Source: Pyrobaculum sp. 3827-6 (lineage in GTDB: Archaea > Thermoproteota > Thermoprotei > Thermoproteales > Thermoproteaceae). Taken from it: 64,000 bases of DNA. This document shows, piece by piece, positions 1-64,000 of the stretch. A program made the position numbers and the translations under genes. Positions within the stretch are counted from its first letter, which is position 1; each line of letters begins with the position of its first letter. Location of the stretch: NCBI RefSeq assembly GCF_025641885.1, contig NZ_JAOTQN010000001.1:1200547-1264546 (forward strand), in the 5' to 3' direction. Under the pieces are notes generated by a model. That model ran no database searches, was not told where the DNA came from, and saw nothing but the letters and a program-made list of their open reading frames with translations.

Positions 1-851
1 ATCCACGCCCCCGCGGCCGCCGGGCTTATAACACCCGCCTTAACTAGAGAAATCCCAACCCAGGGCAGTATGACAAGCTCCACCGCCGCGTATATTAAAA
101 TCGCCGCCGAGACCATGGTGGGGTAGATGGCAGGCGCGCCGATGGCGCCAGCCGCCGCAATTGAGGCCGAGACGCCGCAGACGCCGACCCCAACCGCGGC
201 CACGACGCTGAGATCCGTATTCCTTGTGAACAGTCTAAATATTGGAAATGCGAGAAGCATAAACACCGGAAATGACATCAATACCATAGTCAAAACGGTG
301 CCGCCGTACCTAATCCAGTCGGTAAACAGGATCTTAGCGCCGAGGAGTACAATTGCCGTCTTTATAAACCACTCCCCTCTGGCAGAGCCCAGCAGCCACT
401 GAGGCACTCTGGGCAAATTCCCTAGCAACATCCCCACAAACAGCGCCAGAGTAAAGGCAAACTCGGTGGTAACCACGTCGGCAATAGGCTTGTAGCCGAT
501 AACAAAGGCGCATAGCCACCAAAGCCAGTAAACTACGGAAAAGCCCCTCACCCAGTCGCCGAACTTGACGCCGATCAACTTCGCCGGGCCCGCCAGCAAC
601 AACATCAACACAAGCCAAGCCACCACTAGGTTAACCCACGGAGAGCCGAACACAAGTTTTGGATTAGGAACGGCGAACGCCTTACCGGGGTCAGTCCACT
701 TAGTCCACATAGGCACCCACCCCAGCGCGTCGGCATACGCCCAAAATCCAATAAATGCGTAAAAGAACAAAACAAGTCCAAGCCACAGCGCCCACCAATC
801 CTCCTTTTTCCAGAGAGAACTCCAGTCAATTTTCTTTTGTTGCTGGGACAT
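1..851 (-). CDS. Integral membrane protein, 3' end beyond window start (partial)
   Basis: Minus-strand ATG at 851. My manual translation, MSQQQKKIDWSSLWKKEDWWALWLGLVLFFYAFIGFWAYADALGWVPMWTKW..., runs without a stop to position 1 and is hydrophobic helix-rich. It is absent from the ORF track, probably because it has no in-window stop. It explains the overlapping low-complexity ORFs at 127-829. Confidence 0.45.
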   Translation of the reverse strand, partial: MSQQQKKIDWSSLWKKEDWWALWLGLVLFFYAFIGFWAYADALGWVPMWTKWTDPGKAFAVPNPKLVFGSPWVNLVVAWLVLMLLLAGPAKLIGVKFGDWVRGFSVVYWLWWLCAFVIGYKPIADVVTTEFAFTLALFVGMLLGNLPRVPQWLLGSARGEWFIKTAIVLLGAKILFTDWIRYGGTVLTMVLMSFPVFMLLAFPIFRLFTRNTDLSVVAAVGVGVCGVSASIAAAGAIGAPAIYPTMVSAAILIYAAVELVILPWVGISLVKAGVISPAAAGAW

Positions 852-958
852 ATGTATCCTGTACTTTTCGTTTAATAAATTTTATTACACAACTTCAAGT
901 AATATATTGAATCAAACTTAAATATAATATTCTTATTACTGAATATCAAAATATATAA

Positions 959-1453
959 TTAATACAGAAAGTTGATCTTAAGAGAATCTTTAACCCAATT
1001 CAAGTATTCATATAGATTTTCGGTGAGTATCATATATGCGATTTGATCCCAATGGAACATGGCATCTCCAGGCGGGATGGTGACTATAAGCGCAGGTGCT
1101 ACAAGACCCTTTGTACACTCAATGGGCATCAACGCAAATATAAAATTAGTTTTGAAGCCTCGCCAAGGGATATCTTCCTTAATTATTGATATGCTAGATT
1201 TGTCAAAAATTTCATTGCAAAATTTATCTACTACTAGTTTCTTATCAAGAATAAAAACTAGTAGATATTCATTATTTTCCAACTTTGAAATGATATATAA
1301 CTGATATTGGGGAACATAGAAAAACTCTTCCTCTTTAGTTTGATATGAAAGAAAAAAATTAAGAGTTTTTGGCTGGATGATTTTAAATTGCATCTCTAAA
1401 GCCTTTGAATATATACTCGCCACGGGCTCTATAAGTGAGATAGGTGCGCGCAA
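959..1453 (-). CDS. Hypothetical protein, AT-rich, immediately downstream of dsrB
   Basis: 164-aa ORF in a strongly AT-rich stretch (880-1400) that contrasts with the GC-rich flanks. It overlaps the dsrB 3' end, so the true start may be the internal Met near 1393. I recognised no family. Confidence 0.35.
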   Translation of the reverse strand: MRAPISLIEPVASIYSKALEMQFKIIQPKTLNFFLSYQTKEEEFFYVPQYQLYIISKLENNEYLLVFILDKKLVVDKFCNEIFDKSSISIIKEDIPWRGFKTNFIFALMPIECTKGLVAPALIVTIPPGDAMFHWDQIAYMILTENLYEYLNWVKDSLKINFLY

Positions 1454-2516
1454 TGTCTGGCATCCACATGTACTCTGCTATAGGCCTCGGCACGCCTACT
1501 AAGTCCAGGAATTTAGCCCATCCAATCCTATCGATGAAGTCGGCTAGTCTCTCGCCTGGTTTGGCGTTCTGGCGCCATACCTCTACTACCTGCTTGACGA
1601 CAGCCACAATTTCCTCGTACCGAGGTGGGTTCGCCGGTAGCCATGGTATTAAGTTACGTGCCAGTCTTGGGCCGCCGCCTGAATTTGACATTCTACCCCC
1701 TACTAGGATAGCTACGCCAACATCTTTAGGATCGTAGTCAAATGCATCACAATTATCTTTACATCTGCCGCAGTTAATACACTTCTCACCAACCAATACT
1801 AATTTAATCTGGCCGTCTTGTCTCCTCAGAGTCAACGCACCCGTGGGACACACCTGCACTAGGAATATCTGCGACTCGGGTATTTTGGCGAGCGCCTTAG
1901 GCGGCGGCATACATAATGGTAAGACTTCTTCTCTTATTTTGGGCGGGGCTCCCCACATCCCCACAATTGCGATATCGGTGGCGGTGCCGCCGGCACACCC
2001 AGAGGGACAGCCGGAGATGAATATCCTTAGCTTGGCTGGCAACGGTATCTCGCCTGTAAAGTAAGGCTTTAAGGCGTCTCCAAGCGCTTTCCCTATACTC
2101 GGAGCGTCTACTACTCCTATCTGACATGTTAGAAATGCGGTACATGTATTTATGCCCCACATGGCACCCCTCCAGCCGCCTACTGGGAATCCCATTTTCT
2201 CCACCTCTTCCTTTATCTTTTGGGCCTTTTCTAAACTATCAGTGATGAATTCAACGTTGCCAGCTACTGTTATTCTTAATGCGCCCACGCCATATTTATC
2301 TGCAATATCTGCAAATTTTTCTAACGTATCTGCGCTTACCCTCGCATTTGGGGGCAACGCCACTTTTATTGTAAATACTCTTTCGCCCGTTTCTGAGATA
2401 TGTTCAATAATTCCGGACCCGTGGAACTTCCTCTCTTTCCATTTGCCGTAATTACGTTTTATTATCTCAGGAAGGAATCTCTCGACTTCAGTTGGGTATT
2501 TCAGCTCTATGCTCAT
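1383..2516 (-). CDS. dsrB: Dissimilatory sulfite reductase beta subunit
   Basis: 377 aa with a ferredoxin-like 4Fe-4S insert (CINCGRCKDNCDAF) and sulfite/nitrite reductase siroheme-binding Cys motifs (GCPSGCAG). It is the second gene of an AB pair and overlaps dsrA by 4 nt. Confidence 0.88.
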   Translation of the reverse strand: MSIELKYPTEVERFLPEIIKRNYGKWKERKFHGSGIIEHISETGERVFTIKVALPPNARVSADTLEKFADIADKYGVGALRITVAGNVEFITDSLEKAQKIKEEVEKMGFPVGGWRGAMWGINTCTAFLTCQIGVVDAPSIGKALGDALKPYFTGEIPLPAKLRIFISGCPSGCAGGTATDIAIVGMWGAPPKIREEVLPLCMPPPKALAKIPESQIFLVQVCPTGALTLRRQDGQIKLVLVGEKCINCGRCKDNCDAFDYDPKDVGVAILVGGRMSNSGGGPRLARNLIPWLPANPPRYEEIVAVVKQVVEVWRQNAKPGERLADFIDRIGWAKFLDLVGVPRPIAEYMWMPDIARTYLTYRARGEYIFKGFRDAI

Positions 2517-3751
2517 ACCCTCACCAACTGCTTAACTTTTTCGGCAAATTCTGCAAATTTCTTACGCTCTTCCTCTGGCAATACTCTATAGGGCACATTA
2601 TCTGGCAGTTTCTCGACGTATTTCGGCGTATCTTCTAAGCTAATACCAGCTTTTTCTATAAATCTGTATAATCCCTCCATGAGAATATAATCGCCAAGTC
2701 TATACTTTGCCTGCGCCTCCTCGTCCCACGGCTTAATTACTTTAAATGTGACATCTATTGCCTTATCAACCTCATCAGGTTTTAAGAATCCAATAAACCA
2801 GCCGAGTTTGGGGCCGTAACGCCCCTTACTACCCCCACCGACTACTACTGCTACTCTCTTTTCTTTACCTGGCTTAATAGCGGGGAACGCCGCCCTAATG
2901 CAGTGCATCGATTTTTTACACCGTGCCCCATCTATCTTGAGCTCTTTCTTAGCAGGATCCCAGCTGATTGCGCCGCTTGGACAGTTCGCCACAAGTTTCT
3001 CTGGATCTACCTCGCCGTTCTCAATCTTCTTCCTTAATAGTTCTTGATCTACCTCGGGCGCGCCTTTCCAAACACCTATAAATCCGATATCTCCTCTATT
3101 TGCCCTTGCGCAATCCATTGGACAGCCTGACAACTTTATCTTGAACTTATACGGATAGCCTGGAACGGCGGTGGCGTCATGTACACGCTTGTCTTTTCTA
3201 AACGCAACTAACCAGTTTAGTGTATCATAAAGTGCGAATTCGCACAGAGCAGGACCTACACATGCGTTTAATTCTCTAATCGCGTCGCCGCTCCCGCCGA
3301 CGTCTGTCCCTATCTCTCTGAGTGTATCAATCATTTTATCTCCCAAGTCTTTGCTCTTTACATTGATCACCATTGCACCAGTTTGCCCCACAGCTTCAAT
3401 TAAACCGACGCCATATTCCCTGGATATTTGGATAATCTTTCTAAGGTAGTCTGTAGGTAGAAATCTCCCGGGCGTGTGGAATACTCTGAAGTGAACCTCC
3501 TCCCCACCTCCTGGGACCCAGTCTCTGGCGATTCTGGCCAAGACGCCTGTAAGACGTTTTGCCTTAACGGCACTGGGGCCCCAAGGGCTTTTCCTAGCCA
3601 CTAGACCCACACCGTATACCCGCACCGGATAACCGGTCTTTTTCAACTCGCTTACATGGCTAGGCCATGGCCCTTTTTCAAGTTCAGCCAGGTATTCGTC
3701 GGCTTTTTCTAGAAGCTTTTCTGGCGGTGGTAATCCGGGTGGAGCTGCCAT
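2513..3751 (-). CDS. dsrA: Dissimilatory sulfite reductase alpha subunit
   Basis: 412 aa with Cys clusters typical of DsrA (SGCPMDCARANRGDIGFIGVW, ANCPSGA, CKKSMHC). It is upstream of and translationally coupled to dsrB. Confidence 0.88.
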   Translation of the reverse strand: MAAPPGLPPPEKLLEKADEYLAELEKGPWPSHVSELKKTGYPVRVYGVGLVARKSPWGPSAVKAKRLTGVLARIARDWVPGGGEEVHFRVFHTPGRFLPTDYLRKIIQISREYGVGLIEAVGQTGAMVINVKSKDLGDKMIDTLREIGTDVGGSGDAIRELNACVGPALCEFALYDTLNWLVAFRKDKRVHDATAVPGYPYKFKIKLSGCPMDCARANRGDIGFIGVWKGAPEVDQELLRKKIENGEVDPEKLVANCPSGAISWDPAKKELKIDGARCKKSMHCIRAAFPAIKPGKEKRVAVVVGGGSKGRYGPKLGWFIGFLKPDEVDKAIDVTFKVIKPWDEEAQAKYRLGDYILMEGLYRFIEKAGISLEDTPKYVEKLPDNVPYRVLPEEERKKFAEFAEKVKQLVRV

Positions 3752-3838
3752 GAGAAATCTTAACTAAATTCCTAAAAAGACTTGTTACTCGTAATTAAGA
3801 AATAGATCTGTAGAGAATAGTAGAAAGGTTGTGATAAC

Positions 3839-4333
3839 CTATATTTCTTTAGCGGATTTGCCCAGCGCCTTTAGTAAAACCAGTGTTATGTAAAGCCCCC
3901 TCCTTACCTCGGCATCATTTAGAAGAGATATAAGTGTACGTATAGATATTTTCTTGTCTTCCTTAGCCTCAACAAGTGCTTTTTCTAACTCTGGATCTGC
4001 TAATGCCCTGCCGATTACCTCTACTAGCGATGTTCTTGTCAAACCGTCAATCAAAAGGCCGAGGGGTCTTATTACATTTTTGGCAAGTTCATCTACCATT
4101 CTGTCAGTAACTACATCATGTAACATAGCAATAGTGGCGAGAAGCTCTACTACGTGATCCAATACGCCGGATCTCACTAGGTATTCAGCGGCTCCCCATA
4201 GTTGTTGCTCGACAACCTCTCTAGGCACTGTAGGCATGGATTTTCCTGAGGGCGTAGCTACTATTCTGTCTACGGCAAGCCACTTGCGCCGGATCTCCTC
4301 GGACAGATACTCTTTCACCTGCGTTTCTGTCAT
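3839..4333 (-). CDS. DUF1641-like protein coupled to the flavoprotein oxidoreductase
   Basis: ATGA start/stop overlap with the upstream flavoprotein gene at 4330-4333. The 165-aa helical protein resembles DUF1641 proteins, which commonly follow SQR/NDH-II-type flavoproteins. This is a recalled association, not a search result. Confidence 0.45.
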   Translation of the reverse strand: MTETQVKEYLSEEIRRKWLAVDRIVATPSGKSMPTVPREVVEQQLWGAAEYLVRSGVLDHVVELLATIAMLHDVVTDRMVDELAKNVIRPLGLLIDGLTRTSLVEVIGRALADPELEKALVEAKEDKKISIRTLISLLNDAEVRRGLYITLVLLKALGKSAKEI

Positions 4334-5520
4334 ATTAACCCTCTGAGTGTAAGCGGTATAGAGAGGTAGTACATCCTTATTAAATACCAGCCCCATCTAT
4401 TGCCTATAAACGGCCTTGCGTTTTTTACATATGTCCACCAGGGCATCCACGCCGCGCCTTTCTCAGCTGGGGAATACACAGCACCTAGATAGGGACAGAT
4501 AGTCTCGCCGTAAAAGATCCACTTATCGCCGTGGCCCTTAATTTCGCTAGCAATGTTGTGAGAAACCACAATTGCCTCATAGTGCGCCACCGAGCCGGCT
4601 CTGGTAACGCCAATGTCGGCGACATCGCCTACGATAAACACATCGTCGTAATGTTCTTTCCCCTTTCTGTACGTCAGATTATATCTATCGCCCGGTACTA
4701 AATTAAAGGGATTCCCTATGCCGGAGTCCCCTATGACTCGAGGCCCTCGATGTGGAGGTACTGTTATAAGTAAGTCGTATTTTATCTTTTCACCTTTAGT
4801 AGATATCAATACCTTGTTTTTAGCATCTACTCGCTCTGGCTCAAATTCGTAGATGTACTCCATGCCTCGGATTTTTAACATTTCTTCCAGTACTTTATTG
4901 ACCTCAGGCTGGGCGTGTAGGTGGTCTTGCGTAGTCGCCACAATTATCTTGTACCTCCCCTTCAGCATCCTTACATTGCTTAGATATGAATCTATCAAAA
5001 GAGGCGCCTTGCCGGAGGTTATTGGACATTTCATTGATACGTCAAGCATTGCTAAAAGCTGTACTATTGTGCCGCCTGTGAATTCTTGTAGTAGTTTTCT
5101 TACTTCCTTAGCGCCTTCGAAGGTATAGTAAGTATGATAATCGTCAAGGAGACCCGGCACCAGCGACGGCTCGTAGGAACACCCAAGAGCTATGACCAAA
5201 TAATCGTATGTATAGCTCTTCCCCTTTGCCGTAGTAATTGTCCGGTTTTTTAAATCTATTTTGACTACATTACCTTCATCTCCTAAAAAGGCTTTAATTT
5301 TAGGATCAAGTATTTTAGTTTTATCATATATAAGATCTTCCTCATCATATGCCCCAGCTATATACGGCACAAATGCTGCTTCAAAATAATAAGTTTTTGA
5401 TTTGTCGAAAATCATTAACTCAACCTCCCCTTTTACAATTTCTCTGCGCAAATCTCTGGCTAAGCTATTTGCAACTATCATTCCACCAGTCCCTGCCCCA
5501 AGGACAATAATTTTTTTCAT
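4330..5520 (-). CDS. FAD-dependent pyridine nucleotide-disulfide oxidoreductase (sulfide:quinone oxidoreductase / NDH-II-like)
   Basis: N-terminal Rossmann fold MKKIIVLGAGTGGMIVANSLA and a second dinucleotide motif (VATTQD..) in a 396-aa protein. It lies between dsrC and dsrAB. Confidence 0.8.
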   Translation of the reverse strand: MKKIIVLGAGTGGMIVANSLARDLRREIVKGEVELMIFDKSKTYYFEAAFVPYIAGAYDEEDLIYDKTKILDPKIKAFLGDEGNVVKIDLKNRTITTAKGKSYTYDYLVIALGCSYEPSLVPGLLDDYHTYYTFEGAKEVRKLLQEFTGGTIVQLLAMLDVSMKCPITSGKAPLLIDSYLSNVRMLKGRYKIIVATTQDHLHAQPEVNKVLEEMLKIRGMEYIYEFEPERVDAKNKVLISTKGEKIKYDLLITVPPHRGPRVIGDSGIGNPFNLVPGDRYNLTYRKGKEHYDDVFIVGDVADIGVTRAGSVAHYEAIVVSHNIASEIKGHGDKWIFYGETICPYLGAVYSPAEKGAAWMPWWTYVKNARPFIGNRWGWYLIRMYYLSIPLTLRGLI

Positions 5521-5542
5521 AGATTACAAAAAAAGCGCAGTT

Positions 5543-5878
5543 TTACACACAACCTGTTGGCTTAGGCGCTCCAGCTATTTTACAAGCGCCGTTTGCAGGG
5601 CCTGAGGGAAAGAGCTGGTATATTCTTTCAAGCGTGTTTCCTGTTTCTTTTAGCAACATCTTTATAGGCGGACATACGCCGTAGGTTTCCCAGTACTCTC
5701 TGAGATACTTAACTACTTTCCAATGATCATCTGTCATTTGTTGTATTCCCTCTAACTCACGCGCTAGCCATTCTGCTACTTTCTCATTCCACGCCTCTGG
5801 ATTTTGCATAAAACACTCCTCGTCTAATATTACAACAACATCATCAACCTTGTATTCCCCCGGGCATTTCACTGGCAT
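5543..5878 (-). CDS. dsrC: DsrC/TusE-family sulfur-relay protein
   Basis: 111 aa. The C-terminal arm ...NGACKIAGAPKPTGCV carries two conserved Cys, the penultimate CV being characteristic of DsrC. It lies 22 nt upstream of the flavoprotein gene. Confidence 0.85.
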   Translation of the reverse strand: MPVKCPGEYKVDDVVVILDEECFMQNPEAWNEKVAEWLARELEGIQQMTDDHWKVVKYLREYWETYGVCPPIKMLLKETGNTLERIYQLFPSGPANGACKIAGAPKPTGCV

Positions 5879-5964
5879 GCCACCTCTACTTAAGAGTAGT
5901 ATAAAAGGATCATTACTCTATTTTGAGTAATTATGTAACATGAAAGAAAACTACGATCCTTCCG

Positions 5965-6627
5965 CTATGTATGTTTACATTTACGAATAATTATCAACAA
6001 AGGTCTTACTCCTTGGAATTTATCTAATTCATCTACATTAACTATTTTAATACAACCTCCCCCTATTGTAATTGCATAACATATATATATTTCAACATTT
6101 TTCTCACAATTTTGTATTACAGCTGTCTTTACCATATCTAGTCTTTCGCCCATCATAAAAATTACGGCGGTGTCTGCTGCAACCTTGTTAAGGATTTCTG
6201 AGTTAAAATGAGGAAAAGAGAAGAGAGCTATATGTCTTAGCGATACGCCGTCTGTAAGCTCTATTTTGTACAACGCTGCAGCTGCCGTAAAGGCACTGAT
6301 GCCCGGCACTATTTGGCAGGACACTCCCCTATTTTCGGCTTTTTTACATATCTGTACTCCTCTGCCAAAGATAGAGGGATCTCCATTTTTCAGAATCACA
6401 ACATTCCGATCCCTAGCCTCTTCTATTAACTGTTCCACTATCGTATCATGTTCTTCTTTTCTGTGTCCAATTTTTACCCTCTTGGCGCTTGGAGCGTAAA
6501 GCGTAACGATTTCTTCAGGCACGAGATCGCCGTAGGCTACGACGTCTGCTTGACGCAGTAACTCCACTGCCTTAACCGTTAGCAGGCTCGGGTCGCCGGG
6601 GCCCGCCCCCACTACGTAGATCGGCAT
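5965..6627 (-). CDS. cobA: Uroporphyrinogen-III C-methyltransferase (SUMT, precorrin-2 synthesis for siroheme)
   Basis: Tetrapyrrole methylase motifs VVGAGPGDPSLLTVKAVELLRQADVV and GDPSIFGRG. The true start is probably the internal MPIYVVGAG (6627). The track ORF extends spuriously into dsrN. Confidence 0.85.
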   Translation of the reverse strand: MPIYVVGAGPGDPSLLTVKAVELLRQADVVAYGDLVPEEIVTLYAPSAKRVKIGHRKEEHDTIVEQLIEEARDRNVVILKNGDPSIFGRGVQICKKAENRGVSCQIVPGISAFTAAAALYKIELTDGVSLRHIALFSFPHFNSEILNKVAADTAVIFMMGERLDMVKTAVIQNCEKNVEIYICYAITIGGGCIKIVNVDELDKFQGVRPLLIIIRKCKHT

Positions 6628-7952
6628 AACGCCGCCAAGACGTTGTATGTATAGGGGTGGATGTGTAGGTACTGGGCGTGCATGTTGTGCTTCACAACGC
6701 CGTCCCACCCCCCTCCCACCCCCACGCCCCTCTCCAGCTTAATGACGAGATTCGGCTTCTCCCTAAAGATAATCTTAGAGTAGTGGAACTCGTGGCCCAC
6801 CAGCCTCGTCCCCCGGGGCGCCACTGGGGTATCCCCCACCACCTGCCCCCAGACGTATCCCTTGCCCACCGGCCTGTCCAGCATCACCGTGACGGCGTCT
6901 ATGGCGCCCACCATCTCGTACTCGCTACGATCGATAACTATAGAGGAGGTCATGTACATAAGGCCTCCGCACTCGGCGTACAGCCTCCCCCCCGACTCCA
7001 CATAGCGCAGGAGGGCTTTTCTAAAGGGCTTGTTCCGCTCCAGCTCCTCAGCCAGCACTTCGGGGAATCCGCCACCCACCACGACGAGATCCACCGGCGG
7101 CAGCGCTTGATCCCTCAGCGAATTTATGAAGACAGGCTCCCCCACCGACGCCGCGGCCTCGAGGAGCTCTGGGTAGTAGAAGGTGAAGGCGCGGTCCATT
7201 ATAATACCCAACCTGCAGTTGCCGCCAGCGGGGGGGTCAGCCTCGGGTTCTTCGTCCAGCTCCCCAGCCCTCTTGGCGATAGACAGAATCCCGTCGAGGT
7301 CGAGGTAGGGCACCACGTAGCTCTCCAACACGTCTAAGACGCCGCCTGCGTCGCCTCTCTCGCCGGTGGGGACTAGACCTAGGTGCCGGTAGGCGAAGGC
7401 CTCGGCCACTTTCTTCGACTTTGGCACAACGCCCACAATCTCCACGCCCTCCTCGGGGAGGGCCTTGACAAGCTTCTCCGCCTGCCTGGGGGTGACGTTT
7501 GTCAATATTACGCCAGCCACGTCCACGCCGGGGTCAAAAGCCTTGAGGCCTCTGACGACGGCGCGTAGCGTCCTGTTTACCCTCTCGCCGTTTAGCACCA
7601 CCACCACCGGGGCCTTGAGCAACTTCGCCACCTGCGCCGTGGAGCCCAACTCGGAGACGCCGTCTACCGAGTCGTAGAGGCCGAGCACGCCCTCCACCAC
7701 GGCCAAGTCGGCGCCAGCGGCGTACTTCACAAACCTCCTCCTCACCCCATCCTCGCCCATCAACACCACGTCGAGATTTCTGCCAGCCACCCCGGCGGCA
7801 AGGCTATGGTAGGAGGGGTCTATGTAGTCGGGCCCCACCTTGAAGGGCGCCACCCTCAGCCCTCTGCGGGCGAGGCCGTACAAAATGCCAAGGGTTACAA
7901 TGGTCTTGCCGGACATCCCACGGGGGGCTGATATAACAATCCTCGGAATCAC
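6612..7952 (-). CDS. dsrN: Cobyrinic acid a,c-diamide synthase homolog, probable siroheme amidase
   Basis: 446-aa CbiA/CobB-family protein with an N-terminal ATPase P-loop (SAPRGMSGKT) and a C-terminal glutamine amidotransferase domain. Its position inside the dsr/siroheme cluster matches the DsrN role known from dsr loci. Confidence 0.7.
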   Translation of the reverse strand: MIPRIVISAPRGMSGKTIVTLGILYGLARRGLRVAPFKVGPDYIDPSYHSLAAGVAGRNLDVVLMGEDGVRRRFVKYAAGADLAVVEGVLGLYDSVDGVSELGSTAQVAKLLKAPVVVVLNGERVNRTLRAVVRGLKAFDPGVDVAGVILTNVTPRQAEKLVKALPEEGVEIVGVVPKSKKVAEAFAYRHLGLVPTGERGDAGGVLDVLESYVVPYLDLDGILSIAKRAGELDEEPEADPPAGGNCRLGIIMDRAFTFYYPELLEAAASVGEPVFINSLRDQALPPVDLVVVGGGFPEVLAEELERNKPFRKALLRYVESGGRLYAECGGLMYMTSSIVIDRSEYEMVGAIDAVTVMLDRPVGKGYVWGQVVGDTPVAPRGTRLVGHEFHYSKIIFREKPNLVIKLERGVGVGGGWDGVVKHNMHAQYLHIHPYTYNVLAALCRST

Positions 7953-8001
7953 GGGCCAACGGGCGCATCATTTAAAAATCTTTATTACTAATAATAGGCT
8001 A

Positions 8002-8592
8002 CTACCTCCTCCTAGCCCTCACCCTCAGAATTCCGGGCGCCGTCACTATGTCCACTATTCCGTAGCCCAGATCCTCCAGCATGCATCTAACCGCCGACGC
8101 CGTCACCTCCACGCTCTCTATGCTGTAGCCTACGCCGATTGTGTCTATTGTGAACTCCCCGCCCTCGGCCTTTATCTCGAACCTCCTCGCCGGCACGACG
8201 TTTGCGAGGTACCTGGCGAAATATGCCGCGTTCTCTAGCGTGCCAAACACTGCCTTTACATATCCCGCGATCATCCTTCCGGCTTCGCACCAAATCGTCG
8301 TCGCTGTCTCTTTATTCATCTTGAACATCTCCACAACCATCTTGTCCAGGAGGCGGCCGGGGAGGGGGACAGTCTCAAGCTCAGTCATCACCTTGTAGAA
8401 GGTGGCTATGTCCCTGATCTGCTGCACCGAGAAGCCTTCCCTGATCAGCGCAAGGCCGACGCTGAGTATCTGGTTAGCCAGGGCGAACTGGGTGTAGCCC
8501 ATGGACTCCGCGGTCTTCGCCAAATCTTCAGCCACGTCCCTAGCCACTGCGATGTTTACTCTGTCCTTCCTGACACTCATAGAATCTCCCAA
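8002..8592 (-). CDS. Hypothetical protein upstream of dsrN
   Basis: Clean 196-aa ORF with codon usage like its neighbours. I recognised no family. It is a possible first gene of the dsr operon. Confidence 0.5.
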   Translation of the reverse strand: MGDSMSVRKDRVNIAVARDVAEDLAKTAESMGYTQFALANQILSVGLALIREGFSVQQIRDIATFYKVMTELETVPLPGRLLDKMVVEMFKMNKETATTIWCEAGRMIAGYVKAVFGTLENAAYFARYLANVVPARRFEIKAEGGEFTIDTIGVGYSIESVEVTASAVRCMLEDLGYGIVDIVTAPGILRVRARRR

Positions 8593-9278
8593 ATTTCAGA
8601 TATTTATAGTTAAAAGACGGGAAATAACCAGAGATAGTGCACACCTTTGGACTGGCTCAACAAGTTAATTCGCGATCTGTGTATAATTGTCTAAGACACT
8701 CCAAATCCGTCTTGTAAGCATTCTACACCATCTCCAATGGAGCCCAGAGAGCTCACAAACCCTACATGCCGCCTATGGAACCGACGCCCCCGCATACGGC
8801 GTAGATTCAAACTTGCCGTGAAGACCTGTGTCGAATTCCTCGTAGATCCACAACCCACCCTTCTCCTGCCGGAATTCGACGCATGCATTAACGCCGGGGA
8901 CGAGACGCCCCTTACACGCGGCTCATAAACCATTAGCCCGCGCTTAGCCTCGCGTTTCTGCACCCTAGACACCACATCAATACCTCTAGGTTAACCTAAG
9001 CCACAGACCGCTCCAGCTCCCCTCTCAGCTAAAGAAATAAATCTAGATATCAAGAAACGCAGTCGACTGGCGTAGAGGCCGCCGTACACACTTAGATGAC
9101 AGGTGCCTGCGTCGGGCCGGTGTTGCGTATATTCGCCCTTGAGAAGATCGCGGACCTAGATAAGCCTGCAAATGACTCTACTTGTCAGACCCAACGTCAT
9201 CGACTACGTGGAGAACAAGGGATGGGGAAACTAGTAGCGCACCACTGGGCGCTTTGTAATCAGAAAGAACCTCAGGAA

Positions 9279-9588
9279 GATGCCCGGCACCGCGGCAGTG
9301 CTAGGCGTCTTTAGCCCTAGTTGTGGAAGGCGCGCGGGGGCATTGGCGCACGTCAAGGGTGAGGCCTAAACTTCAGATACACTGGCAGAGCTGAGGACAA
9401 GGCACTCGGACTCGTGGGCTACGTCAAGAATCTTCCGGAGAGCAGGTTGGGAGTTGTGGCCTATGGCAACGAGGAGCGGGATCGTAAATTCGTGGAGAAG
9501 CTCTTAGGAGGGCTTGAGAAATGTAGAGTCACCGCGCCCTACCATGAACCTGCCGGGAGATACGACGATTTCTACGTTCAGTAGTGGT
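9279..9588 (+). pseudogene. Acylphosphatase, frameshifted
   Basis: Manual translation gives ...ALAHVKGEA* in one frame and GLNFRYTGRAEDKALGLVGYVKNLPESRLGVVAYGNEERDRKFVEKLLGGLEKCRVTAPYHEPAGRYDDFYVQ* in another. This reads as VxGxVQGVxFR ... GxVxNxxDGxVE, the acylphosphatase fold, with a small indel near 9343. Confidence 0.4.
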
Positions 9589-9740
9589 GCAGGCGGAAAG
9601 GGGGTGAGGAAAAAGGTTGTTTAATTATGTTTACTTTTTCTTTTCAGATTCTTTTTTCTTTTCTTCGGCCTTCTTTGGAGGTGCGCACATAGATGGCCAC
9701 CAAGTTCTGCAATATTTCTTTCTAAGCATTAATATTGATC

Positions 9741-10088
9741 CTATTTGCCGTGGACGCGGCTGGGGCTAAGCTTTGATACACATTCACTTATTAGATCTGC
9801 ACATTTTACGCATAGATCCCCTTTGGGATCTGTCAATCGCTTTTCTAAACAGTGGGCGCATTTGACTGCTTCAATAGAGGGGTTGCCCACGGCCTTTGCC
9901 AAGAGCGAGGGGAGGGCGTGGAGAGCCGGCGTGGGGGCATATGGGTGGTTGCCCAGCACCCCCATGAGAAGGGCCCTCACGGCGACGTAGGCGTTGTAGC
10001 AAGCCCATGAGTCGTCGCCCCGCTCGAGGCCTCTAATCGCCTCTGTCATGTGTCTATAGTGGCGCTCTATCCACTTGGGGTGGATCAC
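9741..10088 (-). CDS. HEPN-like helical protein with C-terminal CxxC..CxxC zinc ribbon
   Basis: 115 aa. The N-terminal helical region (EAIRGLERGDDSWACYNAYVAVRALLMGVLG) is HEPN-like. The C-terminus CAHCLEKRLTDPKGDLCVKCAD has four Cys. Confidence 0.4.
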   Translation of the reverse strand: MIHPKWIERHYRHMTEAIRGLERGDDSWACYNAYVAVRALLMGVLGNHPYAPTPALHALPSLLAKAVGNPSIEAVKCAHCLEKRLTDPKGDLCVKCADLISECVSKLSPSRVHGK

Positions 10089-10112
10089 GGGGGAAGATCT
10101 ATATAGCTACTT

Positions 10113-10598
10113 TTGTTTTTCTCCGTGAGGCTCGACATGTGCAAAACGTCTTCGATTCTTGACTACCGGGCTGTGATGTTTCTAGAGGGGGGCTACGTCA
10201 GAGTCACCGCCGCAAACGACAAGTCGCTTGTGGCAAAGGTGACGAAGGGGCCTTGTCTGGGGGTTTCTAGGGAGGTGGCCTTCCTGCTGTATCCCCACTA
10301 TGGCTGGGGCAAGATCCCCGTCGAGGCGGAGAGCGCCATGGAGGCTGTGGAGCTTGTTAAGGCTACTAGAGTTGTGACGCGGGTGCCCTTCGGCATAGGG
10401 GAGGCCGTGGTGCGGAGACGATTGGAGGGCTTCCCCGTGTGTGAAGGCTCGATGGCGCTTGAATACCTGGAGTATGTAGAGTTCGGCGAGGTGGTGCACG
10501 TGGAGCCTGCCCGGTTCTCGGTACTGGCGCCCGACACCACGCTGAGGCTCGTGGAGTTGCCTGTGGAGGACTCCGAGGTCGTCTTTATGCGTAGGTAG
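10113..10598 (+). CDS. Hypothetical protein upstream of sat
   Basis: 161-aa ORF. The start is uncertain: an internal MFLEGG is possible. No family recognised. Confidence 0.4.
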   Translation: MFFSVRLDMCKTSSILDYRAVMFLEGGYVRVTAANDKSLVAKVTKGPCLGVSREVAFLLYPHYGWGKIPVEAESAMEAVELVKATRVVTRVPFGIGEAVVRRRLEGFPVCEGSMALEYLEYVEFGEVVHVEPARFSVLAPDTTLRLVELPVEDSEVVFMRR

Positions 10599-10652
10599 GT
10601 TATCTTCTAACGGTTGTTAGTAATGTTTTAGATTTTTTCACATAGAGACGCC

Positions 10653-12020
10653 ATGCCTGCGCCACTTGAACCACACGGCGGGCGGCTGGTTTACAATGTG
10701 ATAGAAGATAGAGACAAGGCGGAGAGCGCCGTGAAGGGCCTCGCCAGATTGGAGATAGAGCCGACCCTCGGCCTGGACGGTGCGCCGATCCGCAACCCCT
10801 ACCGCGAGATTATGTCCATCGCATACGGCTTCTTCAGCCCCGTGGAGGGCTTCATGACGAGGAACGAGGTGGAGAATATTTTAAAGGAGAGGCGCCTACT
10901 GAGCGGCTGGCTCTTCCCATTCCCGCTGGTGTTCGACGTGGATGAGGAGAAGTTCAAGTCGCTGGGGGTTAAAGAGGGCGACACCGTGTTGCTCACCCTC
11001 AAGGGCAAGCCGTTTGCCACGTTGAAAATCGAAGAGGTGTGGAAGCTCCCGGACCGCAAGGAGTTCGCCGACGCCGTCTTCGGAACCCCTGAGCGCAACA
11101 AGGAGGTGGTGAAGAAGAGGTTTGATGAAAAACACCCCGGCTGGCTGATATACCGATCCATGAAGCCCATCGCTCTGGCGGGGAAGGTCACAGTGGTGAA
11201 CCCGCCGAGGTTTAAAGATCCCTACAGCAGGTTCTGGATGCCGCCGCACGTCTCGCGGGAGTACGTGGCTAAGAAGGGGTGGAAGATCGTGGTTGCCCAC
11301 CAGACGAGAAACGTGCCGCACATAGGCCACGAAATGCTTATGAAAATGGCCATGTTCGTCGCCGGTTGCGACAGGCCGGGGGACGCGGTGCTCGTAAACG
11401 CAATTATAGGGGCCAAGAGGCCGGGGGACTACGTCGACGAGGCCATCCTGGAGGGCCACGAGGCTCTGAACAAATTCGGCTACTTCCACCCAGACCGCCA
11501 CGTGGTTACCATGACTCTGTGGGATATGCGCTACGGGAACCCGCTGGAGTCGCTACTGCACGGGGTCATTAGGCAGAACCTCGGCGCGACGCACCACATG
11601 TTTGGCCGTGACCACGCCGCCACGGGCGACTACTACGACCCCTACGCCACGCAGTACCTCTGGACGCGGGGACTCCCCAGCTACGGCATCAACGAGCCGC
11701 CTCACGTGACGGACAAGGGGCTGAAGATACGCCCGGTGAACCTCGGCGAATTCGCCTACTGCCCCAAGTGCGGCGAGTATACATACCTAGGCATGTCTTA
11801 CGGCGACTACAAGGAGGTGGCCCTCTGCGGCCACACGCCGGAGAGGATATCCGGCTCCTTCCTCCGCGGCGTCATCATAGAGGGCCTCAGGCCGCCGAAG
11901 GTGGTCATGAGGCCGGAGGTGTACGACGTAATTGTAAAGTGGTGGAGGGTGTACGGCTACCCCTACGTCACAGATAGGTACCTAAAAATTAAAGAACAGG
12001 AGCTGGAGGTGGAGCTATGA
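10653..12020 (+). CDS. sat: Sulfate adenylyltransferase (ATP sulfurylase)
   Basis: 455 aa with the ATP-sulfurylase active-site motifs VAHQTRNVPHIGHE (QTRN + HxxH) and GRDHAATG. The N-terminal domain is PUA-like. Confidence 0.9.
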   Translation: MPAPLEPHGGRLVYNVIEDRDKAESAVKGLARLEIEPTLGLDGAPIRNPYREIMSIAYGFFSPVEGFMTRNEVENILKERRLLSGWLFPFPLVFDVDEEKFKSLGVKEGDTVLLTLKGKPFATLKIEEVWKLPDRKEFADAVFGTPERNKEVVKKRFDEKHPGWLIYRSMKPIALAGKVTVVNPPRFKDPYSRFWMPPHVSREYVAKKGWKIVVAHQTRNVPHIGHEMLMKMAMFVAGCDRPGDAVLVNAIIGAKRPGDYVDEAILEGHEALNKFGYFHPDRHVVTMTLWDMRYGNPLESLLHGVIRQNLGATHHMFGRDHAATGDYYDPYATQYLWTRGLPSYGINEPPHVTDKGLKIRPVNLGEFAYCPKCGEYTYLGMSYGDYKEVALCGHTPERISGSFLRGVIIEGLRPPKVVMRPEVYDVIVKWWRVYGYPYVTDRYLKIKEQELEVEL

Positions 12021-12361
12021 CGTACAAAATCGGGTTGCTGATAGACGAGAGGCGCTACGAGGCTATTAAAGACACGCCGCTGGCCCAGAACCTCAAGTCT
12101 ATGTTCGGCGGGGAGATAAAGATACTGGAGGTGGACGTCGACGAGGAGACCGCAAAGAGGATACTTGCCGAGTTCCCCTCGGCCAGAGTAGACGCCAGGG
12201 GCTTCCTCGAGGACCTCCCAGTGGCGTTCAAGAAGGCGCTGTTCGACGCCATTGCCCATACTAAGAGGGCTGATAAGACGGCGTTTGAAAAAGTGTTTGA
12301 AAAAATAGAGGCTATTAAGGAAGCGGCGCGGAAAGAGAAGGAGTACGTACCTCCACCTTGA
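12017..12361 (+). CDS. Small hypothetical protein translationally coupled to sat
   Basis: 114-aa ORF overlapping the sat stop (ATGA). Charged and helical. Unknown family. Confidence 0.45.
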   Translation: MTYKIGLLIDERRYEAIKDTPLAQNLKSMFGGEIKILEVDVDEETAKRILAEFPSARVDARGFLEDLPVAFKKALFDAIAHTKRADKTAFEKVFEKIEAIKEAARKEKEYVPPP

Positions 12362-12996
12362 GCCCCGGGGCGGGTAGCAACATCTTTTTTAGATACGCCG
12401 AGTGCCTCACAACGAATACGTGGATTTTCCCGTCTTTCTCGGTTTTTATGGGGGCGCCCCTGAATTTTTTGAGAGCCTCGTGCAGCGGCGAGCCGGCCAG
12501 TTGCGGTGGATATTCCACACTGTATAAAGCGATATCCTTATCGGCCAGCGGCTCGAAGAACAGCTCTTTCAAAAACTCATCTCCATTATATCAGTTACTA
12601 TCTTAGGAATCCTAAGATCATTTAATGTTTGTTTCAACTCTCTGATACCCCTTGCGCCCAAGATCGAATAATATCTAGCGGCCCCATACGTCAAGGGGCG
12701 AATAACTACGTATAAAATTTTTCGGCACTGCACGTTACCTTTATGCTCTCTGGGCGTCTCGGGGATACGGAGATGCTGGGCGTAAGCGGCACCGTAATGC
12801 GCATGGGCAACGCACTTGGAGGACCACCGCCGCGCCCTCCCAGATACGTATTGAGGACATCGACACATATCGGAGCCCTCACAAGGGCGGGACCGGCCTC
12901 GACCAGACCGTGCGTAGGAACTCACTCCTTTTGATTCAGTGATGCCGACTCGCCCTGGAGACTCGAACGTCTTCTTCCATCTTCTCTCGATACTTT

Positions 12997-13720
12997 CTAC
13001 CCCCGTAACCTCAAGATATAGTTGTATGCCGAGTAGGCCGCTACGGCCCCCTGCGCCGCGGCTATCTGTATCTGTTTAAACCCTCTGGGCATCGCCGTGG
13101 TGCAGTCCCCGGCCGCATAGATGCCGGGGATATTCGTCTCCATGGCCTCATTTACTTTAACATAGCCGTCTTCGGTGAGTTCTAGGCCGACGCGTCTGAA
13201 AAAATCCACGGCGTCTCCGCGCCTATTTCGATGAAGATGCCGTCAACTGGCAGTTTTTCTAACTCACCGCTGTCTACTCTCTTAATTACCGCCTCTCTAA
13301 GCATTTTATCGCCTCTGAGTTCAACCACCACGCGGTTCCACAAGATCTCTATCTTCCCGCTTTTAGAGAGGAGCTTTTGGTAATGCGGCCTCGCCCTCAG
13401 CCTATCCCTTAGTAGATCTTAGAGGCGTATTCCGCAAGCAACAAGGCGGCCTGCGCCGCCGAGACCCCTTCTCCCACAACGGCGACTGTTTTGCCCCTAA
13501 AGAGAGGGGCGTCGCAAGGAGCGCAGTAGCTCACCCCCCTCGCGTTAAACTCCTCCTCCCCCGGAACGCCGAGCTTCCTCCTCCGCTCCCCCACGGCAAT
13601 TATCACCGTGACAGCTTCCAACATCTCGCCGCTATCCATTGTCACAACAAATCTATTGTCTATCTGCCGGATATTCTCAACTTTTCCCAGTATAATAGGG
13701 GCGCACTACAGCTAATCAGA
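12997..13720 (-). pseudogene. Thioredoxin reductase (trxB-like), multiply frameshifted and N-terminally truncated
   Basis: Three consecutive frame segments read as TrxR. The first is ...[33 protein letters not shown]...[40 protein letters not shown], which includes the CxxC redox site. The second is [69 protein letters not shown]. The third is DFFRRVGLELTEDGYVKVNEAMETNIPGIYAAGDCTT...AYSAYNYIL. The FAD-binding GxGxxG N-terminus was not found. Confidence 0.6.
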
Positions 13721-14065
13721 TTATAACTTTTTCCACCTCATTTGGCGAGCTGTTAGAGGCTGTTACCGTGTTAACTGCCGTAAGGGAGCGGTGGAGGAAG
13801 TAGCCCCAAAGCCCTTGGCAATAGTGGTGAAAAACCACGCCTAGGCGGCAGTTTTCTTGAAGGCGTGGCTCTGCACTATACCTGTGGCAATAGTCATTTT
13901 TCAAGAATTCATGTCACTCCTAAGGCGGTTTGGCCAAGCCGCTACGCGGTCGCTATTTACGAATAGCAATTGTTTAAGCTGAAGTGGCGCCTCTCGTACT
14001 AGCGGGGCCCGCCGCTCTAAGTATACGCCTTCGTGGTGTCGTAGCTATTTGCATATACAAACAAG

Positions 14066-14551
14066 TTATCTTGTTTGCACTCTCTCGACTATTTCTTCTA
14101 CTAGCTTCTCCACCCGCTTTAGGGCCTCGGCCACCTGCTCCGCGGTTGCCCACCCCTCGTAGAAGTTTATGTGCATGGCGTTTGCTTGTGCCCAGGCGTC
14201 GTGTACCCAGTCGCCTAGCTCGTCGGCAATCTTCTTGGCGTAGTGCCACAGCTCTCCGTGTGACGCCAGTCTAACGCCGTCGCGCCAGTAGGCGTAGGCC
14301 TTTACCGCCAGAGCCGCCGCCCCCCAAATCTTCTCACTAGCCTGCCTCAAATCGCCAGCCCTCAGCCCCTCCCCCGCCGCCCTCAGCAGATCTAAGGCAA
14401 CTTCGGCGTACGCCCTAGCCCTCCCCGGGGGATCTGTGTTTGAGAGGGCTATTTCGAGCAGATAATCCTCAAGCGAAACAGCCTCAGACTCGGCCAACGC
14501 CCTCAGCCGCATAGCTAACGCGGAGGGTAGGTAGATCGCCTCCACATCCAC
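14066..14551 (-). CDS. PaREP1-family protein (Thermoproteales paralogous family)
   Basis: 161 aa with the PaREP1-type helical core ...ASEKIWGAAALAVKAYAYW...HGELWHYAKKIADELGDWVHDAWAQANAMHINFYEG. Paralogs are at 38371 and 52754. Confidence 0.65.
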   Translation of the reverse strand: MDVEAIYLPSALAMRLRALAESEAVSLEDYLLEIALSNTDPPGRARAYAEVALDLLRAAGEGLRAGDLRQASEKIWGAAALAVKAYAYWRDGVRLASHGELWHYAKKIADELGDWVHDAWAQANAMHINFYEGWATAEQVAEALKRVEKLVEEIVERVQTR

Positions 14552-14703
14552 AGAATATCCCAGTTTTTATAAGCCCGTACAGAGCCCCACAGGCCCACAT
14601 GCTGTCAGCCGGATCTCTTGACGTGGAGCAGGTGCTTGGCTAGGTTTCGCACATCTCAACTAGCCGCCTCATCCGCAAAGCAAAAAAGCGCCCACATGCG
14701 TAC

Positions 14704-15072
14704 TTACCAAGCCTCAGTGGTGTACAGCATCAGCGCCCTTTCTTTCAACCGTCCGGTGATTGGGTCTACCTCCAGCTCCAGCACCTCTAGAGTCGTCACT
14801 CCGATGAGCACCTTATCAATCACGTCTGATATCAAGACGGGGACCACCTTGCCGCGGTCGGCTATCTCCACGTAGGCCCTCCCCCGCTCCATTTCTATTA
14901 CTCCAGCACCTGTCTCCATTCTCGACACGGCGTGGGGTTTTATCCCGAGCTCCTCCGCCAGCCGCCTCGGCAACACGGTCAAAGTAGCCCCGGTATCCAC
15001 CAGCGCCTTTACAGATCTACGCGCCGTACCTTCTAAATTTCCAATAATAACCTCAACCCAGATATGACCCAC
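14704..15072 (-). CDS. Retropepsin-like (clan AA) aspartyl protease domain protein
   Basis: 122 aa with the catalytic-like motif ALVDTGAT and overall retropepsin-fold spacing. Confidence 0.55.
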   Translation of the reverse strand: MGHIWVEVIIGNLEGTARRSVKALVDTGATLTVLPRRLAEELGIKPHAVSRMETGAGVIEMERGRAYVEIADRGKVVPVLISDVIDKVLIGVTTLEVLELEVDPITGRLKERALMLYTTEAW

Positions 15073-15622
15073 GAATCTTTTAACGAGTTTAAAAGTAAAT
15101 TTTCCCTATGTCCCAGCCGCGTATTTACCGTGTTTTTTCACTATTTCGCCAATCGGCTACTCCAAATACCTAGCTGAGGCGGCACACTGCCAAGTTCAGT
15201 GTTGTGGGAGGGGGGCGAGAGAGCATTTCTCGGCCTCCAGTTAGAAATGTAACAGCTCTCATGCGGTTAATAAGTATCCCGCGATTGCTAATCCATTGGC
15301 CGCAAATATATGGTTGAAGTTTATCCAAACCTGTTTAGTAGGTAAGGTGGAGTAGTTCCGGCGGTCATGGTAGCAATTGCTAAAAACGCGTAGCGACGTG
15401 GATTAGATACGCCGCGTAGGAGAAGTTGCAAATAGATTTGAGCATAGGACCCCGTCGTGGAGTTTAGCAAAGAGGCTAGAAATAATACAAGTGGCCCGCT
15501 TTATGGCCTCGTCAGTCCGTGGATTTTAATTACCACCGGTAATAGGGAGCCGCAAGCAAGGCAGAGATAGGTAAAGGCTTTGCTAAAGACGAGACGCAGT
15601 AGGCTAAAAGCCCTTAACTTTC

Positions 15623-16516
15623 ATGACGTGGGGAAGATTTATTTTTCGCAAATTCCCCATCGTCGTGGAATACTTCGGCATGGACTTGCTAGTGCTAGCC
15701 GTGGTATTTACCGTGGCCTCAATTCCAATGGGAGCCTTTGCTTATGGCTTCTCCTCAATATCTACGCCGCTCCTTTTGCTAGCGGGTTATACAAATAGGC
15801 AATTCGCCCCACTTCTAAATTTCATAGAACTTTGGCAAAATCCATTATTGCTCTATGTGAATAGGAGAAGTATAACTGCTAAGGCACTTGGCCAAGCATT
15901 ACCTATAAGTCTAGGCATCGTGCCGGGCACCTTAGTGGGCGCCCTATTGCTTAAATCCGCTGACCCATCTCTCCTCAGGTTGGCCACGTTCCTTGTATTA
16001 GCCCCGTTGGTGCTGGCCCAAGCCGCTGGCATCAGAAGGCCCCTTGGTGACTGGCGGCTATTAGCCCCTCTGGGGTTTCCCATAGGGGTGCTCTACGGAG
16101 TGACCACAATCTCGGGCCCGCCGCTGGCCATGATCCTAAACAATAACGGGCTGGTCAAGGGAGAGTTTAGGACGGCCATGGCCGTAATTAGGACTGTGGA
16201 ATCCACGGCAACGTTCATAAGCTACTTAACGCTAGGCGTCTTTAAACCAGCTGTCGTTTACCTAGCGGCCCTCGTGGCGCCCGTAATCGTTGCCTCTATG
16301 ATTATCGGCCAAGTCGTAGCTCGCATGGCGCGTCCTGAGGACTTCAGGAGGCTGACCATGAGCTTCGACGCATGGATGATAGGCTACGGCTTAATGGGGG
16401 CTCTGGGCCACTGGCTACCCTTTGCCCTCATAGTCATCGCAGATCTAATACTCCTCCGGTATTACATCACCGTTCAGAGACCAAGAATTATCAAAGGGGA
16501 AAACTCACCTATATAG
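15623..16516 (+). CDS. TauE/SafE (TSUP) family sulfite/anion exporter-like permease
   Basis: 297-aa polytopic membrane protein with internal duplication and Gly-rich helices typical of DUF81/TauE. The start may be the internal MDLLVLAV (~15680). Confidence 0.6.
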   Translation: MTWGRFIFRKFPIVVEYFGMDLLVLAVVFTVASIPMGAFAYGFSSISTPLLLLAGYTNRQFAPLLNFIELWQNPLLLYVNRRSITAKALGQALPISLGIVPGTLVGALLLKSADPSLLRLATFLVLAPLVLAQAAGIRRPLGDWRLLAPLGFPIGVLYGVTTISGPPLAMILNNNGLVKGEFRTAMAVIRTVESTATFISYLTLGVFKPAVVYLAALVAPVIVASMIIGQVVARMARPEDFRRLTMSFDAWMIGYGLMGALGHWLPFALIVIADLILLRYYITVQRPRIIKGENSPI

Positions 16517-16560
16517 CCTCAAGAGACTACGGGAGTCAGGGAAAGACTCCTAAACAAAAC

Positions 16561-17130
16561 TCATTTACAGACGTCGACATATATCTTATTGAGATCTCCT
16601 GAACGCATTGCCAGATCCCTCGTCAAGATGCAGATGAGCCTAGCCGCTGTCGAGTCGTCCGGCACGTTAGATATCACGGCCTCTGGGTCGGGGCCGTTGT
16701 ATTGATACCTATGTAGCTCCAACGCGAGAAATGTGTTTTTCAACACCTCCTCGCCGAACTTCCGCGACAGCAACGCCGCGACCTCGGCCATCCTCGTAGT
16801 AGGCATCACGGCGATTACCACATCGACGTCCTCGACTTCCTCCACCGCCTCCCCCCTACGCAACCTAGCGACGCCGGGGAACTTAGCCTTCAGCATATCC
16901 CTCCCCTCGACCGCCAGAGCCGCCAGGTACGCCTTCCAGCACTGAAAAGCCTTGCCAGCGGCGTTTCTCACCAAGCCTTCGGAGAGGAACTCCAGCGCTA
17001 GTCTACACTCTATCTCAGCCTCCCTCATACGCGCCTCCCTATACCGCCCGGGATCTCTCCAAGGCTTAGCCAATACTGGGAACTCCACGCTACCGATGCG
17101 GCTTCCTCTTATAAATTTGACGAACCCCAC
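16561..17130 (-). CDS. PaREP1-related helical protein, subfamily with EGLVRNAAGKAFQ(A/C)WKA motif
   Basis: 189 aa. It shares LSEGLVRNAAGKAFQCWKAYLAALA and LHRYQYNGPDPE with the ORFs at 52073 and 55232. Confidence 0.55.
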   Translation of the reverse strand: MGFVKFIRGSRIGSVEFPVLAKPWRDPGRYREARMREAEIECRLALEFLSEGLVRNAAGKAFQCWKAYLAALAVEGRDMLKAKFPGVARLRRGEAVEEVEDVDVVIAVMPTTRMAEVAALLSRKFGEEVLKNTFLALELHRYQYNGPDPEAVISNVPDDSTAARLICILTRDLAMRSGDLNKIYVDVCK

Positions 17131-17419
17131 CGCCCTACCCCTCGGCGCTCCTTGAGGCGGCTATAGGCCCCCTAACCCATCTTGGTGAGGGCTGGTCTGG
17201 GCCAGCGCGGCGAGCCTTTCAGCTTCGAATACTGCCCCCCTCTCCTCTAAGGCCTTTTCGTCAACTGTGGATAGAGCTTGCTTGACGGCCTAGGCGTTCT
17301 GCTAAAGAGACTTCCATGCGTAGGTGGCCGCGAACACCGCGGTCGCTGGCGGGGCCCTCCTATATACCCAAGTGTTGAGGGCCTTCGAGCTATAGGTAGG
17401 CCGGGACGGCTGGGCGATC

Positions 17420-17761
17420 CTACCGCCCGTTTTCCCTCTTCAGCTCCTCGACGATCTCTAGATATTTTTCGACTATTTGGCGCCCCCTTTGGGTAAGCCT
17501 CAAGACTCTCCTGACGCCGGCTATGGTAATGGCTTTGCGCGACTCCACGAGGCCGCGGGACGCCAGGGCCTCTAGATGGCCGTGGACTGTGCTCTTGGAG
17601 AGCCCCACCGATCTGACCAGCGTGGCGAAGGTGACGTAGCCGTCCACGTAGTACAGGGCGAGCAGTATGCCGAGACGCACCGAGTTTGTCAAGTCCTCCG
17701 CCTGGAGCAATCTTATCAACTCCGTGATTCTAGAGCTCCGAGAGGGAGGCGGCTCCTGCAT
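17420..17761 (-). CDS. Winged helix-turn-helix transcriptional regulator (ArsR/MarR-like)
   Basis: 113 aa with a wHTH signature (LVRSVGLSKSTVHGHLEALASRGLVE). It is the last gene of the ABC-2 operon. Confidence 0.6.
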   Translation of the reverse strand: MQEPPPSRSSRITELIRLLQAEDLTNSVRLGILLALYYVDGYVTFATLVRSVGLSKSTVHGHLEALASRGLVESRKAITIAGVRRVLRLTQRGRQIVEKYLEIVEELKRENGR

Positions 17762-18275
17762 AAGCCCAGGTTATGCCTATTGCGAAGTATAGGGCGTTGT
17801 AGAAGTAGCTGAGTGCCATCAAGATCGGGAAGGGGATAAGCGCCATGTGGTCGTAGAACCTCGGCTTTAGTACTCTGAACACTGTGAGGTAGAGGAACGC
17901 CGCCACGGCCGTGCCGTAGGCGCCGTTTGCCAGCGCCCCGACCTCCGGCCTAAGAAGTGCTAAAGCTACCAGGAAAGTCAGCACTGCGATCAAGACGGCC
18001 CAGCCCGGGCGTTTCCCGGCTTGAAGCTTGGCCGCCCTCGCGGCGAGGGCGAATATGCGGGCGGTTACGGCAACGTATACAGCGATTAGGGCGATGAACA
18101 CGGCGTACATCGCCGTGGCGGATGCGCCAAGGTCTTCGCTTGCGGCGAAGGTCAGTGCTACGCTCATGGGAAATGTGGACCACAACACGTAGTAGAGCCC
18201 CATAGCCCTTCTTAGTACTCTCTTTACTATGGCGTTCGCGATTTCCCGGGGCCTCTCAACGACGTCGGCGCTCAT
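17730..18275 (-). CDS. Membrane protein of ABC-2 exporter operon
   Basis: Hydrophobic multi-helix protein. Probable start MSADVV at ~18275, overlapping the permease stop. The track ORF 17730..18509 is over-extended. Confidence 0.5.
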   Translation of the reverse strand: MSADVVERPREIANAIVKRVLRRAMGLYYVLWSTFPMSVALTFAASEDLGASATAMYAVFIALIAVYVAVTARIFALAARAAKLQAGKRPGWAVLIAVLTFLVALALLRPEVGALANGAYGTAVAAFLYLTVFRVLKPRFYDHMALIPFPILMALSYFYNALYFAIGITWAYAGAASLSEL

Positions 18276-19138
18276 GCCCCCTCCCTCTCCTCGGCCGGTG
18301 GTTTGTAGGTTATCTTCCCCACGACGAGGGCCGCCACTGCCAGCAAGGCGAGGGTCCAGAGGATCACGGAGGCGAGGCAGAGCCTCAGCGGCACGGAGTT
18401 GTTGGAGAGCGGGGGAGGCTTTGCGAGCGCCACGTTGGGCACGGTCCCCGTATAGGCGTAGACGCTGAGGTATACCAAGGCTGAGAAGGGGCTGGAGACC
18501 AGTAGCCATTCGGGCAGGGCGCCGTAGAGCGCCGAGAAGGCGAAGAAGAAGAACAGCAACATTGGCGTGAAGGATATGGCTCTGGAGTACTTGGGCGCGG
18601 CGCCTGTGGCCGCCGCCAGCGCGGTCGAGAGGGCGGTTACGAAGACAGAGGCTAGGACGGAGACCCCGGCGAACTCCACCGCGTTCACTAGAGAGGCGGG
18701 CAACACATCGGGGAGACCCACGTCGAACCCGCTGTGCCTAAGGCCGCCGGCCATCATCAACACCCCCGTTGCGATGAGAGCAGCGTCTAGGACGAGCGCC
18801 GCCGCGAGGGCGGACAGGAAGAGCGACAGCGTTATCTTGCGGGGCGTGGCTCTGCCGAATCTAATAAGGTAGGGATACGCCGCGGTGCTGTAGAGGATGG
18901 TCGCGACGACGCCGACGCCCGCAACCGTGGGGAGGTAGGCGACGCCCTCGGAGAGCCACACAGCTGTATAGGACCTCGCGAACTCGCCTACGGGCGCGGA
19001 GGGCGGTAGCTGGAAGCCGCGCGGGTAGACGTAGGCCCCCAGCGCTATCCAGAAGGCCCACCAGGTGGGGCCCCAGAAGAGCATCTGCCTATTCCTCAGG
19101 TAGCTCTTGGAGAGGTAGCCTAGGTAGCCCATGGTCAC
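18272..19138 (-). CDS. ABC-2 type transporter permease
   Basis: 288 aa with six predicted TM helices. Its start overlaps the ATPase stop (ATGA). Confidence 0.6.
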   Translation of the reverse strand: MTMGYLGYLSKSYLRNRQMLFWGPTWWAFWIALGAYVYPRGFQLPPSAPVGEFARSYTAVWLSEGVAYLPTVAGVGVVATILYSTAAYPYLIRFGRATPRKITLSLFLSALAAALVLDAALIATGVLMMAGGLRHSGFDVGLPDVLPASLVNAVEFAGVSVLASVFVTALSTALAAATGAAPKYSRAISFTPMLLFFFFAFSALYGALPEWLLVSSPFSALVYLSVYAYTGTVPNVALAKPPPLSNNSVPLRLCLASVILWTLALLAVAALVVGKITYKPPAEEREGA

Positions 19139-19971
19139 GCCGAGTATATCATATCTATCGTGGCCATGTCGCCGAGCCTCCTTCCGGCGCCTCTGCGCAG
19201 AGAGTACTTCACGCCGCCTATCTCCAGAACCGCCGCGGCGTCTCCGTGTACCCCCTCAGCAAGCCCTAGGTCCAGGAGCTCTCCCGCGGCGAACGGCCCG
19301 TAGATCCTCCCCTCGACTAAGAGATACGCGTCGAACTCCGGCATGGCTCTCAACGCGCCGAGGTCGTGGGTCGCCACCAGCCCAACCTCGCCGAAGCTTC
19401 TGAGGGCCTCCGCCACGAGCCTCCTCCTGGCGGGATCCACGTTCTCGAAGGGCTCGTCCACCAGGTAGGCCCTAGGTCTGGAGGCCAGGGCCGCCGCCAG
19501 CCTCACCAGCGTCGACTCCCCCGCGGAGAGGGCGTGGATCGGCTTCCTCGACAACTCGCCGGGGTCCAGCCTGAAGGATCTGAGGAGCTCCTCGAAGAGG
19601 CGGGGGTCGAAATCCCCCTTTAGGTCAGCCCAAACCTCGGCGATCCCCCCAACCCTATACACCGCTTGGTATATCTCGGGGAGGTTAGACGAGACTCCTA
19701 ACAGCCCCCTGGCTCTCCTCACCTCGGCCCCAAAGATCCTTATGCTCCCCTCGTACGGCACCACGCCCGACGCGGCCCTAAGGAGCGTCGTCTTGCCGGA
19801 GCCGTTAGGCCCGAGGAGAAATGCCCTCGACCTAACCGTAAAGGTCGCGCCGGAGATTACGGCCCTCCCCCGCGCTCTGACGGACATCTTTTCGAACTCT
19901 ATCACGGAAGATAGAACGAGGATGGATAAAAGGTAGGCGGAAGTTCCCAGATCCGAACTCGCGCCTAACAT
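19135..19971 (-). CDS. ABC transporter ATP-binding protein
   Basis: Walker A LLGPNGSGKTTLL, signature LSAGESTLVRLAAAL, Walker B AYLVDEPFENVD. The true start is inside the 366-aa track ORF, at Met 19971 or a GTG near 19905 before VIEFEK. Confidence 0.8.
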   Translation of the reverse strand: MLGASSDLGTSAYLLSILVLSSVIEFEKMSVRARGRAVISGATFTVRSRAFLLGPNGSGKTTLLRAASGVVPYEGSIRIFGAEVRRARGLLGVSSNLPEIYQAVYRVGGIAEVWADLKGDFDPRLFEELLRSFRLDPGELSRKPIHALSAGESTLVRLAAALASRPRAYLVDEPFENVDPARRRLVAEALRSFGEVGLVATHDLGALRAMPEFDAYLLVEGRIYGPFAAGELLDLGLAEGVHGDAAAVLEIGGVKYSLRRGAGRRLGDMATIDMIYSA

Positions 19972-20440
19972 GCGCCAAATGCCTAAATACGCGGCGGGCT
20001 TTGAGACGGTAGTCCCCGACTCCGGGCAAGGCTCGGGGTGATCCGGAGGGGCACAGAGAAGCCAGGCTGAGGGAGACCCGGCTGTAGATAGCATCCGCCT
20101 TGGAGTTCCACGAGGAGGACCTCGCAGGTGGGTGGTTAGCAAGCCGTTTCTGATGTGGAATGTCAGCCGTACAATTCGTTGGGGAGAGGGATGGGTCAGC
20201 AAAGGAGTTGCGACCCCTACCCCCGAGAGCGGCAACCCATCAAAGCTACCGAGTTGTTATCTTCGGCGCCACGCGTCGTCTCGGTCGATCTCTACTGGCT
20301 TAACGGAGGCCGTGGGGCTAATGTTTCCCGTGCTTTACCCGGATGTGGAGGAGGGGGATCTGCCAAGCCGGCGGAGGTCTCTGGCGGCACGGCAATGCGG
20401 GGAGAGATATGGCCGATGTCAAAGTCTGGGCCGTCTTTGT

Positions 20441-21355
20441 CTACTGTTCCTCCACCACGTAGTTTCGCAGTACGCCGATCTTTTCCACCTCGGCCTCCAC
20501 CACGTCGCCTCCCTTTAGGAATTTTCCTTTGGCCCAGCCGACGCCGGGCGGCGTGCCGGTGAATATCATGTCTCCCGGCTTCAGCGTTATGCCCTGGGAG
20601 GCCCAGTGTATGAGTTGTTGTACGTTGAAGATAAGCTCTGAGGTGTTGCCCACCTGCTCAAGATTGCCATTAACCCAAAGCCTAAGCCCAAGCCTGTTGG
20701 GGTCAGTCACCTCGTCCTTAGTGACGATGTACGGCCCCACTGGAGCTGCGGTGTCCATGGACTTCCCCCATATCCAGTTCTTTCCGTACTGCCTCGCCGT
20801 CTTCTCGTCGGGGTTCTGCCAGTCACGCATAGATACGTCCACCCCAACTGCGTATCCGAAGACGTAGTCCAGGGCCTTTTCGGGGGGTATGTACTTCCCC
20901 GCTTTGCCCATCACCACCACCAGCTCCACCTCCCAATCCATCTTCTGCACCACCCGGTGCTTAACGATCGGTTGCTCGTGGCCCACCAGGGCGTTGGGAA
21001 ATTTGGGGAAGAAGTAGGGCCTCTCCGGCGGCTCCATGCCCGTCTCGGCGCCGTGGGCTTTGTAGTTCACAGCCACCGCAAATATCTTCTCTGGGTTCGG
21101 CACCGGGGGGTCCCACGTTATCTCCTTCGCGCCGAGCCTAGCCTCGGCGGGGGCTCTGCGGGCTAGGTAATCAACGACGTCCAGGGCGGGCCTCCCCACG
21201 GCTATGAGCTTCCTCATGTCGTACAGAAACTCCGGCGCCTCGTAGGCGTCGTACACAGCCAGATACGCCTTCGGCAGGTCCAGAATCTCGCCGTCTAGGA
21301 AAAGACCCACCTTTCTCACATCCCCTTTTCTAAACGTTAACAATTTCATGAGCAA
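20441..21355 (-). CDS. Fumarylacetoacetate hydrolase (FAH) family protein
   Basis: 304 aa with an FAH-fold C-terminal domain (GDMIFTGTPPGVG, metal-binding E/D residues). Confidence 0.8.
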   Translation of the reverse strand: MLMKLLTFRKGDVRKVGLFLDGEILDLPKAYLAVYDAYEAPEFLYDMRKLIAVGRPALDVVDYLARRAPAEARLGAKEITWDPPVPNPEKIFAVAVNYKAHGAETGMEPPERPYFFPKFPNALVGHEQPIVKHRVVQKMDWEVELVVVMGKAGKYIPPEKALDYVFGYAVGVDVSMRDWQNPDEKTARQYGKNWIWGKSMDTAAPVGPYIVTKDEVTDPNRLGLRLWVNGNLEQVGNTSELIFNVQQLIHWASQGITLKPGDMIFTGTPPGVGWAKGKFLKGGDVVEAEVEKIGVLRNYVVEEQ

Positions 21356-21420
21356 CGGGACGTGTTGTAAACTAAAATTTTTCGGGAATACTTCTATCAG
21401 CGGATTTACGAGTTAAATAT

Positions 21421-22521
21421 CTAGCGAACCTCCACTCTAGAGAGTAGTAGGGATGTCAGCGCGGCCGTGGCGGCCACCACCGCGGCCGAGGCAATGAAGG
21501 GGGCGGTGGCCGATATTGTGGTGTAGAGGTAGCCGCCGATGGCCGGTCCGGCTATCCTGCCGAGGGTCCCCGCCGACTGCAACGCGCCGAGCTCCACGCC
21601 GGCACCTATCCTCGACGCCGCGGCGAATATAAAGGAAGACGCCACCACGCCGCCAAGCGACACCAACGCGGCGCCTATGTAGAGAACCGCCAGCGAGCTC
21701 GAGGCTAGGCTCAGCAGAAGCAGGCCCGTAGCCATGGTGGCCATGCCCAGCGGCGCGTTTTTCCCGGGGCTGGAGGACCTCTCGAGGCGTCTAACCACCG
21801 GCTGGGCCGCCCCGGCGGCTACGCCGGAGACGAGGAACAAGAGGCCTATCTGGAAGGGGGTCAGCCCCCGGGCGAAGGCCGAGAAGTAGGAGAGGAGAGC
21901 CTCGAACATAGACATGCCCAGGTTCAGCATGAGCACCGGCGCCGCTAGGAGGCCCACCGCAATTTCAAAACCCTGGCGCCGGGTTGGCCTGGCGTTGGGC
22001 AACCTAGCCACCGCGGCGCCCGCCAGGGCGTAGAGCACCGCCGAGGCGAGGAACGGCAACCGGGCGTGTAGCGTGCCTAAAGCGCCCCCGATGGCGGGCC
22101 CCGCGACGAAGCCGACGCCGAAGGCTATGCCGAATAGCGCCATGGCGGAGGCCCTGCGATCACTCGGCGTGAGATCCGCTATCCAAGCCTGGAGCGCTGC
22201 CAGGGTGCCGCCCCCCACGCCGGCCAGCGCCCTGCCGAGGGCCAGCTGGGCGAGGCTTTGGGCGGCGTAGGCAACGGCTTGGCCTGCGGCTCCGAGGGCT
22301 AGGCCAGCCGCCACCACGGGGGCCCTGCCTATCTTGTCGGAGACGTAGCCCCATAGAGGCGCCGTGACGAACTGCATTAGGGAGAATAGGGACACCAGCA
22401 GACCCTGAGCCGCCGCGTCGCCCCCCAGCTCCCTTAGGAGGAAGGGCATCGCGGGTAGTATTATGCCGAAGCCCAACATCTGCAGAGCAACCGCGCCCAG
22501 TAGCAGAAAGCGCGTCTCCAT
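21421..22521 (-). CDS. MFS transporter
   Basis: 366 aa, 12 TM helices, MFS motif GYVSDKIGRAP between TM2 and TM3. Confidence 0.8.
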   Translation of the reverse strand: METRFLLLGAVALQMLGFGIILPAMPFLLRELGGDAAAQGLLVSLFSLMQFVTAPLWGYVSDKIGRAPVVAAGLALGAAGQAVAYAAQSLAQLALGRALAGVGGGTLAALQAWIADLTPSDRRASAMALFGIAFGVGFVAGPAIGGALGTLHARLPFLASAVLYALAGAAVARLPNARPTRRQGFEIAVGLLAAPVLMLNLGMSMFEALLSYFSAFARGLTPFQIGLLFLVSGVAAGAAQPVVRRLERSSSPGKNAPLGMATMATGLLLLSLASSSLAVLYIGAALVSLGGVVASSFIFAAASRIGAGVELGALQSAGTLGRIAGPAIGGYLYTTISATAPFIASAAVVAATAALTSLLLSRVEVR

Positions 22522-22605
22522 GCCGGCTGATGGACATGGATATTAAAGTGTAGAACCGGCGCGGTGGCGGGGGACGCGACTACGCCGTACGGAAGACTTA
22601 TAACC

Positions 22606-22962
22606 ATGGAGGGCGGTGTTTTTGTGAAGGCGCTGGTGCATGTGGATAGAGAGGATTTGACCGCCATGAATATCGCTCTTTCTAATATCGAGAATCTGCT
22701 GGCGGCGGCGCCGGGGGCGGAGGTTGCGGTGGTGGCTAACGGCAACGCCGTGATATTCTTCACACAACACGCCCCTAGCCACGTCAAGGAGAGACTCACC
22801 GCGCTGGCGGCGAGAGGCGTGAAGTTCTATATATGCAACAACTCCCTCAGAACACACGGAATCGACCACGGGGAGTTACTACCCTTCGCCGAGGTTGTAC
22901 CCGCCGGCATAGTAAAAATACTAGAGCTCCAGTCATCGGACTACCTCTACGTAAAGCCCTAA
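22606..22962 (+). CDS. DsrE/DsrF-like sulfur-relay family protein (tentative)
   Basis: About 118 aa from the internal Met. The fold-level pattern of DsrE/DsrF-like proteins is present (VKALVHVD..., VAVVANGNAV). This is a low-specificity call. Confidence 0.4.
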   Translation: MEGGVFVKALVHVDREDLTAMNIALSNIENLLAAAPGAEVAVVANGNAVIFFTQHAPSHVKERLTALAARGVKFYICNNSLRTHGIDHGELLPFAEVVPAGIVKILELQSSDYLYVKP

Positions 22963-23037
22963 ATAAGCTGGGCACAGGCGCCGCGCGGCCCGCGGCGCCG
23001 GGCTCGCAGTACATTTTTATGTACAATTCAATAACGT

Positions 23038-23765
23038 CATGGACAGGCTGAGGGGTAAGAGGATCTTCGTGGGGGGCGTGGGGCCTGGGCTGGGTTCGGC
23101 TGTTGTATACCTAGCTCTGTCGGAGGGTGCCGGGGTTGTACGCCGCGGCGCGTAGTAGAGACTTTCTAGAGCGGCTTAGACGCGAGTTTTCTAGATTCGG
23201 CGAGCTCCACATAGGCGCCTACGACTTGTCGAGGCCCGAGGGCGCCGAAGCCGCCGTGGCAGACGCAGTTGCCAAGCTCGGGGGCCTGGACGGCGTGGTG
23301 GTGACGGCCGGGGGCTACGCCGAGACGCCGATAGAGGAGCTGGACCCCTCCGCGCTGGAGGACCTCCTCTCCCGCAACTTGAAGGCCCATCTCTACGTGG
23401 TCAAGGCGGCTACCAAGCATCTGAAGCCGGGATCCTCCATAGTCCTAGTCACGGCGGTGGGCGGGGCGTACCCCGCCTGGCTTACGAGGAATGTGGCGTA
23501 TGTCGCCTCCAAGGCGGCGTTGGCTAGAGCTGTGGAGTCCCTCGCCGCGGAGCTGATTGACAAGGGGATTAGGGTAAACGGCGTGGCGCCCGGCGGGATG
23601 AGCAAAGACTTTACGCCCGGCGGAGCGGCGAGGCGGCCACCCCTCGGCGCCCCCCAGGCGCCGCCAGAAGAGGTGGCCCGGGTAGTCATATGGCTACTCA
23701 CTGAAGAGTCTTACTGGGTAAATGGGGCAGTAATCCCGGCAGACGGAGGCCGGAGGCTAACCTGA
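23038..23765 (+). pseudogene. Short-chain dehydrogenase/reductase (SDR), frameshifted near 23125
   Basis: The N-terminal Rossmann segment MDRLRGKRIFVGGVGPGLGSAVVYLALSEGAGVV ends in a stop. The remainder continues in another frame (23127..23765) with SDR motifs (YVASKAAL = YxxxK, NGVAPG). Confidence 0.55.
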
Positions 23766-23876
23766 CGTGAACCCAGCGGCGAGGTCTACACAGCCCCTAT
23801 GCGATCTCCGCACGCTACCACAGCCAGCCCCCCGTAGTGGGCAAGGCAGAGCAGGGCTCTTGTGGATCTTCCCAGT

Positions 23877-24578
23877 CTATAGAGGCCTAGGCGGGGTGCT
23901 TGTCTGCGGCTGTGGAGTTTGTGGGGCTGGAGGTGTCCACTCGGAGGCCTCTTTGTAAGCCAGCATCTCAACTACGTACTGCACGAGGAGGACTATAGCC
24001 CCCAAGATGCCGATGTAGGGTATTATACTTAATACGAGCCCTATTATGAGGAGTATATATGCCGTGTGGAATTTCCCAATACCTGTGTGTCTATACATGT
24101 TGCTAAGGAAGAGTATGTGGGCTATGGTTAGGAATATCCCAAAGGCGCCGAGGATTATGAGCATAACAAGCGCGGGGGCTAGGATGGACCATATCCGCTC
24201 GCCGGTGATTGGCCCCCGGTCAATTGACTGCGCATGCGTCAACGCGGCCAGCGCCAGCACGACTATGGTGGCAATTCCCAGCACAGCCTCTATTATGGGC
24301 CCCCAAGCCATCCACCACGCCCAGCCTATGCCTATCCTGTGTAGCGCCATGTAGCCTCTGAAGAGGTAGAGAAAAAATATGAGGACGCCGGCTATTATGA
24401 AGGCCACCACCTCCCCCGCGAGTAGAGCCACCGCGGGTGCCAAAGCGCTGGGGGAGTTTGTCAATGGTAAGAAAGCGGCGAGGACTGTGACAATAACGGC
24501 GGCAATGGCGACAATAGCTAGAATTAATGAATATAGATACCCTCTGTACAGCAGTTTATTTGCTTCTCGAAACTCCAT
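23877..24578 (-). CDS. Membrane protein (archaeal multi-TM family)
   Basis: 233 aa with six hydrophobic helices and a Pro/Thr/Gln-rich C-terminal tail. Confidence 0.5.
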   Translation of the reverse strand: MEFREANKLLYRGYLYSLILAIVAIAAVIVTVLAAFLPLTNSPSALAPAVALLAGEVVAFIIAGVLIFFLYLFRGYMALHRIGIGWAWWMAWGPIIEAVLGIATIVVLALAALTHAQSIDRGPITGERIWSILAPALVMLIILGAFGIFLTIAHILFLSNMYRHTGIGKFHTAYILLIIGLVLSIIPYIGILGAIVLLVQYVVEMLAYKEASEWTPPAPQTPQPQTSTPPRPL

Positions 24579-24841
24579 AAAAAATCACGACGGCGCCAAT
24601 ATAAAACTTTAAACTCTAATATTGACGGCACCGCGACGGCATGTTAAGCCTCCTGCGCCGATGCAAGGGTTTTTAAAGCCGTGGAGATTTATATGAGTTA
24701 ATTGGTAAATACTAGACGTGTTTAAACTGAGGACTATAGCTGTGGTGGGGCGTCGAGGGATCCCTCTAAGTGGGCCCACGTGGCTGTACAGCCTCCCTCC
24801 GCAGGAGACTAAGGCGTGTGCGTAGCCCTCGTTCCCCTCGG

Positions 24842-25340
24842 CTAGGCGGAAGTCGGCCAGATCGCGGGTGTAGTAAATCCCCCGGTTGTGGCAACAAGCA
24901 AGAGACCGCCGGCCGGGAGCAGGTTGTGCTGGACGTGTTTAAACCTCAGCGGCTTGAGTTCCTCTAGGCTAGGCCCCGTCAGCATATGCCCGACCTCGAC
25001 GGCGGCGACTAGGGCGTCCCCGAAGCTCGCCATGTCGGTCACGTGCGGCGGGCCGTGGGGGAAATACCAGCCTAGCTCCTTCGCCAGCCCGCGGAGGTCG
25101 ACCTCCTTATTGGCGGCCAGATCCAGCAACACGGGCCCCTCCAGCGAGGCGTAGAGCCGGCCCTCCAGCTGGACTAGCCGCCAGCAGGACCGTTTGTACA
25201 CCTTCTCCTCGGTGGGTAGTCTGTAGATCTCCTCCCACGCGCAGACGTAGTCCTCGAAGAGGTCGTTTACGTCATTGCCGCGGCAACAGAAGAGCTCCCC
25301 GTCGCGGTGTATCTGGGAGGTGCCGCCGCAGGATTGGCTT
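24842..25340 (-). CDS. Hypothetical protein (possibly a fragment, no ATG start)
   Basis: The ORF extends upstream of the track's GTG start to a stop near 25343. Sequence is protein-like (...NDVNDLFEDYVCAWEEIYRLPTEEK...). No family recognised. Confidence 0.3.
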
Positions 25341-25395
25341 GTCGAATTCTGTTCTTATGTGACTGAGTTTTTTATCATACCTCCGGTGTGAATCT

Positions 25396-25956
25396 GTGCA
25401 GATCTTCCGCCCGTATGTGGATCACCGCAGGTCGGCCGCGTTTTTAGACGACTTGAGGCTTGGTAAGCAGAGGGTTGAGGCTAAGCAGGTGATTAAGGTG
25501 ATTCTGCGTAGGCTTGGGCTTATCAACGACGGGAGGAGGGGGTGGTGGAACCACCCCATCGTCTTGATGTACTTCAACGGCGGGGAGCCGTACATCGAGG
25601 ATTTGGTGAAGTACTTCGACGCCGTGGTGGAGGAGTGGGGTGGGAGGGGCCGCAGGAGCTCTCTCGGCCTCGGCGACCTCGCGCCGTATCTCGAAAAGGT
25701 GAGGGGGGCCAGCGGCACGCCTATTACCCACGTCCACGAGGTGGAGTACAGGAGGGTCCTCCTGCTGAAAGAACCGTGCTTCTACCTCAAAAAGCTGTCG
25801 CCGCAGGAGCTTGAGGAGGTGTTTGAGACTGAGCCCGTGCCTATAAACGGCGTCAACACCTGGCTGTTTAAACGCTATGAGAGGTACAGGGAGTTCGTCG
25901 CGGGGCTGAGGAGGGGCGAGGTTGACTGCCGCCCCCTATTTGAACACGACCGCTAG
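25396..25956 (+). CDS. Pyrimidine-dimer DNA glycosylase-like protein (T4 endoV / Pyr_excise family), tentative
   Basis: The N-terminus MQIFRPYVDHRRSAAFLDDLRLGKQRVEAKQVIKVILRRLGLINDGRRGWWNHPIVLMYF matches the characteristic start of this family (M.i..P.y.D...L.d.RL..qr.E...v...L.....GY.NHP...f). Confidence 0.45.
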   Translation: MQIFRPYVDHRRSAAFLDDLRLGKQRVEAKQVIKVILRRLGLINDGRRGWWNHPIVLMYFNGGEPYIEDLVKYFDAVVEEWGGRGRRSSLGLGDLAPYLEKVRGASGTPITHVHEVEYRRVLLLKEPCFYLKKLSPQELEEVFETEPVPINGVNTWLFKRYERYREFVAGLRRGEVDCRPLFEHDR

Positions 25957-25982
25957 CCCGCGGCCCGGAGGCGCGAGACCTC

Positions 25983-26384
25983 TCAGCGGCGCGTCAAGAT
26001 CTGGGCCGCGGTTAGACAGCGCGCGGCGGCTTGGCAGAGCTTGCCGTCCTCCGTGACGAGGGGGGCGTCGAGGGACTCGGCCAGCCAGAGGTACACCGCG
26101 TCGTAGTAGGTAAGCCCTCTTCTGGTTGCTATGTCTAGCACCTCGTCTCTAAGCCCCACGCCGTGCACCGTCATGTGTGCGAGGAGTTTCGTGAAGAACT
26201 CTGCATAGGGAGCTACGTCGTCTATAACCTCTCTCCTCCTGAGCTTCCATATGTAGTTGCCTATTTCGTAGTGGGCGAGGTCCGCCGTGTGCTGTCTCTT
26301 TAAAGCCGCGGGGGCCCTTCTAGGCGCGATTTCCACGATTTTGATTATTGCCGAGGCGTCGAATACGTAGCTACCTCCCTTCAC
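25983..26384 (-). CDS. vapC: PIN-domain toxin VapC
   Basis: 133 aa with conserved acidic residues at PIN positions (FDASAII, TYYDAVYL, LVTED). Confidence 0.8.
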   Translation of the reverse strand: MKGGSYVFDASAIIKIVEIAPRRAPAALKRQHTADLAHYEIGNYIWKLRRREVIDDVAPYAEFFTKLLAHMTVHGVGLRDEVLDIATRRGLTYYDAVYLWLAESLDAPLVTEDGKLCQAAARCLTAAQILTRR

Positions 26385-26619
26385 GATCCTCCCTCACGCT
26401 CCGCGCCGCGTAGTCCTCTCCAAGCTCCGCGCTGGCTTTTCTAAGGCCCTCGGCCACCCTTACGGCAAGCTCCGACAGCTCTTCAAGCTCTCTTTTTTCA
26501 ACCTCTTCTTCCAGCGCCTTTCTGAGGACTTGGGATATGTTTATGCCGTATTTCCTCGCCTTCTCTACGACGTCGCGCCTCACTTTTGTAGACACGGTAA
26601 CCCAGCCCACGTCTACCAA
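26371..26619 (-). CDS. vapB: VapB-like antitoxin (RHH/CopG-type)
   Basis: 82 aa immediately upstream of vapC and overlapping it by 14 nt. Charged helical C-terminus. Confidence 0.6.
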   Translation of the reverse strand: MVDVGWVTVSTKVRRDVVEKARKYGINISQVLRKALEEEVEKRELEELSELAVRVAEGLRKASAELGEDYAARSVREDREGR

Positions 26620-27083
26620 AGATGTAGCTATTTAAAAGCCTACCGCGAGAGGAGTATTTATAGCTGGGGCGTAAACTCCGCGTGGTTGAGGTGTTGGTGT
26701 GGTGGGTAGTCTTCACGGTAGCGCTCTGGGTATTGCTGAGCCTGCTGGCTGGGAGGGCGGTGAACCCTCTGGGGGTTTTCCTAGGCGTCGTCTTGGCCCC
26801 AGTTGCCTTTCTAGTCGCCGCTGTCGTTGTCGGCTTCTTGGCGGTCGCTCTCGGCGTGTTTATCTGGCCGCTACTGGTGCTCGCCCCCTTCGCGGCGTTG
26901 CTCGCCGGGTTTCTAGCGGCGCTTTTCGTAGTGTCAGCCCTGGCCGGCGTAGACATGGTAAGGGCCTTCATCGCCCTGCTCCTAGCCACAGTCCTCCTCC
27001 TTGTGCTGAGCGGCTTGCTGTGGCACTCGCCGCTTCCGCCCAGGCTCCCTCTTCATTTTTAAACCCGGTGGTCGTGTCCGTGG

Positions 27084-27497
27084 GTGGCCGATAGAGAGAG
27101 AGCAGAGAGAGTTCTATGGGAGTTGAGGCGGACTTTGAGGCTTATGGAACGTATGTTGGAGAGGCCAGTTGACGAGTTTGTTAATGACGACGAGGCTGTC
27201 TACGCACTTAGGTATGCAGTGGTGGAGTTTGTCGAGGCGGCGGCTCAAGTGGGTCTGCTCCTCGCGCGTAGGGCGGGGGCCAGGCCCGGTAGCTACGGCG
27301 AGGTGTTCGACGTGCTGGGCGATCTCGGGGTAATCTCAAGGGATCTAGCCGTAGCCATGAGGAAGTTTGTCTCTCTCCGAAACCTGCTGGTCCACAGGTA
27401 TTGGGAGGTGGATGATAGGCGGATGTTTACAGAGCTCAAGGAGGGGGGCGCGGCGGCTTTGAAAAAATTTATCGAGGCTGTGGAGAGGCATGTTTAG
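27084..27497 (+). CDS. HEPN-domain protein (DUF86/HepT-like)
   Basis: Rx4HxY motif LRNLLVHRYWEV near the C-terminus. 137 aa. Confidence 0.75.
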   Translation: MADRERAERVLWELRRTLRLMERMLERPVDEFVNDDEAVYALRYAVVEFVEAAAQVGLLLARRAGARPGSYGEVFDVLGDLGVISRDLAVAMRKFVSLRNLLVHRYWEVDDRRMFTELKEGGAAALKKFIEAVERHV

Positions 27498-27882
27498 GTG
27501 GTTTGAGCTGAGCGGCGAGGAGAGGCGGCGCGTGGTTGAGACTTTGAGAAGGGAGCTGGAGGGCGATGCCGGTATTGCATTCGCCTTTGTCTTTGGTAGC
27601 TTTGTCGAGGGGGGGCCTTTTAGAGATGTGGACGTCGGCATCTACTTGAGGAGATCTCTCGACGTGCTTGAGGCTTATGCATACGCGGAGGAGCTCTCGG
27701 CGAGGCTCTCCAGGGCCGTTGCTCTACCCGTCGACGTCGTTGTGCTGAACTTCGCCCCCACCTGGCTGAGGAGGAGGGCGCTGAGGGGGCTGGAGCTGTT
27801 TGTAAAAGACGAGCTTCTCTGGGCCGCCGTGTGGGCCAGCGCCGTAGACGAAGAGGAGGGCCTCAGGCTCCATACGCAATAA
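27490..27882 (+). CDS. Minimal nucleotidyltransferase (MNT/MntA-like)
   Basis: GSxxxG...DxD motif FVFGSFVEGGPFRDVDVGIY. Overlaps the preceding HEPN gene by 8 nt. Confidence 0.75.
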   Translation: MFRWFELSGEERRRVVETLRRELEGDAGIAFAFVFGSFVEGGPFRDVDVGIYLRRSLDVLEAYAYAEELSARLSRAVALPVDVVVLNFAPTWLRRRALRGLELFVKDELLWAAVWASAVDEEEGLRLHTQ

Positions 27883-28003
27883 GACGACGCCTCCAACTCC
27901 GGCCTAGCCTCTCCGCCGCTCCCCCCTCCGGCGCTACTTAAACCGCGGCGCCAGGCAGAGTGCGCGCCGGCCCCCGCGGCGTGTTTAACGGCGCCGGTAT
28001 AGG

Positions 28004-28474
28004 CTAGTTGCCGGCTGTGTATGCACCTACAACCTTTTTCACATCTTCTACATATTGGCGGACTTTTTCCAGCTCTACCTTGAGCTCCTCGATGTCCACC
28101 ACGCCTTCGTAAAAAGCCTCTCCGTGCAGTATTTTATATCTAGCCATGTATCTATCTCTCAAGCCTAGATCCCTGACAACGGGGTGTCTCTTCTCCAGCT
28201 CTCTTAACATTACCCTCCTCTCGTAGTGGCTCATTGGCATCTTCCCCGCCAGCGCCAGTATCAACGCGTTTGTAGCCTGCACCACCGCGTTGCACGCCTT
28301 CTCGGCGGCGTCTCTCACCAAGATTCTATCCCCCTTAACCACAGCCTCGCCGAACTCCCCCTCCGCGGCCCGCGCGAAAGCCTCAGCGTCTTCAATCAGC
28401 TCCTTAACCCTGCCTGCAACGCCCAATTGCACGCCACATTCCCACTTCAGGTATATAATCTCACCGCTCCTCAA
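28004..28474 (-). CDS. Helical protein, PaREP1-related or HEPN-like
   Basis: 156 aa with DAAEKACNAVVQATNALILALAG resembling the PaREP1 core, and a C-terminal RYKILHGE (Rx4H). Confidence 0.35.
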   Translation of the reverse strand: MRSGEIIYLKWECGVQLGVAGRVKELIEDAEAFARAAEGEFGEAVVKGDRILVRDAAEKACNAVVQATNALILALAGKMPMSHYERRVMLRELEKRHPVVRDLGLRDRYMARYKILHGEAFYEGVVDIEELKVELEKVRQYVEDVKKVVGAYTAGN

Positions 28475-28632
28475 CCTTTTCTAAATCCCATAGCCTCAGA
28501 CCTGCTCGACCGTTTACCGCCAGCCTGGTTTCTCAGCCGCAACTTTATTACCCCCACGTGGCGGTGATGTTTTAAGCATCTCTGAAATGTGTATTGAGTC
28601 TTATCTCGCCGCGAGTATATCGGTAATGCGGT

Positions 28633-29046
28633 GTGGATATGAGGGAGGAGGCTCTTGTCTGGTTTAGAGAGACCGTGAAGGGCTGCCTAACGGCGAAGAT
28701 GTTGCTTGAGGCTGGTGTTTTCCACTCACGTGCATTTTTCTCCCACCAGGCGGCGGAAAAGGCTTTGAAGTCTCTTTTCTTCGTGCTGGCTAGGAAAGAG
28801 CCGCCTAAGCGGCACAACCTCCTAGAGCTGTACAGAGAGCTAAGGCGATACGGAGTGGAGCTCTCCCCCCAGCTAGTGGAGGGCCTCGCCGTGGTGACGA
28901 AGTACTACGCCACGTCCCGCTACCCAGACGCCGCGGGAGGCCCTCCCTCTGAGCTCTTCACGAAGAGAGAGGCTGAATACGCCCTTGAGGTTGCGAGAGA
29001 GTTGATAAGGCTGGCGTCCCTGACTTATGGAGAGGAGGGTTGCTGA
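28633..29046 (+). CDS. HEPN-domain protein (classical HEPN)
   Basis: SHQAAEKALKSLFFVL...PKRHNLLELY matches the HEPN PF05168-type core. Confidence 0.75.
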   Translation: MDMREEALVWFRETVKGCLTAKMLLEAGVFHSRAFFSHQAAEKALKSLFFVLARKEPPKRHNLLELYRELRRYGVELSPQLVEGLAVVTKYYATSRYPDAAGGPPSELFTKREAEYALEVARELIRLASLTYGEEGC

Positions 29047-29347
29047 CGTCGTTCAGAAATTTGTGGAGGAGCTGAGGAGGGAGGGCATCGAGGTTGTGGC
29101 AGTCTACCTCTTCGGCTCCTGGGCGCGGGGGGACTGGCTGGTCGACAGCGACGTGGACTTGGTAATTGTGTCACCCCACTTCAGAGGCGTGCCCTGGCTC
29201 AAGAGGCTGGAGATGCTGGCTAGGATAGAGGCGCGGCTCGACCTTCCGTTGAGTCTAGACGTGTTGCCCTACACGCCGGAGGAGTTGGAAAAGGTCAAAT
29301 CCGCCGTCTTAAGAGACGCCTCCCGTTACTGGAGGCGTGTAGTATAG
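29027..29347 (+). CDS. Minimal nucleotidyltransferase (MNT)
   Basis: VYLFGSWARGDWLVDSDVDLVIV is the GSxxRG...DxD NTase motif. Overlaps the preceding HEPN gene. Confidence 0.8.
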   Translation: MERRVADVVQKFVEELRREGIEVVAVYLFGSWARGDWLVDSDVDLVIVSPHFRGVPWLKRLEMLARIEARLDLPLSLDVLPYTPEELEKVKSAVLRDASRYWRRVV

Positions 29348-29454
29348 CTAAAAACGCCGCGCCGGAGGCCGCAGAGTGGACCTCGGCGGCGCTCGGCGAG
29401 GTGAGAAAGGCGCAACGCGGCGGCGCCGAGCCAGCACGGGGCGCGCGACGCGCG

Positions 29455-31350
29455 CTAGCCTAGGACCGCCTCTCCTATCTTTTCGAAGCGGTAGTTGAGC
29501 CTCCACACCATTCTCCAGCCTACGAGGTACACGCCGTCCTCGGTGAAGAAGGCTCTTTCTGCTGGGAGGTCCAGATCTGCCTTAACTGCGAGCCCCCTTC
29601 CCACCTCGATGAAGAGAGTTCTAAGCCTCCCGTAATGGCCGACGTATGGTATGAAGGCTAGCCTCGTGGAGGGGTCGTAGGCAAAGGCGTGGTGGTCTTG
29701 GAAAACGGGAGGGTAGGCACCGGCTATTGTGATGTTAGACATCTCGCGCGGCGCCGCCGGGTTAGACACGTCGAATAGGGCGATTTTGACGCCGCGCCCG
29801 TGGAGGCCCACCCCTAGCAACAGCCCCTCCCCCACCGGGTGGAGGTATTCCGAGAAGCCCGGGGTCTTGAGGTAGCCGAGCACCCTCGGCCTAGCCGGGT
29901 CGGCCAAGTCGACGGCGTAGAGGGGGTCAACCTGTCTAAAGGTTATTAGGTACATCACGTTCCCCACCAGCCTCGCCGCGTATATCCTCTCCCCCGGCGC
30001 CAGGCCCTCGACAGAGCCCACAAGCCTCCCCCCTTTGTCGAAGACGTAGACGGCGTTTACCGGCTCGCCCTCTGTGATGTAGAGGCGGGGCTCGGGGGGA
30101 CATCTGACGACCACCCTCGCCGGCGTCCGGGTTATGTCTATGACGGGGCACCCCACCGCCCGCCACACATACCCCACGTGGAAGCGGATGGGAGACGCCG
30201 TGGTGGCCACGGCAAAGCCGCCGTCAAACTCCTCTACTGCAAACTGGTCTAGCACCTTCCCAGGCGCCTCGGCCACCGCCTTCAACCTCAGGTGGGGCCC
30301 CTCGCCTTCAAATACATAGATCCTAGTGGCCGTGGTGATATTCGCCCTATTCAAGATGTGGACGACGTCTGTGCCGTTCTTCAGTAGCTCCATTATGGAG
30401 AGGTATAGGAGGAGTGGGTTCGTTCTGTCCAGCCTCTTCTTGACGTCGTCTGGCAGGTGGCCCCACGTGGCGTTGACCGCCTTGGCCAGGTAGTCCGGCA
30501 GGGCGAGGGGGGTGATTACGTATAGGCGGTTGCCCCTCATGTAGACCCTGGGCGTGGAGCCGGCGACGTAGACAGAGGCGTTGAATTGGAGACTTCTCAA
30601 ATCCACCCCGGCGATCACCAGCACCGCGGGCGGCGCTCCGAGGGCGAGCACCGGGGCCTCCTCGACGACGCGGCCGTTGATCTCCACCTTGGCGGGGGAC
30701 TGGGCGACTATGTACACCGCGCCGTCGCTCATCCTCGCCGCCGCCGGCCAGCCCGACAGATTGAACACAGCGAGGCGGGAGCCACTCCCAAGATCGTACA
30801 CGTAGAGGACTGTGTAGCCCCTCGTCTCTCCATACACCAGCGCCCTCCCGCCCCAGACAAATACGTGGCACCCCAGCCCTGGGCACTCCAACGTCTTCAC
30901 CACACGCGGAGTCTTATCCACCACGTAGAGCCTCCACCCCGCCGCCACGTATAGATACTCCCCGTCGAACTTCACATAGTCCTCCTCGTCGACGCCCCAC
31001 ACCTGGACGTTGGCCGCCGACGCCGATTTAAACACGCCAGCCGCCGCAGGCGCGGCGGTTGTTAGATAAACTGCGCGTAGATCAGCCATTATAAAGTCGC
31101 CTTGTTGCAACAGCTCCAGAGCGGCGAGTTTAACAACTGGTAGCCTCGGCGAGGCAGTTGTCTCCGCCGCACCCCCATCGACGTGTATCTTAACTGCGAG
31201 AAGGAGTGCCAGCGCCAGTATAGTCAGCGCCAGAGCCGCAAGCTGGCGAAGCACGGAAATACACCCCTCTCGGCTTATATCCCTAATGTACTGGGAGTAC
31301 ATCCCGAGCGGCTGGGCGTTAAACAATTTGCACAAAGCCTGGAAAAACAT
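29455..31350 (-). CDS. Secreted/membrane-anchored beta-propeller domain protein
   Basis: 631 aa with an N-terminal hydrophobic anchor (LAALALTILALALLLAV), then repeated beta-strand-rich units consistent with archaeal beta-propeller proteins. Confidence 0.55.
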   Translation of the reverse strand: MFFQALCKLFNAQPLGMYSQYIRDISREGCISVLRQLAALALTILALALLLAVKIHVDGGAAETTASPRLPVVKLAALELLQQGDFIMADLRAVYLTTAAPAAAGVFKSASAANVQVWGVDEEDYVKFDGEYLYVAAGWRLYVVDKTPRVVKTLECPGLGCHVFVWGGRALVYGETRGYTVLYVYDLGSGSRLAVFNLSGWPAAARMSDGAVYIVAQSPAKVEINGRVVEEAPVLALGAPPAVLVIAGVDLRSLQFNASVYVAGSTPRVYMRGNRLYVITPLALPDYLAKAVNATWGHLPDDVKKRLDRTNPLLLYLSIMELLKNGTDVVHILNRANITTATRIYVFEGEGPHLRLKAVAEAPGKVLDQFAVEEFDGGFAVATTASPIRFHVGYVWRAVGCPVIDITRTPARVVVRCPPEPRLYITEGEPVNAVYVFDKGGRLVGSVEGLAPGERIYAARLVGNVMYLITFRQVDPLYAVDLADPARPRVLGYLKTPGFSEYLHPVGEGLLLGVGLHGRGVKIALFDVSNPAAPREMSNITIAGAYPPVFQDHHAFAYDPSTRLAFIPYVGHYGRLRTLFIEVGRGLAVKADLDLPAERAFFTEDGVYLVGWRMVWRLNYRFEKIGEAVLG

Positions 31351-31457
31351 AGTGAAGTCTCTTACCCAGCTATAGTGCTGGCTTCTCCGATGATAATATA
31401 TTCTCTTATTTTATCTACAATAGAGTTTATGAATACTTATGTAGCATATTTAAAGAG

Positions 31458-32525
31458 TTGTTTGTTGTGTTTCATATGGTGTTTGCAAAAAACCCGATAG
31501 ATCGCCTCCGTGAACGCGGTTTTGATGTCGGCGACGTGGGGGATGCCCTACGTCTTGCTATTATAGCTGAGCTAGACGCCATCAGCCTGTATCTACAGCT
31601 CGCTAGATATGCAGAAGACGAGAGGGTGCGCAGAGTTTTTCAAGACGTGGCAAACGAGGAGAGGACGCACTTCGGCGAATTCCTCGCCCTCCTCAAGGAG
31701 TACGACCCCCAGCTAGCCGGGGAGCTGGAGGCGGGGGCGAAGGAGGTGCGGGAGCTGGCTGGCGTGGGGGCCGGCGAGGGTAGAGATCCGCCTAGCAACG
31801 GCAGATGGATCAGCCAGCTGGCTAAACAGGTGGCCGACGCCGCCGCCGCGGCGAGGCGGTTTAGGAAAGTGCTCGCTACCTACAACGTGGGACGCGGCGC
31901 CGAGGCTGTGGCCTTTGAAGTGCTGACGAGGGAGGGCAAAGCCGAGAGGAGGATCACGCCATTGAGGGAGCTGAAAATTAGGTTCACCGTGTCGCAACAA
32001 CAAGTCGACCTCGCGCTGTCCAGGGGGGCACCTGTGGAATCTGTCGAGGCTGATAAGGCCGCCGTCAAGCTGGCATATGAAGAAGACGCCGCGGTGCTCG
32101 GCGATCTTCTTAAAAGCGGAGATGTTGTAGAGATTTCCAGCTGGGACAGGCCGGGGTCTGCTGTGCAGGAGGTGGCTAAGGCAGTGGCTGAGTTGTACAG
32201 GAGATACGTCCCCGAGCCCTATGTCCTGTTCGTAAGCCCCGGGAGGTTCGCAAAGCTGGTAGCTGTAGAGGAAAAGACGGGGGTTATGGAGCTCACACGG
32301 GTAAAGACCTTGGTGAGGGACGTGGTGGCGTTGCCACAGCTCAGCGACGACGACGCCCTGCTCATGTCTGTACACCCCTCCGTGGCCGACATAGCTGTGG
32401 GTGTCGACGCCGAGGTCATATACCTAGGCCCGGAGGAGGGGGGACACGGCTTTCTACTACGCGAGACCTTCGCCGTGAGGGTGAAGAACCCCGCCGGCGT
32501 CTTGGCGCTACGGGTAGGTGGGTAG
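31458..32525 (+). CDS. Family-1 encapsulin shell protein with N-terminally fused ferritin-like (Flp) cargo domain
   Basis: The N-terminal ~100 aa carry a ferritin-like/rubrerythrin di-iron signature (DALRLAIIAELDAISLYLQLARYAEDERVRRVFQDVANEERTHFGEFLALL). The C-terminus matches encapsulin (Linocin M18) ends (GVMELTRVKTLVRDVVALP...GHGFLLRETFAVRVKNPAGVLALRV). This is the same architecture as the Pyrococcus furiosus virus-like-particle protein. Confidence 0.7.
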   Translation: MFVVFHMVFAKNPIDRLRERGFDVGDVGDALRLAIIAELDAISLYLQLARYAEDERVRRVFQDVANEERTHFGEFLALLKEYDPQLAGELEAGAKEVRELAGVGAGEGRDPPSNGRWISQLAKQVADAAAAARRFRKVLATYNVGRGAEAVAFEVLTREGKAERRITPLRELKIRFTVSQQQVDLALSRGAPVESVEADKAAVKLAYEEDAAVLGDLLKSGDVVEISSWDRPGSAVQEVAKAVAELYRRYVPEPYVLFVSPGRFAKLVAVEEKTGVMELTRVKTLVRDVVALPQLSDDDALLMSVHPSVADIAVGVDAEVIYLGPEEGGHGFLLRETFAVRVKNPAGVLALRVGG

Positions 32526-32566
32526 TTTTTCTCTAAACTTTATAGGTATGTAGTTACTACATACCT

Positions 32567-33649
32567 ATGTTGTTTAGAGACAGGCCTGCGGAGCGGCTGG
32601 AGGAGCTTTTCGACAGAGAGAGGGAGGTGAGGCGGCTGGTGGAGGCGTTGGGCGGCAGGGCTCTTACCCTGGTGCTGGGGATGAGGCGGGTGGGGAAGAC
32701 TTCGGTGGTTAAGGCGGCGACTTACGGCCGCCTGCGGGTGTACATAGACGCGAGGGTGTTCGAGGAGAGGCCCTACATATCCTACGACGACTTTCTAAAC
32801 GCGCTGAGGGACGAGCTTAGGCGGCTCCTGCCTCTGCACAAGAGGCTGGCTGAGCTCGTGGCGAGGGTCAGGGGTGTATCCGTGGCCGGCGTAGATGTTA
32901 GATTCGATGTGGGGCGGAACGCGCCGCGGCTCGCCGAGTTGCTGGAGGCTTTTGACCAGTGGGCTGGGGAGAGGGGGGAGAGACTGATCTTCATAATCGA
33001 CGAGGCGCAGGAGCTGGTTAAGCTCAGGGGCAGGACTCTGCTCCCGGCGCTGGGCTACGCCTACGACCACCTCCGCAACGTTGCGATGGTGTTCACAGGC
33101 TCCAAAGCCGGGCTGTTGCTGAGGTTTCTCCGGCTGGAGGACCCCCACAGCCCCCTCTTCGGGAGGTACGCCGAGAGGATTGACATCGGCCCCTTTCCGC
33201 CGGAGCTCTCGGCGAGGTTTCTAGAGGAGGGGTTTAGACAGGCGGGGGCGGAGATCGGGAGGGACCTCGTCGAGAGGGCAGTGGAGCTCCTCGACGGGGT
33301 GGTGGGCTGGCTGGCGTACTTCGGCCTCAGAGCCTTGAAAAGCCCCGGGACGGCGCTTGACGAGACTGTGGAGTACGCCAAGAGGCTGGCGGCATCGGAG
33401 TTCTGCCACTTCGTCCAGTACACAGGATCGCGGAGGTACATCCACGTGGCTAAGATCTGCAGACAAGGCGCCAGGTGGTCCGACGTGAAGCGCTACCTCA
33501 CCGCCGCGGAGGGCCGGGAGGTCTCAGACCCCGAGGTCACCAAGTTGCTCACCAACCTGGTGAACTACGGCTTCTTGGAGAAAAGAGGCGATTTATACGT
33601 AGTGGCGGACCCCGCCCTCAGGCTGGCCCTGGGGGATCTGCGTTGCTAG
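32567..33649 (+). CDS. Archaeal ATPase (AAA+ superfamily, Arch_ATPase/DUF234-type with C-terminal wHTH)
   Basis: FDREREVRRLVEAL...LVLGMRRVGKTSVV (Walker A) and IFIIDEAQEL (Walker B). 360 aa. Confidence 0.75.
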   Translation: MLFRDRPAERLEELFDREREVRRLVEALGGRALTLVLGMRRVGKTSVVKAATYGRLRVYIDARVFEERPYISYDDFLNALRDELRRLLPLHKRLAELVARVRGVSVAGVDVRFDVGRNAPRLAELLEAFDQWAGERGERLIFIIDEAQELVKLRGRTLLPALGYAYDHLRNVAMVFTGSKAGLLLRFLRLEDPHSPLFGRYAERIDIGPFPPELSARFLEEGFRQAGAEIGRDLVERAVELLDGVVGWLAYFGLRALKSPGTALDETVEYAKRLAASEFCHFVQYTGSRRYIHVAKICRQGARWSDVKRYLTAAEGREVSDPEVTKLLTNLVNYGFLEKRGDLYVVADPALRLALGDLRC

Positions 33650-34512
33650 CGCTCCCCCTTTAGGATGTGCTGGAGGTGGCTAAGCAACTCCATGGGCACT
33701 ACGATCTTCGTCGACGGGGAGGAGGCCATGTTCTTAAGCGCCTCTAGGTACTGGAGCAACAGGGCGTTCGGCCCCAGCTTAGAGGCGGCTTCGTTAAGCA
33801 GTTCAAGCGCCTTCGCCTGGCCCTCTGCTCTGAGGATAGCCGCCTGGCGCTCCCCCTCCGCCTGGAGGATGGCGGACTGCTTCTGACCCTCCGCCCTCAG
33901 AATCGCGGCTTGCTTCTCGCCGTCTGCCTGGGCGATCATAGCCCTCCTCTCCCTCTCGGCGGCTATCTGCTTCACCATCGCCGACTGCACCGTCGACGGC
34001 GGGATGATCTCCCTAATCTCCACCGCAGTCACCTTCACCCCCCACCTCGCCGTGACCTCGTCCAGCTTAGCCCTGAGCACGGAGTTGATGTACTCCCTCT
34101 TGGCGAGGACCTCGTCCAGCTCTATGTCGCCCACAACGGCTCTAAGCGTCGTCGTGGCTATCCCCACGGCCGCCTGCTTAAAATTCTGCACCTGTGTGAT
34201 AACCTTCTCCGGGTCCACCACCTTTAGGTATATGAGGAGGTCGATGTCCACCGGCGCGTTGTCCTTAGTGATGCACGTCTGCTTCGTCACGTCGATGACC
34301 TGCTCCCTGAGATCCACGGGGTAGGCCTGGTCGACGACGGGGATGAGGAACACCAGACCAGGCCCCCTCAGCCCGACGAGGCGCCCGAGGCGGAAGACCA
34401 CCAGCCTCATAAACTCCGGCACCACGCGTATGGAGGTGGCGAGGACGGCGATCACGACGACGGCAGTCAACAGCGCCGCGATGCCCCAGACAATCTCCGC
34501 CTGCAGTAGCAT
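33646..34512 (-). CDS. SPFH/band-7 (stomatin/prohibitin-like) protein
   Basis: N-terminal TM helix, SPFH core (VVFRLGRLVGLRGPGLVFLIPVVD...) and a C-terminal AAILRAEGQ repeat coiled coil. Confidence 0.85.
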   Translation of the reverse strand: MLLQAEIVWGIAALLTAVVVIAVLATSIRVVPEFMRLVVFRLGRLVGLRGPGLVFLIPVVDQAYPVDLREQVIDVTKQTCITKDNAPVDIDLLIYLKVVDPEKVITQVQNFKQAAVGIATTTLRAVVGDIELDEVLAKREYINSVLRAKLDEVTARWGVKVTAVEIREIIPPSTVQSAMVKQIAAERERRAMIAQADGEKQAAILRAEGQKQSAILQAEGERQAAILRAEGQAKALELLNEAASKLGPNALLLQYLEALKNMASSPSTKIVVPMELLSHLQHILKGER

Positions 34513-34518
34513 ATTGAG

Positions 34519-35766
34519 CTATTTCACCACTTTTTTAACTTTAAGGGTGAGGCCCTCCACCTCCACCACAACCACCTCCGCCCCCCTCTCCACGGCCTCG
34601 TCAGACACAGCCGTCCACTCCTCCCCGGCCACGTACACAACCCCCGGCTGCCCCGGCCCTATCTCCGTCTTGGCCACCCCCCTCGCCCCCATCAGCTGGC
34701 TACGGTAGTCCAGAGGACGCCTCTTCAAAGCCTGCCTCACCTTGTACCCCACGTACGCCACAGCCACCGCCCCAACCGCGGCTAGGCCCGCCGCGGCGTA
34801 TGACGCCCCCTGGGACTGGTAGTAGGGCTGGCCGCTCCCCGCGAAGTACAGCGAAAGGGCAAAGAGGGCCAGGCCCGAGGCGGCCAGGGCCCCGTGGCCG
34901 GCCACCATCTCCCCCACGATAAGCGCCGCGCCGGCCAGGGCGAGGAGAAGAGAGAGGAGGTCGGCCCCCAGCTGGCCCACGAGGTAGAGGGCCAGGGCGA
35001 GGAGAACGCCGCCCACCACGCCCACCCCCTGGAACCCCGCGGCCACCAGCTCGTAGCCGATGAGCACGACACCCAGCAGGATCATAAGCGAGATGAGGGC
35101 CGGGTCCGACAGGGCGTTGAGCAACCTCGCCAGCGGGTCCCGCCTGTACACAGCCGCGAAGCTCCAGCCCTCGGGAGGCGGCGGCTCGGCGATGCCGAGC
35201 TTCACGGCCTCCGCGCCGGTGAGCACCCTGTTCTGCCTCACAAATGACTCCGCGACGTCGACGCGGGAGTCGTTCCACTTGGCGGAGGCCAGGGACCTCA
35301 TCCTAGCCGCGGCGTAGTTCACCACCTTCGGGTCCGGGGGCCTGGGCTCCGCCGCGCCTATCTCAGCCGTCGGCGCCATGTAGATGCGCTTAGCCGCCAT
35401 GGCTATGAAGGCGCCCGCCGACACCGCCTTGGCCCCCTCCGGCACGTAGGCGTACACCGGCACCCCGGCGTTTAGAAACATCTCCACGATCTGGTCCATG
35501 GGGCCGAGGAACCCCCCGTAGGTGTCCAACACCACCACGAGAGGCACCCCGAGCCTCTCCGCCTCAGCCAGCGCGGACCTAGCCAGCGACGCCGCCGTGC
35601 CGTCCACAGTCCCGTCGAGGTAGAGGGCCACCGCCGCCCCCCCGGCCGCCGCGTGCGCCGCGAGGAGGAGAAGCAACCCCAGCCACCTGCCCACGCCCCC
35701 ATCAACAAACAGTTTTAAAAATTGAGGCGCCCAGCACCCCGTGGCCAAGGAGGCGAAGAAGGCCAT
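34519..35766 (-). CDS. NfeD-like membrane-bound serine protease (stomatin operon partner)
   Basis: ClpP-class protease domain (LVVVLDTYGGFLGPMDQIV), central TM helices and a C-terminal OB-fold segment (GVAKTEIGPGQPGVVYVAGEEWTAV). Immediately upstream of the stomatin gene. Confidence 0.75.
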   Translation of the reverse strand: MAFFASLATGCWAPQFLKLFVDGGVGRWLGLLLLLAAHAAAGGAAVALYLDGTVDGTAASLARSALAEAERLGVPLVVVLDTYGGFLGPMDQIVEMFLNAGVPVYAYVPEGAKAVSAGAFIAMAAKRIYMAPTAEIGAAEPRPPDPKVVNYAAARMRSLASAKWNDSRVDVAESFVRQNRVLTGAEAVKLGIAEPPPPEGWSFAAVYRRDPLARLLNALSDPALISLMILLGVVLIGYELVAAGFQGVGVVGGVLLALALYLVGQLGADLLSLLLALAGAALIVGEMVAGHGALAASGLALFALSLYFAGSGQPYYQSQGASYAAAGLAAVGAVAVAYVGYKVRQALKRRPLDYRSQLMGARGVAKTEIGPGQPGVVYVAGEEWTAVSDEAVERGAEVVVVEVEGLTLKVKKVVK

Positions 35767-38283
35767 CAGGGAGAGGATATGGAGGCTAATGGAGGAGAGA
35801 GGCGTCGCCGCCTTCCCCCGCCCCGTCTACGGCAGAATCCCCAACTTCAAAGGCGCTGAGAAGGCCTGCCAAAACCTAGCCCACCTAGACATATTCGCCA
35901 AGGCCGCCGTTGTTAAGATAAACCCCGACGCCCCCCAGAGGCCCTGCCGCGAGGCGGCGATGCACGCCGGCAAGAAGGTGGTGATGCCCACACCCCGCAT
36001 CCGCGAGGGCCTCCTACTCCTAGACCCAGCCCAAATCCCCAAAGCCGCGTACAGAGAGGCATCCACCATCGCCGGCGCCTTTAAATGGGGCAAGCCCGTC
36101 AAGCCCTGGGACCTCCCACCGGTAGACCTCGTGGTGATAGGCTCGGTAGCCGTAAACCCCAGAGACGGGAGGAGGCTCGGAACCTTCGCATATAATCTCG
36201 CTGGGCTCACAACTGGACCAATAGCCTAAGGCCTCCTCTTTTTCCAAGCTTCACAGATTCCCAATTACATGACTCTGACAAAGCGCTCTGTTGGTAAGGA
36301 TTTTGGTTTGTATTTCTTCGCCTAAAGATCTAAGTAGGTAATAATCGCCGATGGAAAGATTTCCGTCTTCTAAAACGACTATTCATAAATTTAAAAATAT
36401 TACATTGTATATGGGCAATTTAGGTATAGATGGCCTATGGCATAAGGACGCGATCAATTGTGCTGAAGAGTGGAGAAGTTACCTTAGCGAATCCTGCGAT
36501 GATCTCATTACAAAGCTAAGGCAAGCCCTAATGCAGGTTCCTAGAGTTATCAGCCGGGGGAAAAGAACCTTGTTTGATTATGGCGATGTAAAGATATCTA
36601 CAGATGGAAAGGTCACTATACTAAAAGTAAAAGGTCAGAATGAGTTAGCAACAAAGCTTAAGAAATTAAAAGGTACTGCAAATATCTCCTCGGATTTCAA
36701 ATATTCATACCTGCTTGGATGGCTTGCTTCAGATGCCTATATTGAGGATATTTATGTCAAAGTCGGCACTACGCAATTTTGGCAATTATCGAAATTAACT
36801 AAATTATTTAATCTAATAAATATTAGAATAAAAGGCTTTAGCCTCACTAAAAAGGGACTGAAACCAATTGTAGAGATATACTGGCGCCTTGACACAAGCT
36901 GGTGGAATGTCACAGTACGGGAAGCGGTATCAGCTCTAAATTCAAATCCACTAATACAAAGGGCTATTAGTGCTATAAACAGCAGGTTAGATGTAAGCAA
37001 CTTTCTCTCTGATTGGAATAGAAGAGCTAGAAGATATGTTTCAGCCTCACTACTTAACAAAAGCGAAAGAGATTTCGGCGCCTTCATGTTGGGATTAATA
37101 GAAGGCGACGGCCACGTAAATGAAAAATACAGTTACGTCTCTATTACCATTGGCGATGAAAAATTGGCAATAATACTAGTAGCGCTTATGTGGAAATTCG
37201 GGTTTACCCCAAGAATATATAGACGTAGAAGATACTACTTGCTTAATATTTATAAACGACAACTTCGCAAACTCGTGACAATCATACCCCCAGAATTGCT
37301 TACAGATTCACCCAAAGCTGAAAATTAGTAAAAATCGGAAGCTTTAAATGGAGCTTCTCTGTGAGAAAAACCAGCACTTCAATAAACGTGATTACATCGC
37401 CTAAAAACCAATTCCAAACTTATCTAACTGTTGAAAAGCTAAAAGAAATAGGCCTAACAGAAAAAATACACTTTACATTTGCAGTGCCATCCCCCCACAA
37501 GAGCGGACGTGTTACTATAAAACACGAAGGATTAAGATACCTAGCATATCTAGCATACCGAAAAAATAACAAAAAAGCACAGAACTTATTAACATATTTA
37601 AAAGAACAAGCACATAAAACTTCTGCTTACCACGCCATAAACAAAATAATTGAAGAGGGACAGCGGTATTCATCAAGAGACCTACCCGAGGACATTACAG
37701 CCGAAGCGCTGATAGATGGGAATAAGTTGCGCATCAATATAAAGCCTCATAACCTCACCATCACGTTCAGAATAGAGAGAAAAAACACCATCGTTGGAGA
37801 GGCGCCAGCCAGAAAGGCAGTGGAAGAGAGGAAACACATCTTAGAAAAGCTACTAGGTAGAAACGTACCAATTAAGCAACATTCCTTTAAGCTAAGCGGC
37901 GGCGATTTCCGGAGGCTACTTGAATACAAACAACTCTTCGACACAATGTATAAGTGGTACATAAACACCCCCTTTTTTCCACACATGAACACGGCTACGC
38001 CGAGCTCGAGTGGGGCATCCTCTCAGCCCTGGGGAAGGTAGGCGAGGACACGCCGGTAGCCACCACGGTACACGACGTGCAACTGGTTGACGACGAGATC
38101 CCTCGCGAGCCCTTCGACCTGCCGGTAGACGTCGTGGCCACCCCAACCCGCGTCATACACACCAAGAGAGTAGACAAGAAGCCCCACGGAATCCTCTGGC
38201 AATACATCACCAAAGAAACGCTCGCGGAAATCCCACTCCTCGCCGAGCTAAAAGAAAAACTCGCAACAAGCCGCACGTCATGA
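35741..38283 (+). CDS. 5-formyltetrahydrofolate cyclo-ligase (MTHFS) gene interrupted by a ~1.8-kb insertion. Exon-like parts are 35741..~36184 and ~37984..38283, in different frames.
   Basis: The N-terminal ORF ends ...DLVVIGSVAVNPRDGRRLG then degenerates. The C-terminal ORF resumes ...HEHGYAELEWGILSALGKVGEDTPVATTVHDVQLVDDEIPREPFDLPVDVVATPTRVIHT, which reads as the GxGxYD and PxxxxDxxVDxxxTP motifs of MTHFS. The parts are separated by 1.8 kb and the frames are 35741 mod 3 = 2 versus 37954 mod 3 = 1. Confidence 0.65.
36185..37983 (+). mobile_element. AT-rich insertion (candidate mobile intron or inserted element) carrying a LAGLIDADG endonuclease ORF
   Basis: Sharp compositional drop from ~60% GC to AT-rich exactly between the two halves of the MTHFS gene. 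It contains two ORFs in the host-gene orientation. Confidence 0.6.
36351..37328 (+). CDS. LAGLIDADG-family homing endonuclease (two-motif, single chain)
   Basis: Two LAGLIDADG-like motifs about 125 aa apart: YSYLLGWLASDAYIE and GAFMLGLIEGDGHVNE. 325 aa. AT-rich codon usage unlike the host. Confidence 0.7.
   Translation: MERFPSSKTTIHKFKNITLYMGNLGIDGLWHKDAINCAEEWRSYLSESCDDLITKLRQALMQVPRVISRGKRTLFDYGDVKISTDGKVTILKVKGQNELATKLKKLKGTANISSDFKYSYLLGWLASDAYIEDIYVKVGTTQFWQLSKLTKLFNLINIRIKGFSLTKKGLKPIVEIYWRLDTSWWNVTVREAVSALNSNPLIQRAISAINSRLDVSNFLSDWNRRARRYVSASLLNKSERDFGAFMLGLIEGDGHVNEKYSYVSITIGDEKLAIILVALMWKFGFTPRIYRRRRYYLLNIYKRQLRKLVTIIPPELLTDSPKAEN
37361..38041 (+). CDS. Hypothetical protein encoded inside the insertion
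   Basis: 226-aa AT-rich ORF that reads through into MTHFS exon 2 out of frame. No recognised family. Confidence 0.35.
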   Translation: MRKTSTSINVITSPKNQFQTYLTVEKLKEIGLTEKIHFTFAVPSPHKSGRVTIKHEGLRYLAYLAYRKNNKKAQNLLTYLKEQAHKTSAYHAINKIIEEGQRYSSRDLPEDITAEALIDGNKLRINIKPHNLTITFRIERKNTIVGEAPARKAVEERKHILEKLLGRNVPIKQHSFKLSGGDFRRLLEYKQLFDTMYKWYINTPFFPHMNTATPSSSGASSQPWGR

Positions 38284-38370
38284 CGCCATCCCCACACACG
38301 CCACGGCCCCAAACACCACGCCGCGCCCGCAGAGCCACACAAAAATATATTTAGCAATTCAGACAGAGAC

Positions 38371-38832
38371 GTGGCAGTCACCATATCTCCCCCCGTGGCC
38401 GAGGTGCTGAAAAAAGCGGCAGGAGATAAAGATCTGGAGGAGTTCCTACTCACACTAGTCGCAGAGCGGCTCGATCCGCCAGAGCGCGTCGAGGCTTACC
38501 TCAAGCTTCATGAGAAGTTTTTGAGGGAGGCTGAGGAGCTGTATCAAAAGGGCGACTTGGTGCAGGCTGGTGAGAAGTACTGGGGCGCCGTAGCCGCTTT
38601 GCTAAACGCATTGGCGGAGAAGCGGGGCTGGGAGCACCACAGCCACAGAGACTACGCAGTCGCGGTAGAGAGGCTGTACGAAGAGACAAGAGACAGAGAG
38701 CTGGTGGTGGGGTTTAGAATGGCCGAGGGCCTCCACGCAAACTACTACCACAACTTCATGAGAAGAGAGGGGTTTGAACTGCACAGAGAGGCCGTATTGA
38801 AGCTTGTGGAGAAGCTGAAGAAATTCCTATAA
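38371..38832 (+). CDS. PaREP1-family protein
   Basis: GEKYWGAVAALLNALAEKRGWEHHSHRDYAVAVERLYEE...MAEGLHANYYHNFM is paralogous to 14066..14551. Confidence 0.65.
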   Translation: MAVTISPPVAEVLKKAAGDKDLEEFLLTLVAERLDPPERVEAYLKLHEKFLREAEELYQKGDLVQAGEKYWGAVAALLNALAEKRGWEHHSHRDYAVAVERLYEETRDRELVVGFRMAEGLHANYYHNFMRREGFELHREAVLKLVEKLKKFL

Positions 38833-38889
38833 AACGCCGCCGAGACCGACGGCGCGGTTAATTTTAAATATGGATACACGAGATACCAC

Positions 38890-39570
38890 ATGTATATAGA
38901 CTTGACGATGGAGCTGGGCCCCGACACGCCTGTCTTCCTCGGCTACCCCAAGCCGGCTTTCATCCAGTGGTCCAAGATAGACCTCCACGGCTACTACTCC
39001 CGCGTGATGTACACGCCAGAGCACTCAGCCACACACGTCGACTCCCCCGCCCACTTCGTGCCGGGGGCGAGGACAGTGGACCAGATACCCCCCGAGAAGT
39101 TCATCGGCGCCTTCGTCGCACTCGACTTCTCCGACCTGCCCCCCAGAGGCCAGATAACGCTGAGGGCATTCGAGGCCAGACTCCCCCGCGGCGCCGACCT
39201 CGGCCCCGGCGCCGTGGTCCTCCTCCGGACGGGGTACGACGCCTACGCCGGGACAGACCGCTGGCTGGAGCACCCCGACATATCGCCAGAGCTGGCTGAG
39301 CACCTAGCCAAGCTAGGCATAAACGCCGTGGGGACAGACGCCCCCTCCCCAGACCACGCCCCCTTCGAAATACACAAAATACTCCTCGCGAGGGAGGTTT
39401 TGATATACGAAAACCTCACAAACCTCGCCGCCGTCGTCGGCAAGAGAGGCCGCTTCTACGGCCTACCCCTAGTGCTATCCCCACACCCCATCTTCATTTT
39501 TCCTGACTCGACGTCGGATGTTTTTCCTGATTCAGGAAGATTGTCTGATTTTAACTCAGGTAAAATGTAG
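38890..39570 (+). CDS. Cyclase-family protein (arylformamidase/kynurenine formamidase-like); C-terminus fused into IS hairpin sequence
   Basis: PF04199-like motifs (HSATHVDSPAHF, LLRTGYD, GTDAPSPD). The last ~28 codons (PHPIFIFPDSTSDVFPDSGRLSDFNSGKM) are encoded by the IS terminal hairpin repeat. Confidence 0.7.
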   Translation: MYIDLTMELGPDTPVFLGYPKPAFIQWSKIDLHGYYSRVMYTPEHSATHVDSPAHFVPGARTVDQIPPEKFIGAFVALDFSDLPPRGQITLRAFEARLPRGADLGPGAVVLLRTGYDAYAGTDRWLEHPDISPELAEHLAKLGINAVGTDAPSPDHAPFEIHKILLAREVLIYENLTNLAAVVGKRGRFYGLPLVLSPHPIFIFPDSTSDVFPDSGRLSDFNSGKM

Positions 39571-40716
39571 ATGGGAGGGTTGAAAGTCGTGTTGGGAAAA
39601 AAGGGGGATTATTTCCCGGTACCTCTTCTGTGCCCAATGTATCGGCACATCGTCACGGTTGGCCTCAAAGCCGCACTGACATTTCACCCTTCTGTTCGGA
39701 AGCTCCTCCATCTTTGCTCCGCATCTGGGGCAAATGGTGGAGTACAGCCTCAGCTCTGCGTAGGGCACCCCGTACCACTCGGCAAGCTCCCTCAGCCTCT
39801 TCACAAGCCTCCCCACATTGAGATACTTCTTGACGTTTGACTTTACCCTATCGCCTTTCTTCAGCCCCCGTATAGATTCGTCTATGGGCTCGTCCACTAC
39901 GACGGCGGCTTTGTACTGCATAGCGAGCTTCACGATCTTCTTTGCCGCCTCTATTGTCCATTGCCTCCACAGCCGCCAGAGGCGGCTCTTGGCCTCTGTT
40001 GCCTTTTTGCAGTAGGCGCCGCCTTTTGTGGTACATAGGGAGTCCAGCCTGGCGATCTCCCTCTCCAAGCGGCCGATGCGGCCGAGATCAGGCCTCAAGA
40101 TGCCCTTCTGCAACACCTTATCTTCCTCTATGGTGGCTATCACTATGCCGTTGTGGAGGGCGTTGACGTCGACTACGAGAAGCCTCTTGGGCTGGTATGG
40201 CGTAATTTCTCTGTGGAACACAAGCACCACGTTGAAAGTGGCGATGTTGCTGTCCCGCCGCCTGCCTACCCACGCCAGGGCGAATTTCAGCTGGGCGCTC
40301 TCCTTCACCCTTTCTTCAATCCACTTGATCTCAGACTTCCTCAGCTTAATCACGATGGTGTTGCCTCTCTCGCCGCTCCACTTCCTGATTCTAACCTCCC
40401 TCTCTGACAGATCTACAAGGACGCCGCGGCTGTTGTCGCCCGCGTTTTTATCAAGCCTCAGCTCTGCGTTGAAAGGAAGCGGCACCCTCCACACGCCATT
40501 CTTAAGCCCATTCGCGGGCAAGAGCTTCAACGCATGTTTCAACTCAGTGGCGAAGTACTTCAGTGGATTCTGCTGTGGGAGCGGTGCTTTGAATCCGCTC
40601 TTGTACCACTCCGTTGCCCACTCCTGGAACTTCTGTTGCACCTCTAGGAATTTGGTCAGCTGATGCGGCGGTATTTCTTCCACTCTCCTCTTTATTACCA
40701 GCGTTCGGTAGCCCAT
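39556..40716 (-). CDS. tnpB: TnpB (IS605 OrfB) RNA-guided nuclease-like transposon protein
   Basis: 386 aa with a RuvC-like split nuclease domain and a C-terminal zinc finger CPRCG...CQCG, which is typical TnpB architecture. Confidence 0.85.
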   Translation of the reverse strand: MGYRTLVIKRRVEEIPPHQLTKFLEVQQKFQEWATEWYKSGFKAPLPQQNPLKYFATELKHALKLLPANGLKNGVWRVPLPFNAELRLDKNAGDNSRGVLVDLSEREVRIRKWSGERGNTIVIKLRKSEIKWIEERVKESAQLKFALAWVGRRRDSNIATFNVVLVFHREITPYQPKRLLVVDVNALHNGIVIATIEEDKVLQKGILRPDLGRIGRLEREIARLDSLCTTKGGAYCKKATEAKSRLWRLWRQWTIEAAKKIVKLAMQYKAAVVVDEPIDESIRGLKKGDRVKSNVKKYLNVGRLVKRLRELAEWYGVPYAELRLYSTICPRCGAKMEELPNRRVKCQCGFEANRDDVPIHWAQKRYREIIPLFSQHDFQPSHLHFT

Positions 40717-40768
40717 GTCCCGCTATGCACACCTCCACACGTGGAAGTGACGCCCCACCGTTGTTACC

Positions 40769-41248
40769 TCAGCCAGGGGGCGGCTTGTCTGCATGCACAG
40801 CGGCTAAGTGGTTTTCCGAGCAACCGCCGCATAGCGCCTCTGCCTGAAGCGTAGAGGTGCTGGCTGGTGAAGCGCCTACAAACTTGGCGTATTTCGCCAT
40901 GGTCACCGGCTCCTCCACCGGCTTGTCCTGGCTCCTGGCCCTGGGGGGGAGGGGAGGCTTCCTCGGCTCTGCGGAGGGCCTCCTTCTGTTGAGCGGGGGC
41001 TTGAAGACCGCGTGGAGCCACGCCTCCCACATCTCGGCGAGACGCCTCCTCCGCGTGTAGGCCAAGATGATGAAGACGTCGGCCCTAAGCCCCCTCCTCG
41101 CCGCCGAGGAGCGCCCCCGGAGGTGCATGTAGACCCGGTCGTAGTAGCCGCGGCGCTTCCCCACCCCCACATACGCCACACGCCCACCCGCCAGCACCAA
41201 GTAGGCGTAGTGGACAGCCCCCACGAATACATCGGAATTTAAAGCCAA
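40769..41248 (-). CDS. Possible GIY-YIG nuclease-domain protein in the tnpA position of the IS (tentative)
   Basis: The N-terminal ~90 aa fit GIY-YIG spacing: YAY-x9-YVGVG-x~12-R..H (VHYAYLVLAGGRVAYVGVGKRRGYYDRVYMH), then E (AEMWEAW). The C-terminal half is low-complexity. No HuH/Y1 transposase motifs. The region is GC-rich with many alternative ORFs. Confidence 0.3.
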   Translation of the reverse strand: MALNSDVFVGAVHYAYLVLAGGRVAYVGVGKRRGYYDRVYMHLRGRSSAARRGLRADVFIILAYTRRRRLAEMWEAWLHAVFKPPLNRRRPSAEPRKPPLPPRARSQDKPVEEPVTMAKYAKFVGASPASTSTLQAEALCGGCSENHLAAVHADKPPPG

Positions 41249-41399
41249 CTACGGCTTTCCACTCCCCCATATACGTTTTTCCTGACTTGACATCGGACGT
41301 TCTGCCTGATTCAGGAAAAACGTCTGACGTTGAGTCAGGAAGAATGTAGATGGAGTGTTGCGCCGCCTCGGCATAATTTTGAACTGTCCGCACGCCATA

Positions 41400-41760
41400 A
41401 CAGTTGAAAGAGAGGGATGCCGAAGCCAGTTCCAAATCTAAAGATTTGGAATTGGTGAAGACGGAATGGGCGAAGCTTGACGTACGCCGATCGTTAATTC
41501 ATAAATTGGGGATGTGTTTATGCGCACATGGGCAAGCTGGCGCCCGCCCCGCCTCCCGCGAGGGCACCGGGAGGCGCCGTTGCGTCCAATACGCTCCGCC
41601 GAAGGGGCGGCGTTATTCCTCCGGGCGGCCCCGCCCCGGAAGTCCGCAAGGACGATCCGGGGCCCCGTGCCCCCCGGGACGCCCGGAGAGTAGAAAGGGG
41701 GTATACCCCTCAAGCTAACACAGGGAAGCGGCGCACCCGTAAGGGCAATCGTGGAGATAA
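41400..41760. repeat. GC-rich repeat element copy A (candidate structured ncRNA or mobile-element terminus), homologous to 63560..63840
   Basis: Shared blocks with copy B: AGTTGAAAGA..GCCAGTTCCAAATCTAA (hairpin), CGTT.ATTCAT.AAAT.GGGGA, CGCTCCGCCGAAGGGG.GGCGTTA..CTCC.GGCGGCCCCGCCC, GAGAGTAGAAA.GGGG. Some stems differ in sequence but keep their pairing, e.g. CCCGG...CCGGG versus GGCCGAG...CTCGGGCC. Confidence 0.5.
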
Positions 41761-41809
41761 CGCCGGCATAGCCACCGGGTGATTTAAATACAGGCCACCA
41801 TCCGCTCCC

Positions 41810-43204
41810 GTGGCCGGCACGAGGATACTTGCCGCCGTCAGCGGCGCCGTGGCGCTCGCCGCCTCCCTCATCTACACACTTACAGTAACCAGGAGGCTCC
41901 CCACCCAAGACCTCGCCCTGCTCACCCTCTACAACTCCGCCTACGCCGTCGCCACCGCCGTCGTGGGCTACGCAACCACGTGGTACCCACGGGTGCTAGC
42001 AAAGGACCCGAGCCGCCTCCCCGAGCTAGCCGCCGCCGGCATCCTAGTCGCCCTCGCCGCCGCCATCCCCCTAGCCGCCTACCTCGCCCTATACGGGAGG
42101 CTAGACCCCGTACTCCTCGCCCTTGGTGCAACCTCGCTGGTGCTGTTTGCGTGGCCCGCCGGCGCCTACATAGCGGTTTACAGACAGAGGCTGAGCGTAG
42201 CGGCTAATTTCGCAAGTCAGCTGGTCAAGATCGGCGGTGCCTACGCCGTGAGGCAGAGCCCCACTGCGTATGTGGCTATCGCCGTCACGGCGCTGATGCT
42301 ACTACCCGCCGCAGTGGCTAAGAGAGCTAAGCCAAATTTTAGAAGAGCTATCCCGACAGTCGTGGCTTTTCTGAGAGGCGCGCCCTACCAGACCCTGTTC
42401 TTGGCGACCACCGCGGCGGGCGGCCTCGTTACGTACGCCATCCTCTTGGCAGGCGGCGACAAGTTGCTTTCCTACAACTTCATACTCTTTCAAATCAGCA
42501 AATCGGTGTACCCAGCCCTCGCCATTGTGCCGCTTATGTACGGCTCGCTACTCACAGAAAAAGACAAGACGAGGCGGGCGTTGATAGACGGCGCCGTCCT
42601 CCTCTACCTCTACCTCCTCGCCGCCGCTGTTATGGCAAAAACCCCCCAGTGGTACATAGCCCTACTCAGACCCACAGAGCTAAACAGCGAACTCATAGAG
42701 GCTGTGAGGCTAAACGCGGCCGCCCTTGTAGCATCAGGCATATATCTCCATGCAGACACAACACTCAAAGGCCTCACAGAGAAAGAAATATTTTCACTAA
42801 AAGATCCACCTGCAAAAGCCTTACTCTTAGACCTAGTCACCGCACCCATCAACACAGCCCTCACCTACGCCCTTGCTAAATCCCTAGGAGCCCCCGGCAT
42901 GGTACTAGCCCAGCTCATAATTTTAGCCACAATCGCCTCATATAGAATACAACTTCTAGGTGTACATGCTAAACAACTCATAACACAACTTTACCTCCCC
43001 TCCGCCATAACGCTTATAGCTATCTACCTAACCCCGATGCCACTCTTCCCATTTGCCTCTAAAAACCTTATAGATACCATAACAACATACATTCCCAACC
43101 TAGTCATTTTAGCCCTAGTAGCTGGAGGATACATGTTAGCCCTCTCTAGATCAGCTCGAGAAGCCGCCACAACGCTATTGAGAAAAGCCACACGCCAAAT
43201 TTAA
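41810..43204 (+). CDS. Polysaccharide/oligosaccharide flippase (Wzx/MOP superfamily)
   Basis: 464 aa, ~12-14 TM helices, first gene of the glycan cluster. Confidence 0.7.
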   Translation: MAGTRILAAVSGAVALAASLIYTLTVTRRLPTQDLALLTLYNSAYAVATAVVGYATTWYPRVLAKDPSRLPELAAAGILVALAAAIPLAAYLALYGRLDPVLLALGATSLVLFAWPAGAYIAVYRQRLSVAANFASQLVKIGGAYAVRQSPTAYVAIAVTALMLLPAAVAKRAKPNFRRAIPTVVAFLRGAPYQTLFLATTAAGGLVTYAILLAGGDKLLSYNFILFQISKSVYPALAIVPLMYGSLLTEKDKTRRALIDGAVLLYLYLLAAAVMAKTPQWYIALLRPTELNSELIEAVRLNAAALVASGIYLHADTTLKGLTEKEIFSLKDPPAKALLLDLVTAPINTALTYALAKSLGAPGMVLAQLIILATIASYRIQLLGVHAKQLITQLYLPSAITLIAIYLTPMPLFPFASKNLIDTITTYIPNLVILALVAGGYMLALSRSAREAATTLLRKATRQI

Positions 43205-43225
43205 ATAACGTAACAAGACAGCAAC

Positions 43226-44431
43226 GTGTACGCAGTAGTAGCCCACCACTACTGGGGAAGCCCCGGGGGAGGACAGCTAGTCTGCGCCGCCACAGCCTGG
43301 TCCCTAGACGCTATGGGATACCGCCCTGTCCTCACCGGCACCTTCAAATTCGACCCGGCAAAATACCGCGAGTGGTACGGCATAGACCTCGCCAAGTACT
43401 CCGCCGTCACTCTCCCCATATCAGCCAGAGCCTTCGGCCTATGGGCCAGGCTGTGGGTGTGGCGCCCCGCCGCCAAAGCTATAAAGAAGTACAAGCCAGA
43501 TATCGTGTTCATAGACGAAGTCACCTACAAGCCGCTCTTAAAGGAGAAGGACTTCAAGCTAGTGGAGTACATACACTTTCCCTTTGAGGTGGTGGTTGAC
43601 CCCCGCTTCAAGGGCACCGGCTTGGCCTACGGCGAGGATCCCTACATAATGGAGCGCTACGGCAGATTCCCCCTAAACCTCTACTGGAAGATCTTCGTCA
43701 AGGGGCTCAAGAGGTACATGCGGGAGAACCCCTTCCACGCCGCCGACGCCGTGCTGGTAAACTCCAAGTGGACAGCCGAAGTAGCGAAGATGGTCTACGG
43801 CGAGAGGCCCGCCGTCCTGAACCCCCCGCTACCCCCAAACGTCGAGATCGTTGAGAAGCCCAGGCCCTTCGAGGAGAGGAAGCCGTGGGTCGTCATGCTG
43901 GGCCGCTTCAGCCAGGAGAAGAGGTACCACTGGGTAGTGACGGAGGTGGCCCCCCGCCTCTTCAAGGAGGTGCCCGAGGCCCGTCTCTTCATCTTCGGCG
44001 GGGCCGCCACGCCCACATTACAGGCGTACAAGGAGCGGGTGAGGCTGATGGCGCAAAACGCCGGGCTGAAGGTCGCCGAGACGCTGGACGCAGACGCCCA
44101 GGTCTATTTGATCGCCAACGCTCCCCGCCGCCTTATAAACGAGGTGATGGACCAGGCAAGGGCCTTCCTCCACGCCACGGTAAATGAGCACTGGGGCATC
44201 GCCGTCGCGGAGGCCATGGCTCGGGGATTGACGCCGGTTGTACACAAATCCGGCGGCACGTGGACAGACCTAGTGGAAATGGGGAGGTACGGCATGGGAT
44301 ACGAATCGTCGGAGGAAGCCGTCGAGGCGCTGTCAAAGGCCTTGCTCAACGGCGCGGTCTACCCGACTTGGGAAAAGACAAAAGAAGTCAGTCTCGATCA
44401 CTACGTTGCGAAGCTCCGCCAGTATCTATGA
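43226..44431 (+). CDS. Glycosyltransferase family 4 (GT-B, GT1/GT4-like)
   Basis: C-terminal GT4 signature ...RAFLHATVNEHWGIAVAEAMARGLTPVVHKSGG (EX7E-type). Confidence 0.8.
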   Translation: MYAVVAHHYWGSPGGGQLVCAATAWSLDAMGYRPVLTGTFKFDPAKYREWYGIDLAKYSAVTLPISARAFGLWARLWVWRPAAKAIKKYKPDIVFIDEVTYKPLLKEKDFKLVEYIHFPFEVVVDPRFKGTGLAYGEDPYIMERYGRFPLNLYWKIFVKGLKRYMRENPFHAADAVLVNSKWTAEVAKMVYGERPAVLNPPLPPNVEIVEKPRPFEERKPWVVMLGRFSQEKRYHWVVTEVAPRLFKEVPEARLFIFGGAATPTLQAYKERVRLMAQNAGLKVAETLDADAQVYLIANAPRRLINEVMDQARAFLHATVNEHWGIAVAEAMARGLTPVVHKSGGTWTDLVEMGRYGMGYESSEEAVEALSKALLNGAVYPTWEKTKEVSLDHYVAKLRQYL

Positions 44432-45207
44432 TCCTCGCCACATACCTCCCCATCCACCGCGTCATCGAGCTAAAAATTTTCAAAGAAAATATAGAAATTG
44501 CAAATCCAGATAAAATAGTTATTTGTATAGATTATTACTTTGATAAAAATCAAGATACACTCTATCAACAGTTTATAAGGGAACTGGGAGAGGCGGAAAC
44601 CATAAAAGGCAACTGGAGGAATAGATCGTCTTGCTTGCTCAGACTCGTCCGCCACATTGCGGAGAACGGAGGCGACGGACTGATAGTGGACTCCGACGTC
44701 GTGCTCCCACAACAATGGAAAGAAATCGACAAGAAGCTCAACCTACCCTTTTACCACCTAGCCCATGAGGCTTGGCGACACAAGAGAGTGCGCAGGGAGA
44801 TAGTAAATGGCATAGAGGTATACTACTGGAAGGTAAAAGATCCCCTTGCAAAGTACATGCAGGTATTTACCGGTCCAAAACTAGGAATTAGATACAAAGG
44901 GCTGACGCTAAATCTCAAAGCAGTAGATGAAGTAACGGCATTCTTTGACGAGGTCGACACGTACTACTCAAGCATTATAGCCGACGAGGTAGCTCTCGGC
45001 ATAGTCTACGACCTCAGCGGAGTGAAAGAAGTCCCCTTCATAGTGGGTGCACGTCACTATGTACATAAGTCATATCCAGCAGTTAAATCAGATGAAAAAC
45101 TACGTAAATGCATATACGCAAAGGCATTAGTCAAGCTTTATAGAAGATTTAATTACAAACTACCGCAACTCAGATACCTGGTATCACAGCTACTAAACTG
45201 CCATTAG
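44428..45207 (+). CDS. Hypothetical protein (AT-rich cassette gene 1), ATGA-coupled to the GT4 gene
   Basis: The start MILATYLPIHRV overlaps the GT4 stop. The ~260-aa protein is AT-rich (low GC from 44460). No confident family. The track ORF 44260..45207 is over-extended upstream. Confidence 0.45.
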   Translation: MILATYLPIHRVIELKIFKENIEIANPDKIVICIDYYFDKNQDTLYQQFIRELGEAETIKGNWRNRSSCLLRLVRHIAENGGDGLIVDSDVVLPQQWKEIDKKLNLPFYHLAHEAWRHKRVRREIVNGIEVYYWKVKDPLAKYMQVFTGPKLGIRYKGLTLNLKAVDEVTAFFDEVDTYYSSIIADEVALGIVYDLSGVKEVPFIVGARHYVHKSYPAVKSDEKLRKCIYAKALVKLYRRFNYKLPQLRYLVSQLLNCH

Positions 45208-45238
45208 AAATGAAAGCAAAACCGCCCCTCATATACAT

Positions 45239-46450
45239 ATGAATGTCCCTATTGTTTTGAGTATACTATACCACTCATTAGACGACAGTAGAGGAATAGC
45301 AGAGGAGCGAACACCGCCCTGGAACTACAGAGCCGCTTGGGCCATCACGAAGTATCTCAAAATTCCCACCATAGCCATCAGGCCCACCGAACTGGAACAA
45401 CCGGTTGTAAAAATCCTAAACAACGTAGTAGTAGTCCTCCTCCCATACCACCACCTAAATATACCACTTCCGAAAATGGTAAAATCTACAATAGCCGCCC
45501 TCCAGCCCTTAGAAAGAAATATAAAATATATCTATGACTTAGTAAAAAACATTAAAAAAGACAGACAACAAGTAGTATACTATATACATGAATATAAAAA
45601 TATTTATAACATTCCCTTCTATCTAGATAGAGACAGTCCCTTTATACTTCAACAACATTCCCGAAAACCCTTCGAACCCAAGGTAGCCGATATTATAAAG
45701 ATCAGACTTCTAAGAGGACTGGAAAAAACAGCCTTCTATGCCCTATCTATCTACGAGAAAGAGTCGCTCCAAAGTCTGGGATTCCAGCACGTGTACCTCC
45801 GCCCCATGGGAGTAGCCGTCGACCAAATACCCCTTGTTGAAAAACATAGAAAATATGAGATCCGCGAAAAGCTAGGCCTCCCCACCGACCGAATCATAAT
45901 CACGACCTATGTCTCCACGCCGATATACAAACACGGCGAGCTATTCGACGTCAAGGGCTCCCATCTACTTCCCCACATACTAAGATACCTCTCAACCACG
46001 CACAAAAACACACTTCTCGTAGTCTTCAACCTAAGAGGCGACTTCGCGAACTACCTTAGAAAGATGGGAGCTACGGTATACCCCTACGTGTCCCAAGCCG
46101 AGTTCTTTCAGCACCTCGCCGCCAGCGATCTCTATATACTGCCAGCCACCGACCTCCTAAAATACTCAGGCATAAACATCGCGGTCGTTGAGGCTATGGC
46201 CATGGGCAAGCCGGTCTTGAGCCCCACACTAATCCACCTACCAGATTTAAGACTCCTACCCACAGTAGGCATAGCACCCCCATACATAAACAACATAAAT
46301 AAACTAAATATATTTCTAAAAAAATTAACTGAAATAATTGAAAATATTAATAAATATAAACCAGCAGAAATAAGAGAAGTAGCCCAAAAGTTCTATTCAT
46401 GGGAAACCTTCGCCAACGACTTCAAAGACACACTGCACAAAATCGCCTAA
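45239..46450 (+). CDS. Glycosyltransferase family 4, AT-rich
   Basis: The C-terminal GINIAVVEAMAMGKPVLSP and overall GT-B layout. Markedly lower GC than its neighbours. Confidence 0.7.
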   Translation: MNVPIVLSILYHSLDDSRGIAEERTPPWNYRAAWAITKYLKIPTIAIRPTELEQPVVKILNNVVVVLLPYHHLNIPLPKMVKSTIAALQPLERNIKYIYDLVKNIKKDRQQVVYYIHEYKNIYNIPFYLDRDSPFILQQHSRKPFEPKVADIIKIRLLRGLEKTAFYALSIYEKESLQSLGFQHVYLRPMGVAVDQIPLVEKHRKYEIREKLGLPTDRIIITTYVSTPIYKHGELFDVKGSHLLPHILRYLSTTHKNTLLVVFNLRGDFANYLRKMGATVYPYVSQAEFFQHLAASDLYILPATDLLKYSGINIAVVEAMAMGKPVLSPTLIHLPDLRLLPTVGIAPPYINNINKLNIFLKKLTEIIENINKYKPAEIREVAQKFYSWETFANDFKDTLHKIA

Positions 46451-46611
46451 AAAGGCGTCGCCATCTTTCTAACATGCCTGCCCACCACGCCACTAACCCG
46501 TCGGCCAATCTTTTCTGACTCTCCCAGAGGCTGACCAGCGTAGATTACGATGTTTAAAAGAGGCAACGAGAATAACATTTTCAATTAATCTATAGTGGCA
46601 TCCTATAAGCG

Positions 46612-46883
46612 AGGCCACGGATCGGGCCAGGGCGTTCCTGCACGCCACGGTAAATGAGCACTGGGGCATCGCCGTCGCGGAGGCCATGGCCCGCGGGCTA
46701 ACACCCGTAGTGCACAAGTCGGGAGGGCGTGGATCGACCTGGTGGAGATTGGGAGGTACGGCATGGGTATCTTACAGCCACGAGGCGCTCGCGGCGCTCG
46801 CCAGGCTACTTCTACAGAGACACGACGTAGAGATACACAAAAAGATTAAATCACTAACCTTAGGGGAATCGAGAAGGGCCTAG
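46612..46883 (+). pseudogene. Duplicated 3' fragment of the GT4 gene (copy of ~44148-44345), frameshifted
   Basis: About 200 nt at 46612-46810 are near-identical to the 3' part of the 43226..44431 gene (RAFLHATVNEHWGIAVAEAMARGLTPVVHKSGG...). A 1-nt indel breaks the frame. Confidence 0.6.
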
Positions 46884-48007
46884 CCGCTACTATCTAACCC
46901 CTCTGTGCGATCTTCCATAATCAAGTCGCTATGAGAAACAAACCTCTTTCTCATAAAAGTCGACCTAACGGGAAAGAATACATGGCTGAGCGTCACTATA
47001 GATGGTAGCCTTACCCGCGGCACATTACTTAGATCGATAATGCCGTATTTCGCCTTCAATTTTTGCCCTACCCTCCACCCGTCAACTGTAGCTTTATACA
47101 TTGTACAGTACTTTTCAATACCTAGTTTACAAAGAAGATATGAACTATACTTCACTCTTAAATAATAAATATATGTGAGATGGTAGAAAGGTCTCTTGAC
47201 GATAGAATGGACTATGAACTTCGCCCTTATGGGGTAGTACTTAATCGTGCCGCTTTGGCGTGTGGTTAGCGAAACATAATGCACCCCAGCCACGACAGGC
47301 ACATAGTAACTACCATAGCCGGAGTTCCACAACTTAAGACTCAGAAGTAAGTCATCGGCGTAGAGAAATGTCTCATCAATAAAAGGCATTCCATCAAACC
47401 CCAAACGCCTTATCACGTCGACCTTGGCCACGTAGTAGGCGCCGTCCGCATAGCTCACGGGGTGCGGCTTCCCCGCCGAAGGACAGTCGGAATATTTAGC
47501 ACCATGGCATATTCCAATAGACGACAAGATATCATCAGTAGCCCAACCAGCTGAGTATATAGTCGATCCATCAGGGTAATAGAGCAACCCGCTCGCAGCA
47601 CCCACATCTTCGTTGCCGATCAGAAACTCTACAAGCTGTCTCAGAGAACTAGGCTCTACCACTAGGTCGTTATTTAGAAAAGCGACGATGCGGCTGTCTT
47701 TATCGATCGCTTTCCAGCCCAAGTTCATCCCCCCGGCATACCCCCTGTTGACATCACTCCTAACAATCCTAACACTAATTCCACTTGGCCTCCGCTTATT
47801 CACATACTGCTCAATGGCTTCAGAACTTCCATCTGTAGAAGCGTTATCAACAATAATGATTTCGTAGTTATCATAATCTATACTATATAAAGATTCTAAA
47901 GATTTCAACACAACATCAAGTATTTTCTGACTATTGTAGTTAAGCCAGATTATAGAGACTTTATACACGGCGTCTGCAAACACTATATTTTTAAATATAC
48001 ACGGCAC
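46880..48007 (-). CDS. Glycosyltransferase family 2
   Basis: GT-A motifs (YEIIIVDNASTDGS, DxD-containing ADDLLLS). 375 aa. AT-rich. Confidence 0.8.
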   Translation of the reverse strand: MPCIFKNIVFADAVYKVSIIWLNYNSQKILDVVLKSLESLYSIDYDNYEIIIVDNASTDGSSEAIEQYVNKRRPSGISVRIVRSDVNRGYAGGMNLGWKAIDKDSRIVAFLNNDLVVEPSSLRQLVEFLIGNEDVGAASGLLYYPDGSTIYSAGWATDDILSSIGICHGAKYSDCPSAGKPHPVSYADGAYYVAKVDVIRRLGFDGMPFIDETFLYADDLLLSLKLWNSGYGSYYVPVVAGVHYVSLTTRQSGTIKYYPIRAKFIVHSIVKRPFYHLTYIYYLRVKYSSYLLCKLGIEKYCTMYKATVDGWRVGQKLKAKYGIIDLSNVPRVRLPSIVTLSHVFFPVRSTFMRKRFVSHSDLIMEDRTEGLDSSG

Positions 48008-48284
48008 CTACAATAAAGACTAACCAAACACAACCTACGTCTCAAATAAGCTAGGCTGAATTGAAATATAAGACAAGCAGGTGAAGAAAATCTGCCCTTA
48101 AAATCCATTACTTAAGTTAAGAAGTAGTGACCTAAGCGATTATCTCGCCACATCTAACAACGGACGGCTATTAGAGTTAAGCCACACAAAGGTAACTGAT
48201 ACATTTATCAACACAACTCCAGTTTTTAAAGACTAATATATACTTATAAGATGCTCCAAACATACTACAGTTATTACTAAATTA

Positions 48285-48842
48285 TCAACTAGAATATTCG
48301 AAATTGTTCTCCGCCTCAGCGAGGGGCGGGCAGTTGCGGTCTTTCTGGCTTAGTATTGCCTTTTCGGGGGCGGGCCATCTTATCCCGAGGGCCGGGTCGT
48401 CCCACTTGGCGCATCTATCCCGCTGGGGGTCGAACTCCTTAGTCACTAGGTAGAGGAGGAGGGTCTCCTCGAGGGCTTGGAACCCGTGGGCGAAGCCAGG
48501 CGGAATCCAAAGCGCCCTGCCCGGCACGAGCTCAACGGCGACGTACCTCCCAAACCACGGCGAGCCCCTCCTAATGTCAACGGCGACGTCAAAGACGCGG
48601 CCCCTCACTACGGTGACCAGCTTACCCTGCTCAGAAGGCTTAAGCTGGTAGTGCAGGCCCCTAACCACGTAGGGCCTTGAATATGATAGATTCACTTGGA
48701 CAAAGTCGTATGGGAGGCCCGCCGCCAGATACTCCCCCCGCTTCCACAGCTCTGTGAAGAACCCCCGCTCGTCCTCGAAAATCTTGTACTCGAAGAGGAT
48801 CACGTCCGGTATCTCCAGCCTCCTAGCGCCGACCAGCGGCAT
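48285..48842 (-). CDS. rmlC: dTDP-4-dehydrorhamnose 3,5-epimerase
   Basis: Cupin-fold RmlC motifs (RGLHYQ, FDVAVDIRRGSPWFG, WIPPGFAHGF). Confidence 0.85.
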   Translation of the reverse strand: MPLVGARRLEIPDVILFEYKIFEDERGFFTELWKRGEYLAAGLPYDFVQVNLSYSRPYVVRGLHYQLKPSEQGKLVTVVRGRVFDVAVDIRRGSPWFGRYVAVELVPGRALWIPPGFAHGFQALEETLLLYLVTKEFDPQRDRCAKWDDPALGIRWPAPEKAILSQKDRNCPPLAEAENNFEYSS

Positions 48843-49683
48843 GTCCCATATCGGCCTTAAACCTATTTAAAGACTCCCCCAAATCCCAGAAGGGGGTTTT
48901 TAGTAGAGATTTCGCCAGCGATACATCCAGACTAGAGTCAGCAGGCCTCCTCGCCACCCACCTCATATCCGCCATCTTGGAGGGCTTGATCAACTCCTTC
49001 GGGAGGCCGAAAGCCTCGGCGATGGCCGTTGCGAACTCCAGACGGGAGAGGCGAGGGCCGGCGACGTGGAGGACGCGCGGCCTGTCGCGTTCAAGAAGCT
49101 CGGCAATTGCCTCCGCCAGCAGGCCGGCGTATGTGGGGGAGTAGAACTGGTCCGCCACAGCGGAGATCACATCGCCCTTAGACAGCCTCTCAACGACGGC
49201 CTCCGGGAAGCTCTTCTTACCGCCCCCCACCCCGTACACCCCGCTGGTCCTCACAACCCAGCCCCCTCTTGCCAGAACAGCCTCCTCGCCCAACAGCTTA
49301 GTCAAGCCGTAGAAGTTGACCGGGCTCGGCACGTCGTCCTCTTTGTACAGCCCCCGGTCGCCGGGGAAGACGTAGTCCGTAGAGATGTAGATAGTCGGCA
49401 TCTTAGAAGCGACCCGCCTGGTGGCCAGGACGTTGGAGCGCCAGCAAGCCGGCCTATCCACCTCGCAGAGATCGACGTCGGTCATCGCCGCGGCGTGTAC
49501 CGCCAAGTCGGCAGGCGGGATGTCCACCTCCGCGAGGTCGCCGACGACCTTCACAAGGCGGGGGTGCTCCACAGGCGGCACCCTTCTATGGAAAACGGCC
49601 ACCACGTCATACCCCTTCTCCAGCAGAACGGCCAGTAGCCTACTGCCGAGAAACCCAGCCGCGCCTGTGAGGAGGACCTTCAC
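48823..49683 (-). CDS. rmlD: dTDP-4-dehydrorhamnose reductase
   Basis: The Rossmann start MKVLLTGAAGFLG and YxxxK (YGLTKLLGE) match the RmlD/SDR-extended family. Confidence 0.85.
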   Translation of the reverse strand: MKVLLTGAAGFLGSRLLAVLLEKGYDVVAVFHRRVPPVEHPRLVKVVGDLAEVDIPPADLAVHAAAMTDVDLCEVDRPACWRSNVLATRRVASKMPTIYISTDYVFPGDRGLYKEDDVPSPVNFYGLTKLLGEEAVLARGGWVVRTSGVYGVGGGKKSFPEAVVERLSKGDVISAVADQFYSPTYAGLLAEAIAELLERDRPRVLHVAGPRLSRLEFATAIAEAFGLPKELIKPSKMADMRWVARRPADSSLDVSLAKSLLKTPFWDLGESLNRFKADMGHAAGRR

Positions 49684-50651
49684 AGCCAGGGCTCGTCCCT
49701 AACCACGTACTCGTCCACCAACGGCTCCCACCACCACCGGTTAGCCACATACCACTCAACGGTGGACCTTAGGCCAGCCTCCCAAGGCGTCTTCGGCCTC
49801 CAGCCCAAGGCCGCCACCCTGTCGCCACGCATGGCGTAGGCCTTGTCGCCGCCAGGCCTGGCGCGGCCGCGCTTGACCTCCCCCCTCCCCAGGATTTTGA
49901 GGACGGCCTCCACCACCTCCCGAACGGTGCGGGGGTTGCCCCCCGGCACGTTGTACACCACATCGCTCCCCCTCTCGGCGATTAAGTCAAGCGCCTCGCA
50001 GAAGTCAGCCACGTATAGGTAGTCTCTCACGTCTGAGCCGTCGCCGTAGATGACGGCCGGCTTCCCAAGAAGGACGCGGACGACGGTGCGGGGGATAAGC
50101 TTCTCCGGATGCTGGTACGGGCCGTACATGTTGCTAGGCCTAACAATCTTCACATCGAGGCCGTAGGTACGGGCATACGACAGCAGGAAGAGGTCGCCCG
50201 ACGCCTTGCTCGCCGAGTAGGGGCTGGAGGGGAGGAGGGGAGAGTCCTCCGCGGCGGGGGCCCTGCCGTACATGTCGCCGTAGACCTCGTCAGTCGAGAT
50301 GTGGACCACCGGCGTCTTCCTCCGCCGGGCCACCTCAGCCAGCGTGTACACGCCCAGGACGTTAGTCCTCACGAAACGCGCCGGCTCGTTTATAGAGCGG
50401 TCCACGTGGGACTCAGCAGCGAAGTTCACCACAAGATCCGGCTTGTGGTCTGCCACAGCCTTGTCGAGAGAAGCCTCGTCAGCCACGTCGCCCTTGACGA
50501 CGGCGATATTGCCGGCGACATCCCGCAGGTTCTCGGGCCTCCCGGCGTAGGTAAAGAGGTCGTACACAACCACCTCCCTGCTCTGCGCCACCCAACGCCT
50601 CACGCAGTTACTCCCCACAAAGCCCGCGGCGCCTATGGCGAAGATCCTCAC
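49680..50651 (-). CDS. rmlB: dTDP-glucose 4,6-dehydratase
   Basis: GAAGFVGSN, catalytic YSASKASGD, 323 aa. Overlaps the rmlD start. Confidence 0.9.
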   Translation of the reverse strand: MRIFAIGAAGFVGSNCVRRWVAQSREVVVYDLFTYAGRPENLRDVAGNIAVVKGDVADEASLDKAVADHKPDLVVNFAAESHVDRSINEPARFVRTNVLGVYTLAEVARRRKTPVVHISTDEVYGDMYGRAPAAEDSPLLPSSPYSASKASGDLFLLSYARTYGLDVKIVRPSNMYGPYQHPEKLIPRTVVRVLLGKPAVIYGDGSDVRDYLYVADFCEALDLIAERGSDVVYNVPGGNPRTVREVVEAVLKILGRGEVKRGRARPGGDKAYAMRGDRVAALGWRPKTPWEAGLRSTVEWYVANRWWWEPLVDEYVVRDEPWL

Positions 50652-50672
50652 GGCTTGAGCAACAGCCCTCTT

Positions 50673-51725
50673 TTAAAGCTCTACCACCGAGTAGTCCGAA
50701 ATGTGTAGCCTCACGTAGCGCCTCGCGTTTGAGGCCACCCGGGCGTAGCGCCCCACCAGCGACTCCTCCAGCCGCTCAACCCCCTCCACCACGGCCCCCT
50801 CCATCAAGACGCTGTACTCCACAGAGCTGTTCCTAACCACGGCGCCGTCCCCCACGCTGGTGTACGGCCCAATAAAGGACCCCTCAATAACGGCGCCCCT
50901 CCCGACGACGGCGGGGCCCCGGACAGTGCTGTCCTTAACGACGGCGCCCTCCTCCACCACGACACGGCCCTCGATTTTGCTGTCCTCGACCCGGCCTCTG
51001 ACCTCCCTCTTGGCGTATTCGTCGAGGAGGAGGGCGTTTGCGGCGAGAACGTCGTCTTTCTTCCCCACGTCCAGCCACCAGCCGTCGTGCACCGCGTAGT
51101 CAACGCGGCGGCCGTCCTTAAGCATTAGGTCTAGGGCGTCGGTGATTTCGTACTCGCCGCGCCAGGAGGGCTTGAGCCGCTTGATGTATTCGAAGATCGT
51201 TGGCGTGAAGAAGTAGACGCCGACGAGGGCGTATCTAGACGGCGGTTGCCTGGGCTTCTCCACGAAGCCCGACAGCCTCCCCCCGTCGAACACAGCCACG
51301 CCGAAGCGCGTCGGGTCCTCCACCTCCTTAAGCAAAACCATTGCGTCTGCCCCAGCGTCTACGAAGCGCTTGGCGTACCGCGCCACCCCGCCCTGCAGAA
51401 GGTTATCGCCCAAATATACAAGGAATGGGCCGTTTACAAGGCCCTCTGCCAGAGAAACCGCGTGGGCAAGGCCGAGAGGCCTCTCCTGCACGAGGTACTC
51501 CACCGATACGCCAAAGCGGGAGCCATCCCCCACATACTCCGCAATCTGCTCCCGGTTATGCGGACCCACCACAATGAAGACCTCCTTTACGCCAGCCTCG
51601 GCGATTTGCGAAAGAACCCAGCCAAGCACCGGCCTATTGGCGAGGGGTACGAGATGCTTAGTAAAGGAAAGAGAAGTAGGCCTAAGGCGGGTTGCATAAC
51701 CACCGGCCAAGACTATGGCGTCCAC
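50673..51725 (-). CDS. rmlA: Glucose-1-phosphate thymidylyltransferase, long form with C-terminal left-handed beta-helix
   Basis: The N-terminal MDAIVLAGGYATRLRPTSLSFTKHLVPLANRPV is the sugar-1-P nucleotidylyltransferase motif. The C-terminal ~110 aa are hexapeptide repeats (GAVVKDSTVRGPAVVGRGAVIEGSFIGPYTSVGDGAVVRNS). Confidence 0.85.
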   Translation of the reverse strand: MDAIVLAGGYATRLRPTSLSFTKHLVPLANRPVLGWVLSQIAEAGVKEVFIVVGPHNREQIAEYVGDGSRFGVSVEYLVQERPLGLAHAVSLAEGLVNGPFLVYLGDNLLQGGVARYAKRFVDAGADAMVLLKEVEDPTRFGVAVFDGGRLSGFVEKPRQPPSRYALVGVYFFTPTIFEYIKRLKPSWRGEYEITDALDLMLKDGRRVDYAVHDGWWLDVGKKDDVLAANALLLDEYAKREVRGRVEDSKIEGRVVVEEGAVVKDSTVRGPAVVGRGAVIEGSFIGPYTSVGDGAVVRNSSVEYSVLMEGAVVEGVERLEESLVGRYARVASNARRYVRLHISDYSVVEL

Positions 51726-51865
51726 TTATGCACCGGTACTGAGTATTATTAAGTTTTGACATAGATTAAACGACTACATACGTACTGTGTTGGTGCATCA
51801 TTAACCTTTTCTGGATACCGCCGTGGCGGCGCCGTGTGTGCGGCGGAAAAGTTTATAATTTCGTG

Positions 51866-51950
51866 TGTAGAAGAGAGGCGCCGGGCGGGCTCCCCTAAGC
51901 TCCCTGTCTTCAGAAGTCTGTCCGCGTGGGTCCGGTCATCGCCCGCCCGG
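51866..51950. repeat. Conserved hairpin element (GGCGGGCTCCCC...GTCATCGCCCGCCCGG), three copies in the window
   Basis: Near-identical ~70-nt sequences at 51866-51950 and 61090-61172, with a partial third copy at 62603-62650. A terminal inverted repeat CGGGCGGGC/GCCCGCCCG closes a ~50-nt loop region. Confidence 0.5.
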
Positions 51951-52072
51951 CGAATGTAATTATGCCGAGGGTTTAAGAATTGGATATGGGAAGGGTTTGT
52001 GGTTTTTCGTGTTGTCTAGGTTTTTGGCTGAGTTTGTGGGCGGCGGATGTGAGGATCGCCTAGGTGCGGCGG

Positions 52073-52630
52073 CTAGCGGAGGCTTGTCTTGAGCTCTTCC
52101 AGTGCCTTTTCCAGTTCTTGGCTCCACTTGACGCGGAGTTTGAGGAACTCGGCGTATCTAATCACTCCCTGGACTAGCTTAACCACGTCGTAAGCCGCCT
52201 CCTCGCTACTTCTGTACTTAGAGAGGGCCATATCCGGATCCGGCCCGTGGTACTGGTAGTCGTGGAGGTCGAGGGCCTTGTCAGTCCACAGAGAGATGTC
52301 GGGGTGGCCTATCTGCTCCAGCATCTGAGAGAGGGTTTTCATCCTCCCAGTGGGCAGTCGGGGCACCGCCGTCGACTCAAGCCACTTCCTCTCCTCCTCA
52401 GTCTTGGCGAGAGATTTCAGCTTGTCTAGCTCCAGCCTCAATAAGGCGGCCATAAACGCCCTCCACGCCTGGAAGGCCTTGCCGGCGGCGTTTCTAACGA
52501 GGCCCTCCTCGAGGTATCTCAACGCCAGCCGGGCCTCCACCAGGGCCTCTAGGAGGCGGGCTGTTACATAGCCTTCGCTGGTGGGTTTAGGTAGGGGCTT
52601 ATCCAAAGTCTTTGCCAGAACCACGTCCAC
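52073..52630 (-). CDS. PaREP1-related helical protein (EGLVRNAAGKAFQAWRA subfamily)
   Basis: 185 aa. Paralog of 16561..17130 and 55232..55783 with ~60% identity by eye. Confidence 0.6.
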   Translation of the reverse strand: MDVVLAKTLDKPLPKPTSEGYVTARLLEALVEARLALRYLEEGLVRNAAGKAFQAWRAFMAALLRLELDKLKSLAKTEEERKWLESTAVPRLPTGRMKTLSQMLEQIGHPDISLWTDKALDLHDYQYHGPDPDMALSKYRSSEEAAYDVVKLVQGVIRYAEFLKLRVKWSQELEKALEELKTSLR

Positions 52631-52753
52631 ACTAGCCAGTTTATATTTAACTAATGTGGCTTTTGGTAGCCGCCGCTCTGTAGTGGGCAGGCGTGTGGGC
52701 TGGGGTGGTGGCTGTAGGCACCTACCTCAACACCCCCGCGTCTTTACCGGTGT

Positions 52754-53350
52754 CTAGCGTCTTTGTGCGCGGCTCTGGAGTATTTTCCTTGCCTCGTCTA
52801 GCATTTTCTTGACTTTGTCTACGCCTGTCTTTACGTATTCTATGGTTAGCTTGCCTTCGTGAAATCCCCAGACGTGTAGGTCGTATGCGGCGTTCCAGCC
52901 GTCTTGGATCCAGTCGCCTAGGTTTTTGGCGAGGGTTTTGCTCGCCATGCTGAGCAGGTAGGTGTACCACCTGCCCTCTCTGAGGAACCTGCCGTATTCG
53001 GGGGTTCTGTATTTCTCCGCCAGGGCCTTTACCACCTCTTCGGCGGCTTTGTAGGCCTTTTCGCTGGCCTGCACGGCGTCGCCCTTGTTTACGTACTCCT
53101 GGCACTCCTCCATGTACCTCTCGGCGAGTTTGAGCCTCTTCCTGGAGCTCTCCTCGGGATCCCCGGCGCTTAGGGCGTCAAGTGGGAGTTCCTCTACGTT
53201 AATTCCTCTCTTTTCCAGCTTTTTGATAAGCTCCTCCAAGGTGTGGTTGGGAACTTTATCTTTAAATCTCTCCCCAGTGCCGGGCAACTGGGCGCACCGC
53301 CGCGCGGAGGTGCAGATGCGCGTCCTGGGCGCGCTGAAGAGGCGGCGTGT
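52754..53350 (-). CDS. PaREP1-family protein (start uncertain, no in-frame ATG near the domain start)
   Basis: Core SEKAYKAAEEVVKALAEKYRTPEYGRFL...LGDWIQDGWNAAYDLHVWGFHEGKLT is paralogous to 14066 and 38371. The track ORF extends to 53464 through Arg/Pro-rich non-coding-looking sequence. Confidence 0.55.
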   Translation of the reverse strand, partial: TRRLFSAPRTRICTSARRCAQLPGTGERFKDKVPNHTLEELIKKLEKRGINVEELPLDALSAGDPEESSRKRLKLAERYMEECQEYVNKGDAVQASEKAYKAAEEVVKALAEKYRTPEYGRFLREGRWYTYLLSMASKTLAKNLGDWIQDGWNAAYDLHVWGFHEGKLTIEYVKTGVDKVKKMLDEARKILQSRAQRR

Positions 53351-53818
53351 GGGTGGATTTTGGGAGCCCCCCAGACTTAAAAACCTAGGCCTAGGGCAGA
53401 GCCGTCTCCTGGGAGTTTTGTAGACAATGCAAGTTCTGCGGCGGCCGCCGCGTCTTTGAGGCATTTACCCGACGCGGGACGCGCGGTCAGGGCGGCTGTC
53501 GTGCGTCGGTGGGGGCGGTCTTTCAATTCTAAGGGCCTGCCCCCCGTCGGCGAGCACCGCTTCGACGCTTGGGTTAGAGGCGGCCTAACGCCCTCTACGC
53601 CACCACGATGGACACGGCCTATACCTGTGTTAGAGCCGCTTCCTCGGCTTGCAGGTGGGAGCGGCGGCCTTCCACGCGCGGTTCCCGCCGTGTGTTCTCT
53701 AAGGACTGCATTGCGGCCCGCGCCCGATCGCTTGGTGGTTGAGCGGTGCGTTCCGCAAGCCGGAGGCGCGACGTCCTCTCGACTAGGCTTCTATTTAAAC
53801 CGGGAGAGTAGCTTCCAT

Positions 53819-54571
53819 ATGCGGCTGTTGGAACAGCTTGATAGGGTGAAGAGGTATCTGGCCCTGCTGAGGGAGAGGCTGGAGGGGGGTGGGGACTTGT
53901 TTGCCCTTGAGCGCCTCGCGGAGCTCGTGGCCCAGTCTGTCCTCGACCTGGCGGCTATGTGGGCGGCGGCTGAGGGGGGCGAGAAGCCGGCCACCTATAG
54001 GGATCTGGCGGCTTTTTTGGCGAGGAAGATCGGGGGCCATGGGGAGTTCCTGAGGCGCCTCGCCTCATTTAGGAATATAATCGTACATAGATACTATCAG
54101 CTGGACGAGGCGAGGGAGCTGGAGGCCTTCCGCGAGATCGCCTCCACTATGCCGCAGATAGTCGAGGCCCTGGAGGCGAAGTTGCCCGGCGACCCCTGTA
54201 TCGACGACGTGGGGAGGCTGAGGGAGGTTTTCGAGAGGCACGGCGTGGCATACGTCGTCGTCTTCGGCTCCGTCGCCAAGAAGGGGTGCGGCCGCGATCT
54301 TGACCTAGCCGTCAAGTTCACGAGGCCGGTAGGTCTGTGGGATCTCGCGGGCTTCGCGGCCGACGTGGCGGAGGCCCTGGGCCTCGACTACGGACAAGTA
54401 GACGTGGTGGACATAGACACGGCGCCCCCCGGCGTCCTCCTATCTATCCTCGAGGGAGTACCTGTGTACAACGAGGAGAGGGCTAGGGAGGACCTGGCGC
54501 GGAGGTACATAGAGCTTCTAGACGTAGGCGAGGCCTGGCGCGCCGCACAGCAAAGGCTCGCGAGGCGGTGA
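53819..54571 (+). CDS. Fused HEPN (DUF86) - minimal nucleotidyltransferase single-polypeptide protein
   Basis: An N-terminal HEPN with FRNIIVHRYYQLD (Rx4HxY) is followed by the NTase motif VVVFGSVAKKGCGRDLDLAV. The start is taken at MRLLEQLDRV (53819). The track ORF's upstream 120 aa look non-coding. Confidence 0.65.
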   Translation: MRLLEQLDRVKRYLALLRERLEGGGDLFALERLAELVAQSVLDLAAMWAAAEGGEKPATYRDLAAFLARKIGGHGEFLRRLASFRNIIVHRYYQLDEARELEAFREIASTMPQIVEALEAKLPGDPCIDDVGRLREVFERHGVAYVVVFGSVAKKGCGRDLDLAVKFTRPVGLWDLAGFAADVAEALGLDYGQVDVVDIDTAPPGVLLSILEGVPVYNEERAREDLARRYIELLDVGEAWRAAQQRLARR

Positions 54572-55231
54572 GGACACACACAGACAAATCCAGCCCCCCG
54601 GTCCCTCGGCCTCTTGGTCAACAGACAACTAGCCCATCCTCCATCTGCTTCTCTGGATTTAGGACCTGTCCGTCGGTCACCACATGGGGCCTGGGCAATC
54701 GCCGAACCCGCCTGCGTGTCCGCGCTGAGCGGGTAGATTCGTCAGTTAGCGAACGCACCGGACCCCACGGAGGCGTACACGACCCCTATAGCGGCGGAAG
54801 CGGTCCTGAAGACTGCGAGAGGGGAATGCGAGGCAACGCTAATTGGCTCGTTACTCCCGTCTGGCGCCACTTTGACCTTGCGGCCTCTCGGAATCCCTAC
54901 TCCCTTTCAACTACGGTTCCCAAAGAGCCGCGCCAGCACCTACACGGCTATGTCTACACACGACGCCTCAACCCCATCCAGTAGCCCTCCACCCCCCGCG
55001 GTGTGGTTTTTTCATAGACGGCGTTTGCGAACGCATTGCGTTGATTACGGCTATGCCATTCGACATCCCCCACAGCCTCTTCTTACCCCCTCGGGGACTA
55101 CAGAACGATCCACGCTAGTCTCATCCCACTACTGCGTGTAAGCGTGGTTATTCACAAAGCTGTTTAATTTTCGCAAGCTGTCGGGATAAATTTTATTCCC
55201 CATAACAAGCTTTAAAGGGTGTGGAGTATAT

Positions 55232-55783
55232 GTGGATGTGAGAGTTTTGGAGAAGCCCCTCCCCAAGCCCTCTGCGGAGGACTACGTCTCTGCCCGCCTT
55301 CTGGAGGCTCTTGTGGAGGGCTGGCTTGCTGTTAGGTTTCTAAAGGAGGGCCTCGTTAGAAACGCCGCGGGGAAGGTCTTCCAGGCGTGGAGGGCGTTGC
55401 TGGCGGCTCTGCTGAGGCTTGAACTTGACAAATTGAAATCCCTTGCCAAGACTGAGGAGGAGAGGAGATGGCTTGAGTCGACGGCTGTGCCTAGAGTGCC
55501 CACCAGCAGAATGACTGCGCTGTCGCAGATGCTTGAGGAGGTTGGACACGCTAAGATTGCCCTCGGCACTGCCCTGGCGTTTAATCTCCACGACTACCAA
55601 TACCACGGGCCTGATCCCGACATGGCGTGGTCAAAATACCGCACAAGAGAAGAAGCCGCAAAAGACATGGTCTTGTTATTGAGGGAGCTCGCCGAGAGGG
55701 TGAAAGCGTTAAGGGGGAGAGTCAAGTGGAGCGGCGAGTTAGAGGAGTCGTTGAAGGAGTTAATGAGGGAGCTGGCGACGTAG
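55232..55783 (+). CDS. PaREP1-related helical protein (EGLVRNAAGKVFQAWRA subfamily)
   Basis: 183 aa. Paralog of 52073..52630. Confidence 0.6.
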   Translation: MDVRVLEKPLPKPSAEDYVSARLLEALVEGWLAVRFLKEGLVRNAAGKVFQAWRALLAALLRLELDKLKSLAKTEEERRWLESTAVPRVPTSRMTALSQMLEEVGHAKIALGTALAFNLHDYQYHGPDPDMAWSKYRTREEAAKDMVLLLRELAERVKALRGRVKWSGELEESLKELMRELAT

Positions 55784-56037
55784 CCGTATATATTTTTGGG
55801 TTTTGCGCTTCACTACAGTCGTGGAGACTTGGGGGTTGGAGATCGGCTGGTTTGGTTGTTGGGCGGTTGGATAGCCGTGGTGGTGTGGGGATAACTGCCT
55901 TATATACCGGGTGGCGGTCTGGAGTTTTCTGATGTATCTGCGTAGCTGTGCCTTACTGCGGCTGTAGGGGATTGTGGATGCAGAATAAGATGCCGAAATT
56001 CTGACATCTGGGAATTTTTTATAAATCTGTTATTCTG

Positions 56038-56268
56038 TTGTGTATGAGGGTTGTTAAAGTGTCTAAGAAAAACACAGTGTATATACCTAAGGAGATCGCC
56101 GACGCGCTGGGCATTGGAGAGGGGTCACTGCTGGAGCTCCGGGTAGAGGGAGGCACACTGGTGGCCGTGCCGATCCCCAGCCCACTTAAGCTAGCCCTTG
56201 AGGGGCCGAAGTTCGCCAAGACCACTGTGGAGGAGTTTGAGAGGGGGAGCGAGGAGGGGCAGTCGTGA
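56038..56268 (+). CDS. vapB: AbrB/MazE/SpoVT-type antitoxin (VapB)
   Basis: 76 aa. KNTVYIPKEIADALGIGEGSLLELRVEGGTLVAVPI is the swapped-hairpin beta-barrel antitoxin signature. It overlaps the downstream PIN gene by 4 nt. Confidence 0.65.
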   Translation: MCMRVVKVSKKNTVYIPKEIADALGIGEGSLLELRVEGGTLVAVPIPSPLKLALEGPKFAKTTVEEFERGSEEGQS

Positions 56269-56640
56269 AGAGGGTACTTCTCGACACCTCGTTTATCCTG
56301 CCCATACTGGGGGTCGAGGTGGAGGGGGCGGCGCTGGTGCTGAAGAGGCTCTATACGCTGTCGAGGAGAGGTGAGGTGGAGCTTTACTACTCGGATTTCT
56401 CCATACTAGAGGCTTTGTGGAAAATTGCAAAAACCAATTTTGATATTAAGAGAGTGGAGATGGGACTTAGAAGTATTGAACTGGGCCTCCGGAAGGCCTA
56501 CGCAGACCGCCGCGTCTTTCTAAAGGCTCTGGAGCTCAGGAGGGGGGCCATCGGGATGTGGTAGCTCTGCTTCTCTACGCAACCGCCGCAAGAAACCACC
56601 TTAACTCGGAAATTCCTCTTGCGTGAGTTGGATCCCCCAG
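56265..56640 (+). pseudogene. PIN-domain toxin (vapC), frameshifted and truncated
   Basis: The N-terminus MKRVLLDTSFILPIL stops at 56564. The PIN C-terminal motif continues in another frame (DVVALLLYATAARNHLNSEIPLA) and then terminates early. Confidence 0.5.
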
Positions 56641-56754
56641 CCGTAGGGTAGGCGGAGTCCGGCTAGAGCCGGGGCGTTGCGCCGTGTTGGGCAGGTTCCG
56701 CCACTCTGGTTTTACGAGGTGTTTGTGGCTTGTGCCGTCTCAATTTTGACGTAT

Positions 56755-57036
56755 TTAGCTTGGAGCCGTCTCATCTCTCCTCGTCATTAGGTGTATTTCT
56801 AGGGGGTAGCCGCTGGGTAGTCCGCGTCTCTCGGCTCTTTCAATTATCTCGAGGACTATCCCCGCCCTCTCGAAGGCACTCTTAGGGACTTCGTCTATCA
56901 CCACGGCTATGTCTATGTCGCTACTGGCGGTCAGCCTGCCCTCTGCGGCCGAGCCGAAGACGTACACCTCGGCGCCGCCGAGGACCTCCTTTACTGCCTC
57001 TGCGACAAGCGGGGCGTATTCACGCCACCTGAGCAA
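56755..57036 (-). CDS. Minimal nucleotidyltransferase (MNT)
   Basis: VYVFGSAAEGRLTASSDIDIAVVI is the GSxxxG...DxD motif. 93 aa. Confidence 0.75.
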   Translation of the reverse strand: MLRWREYAPLVAEAVKEVLGGAEVYVFGSAAEGRLTASSDIDIAVVIDEVPKSAFERAGIVLEIIERAERRGLPSGYPLEIHLMTRRDETAPS

Positions 57037-57073
57037 CTTCTTAAGCCTCTCCGCCTGGTGTCTTGCTACTATG

Positions 57074-57507
57074 TCACTTGAAGACGTCGTCCTCCACCTC
57101 TTTCAAAAAGTTTTTCATATCCGTTGCTGTCTCCAGCGCTTTTTCTGCCTCTTCTTTTTCAAATTCCCTCGCAAAGTGGCGTGACGTAATGTAGACCTCC
57201 TCCAGAGTTGCAGGCTCCCGTCTGCGGCGGCGTGAGGCCTCGGCGATTTTCACCGCGGCGTCTACCTTTCCTAGTCCGCGCAACGCCGTTGCAACAACCC
57301 CCGGCAACTCTTTAATGCCGTGAGTCCTCGGCGTGTATCCCAACAGCATTAAAACACGGCTTTTATGAATAGCTGAAGCGCCTGCTCGCTGAAGAACATA
57401 GCGAGGTCGTAGTGGCCTCTGCCCAGCGCCTCCCTAGCGTACCCTAGCATAGCCAAGCCCCGCCTCTTGAGAATCTCCACCTCTTCAATAGAGCTCATAG
57501 GCGCCGT
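57074..57507 (-). pseudogene. HEPN-domain protein, frameshifted
   Basis: The N-terminal part MSSIEEVEILKRRGLAMLGYAREALGRGHYDLAMFFSEQALQLFIKAVF* (57348-57507) and the C-terminal part (57074..57349, LLGYTPRTHGIKEL...) are in different frames, shifted by 1 nt at a T-run (gtgtttta). Confidence 0.5.
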
Positions 57508-57891
57508 TGCGGTTATATCCACTTCTAAAGGTATCGTGTACCCCCGCGGTGGTCATGTATATTTGCCGGTGCCTAGGGTTTATCGGCCTACAGGCTTCGT
57601 CCACATCTCTTAACCAGATAATTTCTCGGCACGTTTCGGCGATGGTTCTCTGTGTGCTAGTAGTACGCCTTATAGATTATATAGTGGTCCATATGTTGCT
57701 TGTATGTGATTAACGCCATCAATTCTCTCATTAGGCAAGTTAATTTTGGTGTCTACCCCCACCATCTCTCCCGGAGTGTTTTCCTAAGCCAATATGCTGT
57801 AGATTTCGTGAACTCTTCTATTACCTCATCCTTATCTAAGTGGCTCTGCGTGGGCATGCGGCGCCGCGTGTTGGTAGTTATTTAAGCAACT

Positions 57892-58503
57892 TTGCGCCGA
57901 TGTGGGCTTTATGGCTTGGCAAATTTGCTTTTATTTGGGTATCATAGTGTAGCGGTGTTGCGTCTACTTGAGGATGGGACCTTCCTCGTGGTGAAGGGAG
58001 GCGAGGGGGTAAGGCTGAGGATTAGGTCGGTGGCTACCGGCGACGACGTGCTGAAGGCTAGGGCGAGCGGCGCCAGGGCCATCGCGGCTAAGGTTTTCCT
58101 GCCAGAGGCCGTCGAGGTGGCTGGTAGGGAGGGGGTGGAGTTGGTAAATGTGGAGGACGTGGTTGGGCCCCTGGCCTCTGTTTTAAAGGAGTTGCTGAGA
58201 GAAAGGCGGCCCGATTTGCTTGTTAGGTTCTTCCAAGAGATCCTCCCCGAAGCGGTGGCGCGGAGCTACTCCTACAGAGAGTACACAGACTACACCGGCG
58301 CGACATCAGCCGTGGAGTTCAGCGTAGACGCCAAATTTATAAAAGGGGCCCTGGGGCTGTTCGACGACGTTTTTAGTCTTCTCTCTGCCATTGCCTCTAA
58401 GGCCTCGGAACTCGGGATGTACACATCGCTGAATTCTACCTCGGATCCAAGGTGGAAAGAACGTAGAGTTGTACTCGACTTAAAAATAGACCTAAAAACA
58501 TAG
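57892..58503 (+). CDS. Hypothetical protein
   Basis: 203-aa ORF of normal composition. The start may be an internal GTG. No family recognised. Confidence 0.4.
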   Translation: MRRCGLYGLANLLLFGYHSVAVLRLLEDGTFLVVKGGEGVRLRIRSVATGDDVLKARASGARAIAAKVFLPEAVEVAGREGVELVNVEDVVGPLASVLKELLRERRPDLLVRFFQEILPEAVARSYSYREYTDYTGATSAVEFSVDAKFIKGALGLFDDVFSLLSAIASKASELGMYTSLNSTSDPRWKERRVVLDLKIDLKT

Positions 58504-58648
58504 ACGCGCAGCCGCCACATGAACATGTTCCACGTAGCGGCCTCCTACTCCTGCAAGGGGACAAGCACCGGCTCCCGGCGCTCCTCGCATTTCCACGAAG
58601 TTAAGCAGAGGCGGCTATAATTTTTAAAATCAACACTCCCCTATACAC

Positions 58649-59182
58649 ATGTCCATCGACCTCAAGACGCTTGAGGAGGTAGTGGAGAGGGCTGTAAAGA
58701 GGGCCCTTGCAGAAGCCCGTGGCGAGGAGATGAAGGCAGTGGCCGAGGCTTTGAAGGCGCTGGCAGACTACACCAAGGCAGGCTTCGCCCAGCTGACAAT
58801 ACGAGTTGAGAAACTGGAGAAACGCGTATCCACGCTTGAGGATAACCTCGGCTCGCTTACCGAGGCCACCCTCTCCCGGTACGTCTGGGAGGACCTCAGA
58901 GAGGAGGTTGGGGCCAGGGGGGAGGTGGTGCTCGCCAGACGCCGCAACGCCCGTGTGGACGGCTTGGATATCGACCTCCTCGTGGAGACGGATAGGTCGG
59001 TGTACGTGGTGGAGGTGAAGACTAGGGCTAGGAGGAGGGATGTGGACGCCGTGGCTAGGAAGGCGGAGGCGGCCCGCGGAGCCTACGGCAAGCCCGCCGT
59101 CGCCATACTCGCCGGCGTAAGGATAGGAGACGACGTGGAGAAATACGCAAAGGGAAAGGGGGTGCAGGTGTATAGGTACTAG
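58649..59182 (+). CDS. PD-(D/E)XK nuclease-fold protein with N-terminal coiled coil
   Basis: N-terminal heptad-rich helix (LTIRVEKLEKRVSTLEDNLGSLTEA). The C-terminal GLDIDLLVETDRSVYVVEVKTRARRRD fits a D...(D/E)xK restriction-endonuclease-like core. Confidence 0.45.
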   Translation: MSIDLKTLEEVVERAVKRALAEARGEEMKAVAEALKALADYTKAGFAQLTIRVEKLEKRVSTLEDNLGSLTEATLSRYVWEDLREEVGARGEVVLARRRNARVDGLDIDLLVETDRSVYVVEVKTRARRRDVDAVARKAEAARGAYGKPAVAILAGVRIGDDVEKYAKGKGVQVYRY

Positions 59183-60460
59183 GGTGCTAGAGTTCACCGA
59201 GGCCGTGGCGGCGATCTGCGGCCAGCCGCCTCTAGATCTGGCTAGCTGGTGATAGAGCTGTCTAATGCCATCTTCGCCAAGTCCCACGTGGCGTCTATAT
59301 GGGCCAATCTATACCTCCCAATTTCTCACCTAGCGTACCTCGCCGCCTCTCTAAATTTATCCACATGTCTCTCAAACGCAGGCGCGCCTCTATTCTCCGT
59401 CAACGCCACGCCCCCTAACTGTAGCTAATCGCAATTGCGTAGATTCCCGGCGGGTCAAGCCCCCCGCCCCAAGTTCTGGCAGTGCGCCGATTTCCCTAGC
59501 CAGCGGCTCCGCCTCATATCTGAAAAGGATGAAATACAAAAAACCCTCGGCAAAGCCCTCAACCACAAACCAGACGATCTTTTCAGCTCTCACCGCGTCA
59601 AGAACCTCCTCATCAAGACCCCAAGTCAAGAAAATTGTAGATAGCGGGAGTAGAAAGACGGAACCACACTACGCCTCCGCCTCTTCCAAATCTATGAAAT
59701 TGTCCTAGGCCCCCCGCCGCAGACGCCCAACAACACACACAGCGCCAGGTAGACGGATAGGCGCAGCCCGCAGAACAGCCCCACACCAAGGAGCCAGCCC
59801 CGCCACCTTACCCCCACTAGACAGAGGCACCCCCCACGTAACTTGCTCACCCACCATGTAGACGAACCCCCTCCTCTCCCCCTATACCCAGAACCCCACA
59901 AGAAGGTACCCCCACCACCTCTGTATAGAGATATCGGCAACTCCAGCGCCCAATCCTCAAAACCCACGGCACAGCCACAGCCGCCGGGCGGGCGATGACC
60001 GATCCACGCTCGCAGATTTCTGAGTTTTGAGAACTCAGGAGAGCCCGCCCGGCTAGTACTACAGTACTCCATAGATATAAATCTTCCCCGCCGATCACAC
60101 GACGTACCTCTCAACTGCAACGTCTACAAGAAACGAAAAGGCAATCGCCGGTTAAAACAAGGCAGACTGCAGACAGCCGCAGAAACCACAAAGCCCTAAG
60201 TCGGGGGTTTGGAAGTACAGACAGCCGCCGACGCCTGCCCGAAGCACAGTAGCCATAGGGCGTTGATATGAATGCGGCCTATTGCCAGCGGCGTATATGA
60301 GCTCTGTTAGAGGCGAAAATCGCCGCCCTCAGCCCCTCCACCTGTCAGCCCTACAAATTCGTCAAGGGCCGCCTCTGGCCGCGTGAGTACTCGACACACC
60401 CCTCAGCCCACCTAGACATTCTACTAACCCCAGCACGAAATAAACCACAGACACAGCTGG

Positions 60461-60667
60461 CTAAACGGCGAGACAAGGCGCCAACTCCCCAAGGCTTGGA
60501 AGCCTCCTAGCCCTCTCATACATAAACCCTATGCCCAGTCCCTGGACCTTGTGGGGGGTTGTTACGACGTCCCCATAGAAGCCGGTATCGACGAGAGCCC
60601 TCAACCTAACCCCACCACCAGGGCCACGCACCTCCACCTCGACAATCACAGAACTCACAACATGCAT
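60461..60667 (-). pseudogene. Retropepsin-like aspartyl protease fragment
   Basis: MHVVSSVIVEVEVRGPGGGVRLRALVDTGFYGDVVTTPHKV... is similar to the N-terminal half of 14704..15072 but ends after ~68 aa. The upstream part of the track ORF is non-coding-like. Confidence 0.4.
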
Positions 60668-61089
60668 CAGATTCCTATATAATAACATTCCATAAAATGA
60701 GAACAATAATGGTAAGCCACAACACGAGCCGCGTTTCAGAACGCTCCGACCGAGCCAAGCACAAAAAAGGAGAAAAAACCACAGCCTAGCCCGAAGTGCT
60801 CCGATACCCATGAGAAAATTACGTACCGTCAACTCCTTGCACCACCACCCTCCCACGGCCAGCGGATCAGACCCGAGGCTTACGCAACTAACTTGTCTCT
60901 AAAAATCCCCAGCGCGAAGCCGCCCCCTCCAACGCCCCCCGGGCGGCCCCTCCCCTTGGCGCCTTCGGCGCCTCGGGGCCCCGTGACCCCCGAGACGCCC
61001 GGAGAGCAGAAGGGGACATTCTGCTCAGCGCAGAGCCGCGTTGCCAGAGGGCCGGGGCTTAGTGAAAAATTTATAAATATTTGTGGAGA

Positions 61090-61172
61090 ATTGTACGGCC
61101 GGGCGGGCTCCCCTGAGTTCCCTATCTTCAGAAATCTGTGGGCCAGGTCTTCGGTCATCGCCCGCCCGGCTG
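61090..61172. repeat. Second copy of the conserved hairpin element (see 51866..51950)
   Basis: GGCCGGGCGGGCTCCCCTGAGTTCCCTATCTTCAGAAATCTGTGGGCCAGGTCTTCGGTCATCGCCCGCCCGGC is ~85% identical to the 51866 copy, with the same terminal stem. Confidence 0.5.
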
Positions 61173-61798
61173 GCGCGTCCGTTTTTAAGAATTTGGGTTT
61201 TGTCAACACGCCAAGCCACTACAACCCAGACACCACACAGCCGGACCCCACACCAATTCAGACACGGACCGCTGGGGGAGACACACCGCCGCCGAAGTCC
61301 ATTAGATCAGAGTAGTAACAGATTGCACAGGTACTAGCACCGGCTTCGAAGCTCTAATTACAACAGAGCCTCAATTCCGCAACAAGGCCGAGATCCTATA
61401 TACAAGACACTTGTTACCTCTCTTCTATCCCACCACCTCCGCCAACCTAGGAGCAACCGCTCTCAAACACCTCCACATCCAGCCTATGCCCATCCAGCAC
61501 AGCCGCGGAGTCGAGACACTTAAACGCTTCGTACAAGCCGGCGGCCACCGACAAGGGGCCCGAAGCCCGGCCGAGGCCGCGCCCAGCACGAGGGCGGAGC
61601 TCCTAAAAGCAGTCACGCCGCCGGACAGCCGACGGAGACAGCGCAGAGAACCCGCCACAAGATCACCGCGAAGACATGCACTAGCTAAAACACGCCGCGA
61701 AAGAGTTCACGAAGTAGTACTTCGGCCCCGCGGGGCACCACGCCGAGAGAAGCGCCGAAAAGCGCCTAGCGGGGAGACTCTGCGCAGTTGCGGCGTGC

Positions 61799-62173
61799 TT
61801 AACCGCCCCGAGATCTGAGCACGGGAACCCCAAAAGCCCCGGCCCTCCCCGCCATCCTCTTGTCGAAAGTAGCCAGGCGAAGGCCGAGCCTCCTCGCCGT
61901 GAAGACAATCACCAAGTCGTTATAGTAGGCGAACCTCGCGCCGGCCGCCTTCCTCAACGACGCCAAGTCCTCGCACTCCACCACGACCTTCTCGTACCCC
62001 AGGAGGGCCCTCAAGAAATCAACCCCCCTATCTGGCGCCGCCTTCTTGAAAAACCACACTAATTCACGGACCACGACGGTGGGGAGATGCCAGACGTCCA
62101 GAGAGTCGAGGAGTGTCCCGGCGGCGAATCCTCGACCACGTAGTATATCACCGCGTTCGTGTCGACAACAGCC
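61799..62173 (-). pseudogene. PIN-domain toxin (vapC), frameshifted
   Basis: N-terminal MGEAVVDTNAVIYYVVEDSPPGHSSTL (PIN motif 1) in one frame. The remainder (VRELVWFF...FAYYNDLVIVFTARRLGLRLATFDKR...) is in another frame, with the shift near 62085-62095. Confidence 0.6.
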
Positions 62174-62395
62174 TCACCCATCGACTGCGCCCTGTTCTAC
62201 AAACCTGTCTATGTCCTCCGGCGTCAGCCTCATCCCCAGCCTAATCCTCGGCAACGCCCCCGCAACCTTCCTAATCACTATCCGATCCCCCTCGACCTCC
62301 ACCAACAGTCGATCCCCCTCGCGGATTCCCAACGCCCTCCTGACATCTGCCGGGATCGTTATCTGGAAGTTACGCGTCACCTTGACCACCGCCAT
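62174..62395 (-). CDS. vapB: AbrB/SpoVT-type antitoxin (VapB)
   Basis: 73 aa. VKVTRNFQITIPADVRRALGIREGDRLLVEVEGDRIVIRKV. Its stop abuts the start of the PIN gene. Confidence 0.7.
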   Translation of the reverse strand: MAVVKVTRNFQITIPADVRRALGIREGDRLLVEVEGDRIVIRKVAGALPRIRLGMRLTPEDIDRFVEQGAVDG

Positions 62396-62842
62396 AAAGT
62401 ATATATTCCCAATAGCTTAAAAAACTAACTAATACAGCTAGGCAACCCCTCCGCAAGCAGACTACGCCGCCTGCCTCCCTAAACTCCGCTCTGTCCACGT
62501 ACTCCAGTTGGGCTAAGTGGGGCGGGATCTGGCCCACCGCGAGGAACTTGCCACAGTCGGGAGATGCGCCGCGTGGCTGGCGGAAAAGGATTATATTTAC
62601 GGAGTACTGCGGCACGGGACGGGCGGGCTCCCCCGAGCTCCCAAACCTGTGCAACCCCGGTTTCCGTCGAGGAGGCGTCCTGTCGCGGGGCGGCCTCTGC
62701 GCTTCCTCGCCCGAGGGCTAGCGCAACGACCGCAGCCAGCTCGTTTTCATGTAGAGGAATCCGCCGAAGAGGAGGTTCCTCAGCTGAGGGCATCTGATCC
62801 ACAGCCACGATCGCCCGCCGAGCTTAGAAATGAAGTAGCGTA

Positions 62843-63286
62843 GTGTGGGTAAATCTTCGACTCCTACTTGTTAGCTGTATGTTTAAATATGGGGCTTCTC
62901 ATATGTACGTGTCCGGGGAGCTGGGGGTTTTGGCGCAGGAGGCGCTTAGGGTGGCTGTGGAGTCTGTCCTCGGCAAGTTGAGGGAGGGTAAGAAGCTGTC
63001 CACTGAAGACATCTTCCTCCTCTACTTGGCGACAATAGGAAAGGAGCTTGACGAGATTAGGAGGGAGATCGCCGAGGTAAACCAGAGAATAGACCAGACA
63101 AACAGACGGATTGACACGATAGCTCAAGAGTTGGGTAGGCGTATTGACGAGACGAATAAGCGTATTGACGCGATAGCCCAGGAGCTGGGTAGGAGGATAG
63201 ATGAGACGAATAAGAGGATTGATGGGGTGTATGCGTTGCTTCTTGACATACAGAAGCTGTTGGTGGAGATTGCCAGGAAGAGCTGA
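62843..63286 (+). CDS. Coiled-coil protein with internal 18-aa tandem repeat
   Basis: 147 aa. The nucleotide tandem duplication (54-nt period) at ~63119-63226 encodes IAQELGRRIDETNKRID twice, and a third degenerate repeat (RIDQTNRRIDT) lies upstream. Confidence 0.5.
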   Translation: MWVNLRLLLVSCMFKYGASHMYVSGELGVLAQEALRVAVESVLGKLREGKKLSTEDIFLLYLATIGKELDEIRREIAEVNQRIDQTNRRIDTIAQELGRRIDETNKRIDAIAQELGRRIDETNKRIDGVYALLLDIQKLLVEIARKS

Positions 63287-63559
63287 GGCGCGGTTGCTCT
63301 TATCCTCTGTAAGAAGGGGACAAACCCAGTTCTTTAAGTCGGAGAGGTGGTCAGCAACTTTCTCTCCTACGCGTATGCGCCCAAGCTGACATTCCGCCGC
63401 CGGGCGCCCCTACAGCTGTTGATCTCGGTAGCCCGACTCACAGCGCGGCTTTCGATATTCTACTTGAAGTTAAAATCGGACATTCCCTGAATCAGGTATA
63501 ACATCTAATGCTCCGCATGGCGTCGCCAAACGCGTAATCTAGAACTGCCTACCCACTAG

Positions 63560-63840
63560 GGGAGTTGAAAGAATGAGGCGCCGGGGCCAGTTCCAAATCT
63601 AACTTAGAACTGGTTAAGGCGAGTTCGGCGCATGCCTGTCGTTTATTCATTAAATAGGGGGACGTGTTCATAGGCATACGGACAGATATGTACCTGCCGC
63701 CCCCCGGGGGGCTTCGGGAGGCGATAACGCCCCCGAACCGCTCCGCCGAAGGGGTGGCGTTAACCCTCCAGGCGGCCCCGCCCGGCCGAGAGATAGCTCG
63801 GGCCCCTGCCCCTGAGACGCTTTGAGAGTAGAAATGGGGC
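63560..63840. repeat. GC-rich repeat element copy B (homolog of 41400..41760), preceded by a solo IS-end-like hairpin at 63465-63500
   Basis: Block-wise homology to copy A (see that entry). About 70 nt upstream, AAAATCGGACATTCCCTGAATCAGG resembles the IS subterminal hairpin CATCGGACGTTCTGCCTGATTCAGG at 41290-41315. Confidence 0.5.
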
Positions 63841-64000
63841 ATCTGGTAGCTTCAGCGGGGTCTTAAACGCCAAGTGCTCCTCAAACAGCCAGCTGGTGAT
63901 GGGGTGCGCCCCCCAGGCGCCCAGCGCCGAGGCGGCTAGGTCGGGGTCGTTGGTGACCCAGCTGAGCGCCACGTAGCTCTTGTTGACGTCTATGCCGAGC

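Follow-up and report, generated by a model that had tools for sequence, protein, structure and literature searches.

The 64-kb region analysed here, a stretch of 64,000 nucleotides hereafter called the window, comes from the hot-spring archaeon Pyrobaculum sp. 3827-6, an isolate respiring sulfur (S0) and thiosulfate (PMC9872711), and holds its dissimilatory sulfite reductase (dsr) gene cluster. Inside the cluster lie the genes for a flavoprotein of the sulfide:quinone oxidoreductase (SQR) family and a DUF1641 protein. The reading that we moderately favour is that these two proteins form a quinone-linked complex exchanging sulfane sulfur with DsrC alongside DsrMK, and that the locus itself is recombinant.

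Organization of the dsr locus

The minus strand carries dsrN, the SUMT gene (cobA), dsrC, the SQR-like flavoprotein gene, the DUF1641 gene, and dsrAB, and the plus strand carries the sat–DUF6955 pair, on a contig of 1,414,246 bp (~1.41 Mb). The features are as follows.

3..854, minus strand: Cons_hypoth698 (YeiH-like) membrane protein, 5' part, running off the window start (PF03601, 56.7 bits)
959..1393, minus strand: p144, conserved 144-aa ORF directly 3' of dsrB (GC 32%)
1383..2516, minus strand: dsrB, dissimilatory sulfite reductase beta subunit (TIGR02066, 494.5 bits; cut-off, 341.5)
2513..3751, minus strand: dsrA, dissimilatory sulfite reductase alpha subunit (TIGR02064, 501.3 bits; cut-off, 392.85)
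3839..4333, minus strand: DUF1641-family partner, 164 aa, predicted quinone-conduit/scaffold subunit (PF07849, 39.7 bits; cut-off, 21)
4330..5520, minus strand: SQR-family flavoprotein, 396 aa (NF049943, type III SQR, 239 bits, below the cut-off of 525)
5543..5878, minus strand: dsrC (TIGR03342, 117.5 bits; cut-off, 53.5)
5965..6627, minus strand: cobA (SUMT, uroporphyrinogen-III C-methyltransferase, siroheme branch; PF00590, 145.6 bits)
6540..6600, no strand: recombination breakpoint between high-GC backbone and low-GC dsr cassette (sliding identity and GC against P. ferrireducens)
6612..7952, minus strand: dsrN-type a,c-diamide synthase, CbiA/CobB-type, putative siroheme amidase (TIGR00379, 427.5 bits; cut-off, 261.4)
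8002..8580, minus strand: u192, conserved hypothetical gene upstream of dsrN
9034..9578, no strand: deletion scar and pseudogene fragments of a SelD-related/HypF-like sulfur-metabolism gene (comparison with P. ferrireducens)
10125..10598, plus strand: u157, hypothetical gene 54 nt upstream of sat
10653..12020, plus strand: sat, ATP sulfurylase (NF003166, 476.7 bits; cut-off, 387)
12017..12361, plus strand: DUF6955 protein, translationally coupled to sat (PF22271, 101.2 bits; ATGA overlap)
12997..13639, minus strand: decayed Pyr_redox_2 gene fragments (76-aa and 70-aa gene calls on Logan contig L001)
15623..16516, plus strand: TauE/SafE-family anion permease (PF01925, 59.2 bits; cut-off, 32.6)

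A first-pass annotation had proposed the order dsrN–cobA–dsrC–flavoprotein–DUF–dsrAB, with sat nearby on the opposite strand. This order is correct, and the named genes were confirmed at their coordinates by family profiles, most of them above curated cut-offs; the start of sat, which had been placed 2 kb away, is actually 2.7 kb from dsrN. The tight packing described for the minus-strand genes also holds. ATGA overlaps are found at three junctions (flavoprotein/DUF1641, dsrA/dsrB, and sat/DUF6955), dsrN and cobA overlap by 16 nt, p144 and dsrB overlap by 11 nt, and the dsrC stop and the flavoprotein start are spaced by 22 nt. The DUF1641 gene starts at 4333, the longest-ORF start at 4396 not being the real one.

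DsrB and DsrA match WP_263245046 and WP_263245050 exactly, and DsrC carries both C-terminal cysteines, C99 and C110 (C-terminus, ...ACKIAGAPKPTGCV). The two siroheme-maturation functions that had been suggested agree with the profile hits to SUMT (PF00590) and to a DsrN-type CbiA/CobB amidase (TIGR00379). CobA scores under the cut-offs of related NCBIfam models, and the amidase, scoring 395.7 against the CfbB model (cut-off, 560), is 95% and 71% identical to proteins of P. ferrireducens and T. tenax, respectively, both encoded next to dsr genes. The ORF p144, missed in the earlier ORF list, has homologs 3' of dsrB in P. arsenaticum (55%), T. tenax (45%), and P. ferrireducens (28%), and falls in only 12 representative clusters among 1.84 billion proteins; Pfam scans found no family for it. 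Its position after dsrB is the slot held by DsrD in bacteria.

Sat falls in one 90% cluster with those of P. aerophilum, P. arsenaticum, P. oguniense, and T. uzoniensis. Among the three ORFs previously listed as uncharacterised, 12017..12361 is not wholly so, being a DUF6955 gene kept beside sat also in Vulcanisaeta (V. distributa). The other two (8002..8592 and 10113..10598, with probable starts at 8580 and 10125 according to gene calls) are conserved in P. ferrireducens only, apart from one weak match of u192 to a T. tenax 188-aa gene (E 3e-5). u192 is 95% identical to a 192-aa P. ferrireducens gene in the same position, and its N-terminus is ribbon-helix-helix-like with a non-significant match (RHH_5, E 0.15); u157 is 83% identical to a gene at the edge of P. 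ferrireducens contig L088, and Pfam and NCBIfam profile searches found no family match for it. Positions 1420–8901 of that P. ferrireducens contig lack a counterpart in the window, where they would fall between 9033 and 9129, and SelD-related/HypF-like protein fragments are found at 9187–9578 of the window. The decayed Pyr_redox_2 gene shows a 32-aa match to a P. ferrireducens 469-aa flavoprotein.

Sulfite supply and the location of dsrMK

No aprAB, dsrMK, qmo, or APS kinase gene was detected in the 64-kb window by a Pfam scan of ORFs of at least 150 aa, and tblastn with the T. tenax, V. distributa, P. arsenaticum, and P. ferrireducens proteins as queries gave no aprAB or dsrMK match there, which bears out the absence of aprAB, APS kinase, and DsrMK noted at first pass. 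However, the attendant puzzle of how DsrC is re-reduced falls away, as DsrK (MCU7787648.1) and DsrM (MCU7787649.1) are annotated on the same contig as DsrB (MCU7787705), ~56 genes before it. A Logan contig assembled from the sequencing run of this strain carries the two genes side by side, and both are intact in the strain's reads (470 aa for DsrK and 255 aa for DsrM, with 77% and 67% identity to P. arsenaticum, respectively). In relatives, by contrast, dsrMK flank dsrAB.

APS reductase is not needed for the sulfite supply of this strain. Its respiration uses thiosulfate and sulfur (PMC9872711), and the locus is bordered by two anion-permease-like genes. The YeiH-like membrane protein is a candidate sulfur-oxyanion permease; it is 37–38% identical to P. 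calidifontis and P. arsenaticum genes, complete with 473 aa on Logan contig L001, and its gene borders the dsr island in every Pyrobaculum locus. The TauE/SafE-family permease is possibly a sulfite transporter.

The flavoprotein and its DUF1641 partner

Judging from profile scores and identities, the flavoprotein is related to type III SQR, yet belongs to a distinct Thermoproteaceae subfamily, its orthologs of >45% identity being confined to Pyrobaculum, Thermoproteus, and Vulcanisaeta. In the alignment, Cys165 and Cys342 correspond to C201/C379 of human SQOR and to C347 of A. aeolicus, and both are invariant across 15 orthologs. The top PDB matches of the AF2 model (pLDDT, 85) are SQRs, with TM-scores up to 0.83, and NDH-2 structures form a second tier. 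On account of the enzyme's SQR-type fold and the presence of both redox cysteines of SQR, an assignment as NADH oxidase was rejected. The C-terminus retains a hydrophobic helix, so that membrane binding without a partner is possible.

The DUF1641 family profile matches ForE1 (8rqz; E 3.5e-7) and Ncp/YjlC (9snk, E 6.7e-4; 9pxk, E 1.4e-3) over about 95–125 residues, and the partner is, as judged by these profile matches, homologous to ForE and Ncp, which are quinone-conduit scaffolds. The monomer model is of low confidence (pLDDT, 54), and therefore the tube architecture stays a prediction.

Conservation of the pair and its links to DsrC

Six lineages of Thermoproteaceae have an orthologous pair within their dsr loci, namely 3827-6, P. 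arsenaticum/oguniense, metagenome contig L090, T. tenax, V. distributa, and Vulcanisaeta MAG L003. As the pair and DsrMK coexist in every relative examined, the pair is an addition to DsrMK and not a replacement. The suggestion that it serves as an electron link is thus retained insofar as an SQR/DUF1641 pair of the quinone-conduit type is kept in Thermoproteaceae dsr loci, but not as a substitute for DsrMK. A DUF1641 ORF lies directly 3' of the SQR-like gene in 25 of 71 genome loci, the pairing being Pfam-confirmed in Anaerolineae, Methanosarcinaceae, Sulfolobaceae, Archaeoglobus, and Aquificales, and the Ignicoccus hospitalis pair (Iho_0672/0673) is co-upregulated, 10- and 5-fold (PMC3149612).

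In 33 of 64 bacterial type III SQR loci, a TusE/DsrC-family gene is found 260–1082 nt downstream on the same strand; ten of these have a spacing that suits an intervening DUF1641-sized ORF, detected by HMM in eight and Pfam-confirmed in four. Both families exceed the NCBIfam cut-offs in the loci tested. The second cysteine (CysB) is missing from these TusE/DsrC-like proteins of bacteria, and hence they are not bona fide DsrC. Association with dsr is also not universal: P. calidifontis and one Pyrobaculum MAG have an orthologous pair with no dsr gene within 8–10 kb, many other lineages have the pair without a DsrC-like neighbour, and dsrC is 4–6 kb away from the flavoprotein gene in T. tenax and V. 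distributa.

Mosaic origin of the locus

A cassette of low GC content (40–48%), extending from the 3' part of cobA through the ORF after dsrB and nearest to the P. arsenaticum dsr island, adjoins a backbone of 57–62% GC that is 95% identical to P. ferrireducens. At about 6540–6600, the identity of cobA to P. ferrireducens drops from ~95% to ~65% and GC falls from ~62% to ~40% within 100 nt; GC3 is 0.80 in dsrN and 0.38 in cobA. By these measures cobA is chimeric, with a native 5' end and a low-GC 3' part, and the cassette would have been spliced into the native backbone inside this gene.

Proposed role and alternative explanations

Following the established Dsr model, DsrAB would reduce sulfite derived from thiosulfate respiration or uptake and pass the sulfur to DsrC, with siroheme amide supplied by SUMT and the DsrN-type amidase, and with the distant DsrMK recycling DsrC. 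The flavoprotein and the DUF1641 protein may form one complex, in which DUF1641 subunits would build a hydrophobic conduit from membrane menaquinone/menaquinol to the FAD site, by analogy with ForE serving formate dehydrogenase and Ncp serving NDH-2. With SQR-type sulfane-sulfur chemistry at the Cys165/Cys342 pair and the C-terminal cysteine arm of DsrC as the proposed sulfur partner, the module would work in parallel to DsrMK, connecting the quinone pool with sulfide or with sulfur bound to DsrC. Either direction is possible, namely oxidation of sulfide onto DsrC or reduction of DsrC-bound sulfane sulfur. A point against this scheme is that, for free S0/H2S, the use of menaquinol to reduce sulfane sulfur is uphill thermodynamically.

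The pair could instead be an ordinary SQR that oxidises H2S to polysulfide with reduction of quinone, detoxifying or harvesting the sulfide made by DsrAB without direct interaction with DsrC, and placed in the dsr island by co-regulation or hitch-hiking only. We regard this as unlikely, though a real contender. The SQR fold with both catalytic cysteines, the wide occurrence of the pair without dsr or DsrC-like neighbours, and a second, paralogous pair in P. arsenaticum, located 3' of a Mo-pterin/FeS/NrfD reductase operon instead of dsr, are all in keeping with it. On the other hand, the TusE/DsrC-family gene adjacent or nearly so to type III SQR in about half of the bacterial loci (33/64), together with the 22-nt gap between dsrC and the flavoprotein gene here, is hard to explain unless the genes share a function, and under strictly sulfur-respiring conditions the organism would run a futile cycle by re-oxidising its own end-product to S0 through the quinone pool that it respires with. 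We consider it very unlikely that the flavoprotein acts outside sulfur metabolism as a generic NADH oxidase, NDH-2, or CoA-disulfide reductase: Pfam gives Pyr_redox_2 only, the NCBIfam CoA-disulfide reductase and NADH oxidase models match weakly (at most 47 bits, far under their cut-offs), and NDH-2 structures are among the fold matches, but SQRs are the best matches by both sequence and structure, the SQR cysteine pair is invariant, the N-terminal CoADR/Nox cysteine was not found in the sequence, and the second Rossmann fold, when aligned with human SQOR, showed no NADH-binding GxGxxG motif.

In its strong form, the first-pass idea would have the pair replace a missing DsrMK as the sole route of DsrC re-reduction. 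In its favour are the absence of dsrMK from the window and their position flanking dsrAB in relatives; since both genes are annotated on the contig that carries dsrB, are intact in the sequencing reads, and occur in every relative that has the pair in its dsr locus, it is highly improbable. An assembly chimera or contamination would account for the low-GC block and the unusual gene order, and both the abrupt GC drop and the 13-contig short-read draft invite the thought. We consider it extremely unlikely, as identical order and junction recur both in the independent Logan assembly (contig L001, 100% identity) and in an unrelated ENA metagenome contig (L002, 97–99%), comparable low-GC dsr islands are found in P. 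arsenaticum and P. calidifontis, whose genomes are complete, and CheckM contamination is 0%.

Comparison with known systems

The dsr loci of T. tenax, P. arsenaticum/oguniense, and V. distributa are of the archaeal reductive DsrABC-MK-N type and share with 3827-6 the families dsrAB, dsrC, post-dsrB ORF, SQR-like flavoprotein/DUF1641, dsrN–cobA, and sat–DUF6955; DsrA, DsrB, and DsrC are 79–89% identical to those of T. tenax and P. arsenaticum. In 3827-6, however, dsrM and dsrK do not adjoin the other dsr genes and lie ~56 genes away, the dsrC–flavoprotein–DUF1641 unit is upstream of dsrA rather than downstream of dsrC or next to dsrK, no aprBA stands beside sat as in V. distributa, and the cassette appears spliced into a P. 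ferrireducens-like backbone inside cobA.

Like Ndh–Ncp (YjlD–YjlC, Bacillus subtilis), ForCE (ForE), and Huc (HucM), the pair places a quinone-reactive enzyme gene beside a small DUF1641 gene (PMC13524794, PMC8808070). The flavoprotein shares with NDH-2 the two-dinucleotide-binding-domain fold class, and the partner is homologous by profile to ForE1 and Ncp; unlike those systems, the enzyme here is an SQR-type sulfur enzyme, not NDH-2, formate dehydrogenase, or hydrogenase. Whereas Ndh–Ncp is reported in Bacillota only by the paper on that complex, the SQR/DUF1641 pair is archaeal, and found also in Chloroflexota and others.

With type III SQR (e.g., Caldivirga maquilingensis; NF049943) the flavoprotein has in common the FAD Rossmann fold, the lack of a third cysteine motif, ~30–35% identity, and two catalytic cysteines at positions equivalent to those reported (about C159/C339; PMC13047784). 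It differs in its sub-threshold profile score, its obligatorily coupled DUF1641 gene, and its C-terminal 55 residues, a Trp/Tyr-rich sequence that recurs only in Thermoproteaceae and in one homolog from Methanosarcinaceae.

As a proposed link between DsrC-bound sulfur and the menaquinone pool, the pair would resemble DsrMK(JOP) in role, and both modules occur together in the same genomes. Nevertheless, DsrMK comprises a heme b membrane subunit and a CCG-domain FeS subunit, whereas the present module would be a peripheral flavoprotein with a helical scaffold, and the proteins are unrelated. DsrL, an NAD(P)H:acceptor oxidoreductase, is likewise a flavoprotein encoded within dsr loci and, as cited in PMC8794893, is proposed to feed or drain electrons to or from DsrAB/DsrC. 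It is an FeS flavoprotein using NAD(P)H, in contrast to the 3827-6 flavoprotein, which has neither an FeS domain nor an NAD(P)H-binding motif and possesses the SQR cysteines.

Gene content and organization of the dsr locus

All genes named in the first-pass annotation were recovered by ORF listing and profile searches, and the junction sequences bear out the tight packing described there, with ATGA overlaps at flavoprotein/DUF1641, dsrA/dsrB, and sat/DUF6955.

Table. Genes of the dsr/sat region, with profile matches in bits versus model cut-off and accessions of exact sequence matches
1383-2516 (-), DsrB; TIGR02066, 494.5 vs 341.5; WP_263245046
2513-3751 (-), DsrA; TIGR02064, 501.3 vs 392.85; WP_263245050
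3839-4333 (-), DUF1641 protein; PF07849, 39.7 vs 21
4330-5520 (-), SQR-like flavoprotein
5543-5878 (-), DsrC; TIGR03342, 117.5 vs 53.5
5965-6627 (-), uroporphyrinogen-III methyltransferase (cobA, SUMT)
6612-7952 (-), CbiA/CobB-type a,c-diamide synthase (dsrN); TIGR00379, 427.5 vs 261.4; PF07685 and PF01656; MCU7787711
10653-12020 (+), Sat; NF003166, 476.7 vs 387; MCU7787715
12017-12361 (+), DUF6955 protein; Pfam DUF6955, 101 bits

The dsrN and cobA genes overlap by 16 nt, 22 nt lie between dsrC and the flavoprotein gene, and AT-rich gaps of 86–87 nt precede dsrC and dsrA. The dsrB gene also overlaps by 11 nt with a previously unlisted ORF of 144 residues (p144; 959-1393, minus strand). DsrA and DsrB are neighbouring paralogous α- and β-subunits, both above their equivalog cut-offs; residues 220–257 of DsrB gave Fer4-type matches, each under its own Pfam cut-off, and the NIR_SIR match (residues 119–341) contains an insertion. 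From these sequence features, DsrAB is assigned as a dissimilatory sulfite reductase with a ferredoxin-like [4Fe-4S] insertion, and siroheme-dependent activity is predicted. The C-terminus of DsrC, ACKIAGAPKPTGCV, contains Cys99 and Cys110 in a C-X10-C arrangement, with CysA being penultimate and CysB eleven residues upstream, as expected of a bona fide two-cysteine DsrC and not a TusE. The amidase encoded at 6612-7952 is of the CbiA/CobB type with a GATase_3 domain, scores 395.7 with the CfbB model (under its cut-off of 560), and its gene adjoins dsr genes also in T. tenax and P. ferrireducens. By this dsr linkage it is classified as a DsrN-type, putative siroheme amidase, set apart from cobalamin CbiA and F430 CfbB. 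Altogether, this is an ordinary archaeal dsr locus, though rearranged and laterally mosaic.

Genes encoded outside the window

The reported absence of aprAB and dsrMK from the window was confirmed by tblastn with DsrM (NarI-like heme b subunit), DsrK (CCG-domain FeS subunit), AprA, and AprB from four relatives, which found no homolog in the 64 kb, and a Pfam scan of the remaining window ORFs of at least 150 aa detected neither APS kinase nor apr, qmo, or dsrMK domains; the Sat–AprAB–Qmo set is incomplete in the window, with sat only. Using P. arsenaticum DsrK as the query and reading the members of its cluster, we located DsrK (MCU7787648.1, 470 aa) and DsrM (MCU7787649.1, which bears the annotation "respiratory nitrate reductase subunit gamma") of the strain on the same 1,414,246-bp contig as DsrB, ~56 genes before dsrB (MCU7787705) by accession order and just beyond the window. 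On a Logan contig (L089) from the strain's own run (SRR21876913), dsrM and dsrK are intact, divergent, and adjacent, and their products are 67% and 77% identical, respectively, to those of P. arsenaticum. Because DsrMK is encoded elsewhere on the same contig, the puzzle of how DsrC is re-reduced, raised from the window alone, has an ordinary answer. For the same reason, DsrK and DsrM being present on the contig and in the reads, we rejected the flavoprotein and its DUF1641 partner (hereafter, the pair) as a replacement for DsrMK. As a lesson for annotation, dsrMK missing from a 64-kb window tells nothing about the whole genome. Next to dsrM, L089 breaks off (positions 1-450) within a dsrB of the P. 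ferrireducens type, of which the 3' part is present (83% identity) together with 50 initial codons of the ORF that follows it; the strain therefore has a second dsrAB copy, or a remnant of one, beside dsrMK.

As for the sulfite source, aprBA is present in P. arsenaticum, P. calidifontis, and P. ferrireducens and frameshifted in P. aerophilum, and 3827-6 may have it outside the window (40 of the 202 members of the AprA 90% cluster were read). Thiosulfate respiration yields sulfite, and APS therefore need not be its source. Two permease genes identified with Pfam flank the dsr/sat region:

3-854 (-), Cons_hypoth698 (YeiH-like) permease
15623-16516 (+), TauE/SafE-family permease

The rest of the genome accounts for the apparent gaps of the locus, as does the physiology of the strain, a Uzon Caldera isolate (nearest relative, P. 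ferrireducens 1860T; genome G+C, 57.5%) that grows with H2 and S0 or, as a heterotroph, with either S0 or thiosulfate (PMC9872711).

Mosaic structure and unknown ORFs

The GC content is 43–47% across positions 1–6000, versus 53–66% in most of the remainder. GC3 is 0.80 in dsrN, which is 95% identical to its P. ferrireducens counterpart, and 0.32–0.48 in the stretch from cobA through p144, whose genes are closest to the low-GC dsr island of P. arsenaticum (identities: DsrA, 83%; DsrB, 86%; DsrC, 89%; flavoprotein, 64%; DUF1641 protein, 61%; p144, 55%). A 60-nt sliding comparison placed the break at ~6540–6600, the 5' end of cobA, where identity to P. ferrireducens falls from ~95% to ~65% and GC from ~62% to ~40%. 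Between positions 9033 and 9129, a 7.5-kb segment of P. ferrireducens is without counterpart, leaving a clean gap; it comprises a second dsrAB-like pair, two TusA genes, two HEM4 genes, and the greater part of a SelD-related/HypF-like gene; of this last gene, fragments are left at 9187-9578. An independent metagenome contig (L002) has the same gene order at 97–99% identity, and the mosaic is therefore no assembly artefact, a reading contradicted also by the same order in an independent Logan assembly of the locus (L001). P. arsenaticum and P. calidifontis have similar low-GC islands, and T. tenax has none. No tRNA genes, Rfam families, or relevant tandem repeats were found at the island borders, and scans for sigma-70 promoters and terminators, whose models are not applicable to archaea, gave no more than the shuffle expectation. 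The dsr cassettes of Pyrobaculum are laterally exchanged mosaics. The Cons_hypoth698 (YeiH-like) gene and a radical-SAM/SPASM gene adjoin the island in every Pyrobaculum locus seen.

Three ORFs embedded in the locus had been put forward as candidate accessory genes. One, the DUF6955 gene, is coupled to sat both in this strain and in V. distributa; the other two are conserved closely only in P. ferrireducens. The ORF at 8002-8592 (u192) shares 95% identity with its counterpart ahead of dsrN in that species, has otherwise only a weak relative in T. tenax, and its ribbon-helix-helix look is not significant (RHH_5, E 0.15 in a relaxed Pfam scan); the ORF at 10113-10598 (u157) is conserved there only, at 83%. 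The best-conserved dsr-linked unknown is p144, with counterparts directly behind dsrB in P. arsenaticum, P. ferrireducens, T. tenax, and a metagenome contig (L090). It has 32% GC and no Pfam family and belongs to a tiny family, with just 12 representative clusters among 1.84 billion proteins. Its place after dsrB is that of DsrD in bacteria; DsrD has been reported absent from Crenarchaeota (PMC8794893).

Further features were observed in the remainder of the window:

16561-17130, 28004-28474, 38371-38832, 52073-52630, and 52754-53464, five PaREP1-family genes
31458-32525 (+), encapsulin shell protein (Linocin_M18) with a fused N-terminal rubrerythrin/ferritin-like domain
36000-38000, low-GC island (41%) with a LAGLIDADG-domain ORF (36351-37328)
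39556-40716 (-), TnpB/Cas12f-like ORF
44000-48000, low-GC island (46–47%) with a glycosyltransferase cluster adjoining rml (dTDP-rhamnose) genes

The ORF-poor stretches at ~24.6–29.4, 54.6–57.9, and 59.3–64 kb gave no Rfam match, tRNA, or CRISPR-like repeats.

The SQR-family flavoprotein and its DUF1641 partner

Close relatives of the flavoprotein (47–99% identity) are found only in Pyrobaculum, Thermoproteus, and Vulcanisaeta, followed by homologs of 35–38% identity and then by canonical type III SQRs at ~30%. The best NCBIfam model is that of type III SQR (selenoprotein subtype; NF049943), and the score of 239 bits, below the cut-off of 525, led us to file the protein in a separate SQR subfamily and not with canonical type III. 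Cys165 aligns with Cys201 of human SQOR, and Cys342 with human Cys379 and A. aeolicus Cys347, the redox-active pair at the FAD in SQRs, both being invariant in 15 orthologs; aligned to SQRs, the protein has their KCP motif at the second Rossmann fold in place of a GxGxxG NADH site. The AlphaFold (AF2) model (pLDDT, 85; pTM, 0.86) has the FAD-binding two-Rossmann fold of the SQR/FCSD type and gave SQRs as the top Foldseek matches (PDB IDs: 3hyv, 6oi6, and 8dhk; TM, 0.78–0.83), ahead of NDH-2. The cysteines, the fold, and the missing GxGxxG site together place the protein in the SQR family, and the alternative of a generic NADH oxidase, which the earlier reading had kept in view, is contradicted by the alignment and the fold matches. 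Thus, as judged from sequence and model, the flavoprotein is an SQR-family enzyme of a separate subfamily, for which sulfide-dependent quinone reduction is predicted. Its last 55 residues are Trp/Tyr-rich, conserved in the subfamily, unlike other SQRs, and modeled with low confidence, including a predicted C-terminal helix (residues 375–395; pLDDT, 44–58), a tentative counterpart of the amphipathic helices by which SQRs bind membrane and quinone, whose sequence likewise differs from other SQRs. Selenocysteine at the second catalytic position, suspected from tblastn matches ending at residue 342, was dropped as the translation gave an ordinary Cys in the loci inspected.

The gene of the partner is translationally coupled to that of the flavoprotein by the ATGA overlap. 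The C-terminal PF07849 domain of the partner covers residues 143–180 (39.7 bits vs 21), and the partner alone found no match among PDB sequences with phmmer. A profile of six Thermoproteaceae partners reached B. subtilis ForE1 (PDB ID: 8rqz) at E 6.5e-5, and a 12-member profile (A4) did so at E 3.5e-7 over 125 positions; the latter also matched Ncp/YjlC ("NDH-2 membrane coupling protein") at E 6.7e-4 and 1.4e-3, and HucM at E 0.7 only. The partner is, on these profile matches, homologous to ForE and Ncp beyond the 39-residue DUF1641 domain. ForE is needed for menaquinone binding and formate:menadione activity of ForC (PMC8808070), and Ncp forms tetrameric tubes carrying menaquinone to NDH-2 (PMC13524794). 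The AF2 monomer built with 12 close homologs is all-helical with a pLDDT of 54 and was left out of the fold search; at this confidence, a tetrameric hydrophobic tube binding quinone or lipid is an architecture that we infer. No SQR partner for DUF1641 proteins is described in the literature searched. By context and homology, the pair would join two known kinds of system, SQRs and DUF1641 quinone-conduit complexes.

Conservation of the pair in dsr loci

Orthologous pairs lie inside the dsr loci of six lineages, the partner being adjacent in all orthologous loci (contexts were recovered by exact-protein look-ups):

Table. Context of the pair in dsr loci
V. distributa: ...dsrKM, then 171-aa ORF–pair–dsrAB–308-aa ORF–dsrC; DUF6955–sat–aprAB upstream
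T. tenax: cobA–dsrN, pair, 190-aa ORF and dsrK, dsrM–dsrAB–131-aa ORF–dsrC
P. arsenaticum/oguniense: dsrM–dsrAB–157-aa ORF–dsrC–203-aa ORF–pair–184-aa ORF–dsrK
Metagenome contig (77% identical): order as in P. arsenaticum
Vulcanisaeta MAG: pair in dsr locus
3827-6: pair between dsrC and dsrA

The main rival explanation is that the flavoprotein is a plain sulfide-detoxifying SQR merely co-located with dsr genes. Set beside the recurrent linkage in the six lineages are P. calidifontis and one Pyrobaculum MAG, in which the pair is present with no dsr genes within 8–10 kb; both keep a radical-SAM/SPASM gene and a winged-helix-like, Cys-rich gene of 169–201 aa beside the pair.

The latter family (169–222 aa; winged-helix-like N-terminus and Cys-rich C-terminus) occurs with the pair in all Pyrobaculum and Thermoproteus loci, and its Pyrobaculum members have 22–30% GC in genomes of ~55–58% GC. 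The 222-aa gene outside the window gave sub-threshold winged-helix matches to several families (E 0.002–0.2, relaxed Pfam). Members are as follows:

L001:15889-16557, outside the window, ~1.7 kb beyond its start
L087:11740-12294, P. arsenaticum
L084:11627-12199 and L083:11751-12356, other comparison loci

Related pairs were also observed in other contexts. In P. arsenaticum, a Mo-pterin/4Fe-4S/NrfD (Psr/Ttr-like) reductase operon is immediately followed by another SQR-like/DUF1641 pair, a paralog of the first (L087:16259-21188), and a methanogen-like metagenome contig has a 37%-identical flavoprotein/DUF1641 pair (L092:8001-9570) located 5 kb from a gene for an Fsr-type (FrhB and NIR_SIR) F420-dependent sulfite reductase (L092:14584-16527). 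In Ignicoccus hospitalis, the adjacent Iho_0672 (DUF1641) and Iho_0673 (FAD-oxidoreductase) were up 10-fold and 5-fold, respectively, accompanied by an NrfD polysulfide-reductase subunit (PMC3149612).

SQR, DUF1641, and TusE/DsrC in other genomes

For a wider census, we took genome contigs matched by the peptide pattern YDYLVIAxG, which are mostly distant SQRs, the Pyrobaculum genomes being missed. Among the matches listed, the partner HMM detects a DUF1641 ORF immediately behind the SQR-like gene at 25 of 71 loci, a result confirmed with Pfam in Anaerolineae, Methanosarcinaceae, Sulfolobaceae, Archaeoglobus, and Aquificales. Unexpectedly, a TusE/DsrC-family gene was found downstream of canonical type III SQR genes on the same strand in 33 bacterial loci (within L011–L063; e.g., L022:10001-11572 and L024:83-2312), again among the matches listed, out of 64 with enough downstream sequence. 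With distances counted from the end of the SQR match, it begins 260–331 nt on in 23 loci, most of them from Actinomycetota, where it immediately follows the SQR gene, and 897–1082 nt on, with space for a DUF1641-sized ORF, in 10 (mostly Chloroflexota); such an ORF stands between SQR and carrier in 8 of these 10 by the partner HMM, four being Pfam-confirmed. In the loci tested with NCBIfam, the bacterial SQRs score 632–634 bits (cut-off, 525) and the carriers 79–96 bits (cut-off, 53.5), the carriers keeping the penultimate cysteine with CysB missing. No description of this SQR–TusE/DsrC gene linkage was found in the literature searched.

Possible role of the module

To our knowledge, no connection of DsrC to the quinone pool other than DsrMK has been assumed for archaeal sulfite reducers. 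The usual minimal set of the Dsr pathway is DsrABC-MK(N) (PMC10504309). In the mechanism that we propose, the flavoprotein would dock on a DUF1641 oligomer supplying menaquinone or menaquinol, its cysteine pair would exchange sulfane sulfur with DsrC, and the module, in addition to DsrMK, would connect sulfide or the sulfur bound to DsrC with the quinone pool. Either direction may apply, with sulfide being oxidised and DsrC loaded, or DsrC-bound sulfane being reduced by menaquinol. Extended to all the loci, it is conceivable, but in our estimate rather doubtful, that complexes of SQR-type flavoprotein and DUF1641 protein make up a fourth class of DUF1641 quinone conduits, one previously undescribed, with a DsrC/TusE-type carrier as the physiological sulfur partner. 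On this reading, the complex in Thermoproteaceae would be a peripheral enzyme that oxidises or reduces DsrC-sulfane (persulfide or trisulfide) with the menaquinone pool, and so a non-homologous DsrC–quinone link beside DsrMK, and in Actinomycetota and Chloroflexota it would load or unload a single-cysteine TusE-like carrier.

The occurrence of the module in early-branching dsr loci and the pairing of type III SQR with TusE/DsrC suggest that SQR-type enzymes have an unrecognised protein as sulfur acceptor or donor, and that a new enzyme class uses the recently discovered DUF1641 quinone conduits. If true, this would change how metagenomic dsr sets are read (as reductive, oxidative, or sulfide-recycling) and our view of how widespread the use of quinone-conduit scaffolds is. 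The trio dsrC–flavoprotein–DUF1641 of the window mirrors the bacterial SQR/DUF1641/TusE module, with the difference that the carrier in the window is assigned as a bona fide two-cysteine DsrC.

Follow-up and report, generated by a model that had tools for sequence, protein, structure and literature searches.

Flp-fusion encapsulins and related systems

All Flp-fusion encapsulins are archaeal, mostly crenarchaeal, with T=3 shells, and ferritin-like or rubrerythrin genes often adjoin them (PMC8346489). The particle of Pyrococcus furiosus (PfV/PF1192; shell structure 2E0Z, EncFtn structure 5N5E) is built from the same two domains as the Pyrobaculum protein described here, along its whole length (alignment of aa 12-351), and the two have the ferroxidase residues, the DxxxEExT/AH motif and the fold in common. 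However, P. furiosus belongs to another phylum (Euryarchaeota, as against Thermoproteales), and the shell domain has diverged; Foldseek puts sequence identity across the modelled shell at ~24%. Other crenarchaeal Flp-fusion family 1 encapsulins, such as that of Saccharolobus solfataricus (Andreas & Giessen 2021, PMC8346489), are of the same class, and homologues 40-62% identical to the Pyrobaculum protein are found throughout the Thermoproteales, Desulfurococcales and Sulfolobales. No ferritin-like or rubrerythrin gene was seen next to the encapsulin gene at the Pyrobaculum locus.

The bacterial two-gene systems (EncFtn plus encapsulin, as in Rhodospirillum rubrum, Thermotoga maritima and the EncA/B/C proteins of Myxococcus xanthus) share the ferroxidase chemistry and the shell family, and the residue numbering of bacterial EncFtn (E32, Y39, E62, H65) is identical to that of the Pyrobaculum fusion. 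Their cargo is made as a protein of its own and is loaded via a C-terminal targeting peptide, whereas the Pyrobaculum cargo domain is covalently joined to the shell protein at its N-terminus.

The encapsulin gene of Pyrobaculum sp. 3827-6

The window, a stretch of 64,000 nucleotides from Pyrobaculum sp. 3827-6, a strain resembling P. ferrireducens, was analysed around a gene that an earlier note had read as a fused encapsulin clustered with an ATPase gene and an NfeD-stomatin pair. We are confident that the product of 31476..32525 (+) is a canonical family 1 encapsulin of the archaeal Flp-fusion type, that its neighbours are separate units, and that their proximity is inherited gene order. The gene is of a textbook type that is already known and is annotated in Pyrobaculum ferrireducens; its own significance is small, as one further annotated member of the known archaeal Flp-fusion encapsulins.

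The open reading frame, listed from a TTG codon at 31458, runs to 32525 on the forward strand as one uninterrupted frame. Because this TTG sits between a TATA-like box (ATTTAAAG, 31447..31454, +) and an ATG at 31476, and because the 98%-identical P. ferrireducens encapsulin is annotated at 349 aa, the true start is most likely ATG 31476, which gives 349 aa plus a stop codon. The box is conserved in P. ferrireducens and is centred ~25 bp upstream of this ATG, implying a leaderless transcript. Judged by standard archaeal promoter geometry, it is the putative encapsulin promoter. Directly after the stop codon lies a run of five T (32526..32530, +; seven in P. ferrireducens) that probably serves as an archaeal termination signal. 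With its own TATA box, leaderless ATG and T-run past the stop codon, the encapsulin gene would form a single-gene transcription unit.

The protein consists of an encapsulated ferritin (EncFtn) domain (aa 1-91, 31476..31748), a flexible linker (GVGAGEGRDPPSNGRW, aa 92-107, 31749..31796) and an HK97-fold encapsulin shell domain (aa 108-349 plus stop codon, 31797..32525), all on the forward strand. The first matches the P. furiosus EncFtn domain 5N5E (E 5.8e-24), with Rubrerythrin/EncFtn-like Pfam matches at aa 29-91 and the NCBIfam models EncB_fam and ferrit_encaps at the N-terminus. The shell domain is identified by Linocin_M18 (PF04454; E 3.4e-29, aa 118-339, profile positions 19-253 of 253), by AlphaFold and by Foldseek, and the NCBIfam model encap_f1 scores 99.5 bits, just below its cut-off of 100. 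The protein aligns end to end with 2E0Z, the P. furiosus particle (E 1.1e-48), and two motifs quoted in the earlier note, EERTHFGEFLALL and ...LLRETFAVRVKNPAGVLALRV, are both found in the reading frame.

The AlphaFold model has a mean pLDDT of 85, mostly above 90 in the shell domain and below 50 over the disordered linker (residues 92-107), and places the EncFtn helices at 18-45, 49-76 and 78-95. Its top Foldseek matches are 9FY6, 8RVJ, 2E0Z and 6NJ8 (E 1e-18 to 1e-20; target-normalised TM 0.83-0.86), and the best 50 matches consist entirely of encapsulin shells and engineered cages built from encapsulins. The profile search and structure prediction that had been proposed for 31458..32525 therefore both return an encapsulin (Linocin_M18, and Foldseek E ~1e-20 to solved encapsulins), and the P. 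furiosus-type fusion of ferritin-like and encapsulin domains claimed beforehand is borne out by Pfam, NCBIfam, the 2E0Z alignment, individual residues and the model with its Foldseek matches.

Those residues are E32, Y39, D57, E61, E62 and H65 (numbering of the 349-aa protein), which are invariant in an alignment of 23 homologues; the archaeal fusion motif is present in the EncFtn domain as D57xxxE61E62xT64H65. They agree with the published ferroxidase residues Glu32, Glu62 and His65, plus Tyr39, and with the archaeal DxxxEExA/TH motif (PMC11202242). The protein thus unites the features of a Flp-fusion family 1 encapsulin, namely an HK97-fold shell, a fused N-terminal EncFtn/Flp domain, and the ferroxidase residues with their motif. 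The two-domain architecture recurs in 161 homologues from Thermoproteales, Desulfurococcales, Sulfolobales, Korarchaeota and others, many of which already bear the name 'family 1 encapsulin nanocompartment shell protein'.

By analogy with the P. furiosus particle, we hypothesize that the subunits self-assemble into an icosahedral shell, probably of 180 subunits (T=3), in which the EncFtn domains would point into the lumen. There they would pair to create di-iron ferroxidase centres of E32, E62 and H65, with Y39 nearby. The shell pores would admit Fe(II), the ferroxidase centres would oxidise it, and the ferric mineral would be laid down in the shell interior, with iron storage and detoxification as the predicted outcome. 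For the Pyrobaculum protein, likeness to the P. furiosus particle in T number and activity rests on homology.

Neighbouring genes

All four open reading frames of the cluster are real at the coordinates first assigned to them, and the assignments of the encapsulin and its neighbours are not due to chance, given E-values from 1e-29 to 1e-212. Downstream of the encapsulin, 41 bp away on the same strand in an arrangement identical in P. ferrireducens, lies an ATPase gene (32567..33649, +) that we regard as an independent unit. It encodes an archaeal ATPase_2 domain (PF01637, 53.3 bits, cut-off 33.2) with Walker A (GMRRVGKTS) and Walker B (IIDEAQ) motifs read from the translation, followed by a C-terminal MCM_C-type winged helix (PF21100, 47 bits, cut-off 27). 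The earlier description of a 'DUF234-type' AAA protein was right about the ATPase, but the type finds no support: DUF234 (PF03008) is absent from the Pfam families reported at E <= 0.01, and the C-terminus matches the MCM_C winged helix. The closest structures, 2FNA of S. solfataricus (E 9e-77) and 2QEN (E 7e-51), are both uncharacterised structural-genomics entries that share full-length similarity, both Walker motifs and the C-terminal winged helix.

In the orthologue group seen here, a conserved palindrome fills the space from the TATA box to the start codon. The putative promoter of the ATPase gene (32539..32566, +) comprises a TATA box (TTTATA, 32539-32544) abutting a perfect 11+1+11 palindrome (AGGTATGTAGT-T-ACTACATACCT, 32544-32566, +), whose 23 bp end at the ATPase ATG and which occurs once in the window. 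The palindrome stands directly upstream of every ATPase orthologue seen, and it is conserved together with the TATA box in 48 contigs irrespective of the upstream gene. Across these contigs it varies only symmetrically (GG..CC in 45, CC..GG in 3). It is the putative operator of the ATPase gene. The strikingly conserved promoter palindrome offers a simple handle on possible autoregulation in the uncharacterised, structurally solved family of 2FNA-like ATPase_2/winged-helix proteins.

The 3' end of the ATPase gene overlaps by 4 bp that of a convergent stomatin/SPFH gene (33646..34512, -; Band_7 E 2.1e-39), whose orthologues in related contigs are 88-91% identical. This is the second gene of the NfeD-stomatin operon recognized previously; the first, 6 bp upstream of it, encodes an NfeD1b membrane protease (34519..35766, -; annotated start in P. 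ferrireducens equivalent to 35748) whose ClpP-like N-domain is followed by a membrane domain and, at the C-terminus, an OB domain (Pfam NfeD1b_N, NfeD_membrane and NfeD). Adjacent same-strand NfeD1b and SPFH/Band_7 genes are the arrangement of PH1510 (NfeD protease) and PH1511 (stomatin) in P. horikoshii, from which this pair shows no notable difference: the NfeD-then-stomatin order, the single strand, the 6-bp gap and the NfeD1b domain set are all shared. The N-domain aligns to PH1510-N (2DEO, E 4e-13; also 3BPP), and the Ser and Lys of the catalytic dyad are retained at the matching positions. The pair is a neighbour that lies outside the encapsulin system.

On the other side of the encapsulin, and divergent from it, is a beta-propeller gene (29455..31350, -; Beta_propel, PF09826, E 6.3e-86; annotated start in P. 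ferrireducens equivalent to ~31254). Its product has an N-terminal hydrophobic anchor or signal, as expected of the secreted protein first proposed, and its syntenic orthologues are 44-61% identical. Separately, a LAGLIDADG-encoding insert splits an adjacent 5-FTHF cyclo-ligase gene; the insert has neither intein nor bulge-helix-bulge intron features, and its protein has no match among phage or archaeal-virus records.

Gene order and the question of a functional unit

The earlier note had suggested that the clustering of these genes might be a meaningful context and had set conservation of the neighbourhood across relatives as the test in advance. The neighbourhood failed that test. No homologue of the ATPase, of stomatin, of NfeD or of the beta-propeller flanks the fused encapsulin at any of 45 loci in other species; the sequence compared reaches at least 1.5 kb downstream at 38 of these loci and at least 5 kb to either side at 25. 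In other Pyrobaculum and Thermoproteus genomes the encapsulin has quite different neighbours. Only a narrow Pyrobaculum-like clade shows this gene order again, as residual synteny within which the encapsulin is often lost or decayed. Of the 19 contigs of the clade that span the slot between beta-propeller and ATPase, 5 have an intact encapsulin there, three a broken copy (L090, L091 and L102) and the other 11 none, while the neighbours around it are intact; because metagenome contigs are not phylogenetically independent, the losses are not counts of events. The converse is also seen, as ATPase orthologues (63-80% identity) occur in unrelated contexts with no encapsulin alongside. The T. uzoniensis orthologue (80%) has no encapsulin nearby, that of a Thermoproteus sp. 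(64%) lies ~83 kb from the genome's encapsulin, and two metagenome contigs carry the ATPase with no encapsulin nearby. Because the association is absent elsewhere, because the ATPase occurs without the encapsulin, and because the slot is so often empty or broken, the clustering of the encapsulin with the ATPase and NfeD-stomatin genes is not a functional unit.

These gene-order data largely refute a single functional module, in which the ATPase would regulate or load the compartment and stomatin/NfeD would anchor or process it at the membrane. We consider such a module very unlikely, although the 41-bp same-strand gap, identical in P. ferrireducens, agrees with it, as does a second lineage in which stomatin, NfeD, beta-propeller, encapsulin and ATPase stay within ~8 kb despite rearrangement. 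However, in the other lineage with an intact encapsulin an opposite-strand HepT/MNT toxin-antitoxin pair separates encapsulin from ATPase, the position of NfeD-stomatin shifts relative to the other genes (in most relatives it lies on the opposite side of the beta-propeller), and everywhere it was seen the ATPase gene comes with a conserved promoter and putative operator of its own. Read-through from encapsulin into ATPase may occur across so short a gap, but the sequence favours separate units, with the T5 run followed by a TATA box and palindrome, and with NfeD-stomatin on the opposite strand.

Six gene families do stay within ~8 kb in several lineages despite local rearrangement, a pattern that weak selection for keeping them close might in principle explain. 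A more specific proposal, to which we also give a very slim chance, is that a new read-through unit arose when the P. ferrireducens lineage lost the small intervening genes, so that the ATPase, which seems to be autoregulated through its palindrome, would be co-expressed with the iron compartment and might modulate it; more broadly, the recurrent block of beta-propeller, NfeD-stomatin, encapsulin and ATPase genes might be a clade-specific envelope or iron-handling island. On the reading that we prefer, proximity is gene order inherited within one narrow clade, and the compaction seen here came about through loss of small intervening genes.

The broken copies and empty slots in the same clade also raise the question of whether the gene described here is itself non-functional and heading for loss. 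This is most improbable, as its reading frame is intact, a promoter-like TATA box is found upstream, all invariant family residues are kept, and it is 98-99% identical to undisrupted copies from two other isolates or contigs (L081 and L123).

The chance that the HK97-fold gene and the ClpP-like NfeD N-domain are the capsid and prohead protease of an integrated virus is negligible: the shell fold, a weak match of that N-domain to 'head maturation protease, ClpP-related' (E 0.0013, 18.7 bits, cut-off 120), and the nearby toxin-antitoxin pairs and LAGLIDADG insert would fit, but the capsid-like protein is fused to an EncFtn domain whose ferroxidase residues are intact, and it falls among the family 1 encapsulins of cells, the NfeD protein has the full NfeD1b architecture and a stomatin partner, and no terminase, portal or integrase shows up in the precomputed Pfam matches for genes called over the surrounding 21 kb. 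A PADLOC search likewise gave no match for the encapsulin.

At one and the same chromosomal slot, members of one Pyrobaculum-like clade have repeatedly lost the encapsulin gene or kept it only as a pseudogene. This suggests that the encapsulin is dispensable in some hot-spring populations.

An encapsulin of the archaeal fusion type

The gene at 31458..32525 (+) had been described in the earlier note as a ferritin-like domain joined to an HK97-fold encapsulin shell, as in Pyrococcus furiosus, and profile searches and structure prediction both bear this out; all of the ORFs described in this region are present where they had been placed. Pfam assigns residues 118-339 to Linocin_M18 (E 3.4e-29), preceded by Rubrerythrin, EncFtn-like and Ferritin matches at residues 29-91. 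Among the NCBIfam models, EncB_fam and ferrit_encaps match the N-terminus, and encap_f1 scores 99.5 bits, slightly under its cut-off of 100. Alignment to the P. furiosus virus-like particle protein (PDB 2E0Z, E 1.1e-48) is full-length, and the N-terminal ~100 residues also match the crystallised encapsulated ferritin (EncFtn) domain of that species (5N5E, E 5.8e-24).

The domain order is EncFtn, flexible linker and HK97-fold shell, and the catalytic residues are intact: 23 aligned homologues (43-64% identity) all keep E32, Y39, D57, E61, E62 and H65. The published EncFtn ferroxidase centre comprises Glu32, Glu62 and His65 with Tyr39 nearby, and the stretch D57-V-A-N-E61-E62-R-T64-H65 fits the archaeal fusion motif variant DxxxEExA/TH (PMC11202242). 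An AlphaFold2 model with the 23-homologue alignment as input (mean pLDDT 85) has three helices at its N-terminus, joined by a disordered linker (residues 92-107) to a C-terminal domain modelled with confidence. When this model was compared with the PDB by Foldseek, the best 50 hits were all encapsulin shells or engineered encapsulin cages, including 9FY6, 8RVJ, 2E0Z, 6NJ8 and the M. xanthus EncA entries (E 1e-18 to 1e-20; target-normalised TM 0.83-0.86).

This encapsulin belongs to a known class, of which it is an ordinary and already annotated member. Its top database match is a 349-aa “encapsulin [Pyrobaculum ferrireducens]” at 98% identity, and the 161 homologues found all combine the same pair of Pfam domains, many already bearing the name “family 1 encapsulin nanocompartment shell protein”. 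A large-scale encapsulin census (PMC8346489) describes Flp-fusion systems, in which Flp denotes the ferritin-like cargo domain, as exclusively archaeal and mostly crenarchaeal, with T=3 shells and internalised Flp domains. Our search found no literature joining encapsulin and Pyrobaculum. The closest named encapsulin relative is that of P. neutrophilum (61% identity), for which a neighbourhood look-up returned no gene on record.

About 25 bp upstream of ATG 31476 there is a ATTTAAAG box (31447-31454); because TTG 31458 falls within this promoter, translation likely starts at 31476. The stop codon is directly followed by a T5 run, which is T7 in the P. ferrireducens reference strain. With a TATA box at ~-25, a leaderless ATG and a T-run past the stop, the gene looks like a single-gene transcription unit.

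Judging from characterised homologues, the subunits would self-assemble and probably form a T=3 shell of 180 subunits that encloses the N-terminal domains, and paired EncFtn domains would form di-iron ferroxidase centres at their interface. Fe(II) would enter via the shell pores and be oxidised, and the ferric mineral would be stored in the lumen. P. ferrireducens is an iron-reducing hyperthermophile, and in such an organism an Fe(II)-buffering compartment would be plausible.

Neighbouring genes and the recurrence of the cluster

The encapsulin is accompanied, as had been proposed, by a beta-propeller gene (PF09826, 29455..31350, -) and an NfeD-stomatin operon, in which a stomatin gene (Band_7, 33646..34512, -) lies 6 bp from an NfeD1b gene with all three domains (34519..35766, -; all Pfam assignments). 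The NfeD N-domain aligns with P. horikoshii PH1510-N (2DEO, E 4e-13), and the alignment includes both residues of the catalytic dyad, Ser and Lys. This pair is a familiar operon, and nothing ties it to the encapsulin. The longest ORFs of NfeD (-) and of the 5-formyltetrahydrofolate (5-FTHF) cyclo-ligase gene (+) are head to head and share 26 bp (35741-35766); with the P. ferrireducens annotation, which starts NfeD 6 codons later, they still share ~8 bp. The divergent promoters must be very compact or inside coding sequence.

Between encapsulin and stomatin lies an ATPase gene (32567..33649, +) with ATPase_2 (PF01637) and an MCM_C-type winged helix. It had been called DUF234-type, a label left unsupported because PF03008 is not among the Pfam families reported at E <= 0.01. 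The protein matches PDB 2FNA (E 9e-77) and 2QEN (E 7e-51), both uncharacterised structural-genomics entries, and a literature search on PF01637 found nothing relevant. In PADLOC the ATPase had no more than marginal P-loop matches (E 2.7e-05 and 0.003), with no single stretch passing alone, and the other proteins had none; a defence role was rejected.

The tight clustering had been put forward as a context that might be meaningful. On the P. ferrireducens chromosome (CP003098) the genes are arranged identically, with 94-99% amino-acid identity, and the window thus stems from a closely related strain. If encapsulin, ATPase and NfeD-stomatin formed a joint functional module, the association should extend to other species. 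A search of one genome per species gave at least 80 encapsulin loci, none of them from P. neutrophilum, P. islandicum or T. tenax. A fused encapsulin was present in 45 of the 80 loci obtained (38 with at least 1.5 kb downstream, 25 with at least 5 kb on both sides), and the window's ATPase, stomatin, NfeD and beta-propeller were absent from the flanks of all 80 (tblastn, E <= 1e-3). Annotated encapsulin contexts in other Pyrobaculum species, a Thermoproteus sp. and P. calidifontis all differ from one another and from the window. Conversely, ATPase orthologues occur without encapsulin: none is nearby in Thermoproteus uzoniensis (80% identity) or on two metagenome contigs (63-67%), and in a Thermoproteus sp. 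(64%) the genome's encapsulin is ~83 kb away. These results disfavour a joint module.

A provirus remnant, with the HK97-fold gene as capsid and the ClpP-like gene as protease, was rejected because 21 kb of annotated context showed no viral hallmark genes (the precomputed Pfam hits include neither a terminase nor a portal nor an integrase), and the capsid-like gene moreover holds a functional-looking EncFtn domain while NfeD has its full cellular architecture and a stomatin partner.

Loss of the encapsulin within a narrow clade

The clustering is better understood from close relatives. The conserved ATPase promoter sequence, used as a probe on JGI metagenomes, yielded 38 further contigs, and 19 contigs, window included, span the slot from beta-propeller start to ATPase start. 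An intact encapsulin occupies this slot in five: the window, the P. ferrireducens reference L081 and L123, which are one species, and L094 and L130, which carry a type represented by the L094/L095 protein (62% identical to the window's). In three (L090, L091 and L102) it is broken, and the remaining 11/19 lack it (L099, L100, L101, L103, L104, L112, L113, L115, L117, L129 and L131); since contigs from related metagenomes are not independent, these tallies count contigs, not evolutionary events. The pseudogenes (L090:6188-7083, L091:4415-5310, L102:6639-7612) have several frame breaks, leaving four frame segments in L090/L091, lack the N-terminus, and occupy the same chromosomal slot as the window's gene. 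The encapsulin is thus missing or broken in most syntenic contigs, again contrary to a joint module.

The neighbours are also rearranged. L094/L095 read beta-propeller(-), 228-aa gene(-), encapsulin(+), HepT/MNT pair(-), ATPase(+) and 5-FTHF cyclo-ligase(+), and L090/L091 read stomatin(-), NfeD(-), beta-propeller(-), 219-aa gene, broken encapsulin, toxin-antitoxin pair, ATPase and 5-FTHF cyclo-ligase. L103, the closest non-conspecific relative (ATPase 75%, beta-propeller 61%), has a 248-aa membrane-protein gene and no encapsulin in the slot; its ATPase and cyclo-ligase genes are separated by a truncated NfeD with no stomatin beside it. Most relatives have NfeD-stomatin on the far side of the beta-propeller and the cyclo-ligase gene within 8-24 bp after the ATPase.

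Together, the slot counts and rearranged neighbours argue that the clustering is incidental, a residual synteny of one clade in which the encapsulin would be the dispensable element. The encapsulin has been lost repeatedly in this Pyrobaculum-like clade, and the window's 41-bp encapsulin-ATPase spacing arose by loss of small intervening genes. Decay of the window's own copy is unlikely: its frame is intact and its sequence 98-99% conserved in three sources. Read-through transcription from encapsulin into ATPase may occur in the window's lineage alone.

The ATPase promoter

The encapsulin stop is separated from the ATPase ATG by a stretch that contains TTTATA (32539-32544) and, at 32544-32566, a perfect 11+1+11 palindrome, AGGTATGTAGT-T-ACTACATACCT, which ends at the ATG. 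The same arrangement, the 23-bp palindrome AGGTATGTAGTTACTACATACCT abutted by a TATA box (32539-32566 in the window), recurs in L081 and in L088-L133, and the palindrome stands directly 5' of every examined ATPase orthologue regardless of the upstream gene. In 48 contigs all variants are symmetric (GG...CC 45 times, CC...GG three times), with a probe that permitted all 16 combinations at the four variable positions. The window holds this single occurrence, and a regulon within it was dismissed on that count.

The TATA box is centred ~25 bp ahead of the ATG. In a leaderless promoter of this geometry the palindrome would span ~-23 to -1, the classic archaeal repressor position. It is likely a repressor or autoregulation operator, and the ATPase's own winged helix is a reasonable guess for the protein that binds it. 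The ATPase therefore looks like an autonomous unit with its own TATA box and palindrome, a further point against a joint module. In four metagenome contigs (L096:2043-2601, L106, L111 and L122) the palindrome lies ~95 bp upstream of the 5-FTHF cyclo-ligase gene and the ATPase is missing, which suggests that the ATPase was deleted and its promoter left to drive the downstream gene.

Other features of the window

The 5-FTHF cyclo-ligase-like gene (35741-38283) is split at an RRLG|KS|HGY motif by a 1.8-kb insert (~36182-37989; 41% GC, single-copy) that encodes a LAGLIDADG_3 protein. The insert is common to P. ferrireducens (L081) and L123, and intact alleles occur in L090, L094 and L103. A strict scan of its junctions for bulge-helix-bulge structures gave none and a relaxed scan only weak, unconvincing candidates, and stop codons interrupt the reading frame; it is therefore neither a canonical archaeal intron nor an intein. 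The LAGLIDADG protein has no PDB match and none in phage or archaeal-virus records. Its ORF is one 525-aa frame in P. ferrireducens (L081:14938-16515) and is split in the window (36351-38041) into 325-aa and 226-aa ORFs in different frames, the break between 37328 and 37361 being either a frameshift mutation or a sequencing error.

A TnpB-like ORF (39556-40716, -; Cas12f1-like/TnpB TNB zinc-ribbon domain, E 1.3e-07) overlaps the 3' end of a cyclase gene (38890..39570) and is absent at the same position in L081, indicating a strain-specific IS200/605-type insertion. Two HEPN-nucleotidyltransferase (MNT) toxin-antitoxin-like pairs (27084..27882 and 28633..29347) and PaREP1 family genes (28004..28474, a weak match, and 38371..38832) flank the block and are the kind of content typical of variable islands. 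No RNA genes were found by tRNA and Rfam searches covering the whole window. Two stretches have a GC content of 43-47%, compared with about 58-60% elsewhere: positions 1-6000, with dissimilatory sulfite-reductase-like NIR_SIR genes (1383..3751) and a pyridine-nucleotide disulphide oxidoreductase, and positions 44000-48000, with glycosyltransferases.

Follow-up and report, generated by a model that had tools for sequence, protein, structure and literature searches.

A gene of the 5-formyltetrahydrofolate (5-FTHF) cyclo-ligase family in the hot-spring archaeon Pyrobaculum sp. 3827-6 is interrupted by a 1.8-kb mobile insertion that is not an intron. We consider it probable that this insert represents a selfish gene of the homing-endonuclease type, free-standing and belonging to the PaREP2 family, which disrupts its host gene. 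The window, by which we mean the whole 64,000-nt stretch of DNA that was analysed, supplies all coordinates given below, and every feature described lies on its plus strand; the insertion itself is hosted by the Pyrobaculum ferrireducens / Pyrobaculum sp. 3827-6 clade.

The split gene and its insert-free allele

The two pieces of the host gene, here called exon 1 and exon 2 for convenience, lie about 1.8 kb apart at 35741-36181 (codons 1-147, ending ...DGRRLG) and at 37990-38283 (from HGYAELEW... to the stop codon). An earlier note on this DNA had seen in them a single gene split in two, and this is borne out by two Pfam matches to 5-FTHF_cyc-lig (PF01812) flanking the insert, one covering profile positions 1-136 on 35741-36229 (70 bits) and the other positions 140-186 on 37954-38283, as well as by tblastn, in which exon 1 and exon 2 are 77% and 74% identical, respectively, to the orthologue L001. 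Its naming of the gene as a recognisable MTHFS holds for the broad Pfam family but not for TIGR02727, the true MTHFS equivalog, against whose cutoff of 84.9 bits the rejoined protein scores 20 bits, as does the P. neutrophilum orthologue. The host gene adjoins thiDN in four relatives, and these neighbours point to a folate/thiamin-related paralogue of uncertain function. Reading on from exon 1 in the window adds a tail of 15 insert-encoded codons (TFAYNLAGLTTGPIA) followed by TAA (36182-36229), which shows no protein conservation (P. ferrireducens has ...AGPRSGPIA), and what is left of the host gene there is a truncated N-fragment of 162 codons and an orphan C-fragment.

The insertion point falls within the stretch that encodes the most conserved motif of the host gene, R-L-G-K-x-H-G-Y. 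The gap region reads ...GRRLGKSHGYAELEW... in ten uninterrupted Thermoproteales orthologues, the motif R[LIV]GK[SGA][HEG]GY is present in 120/120 of the homologues listed, and its Lys is invariant among the 120 homologues examined. The intron-less allele that the earlier note had proposed to look for does exist in the same species-level clade: the insert-free L030, which is 1.0-1.8% diverged from the carriers over 2.15 kb, reads ...CTC GGG AAA GCC CAC (G-K-A-H), i.e. ...DGRRLG-KAH, in an allele that extends 13 nt beyond the junction, to the end of one metagenomic contig. Insert-plus and insert-minus alleles thus coexist in one species-level clade. The same insert occupies the same site in five further assemblies (L019, L020, L021, L022 and L027), and the insert-bearing assemblies include the complete genome of P. 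ferrireducens 1860 (CP003098.1).

Compared with L030 and the uninterrupted orthologues, the element spans 36183-37989, with borders uncertain by a few nt, and its 1807 nt occupy the position where the empty site has the 5 nt AAGCC. The net gain is 1802 nt in the window and 1803 nt wherever the ORF is unbroken. GAAC occurs as a direct repeat of 4 nt at 36180-83 and 37987-90, and the carrier junctions read GGA A/CC...GAA/CAC (slashes marking the borders), with no Lys codon; we infer that carriers have an inactivated host gene. The sharp difference in composition that had been noticed before is confirmed, as GC drops from 0.635 in exon 1 to 0.388 in the insert and rises again to 0.593 in exon 2, showing that the insert is compositionally foreign and derived from a lower-GC source.

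The inserted endonuclease gene and its relatives

The insert opens with a hypervariable non-coding segment (36187-36260) of host-like GC (0.50), in which P. ferrireducens and the window differ at 18/73 positions, compared with ~1.4% across the rest of the insert. It is followed by a conserved AT-rich leader directly upstream of the endonuclease ATG (36261-36350; 1 difference in 90 nt in the same comparison), which may serve as the gene's own promoter. At the 3' border there is a C5T6 run (37968-37978). P. ferrireducens has C4 here, with the consequences that the endonuclease ORF ends at TGA 37986-88 and that GTG 37954 is out of frame with exon 2.

The ORF at 36351-37328 encodes the N-terminal 325 codons of the endonuclease gene in the orientation of the host gene, and its earlier description as a two-motif LAGLIDADG ORF proved accurate: it matches LAGLIDADG_3 at 3e-9 (36-37 bits vs a cutoff of 22.5), and both motifs, LLGWLASDA (36711-36737, residues 121-129) and MLGLIEGDG (37086-37112, residues 246-254), retain their acidic residue. 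What had been taken for a separate second ORF is in fact the C-terminal half of the same protein, cut off by a strain-specific 1-nt deletion in an A homopolymer at 37321-37324, which is A4 in the window and in L021 (a Logan assembly probably built from the same reads as the window) and A5 in all other copies. This PaRep2b-like part (37322-38041, GTG at 37361) does not supply its own stop codon and extends 54 nt into exon 2, to TAG 38039-41. When fused, the two parts make a single 563-aa protein, the ORF of which is intact in three other contigs. With an omega of 0.23 the ORF bears the mark of purifying selection; a collection of 5.8 billion proteins contained no intact protein more than 81% identical to the 563-aa protein.

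The AF2 model of this protein (mean pLDDT 65.5, i.e. moderate confidence) contains two alpha-beta-beta-alpha-beta-beta-alpha units, at residues 117-198 and 239-311, and its top Foldseek matches (probability 1.0, target TM ~0.5) are I-DmoI, I-Tsp061I, intein endonuclease domains and WhiA. Two acidic-ended motifs and, in the model, a pseudo-dimeric fold are both features of LAGLIDADG homing endonucleases, and the product would probably be a monomeric two-motif enzyme of this kind with an extra C-terminal PaRep2b-like domain. It shares this fold and the host lineage, Thermoproteales, with the enzymes of crenarchaeal rRNA introns such as I-DmoI, I-PorI and I-Tsp061I. However, the comparison with rRNA-intron enzymes that the earlier note had suggested revealed no relationship at the level of sequence, and the insert's gene further differs from theirs in having no BHB intron around it, in encoding 230 additional C-terminal residues and in having a protein-coding gene as its target.

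Its kin are found elsewhere. In a full HMMER scan all relatives of the 563-aa protein were PaRep2b- and LAGLIDADG_3-bearing proteins, and the phmmer matches (E 6e-10 to 1e-3) include several with PaRep2b, with or without LAGLIDADG_3. Alignment to PaREP2 by hhalign (99.5% probability, E 8e-23) covers residues 116-545 in 424 columns. Collinearity between the protein and PaREP2 proteins begins at the first LAGLIDADG motif and extends to their C-terminus, and both LAGLIDADG-like motifs are common to them; the gathering score of PF07775 (PaRep2b) is missed, with 16 bits vs 20.4 over residues 335-377 only. Judged by these alignments, the protein belongs as a compact member to the Pyrobaculum PaREP2 family, which is little studied and whose copies are often frameshifted, like that of the window. 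In contrast to other PaREP2 proteins it is shorter (563 aa vs 600-1400), lacking their long N-terminal region and several internal segments. The insert is moreover AT-rich whereas other PaREP2 genes are rich in GC, it occurs once in the window, and it sits inside a gene, unlike the three inspected PaREP2 relatives, which are free-standing between genes and not in introns.

Splicing, protein splicing and genes in pieces

The earlier note had favoured a bulge-helix-bulge (BHB) intron in an mRNA, keeping insertional inactivation by a mobile element as its fallback, and it is the fallback that the evidence supports. To count as an intron, the insert would have to leave the transcript, whether cut out at a very relaxed BHB by the tRNA-splicing endonuclease or removed in another way, to yield an in-frame mRNA, and we regard this as very unlikely. 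Removal of 1802 nt (window coordinates) does restore both the frame and the length of the orthologues, the exons are open in all carriers with an omega of 0.12-0.21, and the end of exon 1 is unusually complementary to the start of exon 2 (z = -2.5, vs -0.6 to +1.3 in ten uninterrupted orthologues). The GCUCGG/CCGAGC helix pointed out earlier is real as well, although it lies at 36175-36180 / 38000-38005 and not at 38001-38006 on the exon 2 side. Crenarchaeal endonucleases are known to accept relaxed motifs (PMC2724299).

However, exhaustive scanning for the motif, which the earlier note had recommended looking for, found no BHB, 3-4-3 or relaxed, at any of the junctions where RRLG...HGY stays in frame. 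The scan for relaxed, in-frame, stop-free BHBs returned 1 weak candidate, compared with a mean of 8 in 200 shuffles; central pairs number at most 2 of 4 in every in-frame register, such that a central 4-bp helix never forms, and the only two candidates in frame do not survive the substitutions or the C-run indel of P. ferrireducens. At 90 C or above, a structured RNA would not plausibly have a GC as low as 39%; the rRNA introns of Thermoproteales average 57% (PMC4496867). Rfam contained no group I or group II intron matching the insert, either in the gathering search or at E up to 10. The in-frame products that could be formed, G(H/N/T)EHGY, GT(L/F)HGY or a shortened GKHGY, all lack the invariant Lys or are one residue short. 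Because AAGCC was lost along with the invariant Lys, excision cannot restore the gene. The earlier note had held that joined exons failing to give back an intact gene would speak against an intron, and this is in substance what we find: the frame is restorable, the invariant motif is not.

Removal of the insert as a BHB intron does not regenerate the GGG AAA GCC CAC of the insert-free allele, and for a group I intron the sole U...G register yields a TAA codon. The archaeal cbf5 pre-mRNA intron likewise interrupts a crenarchaeal protein-coding gene, but it is short, ORF-less and flanked by a BHB with the exact coding sequence restored (PMC2738675), none of which holds for the insert. That the interrupted gene is still expressed whole, the insert leaving the mRNA without any BHB, group I or group II structure that can be recognised, appears to us just as improbable as the BHB route; if true, the insert would be the first intervening sequence with a homing endonuclease gene to be known from the transcript of an archaeal protein-coding gene.

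A degenerate intein, that is, a once in-frame intein with a LAGLIDADG domain, has next to no probability and is refuted at the sequence level. It could appeal to a length that is a multiple of 3 (1803 nt) in three copies, to the frequent occurrence of LAGLIDADG_3 in inteins and to the intein endonuclease domains among the Foldseek matches, but the ORF does not share the frame of the exons, and its N-terminal 115 residues and C-terminal domain align with PaREP2 proteins and not with splicing blocks. The earlier argument against an intein, from the different frames of the two halves, reached the right conclusion on the wrong ground, since that difference holds in the window but stems from a strain-specific indel, and the halves are in phase in the three 1803-nt copies. 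What does rule out an intein is that each of the three frames meets a stop codon no more than 50 nt from the 5' junction, and that the insert has no Hint or Intein_splicing match (Pfam).

Genes in pieces are exemplified by a phage ribonucleotide reductase that is active although a homing-endonuclease gene has split it. Both halves of the present host gene are open in every carrier, and in the window an in-frame GTG precedes HGY by 10 codons. The halves (35741-36229 and a C-fragment from GTG 37954) could therefore be conceived as being translated separately and assembling into an active enzyme. We hold this to be extremely unlikely, given that the break lies inside the most conserved loop of the family with the invariant Lys gone, and that in P. 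ferrireducens the C-run deletion shifts this GTG out of frame, a TAA closes the exon 2 frame and no start codon precedes HGY.

Spread of the insert and divergence of its flanks

Within the window's cluster the flanks are six times more diverged than the insert, with a sharp breakpoint; between the window and L022, 66/3830 flanking positions differ as opposed to 5/1802 in the insert (p = 6e-7), and in L019 divergence rises abruptly at 38088, to ~9% beyond that point (p = 1e-12). This suggests a recent spread of the insert with short co-conversion tracts. The insertion replaced AAGCC (Lys-Ala) in the host gene. In the scenario that we favour, the endonuclease would cut the empty site, and repair from the insert-bearing allele would then copy the element together with ~100 nt of flank, a process that would amount to homing without an intron. 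Homing with flank copying would account for the much lower divergence of the insert relative to its surroundings. It is supported indirectly by the presence/absence polymorphism together with the breakpoint and low divergence just described. The later frameshift in the window's copy would represent the decay phase expected in the life cycle of homing endonucleases. Part of the reduction in synonymous divergence seen in the insert could also be due to its AT-rich third codon positions.

Exon 1 has accumulated ~5 non-synonymous and 10.5 synonymous changes over six strains, exon 2 is open in all strains compared, and no carrier has a frameshift in either. Taken alone, these data and the exon omega would suggest that the interrupted gene still matters; continuing recombination with the functional insert-free alleles that coexist with it would account for the apparent selection.

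Alternatively, a PaREP2 gene could have been captured once in the ancestor of the clade, by non-homologous repair or an unknown transposition, and be inert now, having been passed on by descent and ordinary homologous recombination in which the endonuclease played no part. We deem this unlikely. It would agree with the replaced target nucleotides and the flanking GAAC repeat, with the indels in 2/5 distinct insert copies, and with the comparison of P. ferrireducens and the window, where insert and exon 1 differ by ~1.4% each and substitutions reach up to the borders; PaREP2b has moreover been termed a putative transposon (PMC3558965). It is at odds with the purifying selection on an ORF that has kept both catalytic motifs and with the low divergence of the insert relative to its flanks, and neither a transposase nor terminal inverted repeats nor a second copy of the insert was found in the 64-kb window.

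With P. ferrireducens the window differs by 1.5% in the insert and 2.2% in the flank, a difference that is not significant (p = 0.12) and fits old vertical inheritance as well as spread. The loss of 5 nt means that the target was not preserved, which speaks against clean homing and fits an illegitimate first insertion.

Free-standing homing endonuclease genes are known to interrupt host genes in phages, as exemplified by mobE in nrdA of Aeromonas phage Aeh1 and by the seg/mob genes of T4-like phages. Like these, the insert lies in a conserved host gene without being housed in an intron or intein, some genomes carry it while close relatives do not, and its flanks show a co-conversion-like homogenisation. 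It differs from them in that its host is an archaeal chromosome, that its enzyme is of the LAGLIDADG rather than the HNH or GIY-YIG type, that target nucleotides were lost, and that the host gene seems to be destroyed instead of functioning as two pieces.

The split host gene and its empty site

The proposal that a gene is split here by DNA of foreign composition is borne out on three counts. The ORF at 35741-36229 matches Pfam 5-FTHF_cyc-lig profile positions 1-136 with 70 bits and the ORF at 37954-38283 matches positions 140-186; ten of ten uninterrupted Thermoproteales orthologues, taken from genome contigs, have the continuous sequence ...GRRLGKSHGYAELEW... where the gap lies; and GC is 0.635 in exon 1 (35741-36181), drops to 0.388 in the insert (36183-37989) and recovers to 0.593 in exon 2 (37990-38283), the exon labels implying no splicing. 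The name MTHFS given in the earlier note holds for the broad Pfam family and not for the MTHFS equivalog model, on which the host gene scores 20 bits against a cutoff of 84.9. It is probably a COG0212-type paralogue, and plausibly dispensable. In four relatives, at the uninterrupted loci L028, L002, L004 and L011, the cyclo-ligase-family gene adjoins a thiDN-type gene (Phos_pyr_kin + ThiN); thiDN is absent from the whole 64-kb window and from the Pyrobaculum ferrireducens locus. As a practical matter, the pieces of this locus are at present annotated as separate genes; those in CP003098 are a "cyclo-ligase" of 162 aa, a LAGLIDADG protein of 525 aa and an ORF of 75 aa.

The insert interrupts a conserved motif, R[LIV]GK[SGA][HEG]GY, whose Lys is invariant in 120 of the 120 homologues listed. 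Carriers of the insert read GGA A/CC...(element)...CATGAA/CAC, slashes marking the junctions, so that the five nucleotides AAGCC are missing and the Gly147 codon is GGA as opposed to GGG (the two junction versions are ...CTCGGGAAAGCCCACGGCTAC... versus ...CTCGGAACCTTCGC... and ...CACATGAACACGGC...). With AAGCC gone, the wild-type motif cannot be regained by any excision, whether of RNA or of DNA, and joining the exons does not give back the intact gene that an intron would presuppose.

Alleles free of the insert, which the earlier note suggested seeking at orthologous loci, occur both in the ten orthologues and within the same clade. L030, a MAG contig from the same study series as the carrier contig L019, bears Band_7, NfeD and exon 1 and, after ...AGG AGG CTC, continues with GGG AAA GCC CAC (G-K-A-H) before the contig ends. 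Since it is insert-free at 1.0-1.8% divergence from carriers, no more than carriers show among themselves, insert-plus and insert-minus alleles coexist in one species-level clade. A further contig, L031, ends at about 36144, some 40 nt before the junction, and L019 begins at 36104, as expected at an assembly-graph bubble. The metagenome sources named for the two alleles are GCA_049974165.1 (L030), GCA_049973535.1 (L019), JGI 3300019821 and ERZ1669248.

Intron and intein readings

The earlier note favoured a bulge-helix-bulge (BHB) intron in an mRNA. If RRLG and HGY are to be kept, exon 1 must end at 36181-36187 and exon 2 must start at 37984-37990, and for a BHB made of a 4-bp helix between two 3-nt bulges the register follows from the inter-bulge distance; in-frame registers of this kind reach at most two of four central pairs. 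A wider scan (bulges of 2-5 nt, any in-frame stop-free product) yielded one weak candidate against a dinucleotide-shuffle mean of 8. Rfam returned no match to group I or II introns, even at E up to 10. With no in-frame BHB, no match to an intron family, candidates broken in P. ferrireducens and an invariant Lys motif that excision cannot restore, even an unconventional intron is very improbable, and the mRNA-intron reading, tempting as it was, is very probably wrong: the locus is most unlikely to represent a new class of archaeal mRNA intron.

Several individual candidates were rejected. The helix between exon ends that the earlier note had proposed is real, at 36175-36180 and 38000-38005; its position as first given and its splice register do not hold, as the implied central helix CUUC/UACG pairs at two of four positions and the junction is out of frame. 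A BHB-like structure at 36200/37999 (1799 nt) would turn KSHGYA into TFAYNLA and is broken by P. ferrireducens substitutions at 36205 and 36207, and another at 36197/37952 is frameshifted there by the deletion in a C-run. The hBH half-motif at 36177-36189 and 37902-37912 would join exon 1 to the endonuclease frame rather than to exon 2, and under the group I rule (exon-terminal U, intron-terminal G) the only matching register yields a TAA codon. The complementarity of the exon ends 36141-36180 and 38000-38046 exceeds that of shuffled sequences (z = -2.5, 3 of 300 shuffles) and that of the corresponding segments of ten uninterrupted orthologues (z from -0.6 to +1.3); it provides no splice-competent structure and may be due to chance.

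That the insert is not an intein, as the earlier note also held, stands on two observations: all three frames are closed by stops within 50 nt of the 5' junction, and a Pfam search of the insert found no Hint domain. Even a degenerate intein is thus a practically negligible prospect.

The inserted LAGLIDADG gene and its copies

The same insert splits the same gene at the same site in L021 (a Logan assembly with the same sequence as the window), L019 (NCBI MAG contig JBMFJP010000272.1 of GCA_049973535.1, binned as "Infirmifilum"), L020 (a contig from a JGI metagenome), L022 (one from an ENA metagenome) and L027, which is CP003098.1, the complete genome of the isolate P. ferrireducens 1860. The 2.4-kb L019 matches the Pyrobaculum window at 97% identity, also in the host genes on either side of the insert, and was probably mis-binned because of its low-GC insert. 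What had been taken for two ORFs is in L019, L020 and L022 a single 563-codon ORF (product P0001), so the separate second ORF falls away. The window has A4 at 37321-37324 and the intact copies A5; P. ferrireducens keeps A5 and lacks one C in the run 37968-37972, with the result that its ORF ends at the TGA at 37986-37988. These indels leave the insert at 1802 nt in the window and P. ferrireducens, compared with 1803 nt in L019, L020 and L022. The shift of frame from one gene half to the other is thus true of the window, but as an accident of particular strains and not as a general feature.

The reading of the insert as a two-motif LAGLIDADG gene is upheld by a LAGLIDADG_3 match to the ORF at 36351-37328 and by its motifs LLGWLASDA and MLGLIEGDG. 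An AF2 model (pLDDT 65) shows two alpha-beta-beta-alpha-beta-beta-alpha units, with Foldseek matches to I-DmoI, I-Tsp061I, intein endonuclease domains and WhiA. A HMMER scan of 1.84 billion representative proteins gave only 24 relatives, all distant, several of which have a Pfam match to PaRep2b, to LAGLIDADG_3 or to both. Starting at the first LAGLIDADG motif and continuing to its extreme C-terminus, P0001 is collinear with these relatives, and it aligns with the PaREP2 family in hhalign at 99.5% probability (E 8e-23, 424 columns). At the 3' border of the insert, ...YKWYINT lines up with the C-terminal end of the family proteins, ...KNWLEETGR; hence the element lacks its own stop codon, and its ORF runs 54 nt into exon 2.

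PaREP2 members are proteins with two LAGLIDADG motifs and a further domain at the C-terminus, which gives a concrete identity to a family that is plentiful in Pyrobaculum genomes and has carried no annotation beyond "repeat protein" or "putative transposon". Our literature search found one paper discussing PaREP2b, as a putative transposon (PMC3558965), and none linking PaREP2 to LAGLIDADG endonucleases. The three relatives' loci that were inspected all lie between genes, and two are frameshifted; the PaREP2-family genes at L023 5001-8415 and L024 146-2526 are each split into two adjacent or overlapping ORFs, in keeping with the many frameshifts on record for PaREP2 genes.

We found no second copy of the insert, tRNA gene or Rfam family within the 64-kb window, no terminal inverted repeats on the insert, and no relatives of the element in IMG/VR viral contigs or in phage and plasmid collections. 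GAAC repeats are present, but removing the element with one copy breaks the frame, and they were rejected as a target-site duplication. The first ~75 nt of the insert (36187-36260) are hypervariable at a host-like GC of 0.50, P. ferrireducens and the window differing at 18 of 73 positions, and the next 90 nt, 5' of the endonuclease ATG, are almost invariant; the 5' end is not a diverged exon 2 copy, its local alignment score of 17.5 being at the chance level (shuffle mean 18.1).

Proposed spread of the insert and variation around it

Between the window and L022 the host flank differs at 66 of 3830 positions (1.7%) and the insert at 5 of 1802 (0.28%; p = 6e-7). L019 shows 9 differences from the window over 36104-38087 and ~9% from 38088 onward (p = 1e-12), and P. 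ferrireducens differs by 2.2% in the host flank and 1.5% in the insert (p = 0.12). Synonymous divergence of the endonuclease ORF is 0.031-0.037, about half the 0.069 of host genes (Poisson p 0.002-0.009), and its omega is 0.23.

We consider it likely that the insert is a selfish endonuclease gene that spreads by intron-less homing, at the cost of the host gene: the putative endonuclease would cut the empty site, for which the candidate target is GACGGGAGGAGGCTCGGGAAAGCCCACGGCTACGCCGAGCTC, and repair would copy the element together with some 100 nt of flanking sequence. The first insertion would have been imprecise, losing 5 nt; in carriers, which lack the AAGCC motif codons, host-gene function would be lost, making insertional inactivation by a mobile element, the fallback of the earlier note, the favoured account; and the window copy appears to be decaying. 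An inert one-off insertion, inherited since then without help from the endonuclease, is unlikely. The exons have omegas of 0.12-0.21 and a frameshift in none of the carriers, which alone would argue for function of the interrupted gene. Because the insert-free allele is in the same gene pool, however, recombination of carriers with non-carriers accounts for these values, and purifying selection as proof of function is weakened. A separately translated C-fragment is itself unlikely because in P. ferrireducens the one start codon available ahead of it lies in another frame, and a two-piece enzyme is highly improbable.

Free-standing homing-endonuclease genes are a known kind, of which this would be an example in an archaeal chromosome and from the PaREP2 family; here a compact member of that family is polymorphic within one species, present or absent at one highly conserved site. 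P. ferrireducens 1860 would offer a culturable system in which to study free-standing homing in the chromosome of a hyperthermophilic archaeon, and to characterise a putative thermostable endonuclease for which a candidate target is already defined.

The region 3' of the split gene varies among carriers, with PaREP1, cyclase and TnpB-like genes. The PaREP1-family gene (PF05942) directly 3' of the split gene, at 38371-38832, has a pS of 0.35 between P. ferrireducens and the window, versus 0.06-0.08 in neighbouring genes, and high divergence begins within exon 2, at ~38088. On the minus strand, the ORF at 39556-40716 encodes a TnpB-type protein (IS200/IS605) of 386 aa that has a Cas12f1-like TNB domain; homology to P. 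ferrireducens stops near 39300, which marks a strain-specific mobile-element region. The stretches 1-6000 and 45001-48000, with a GC of 0.40-0.50 against the window average of 0.56, may be further foreign islands. Toxin-antitoxin-type pairs (PIN/CcdA, HepT/nucleotidyltransferase and HEPN/nucleotidyltransferase), assigned from Pfam annotation already available for the identical contig L021, are clustered at 25983-29347, and at 31458-32525 Rubrerythrin and Linocin_M18 (encapsulin) domains are joined in one ORF that is kept in P. ferrireducens.
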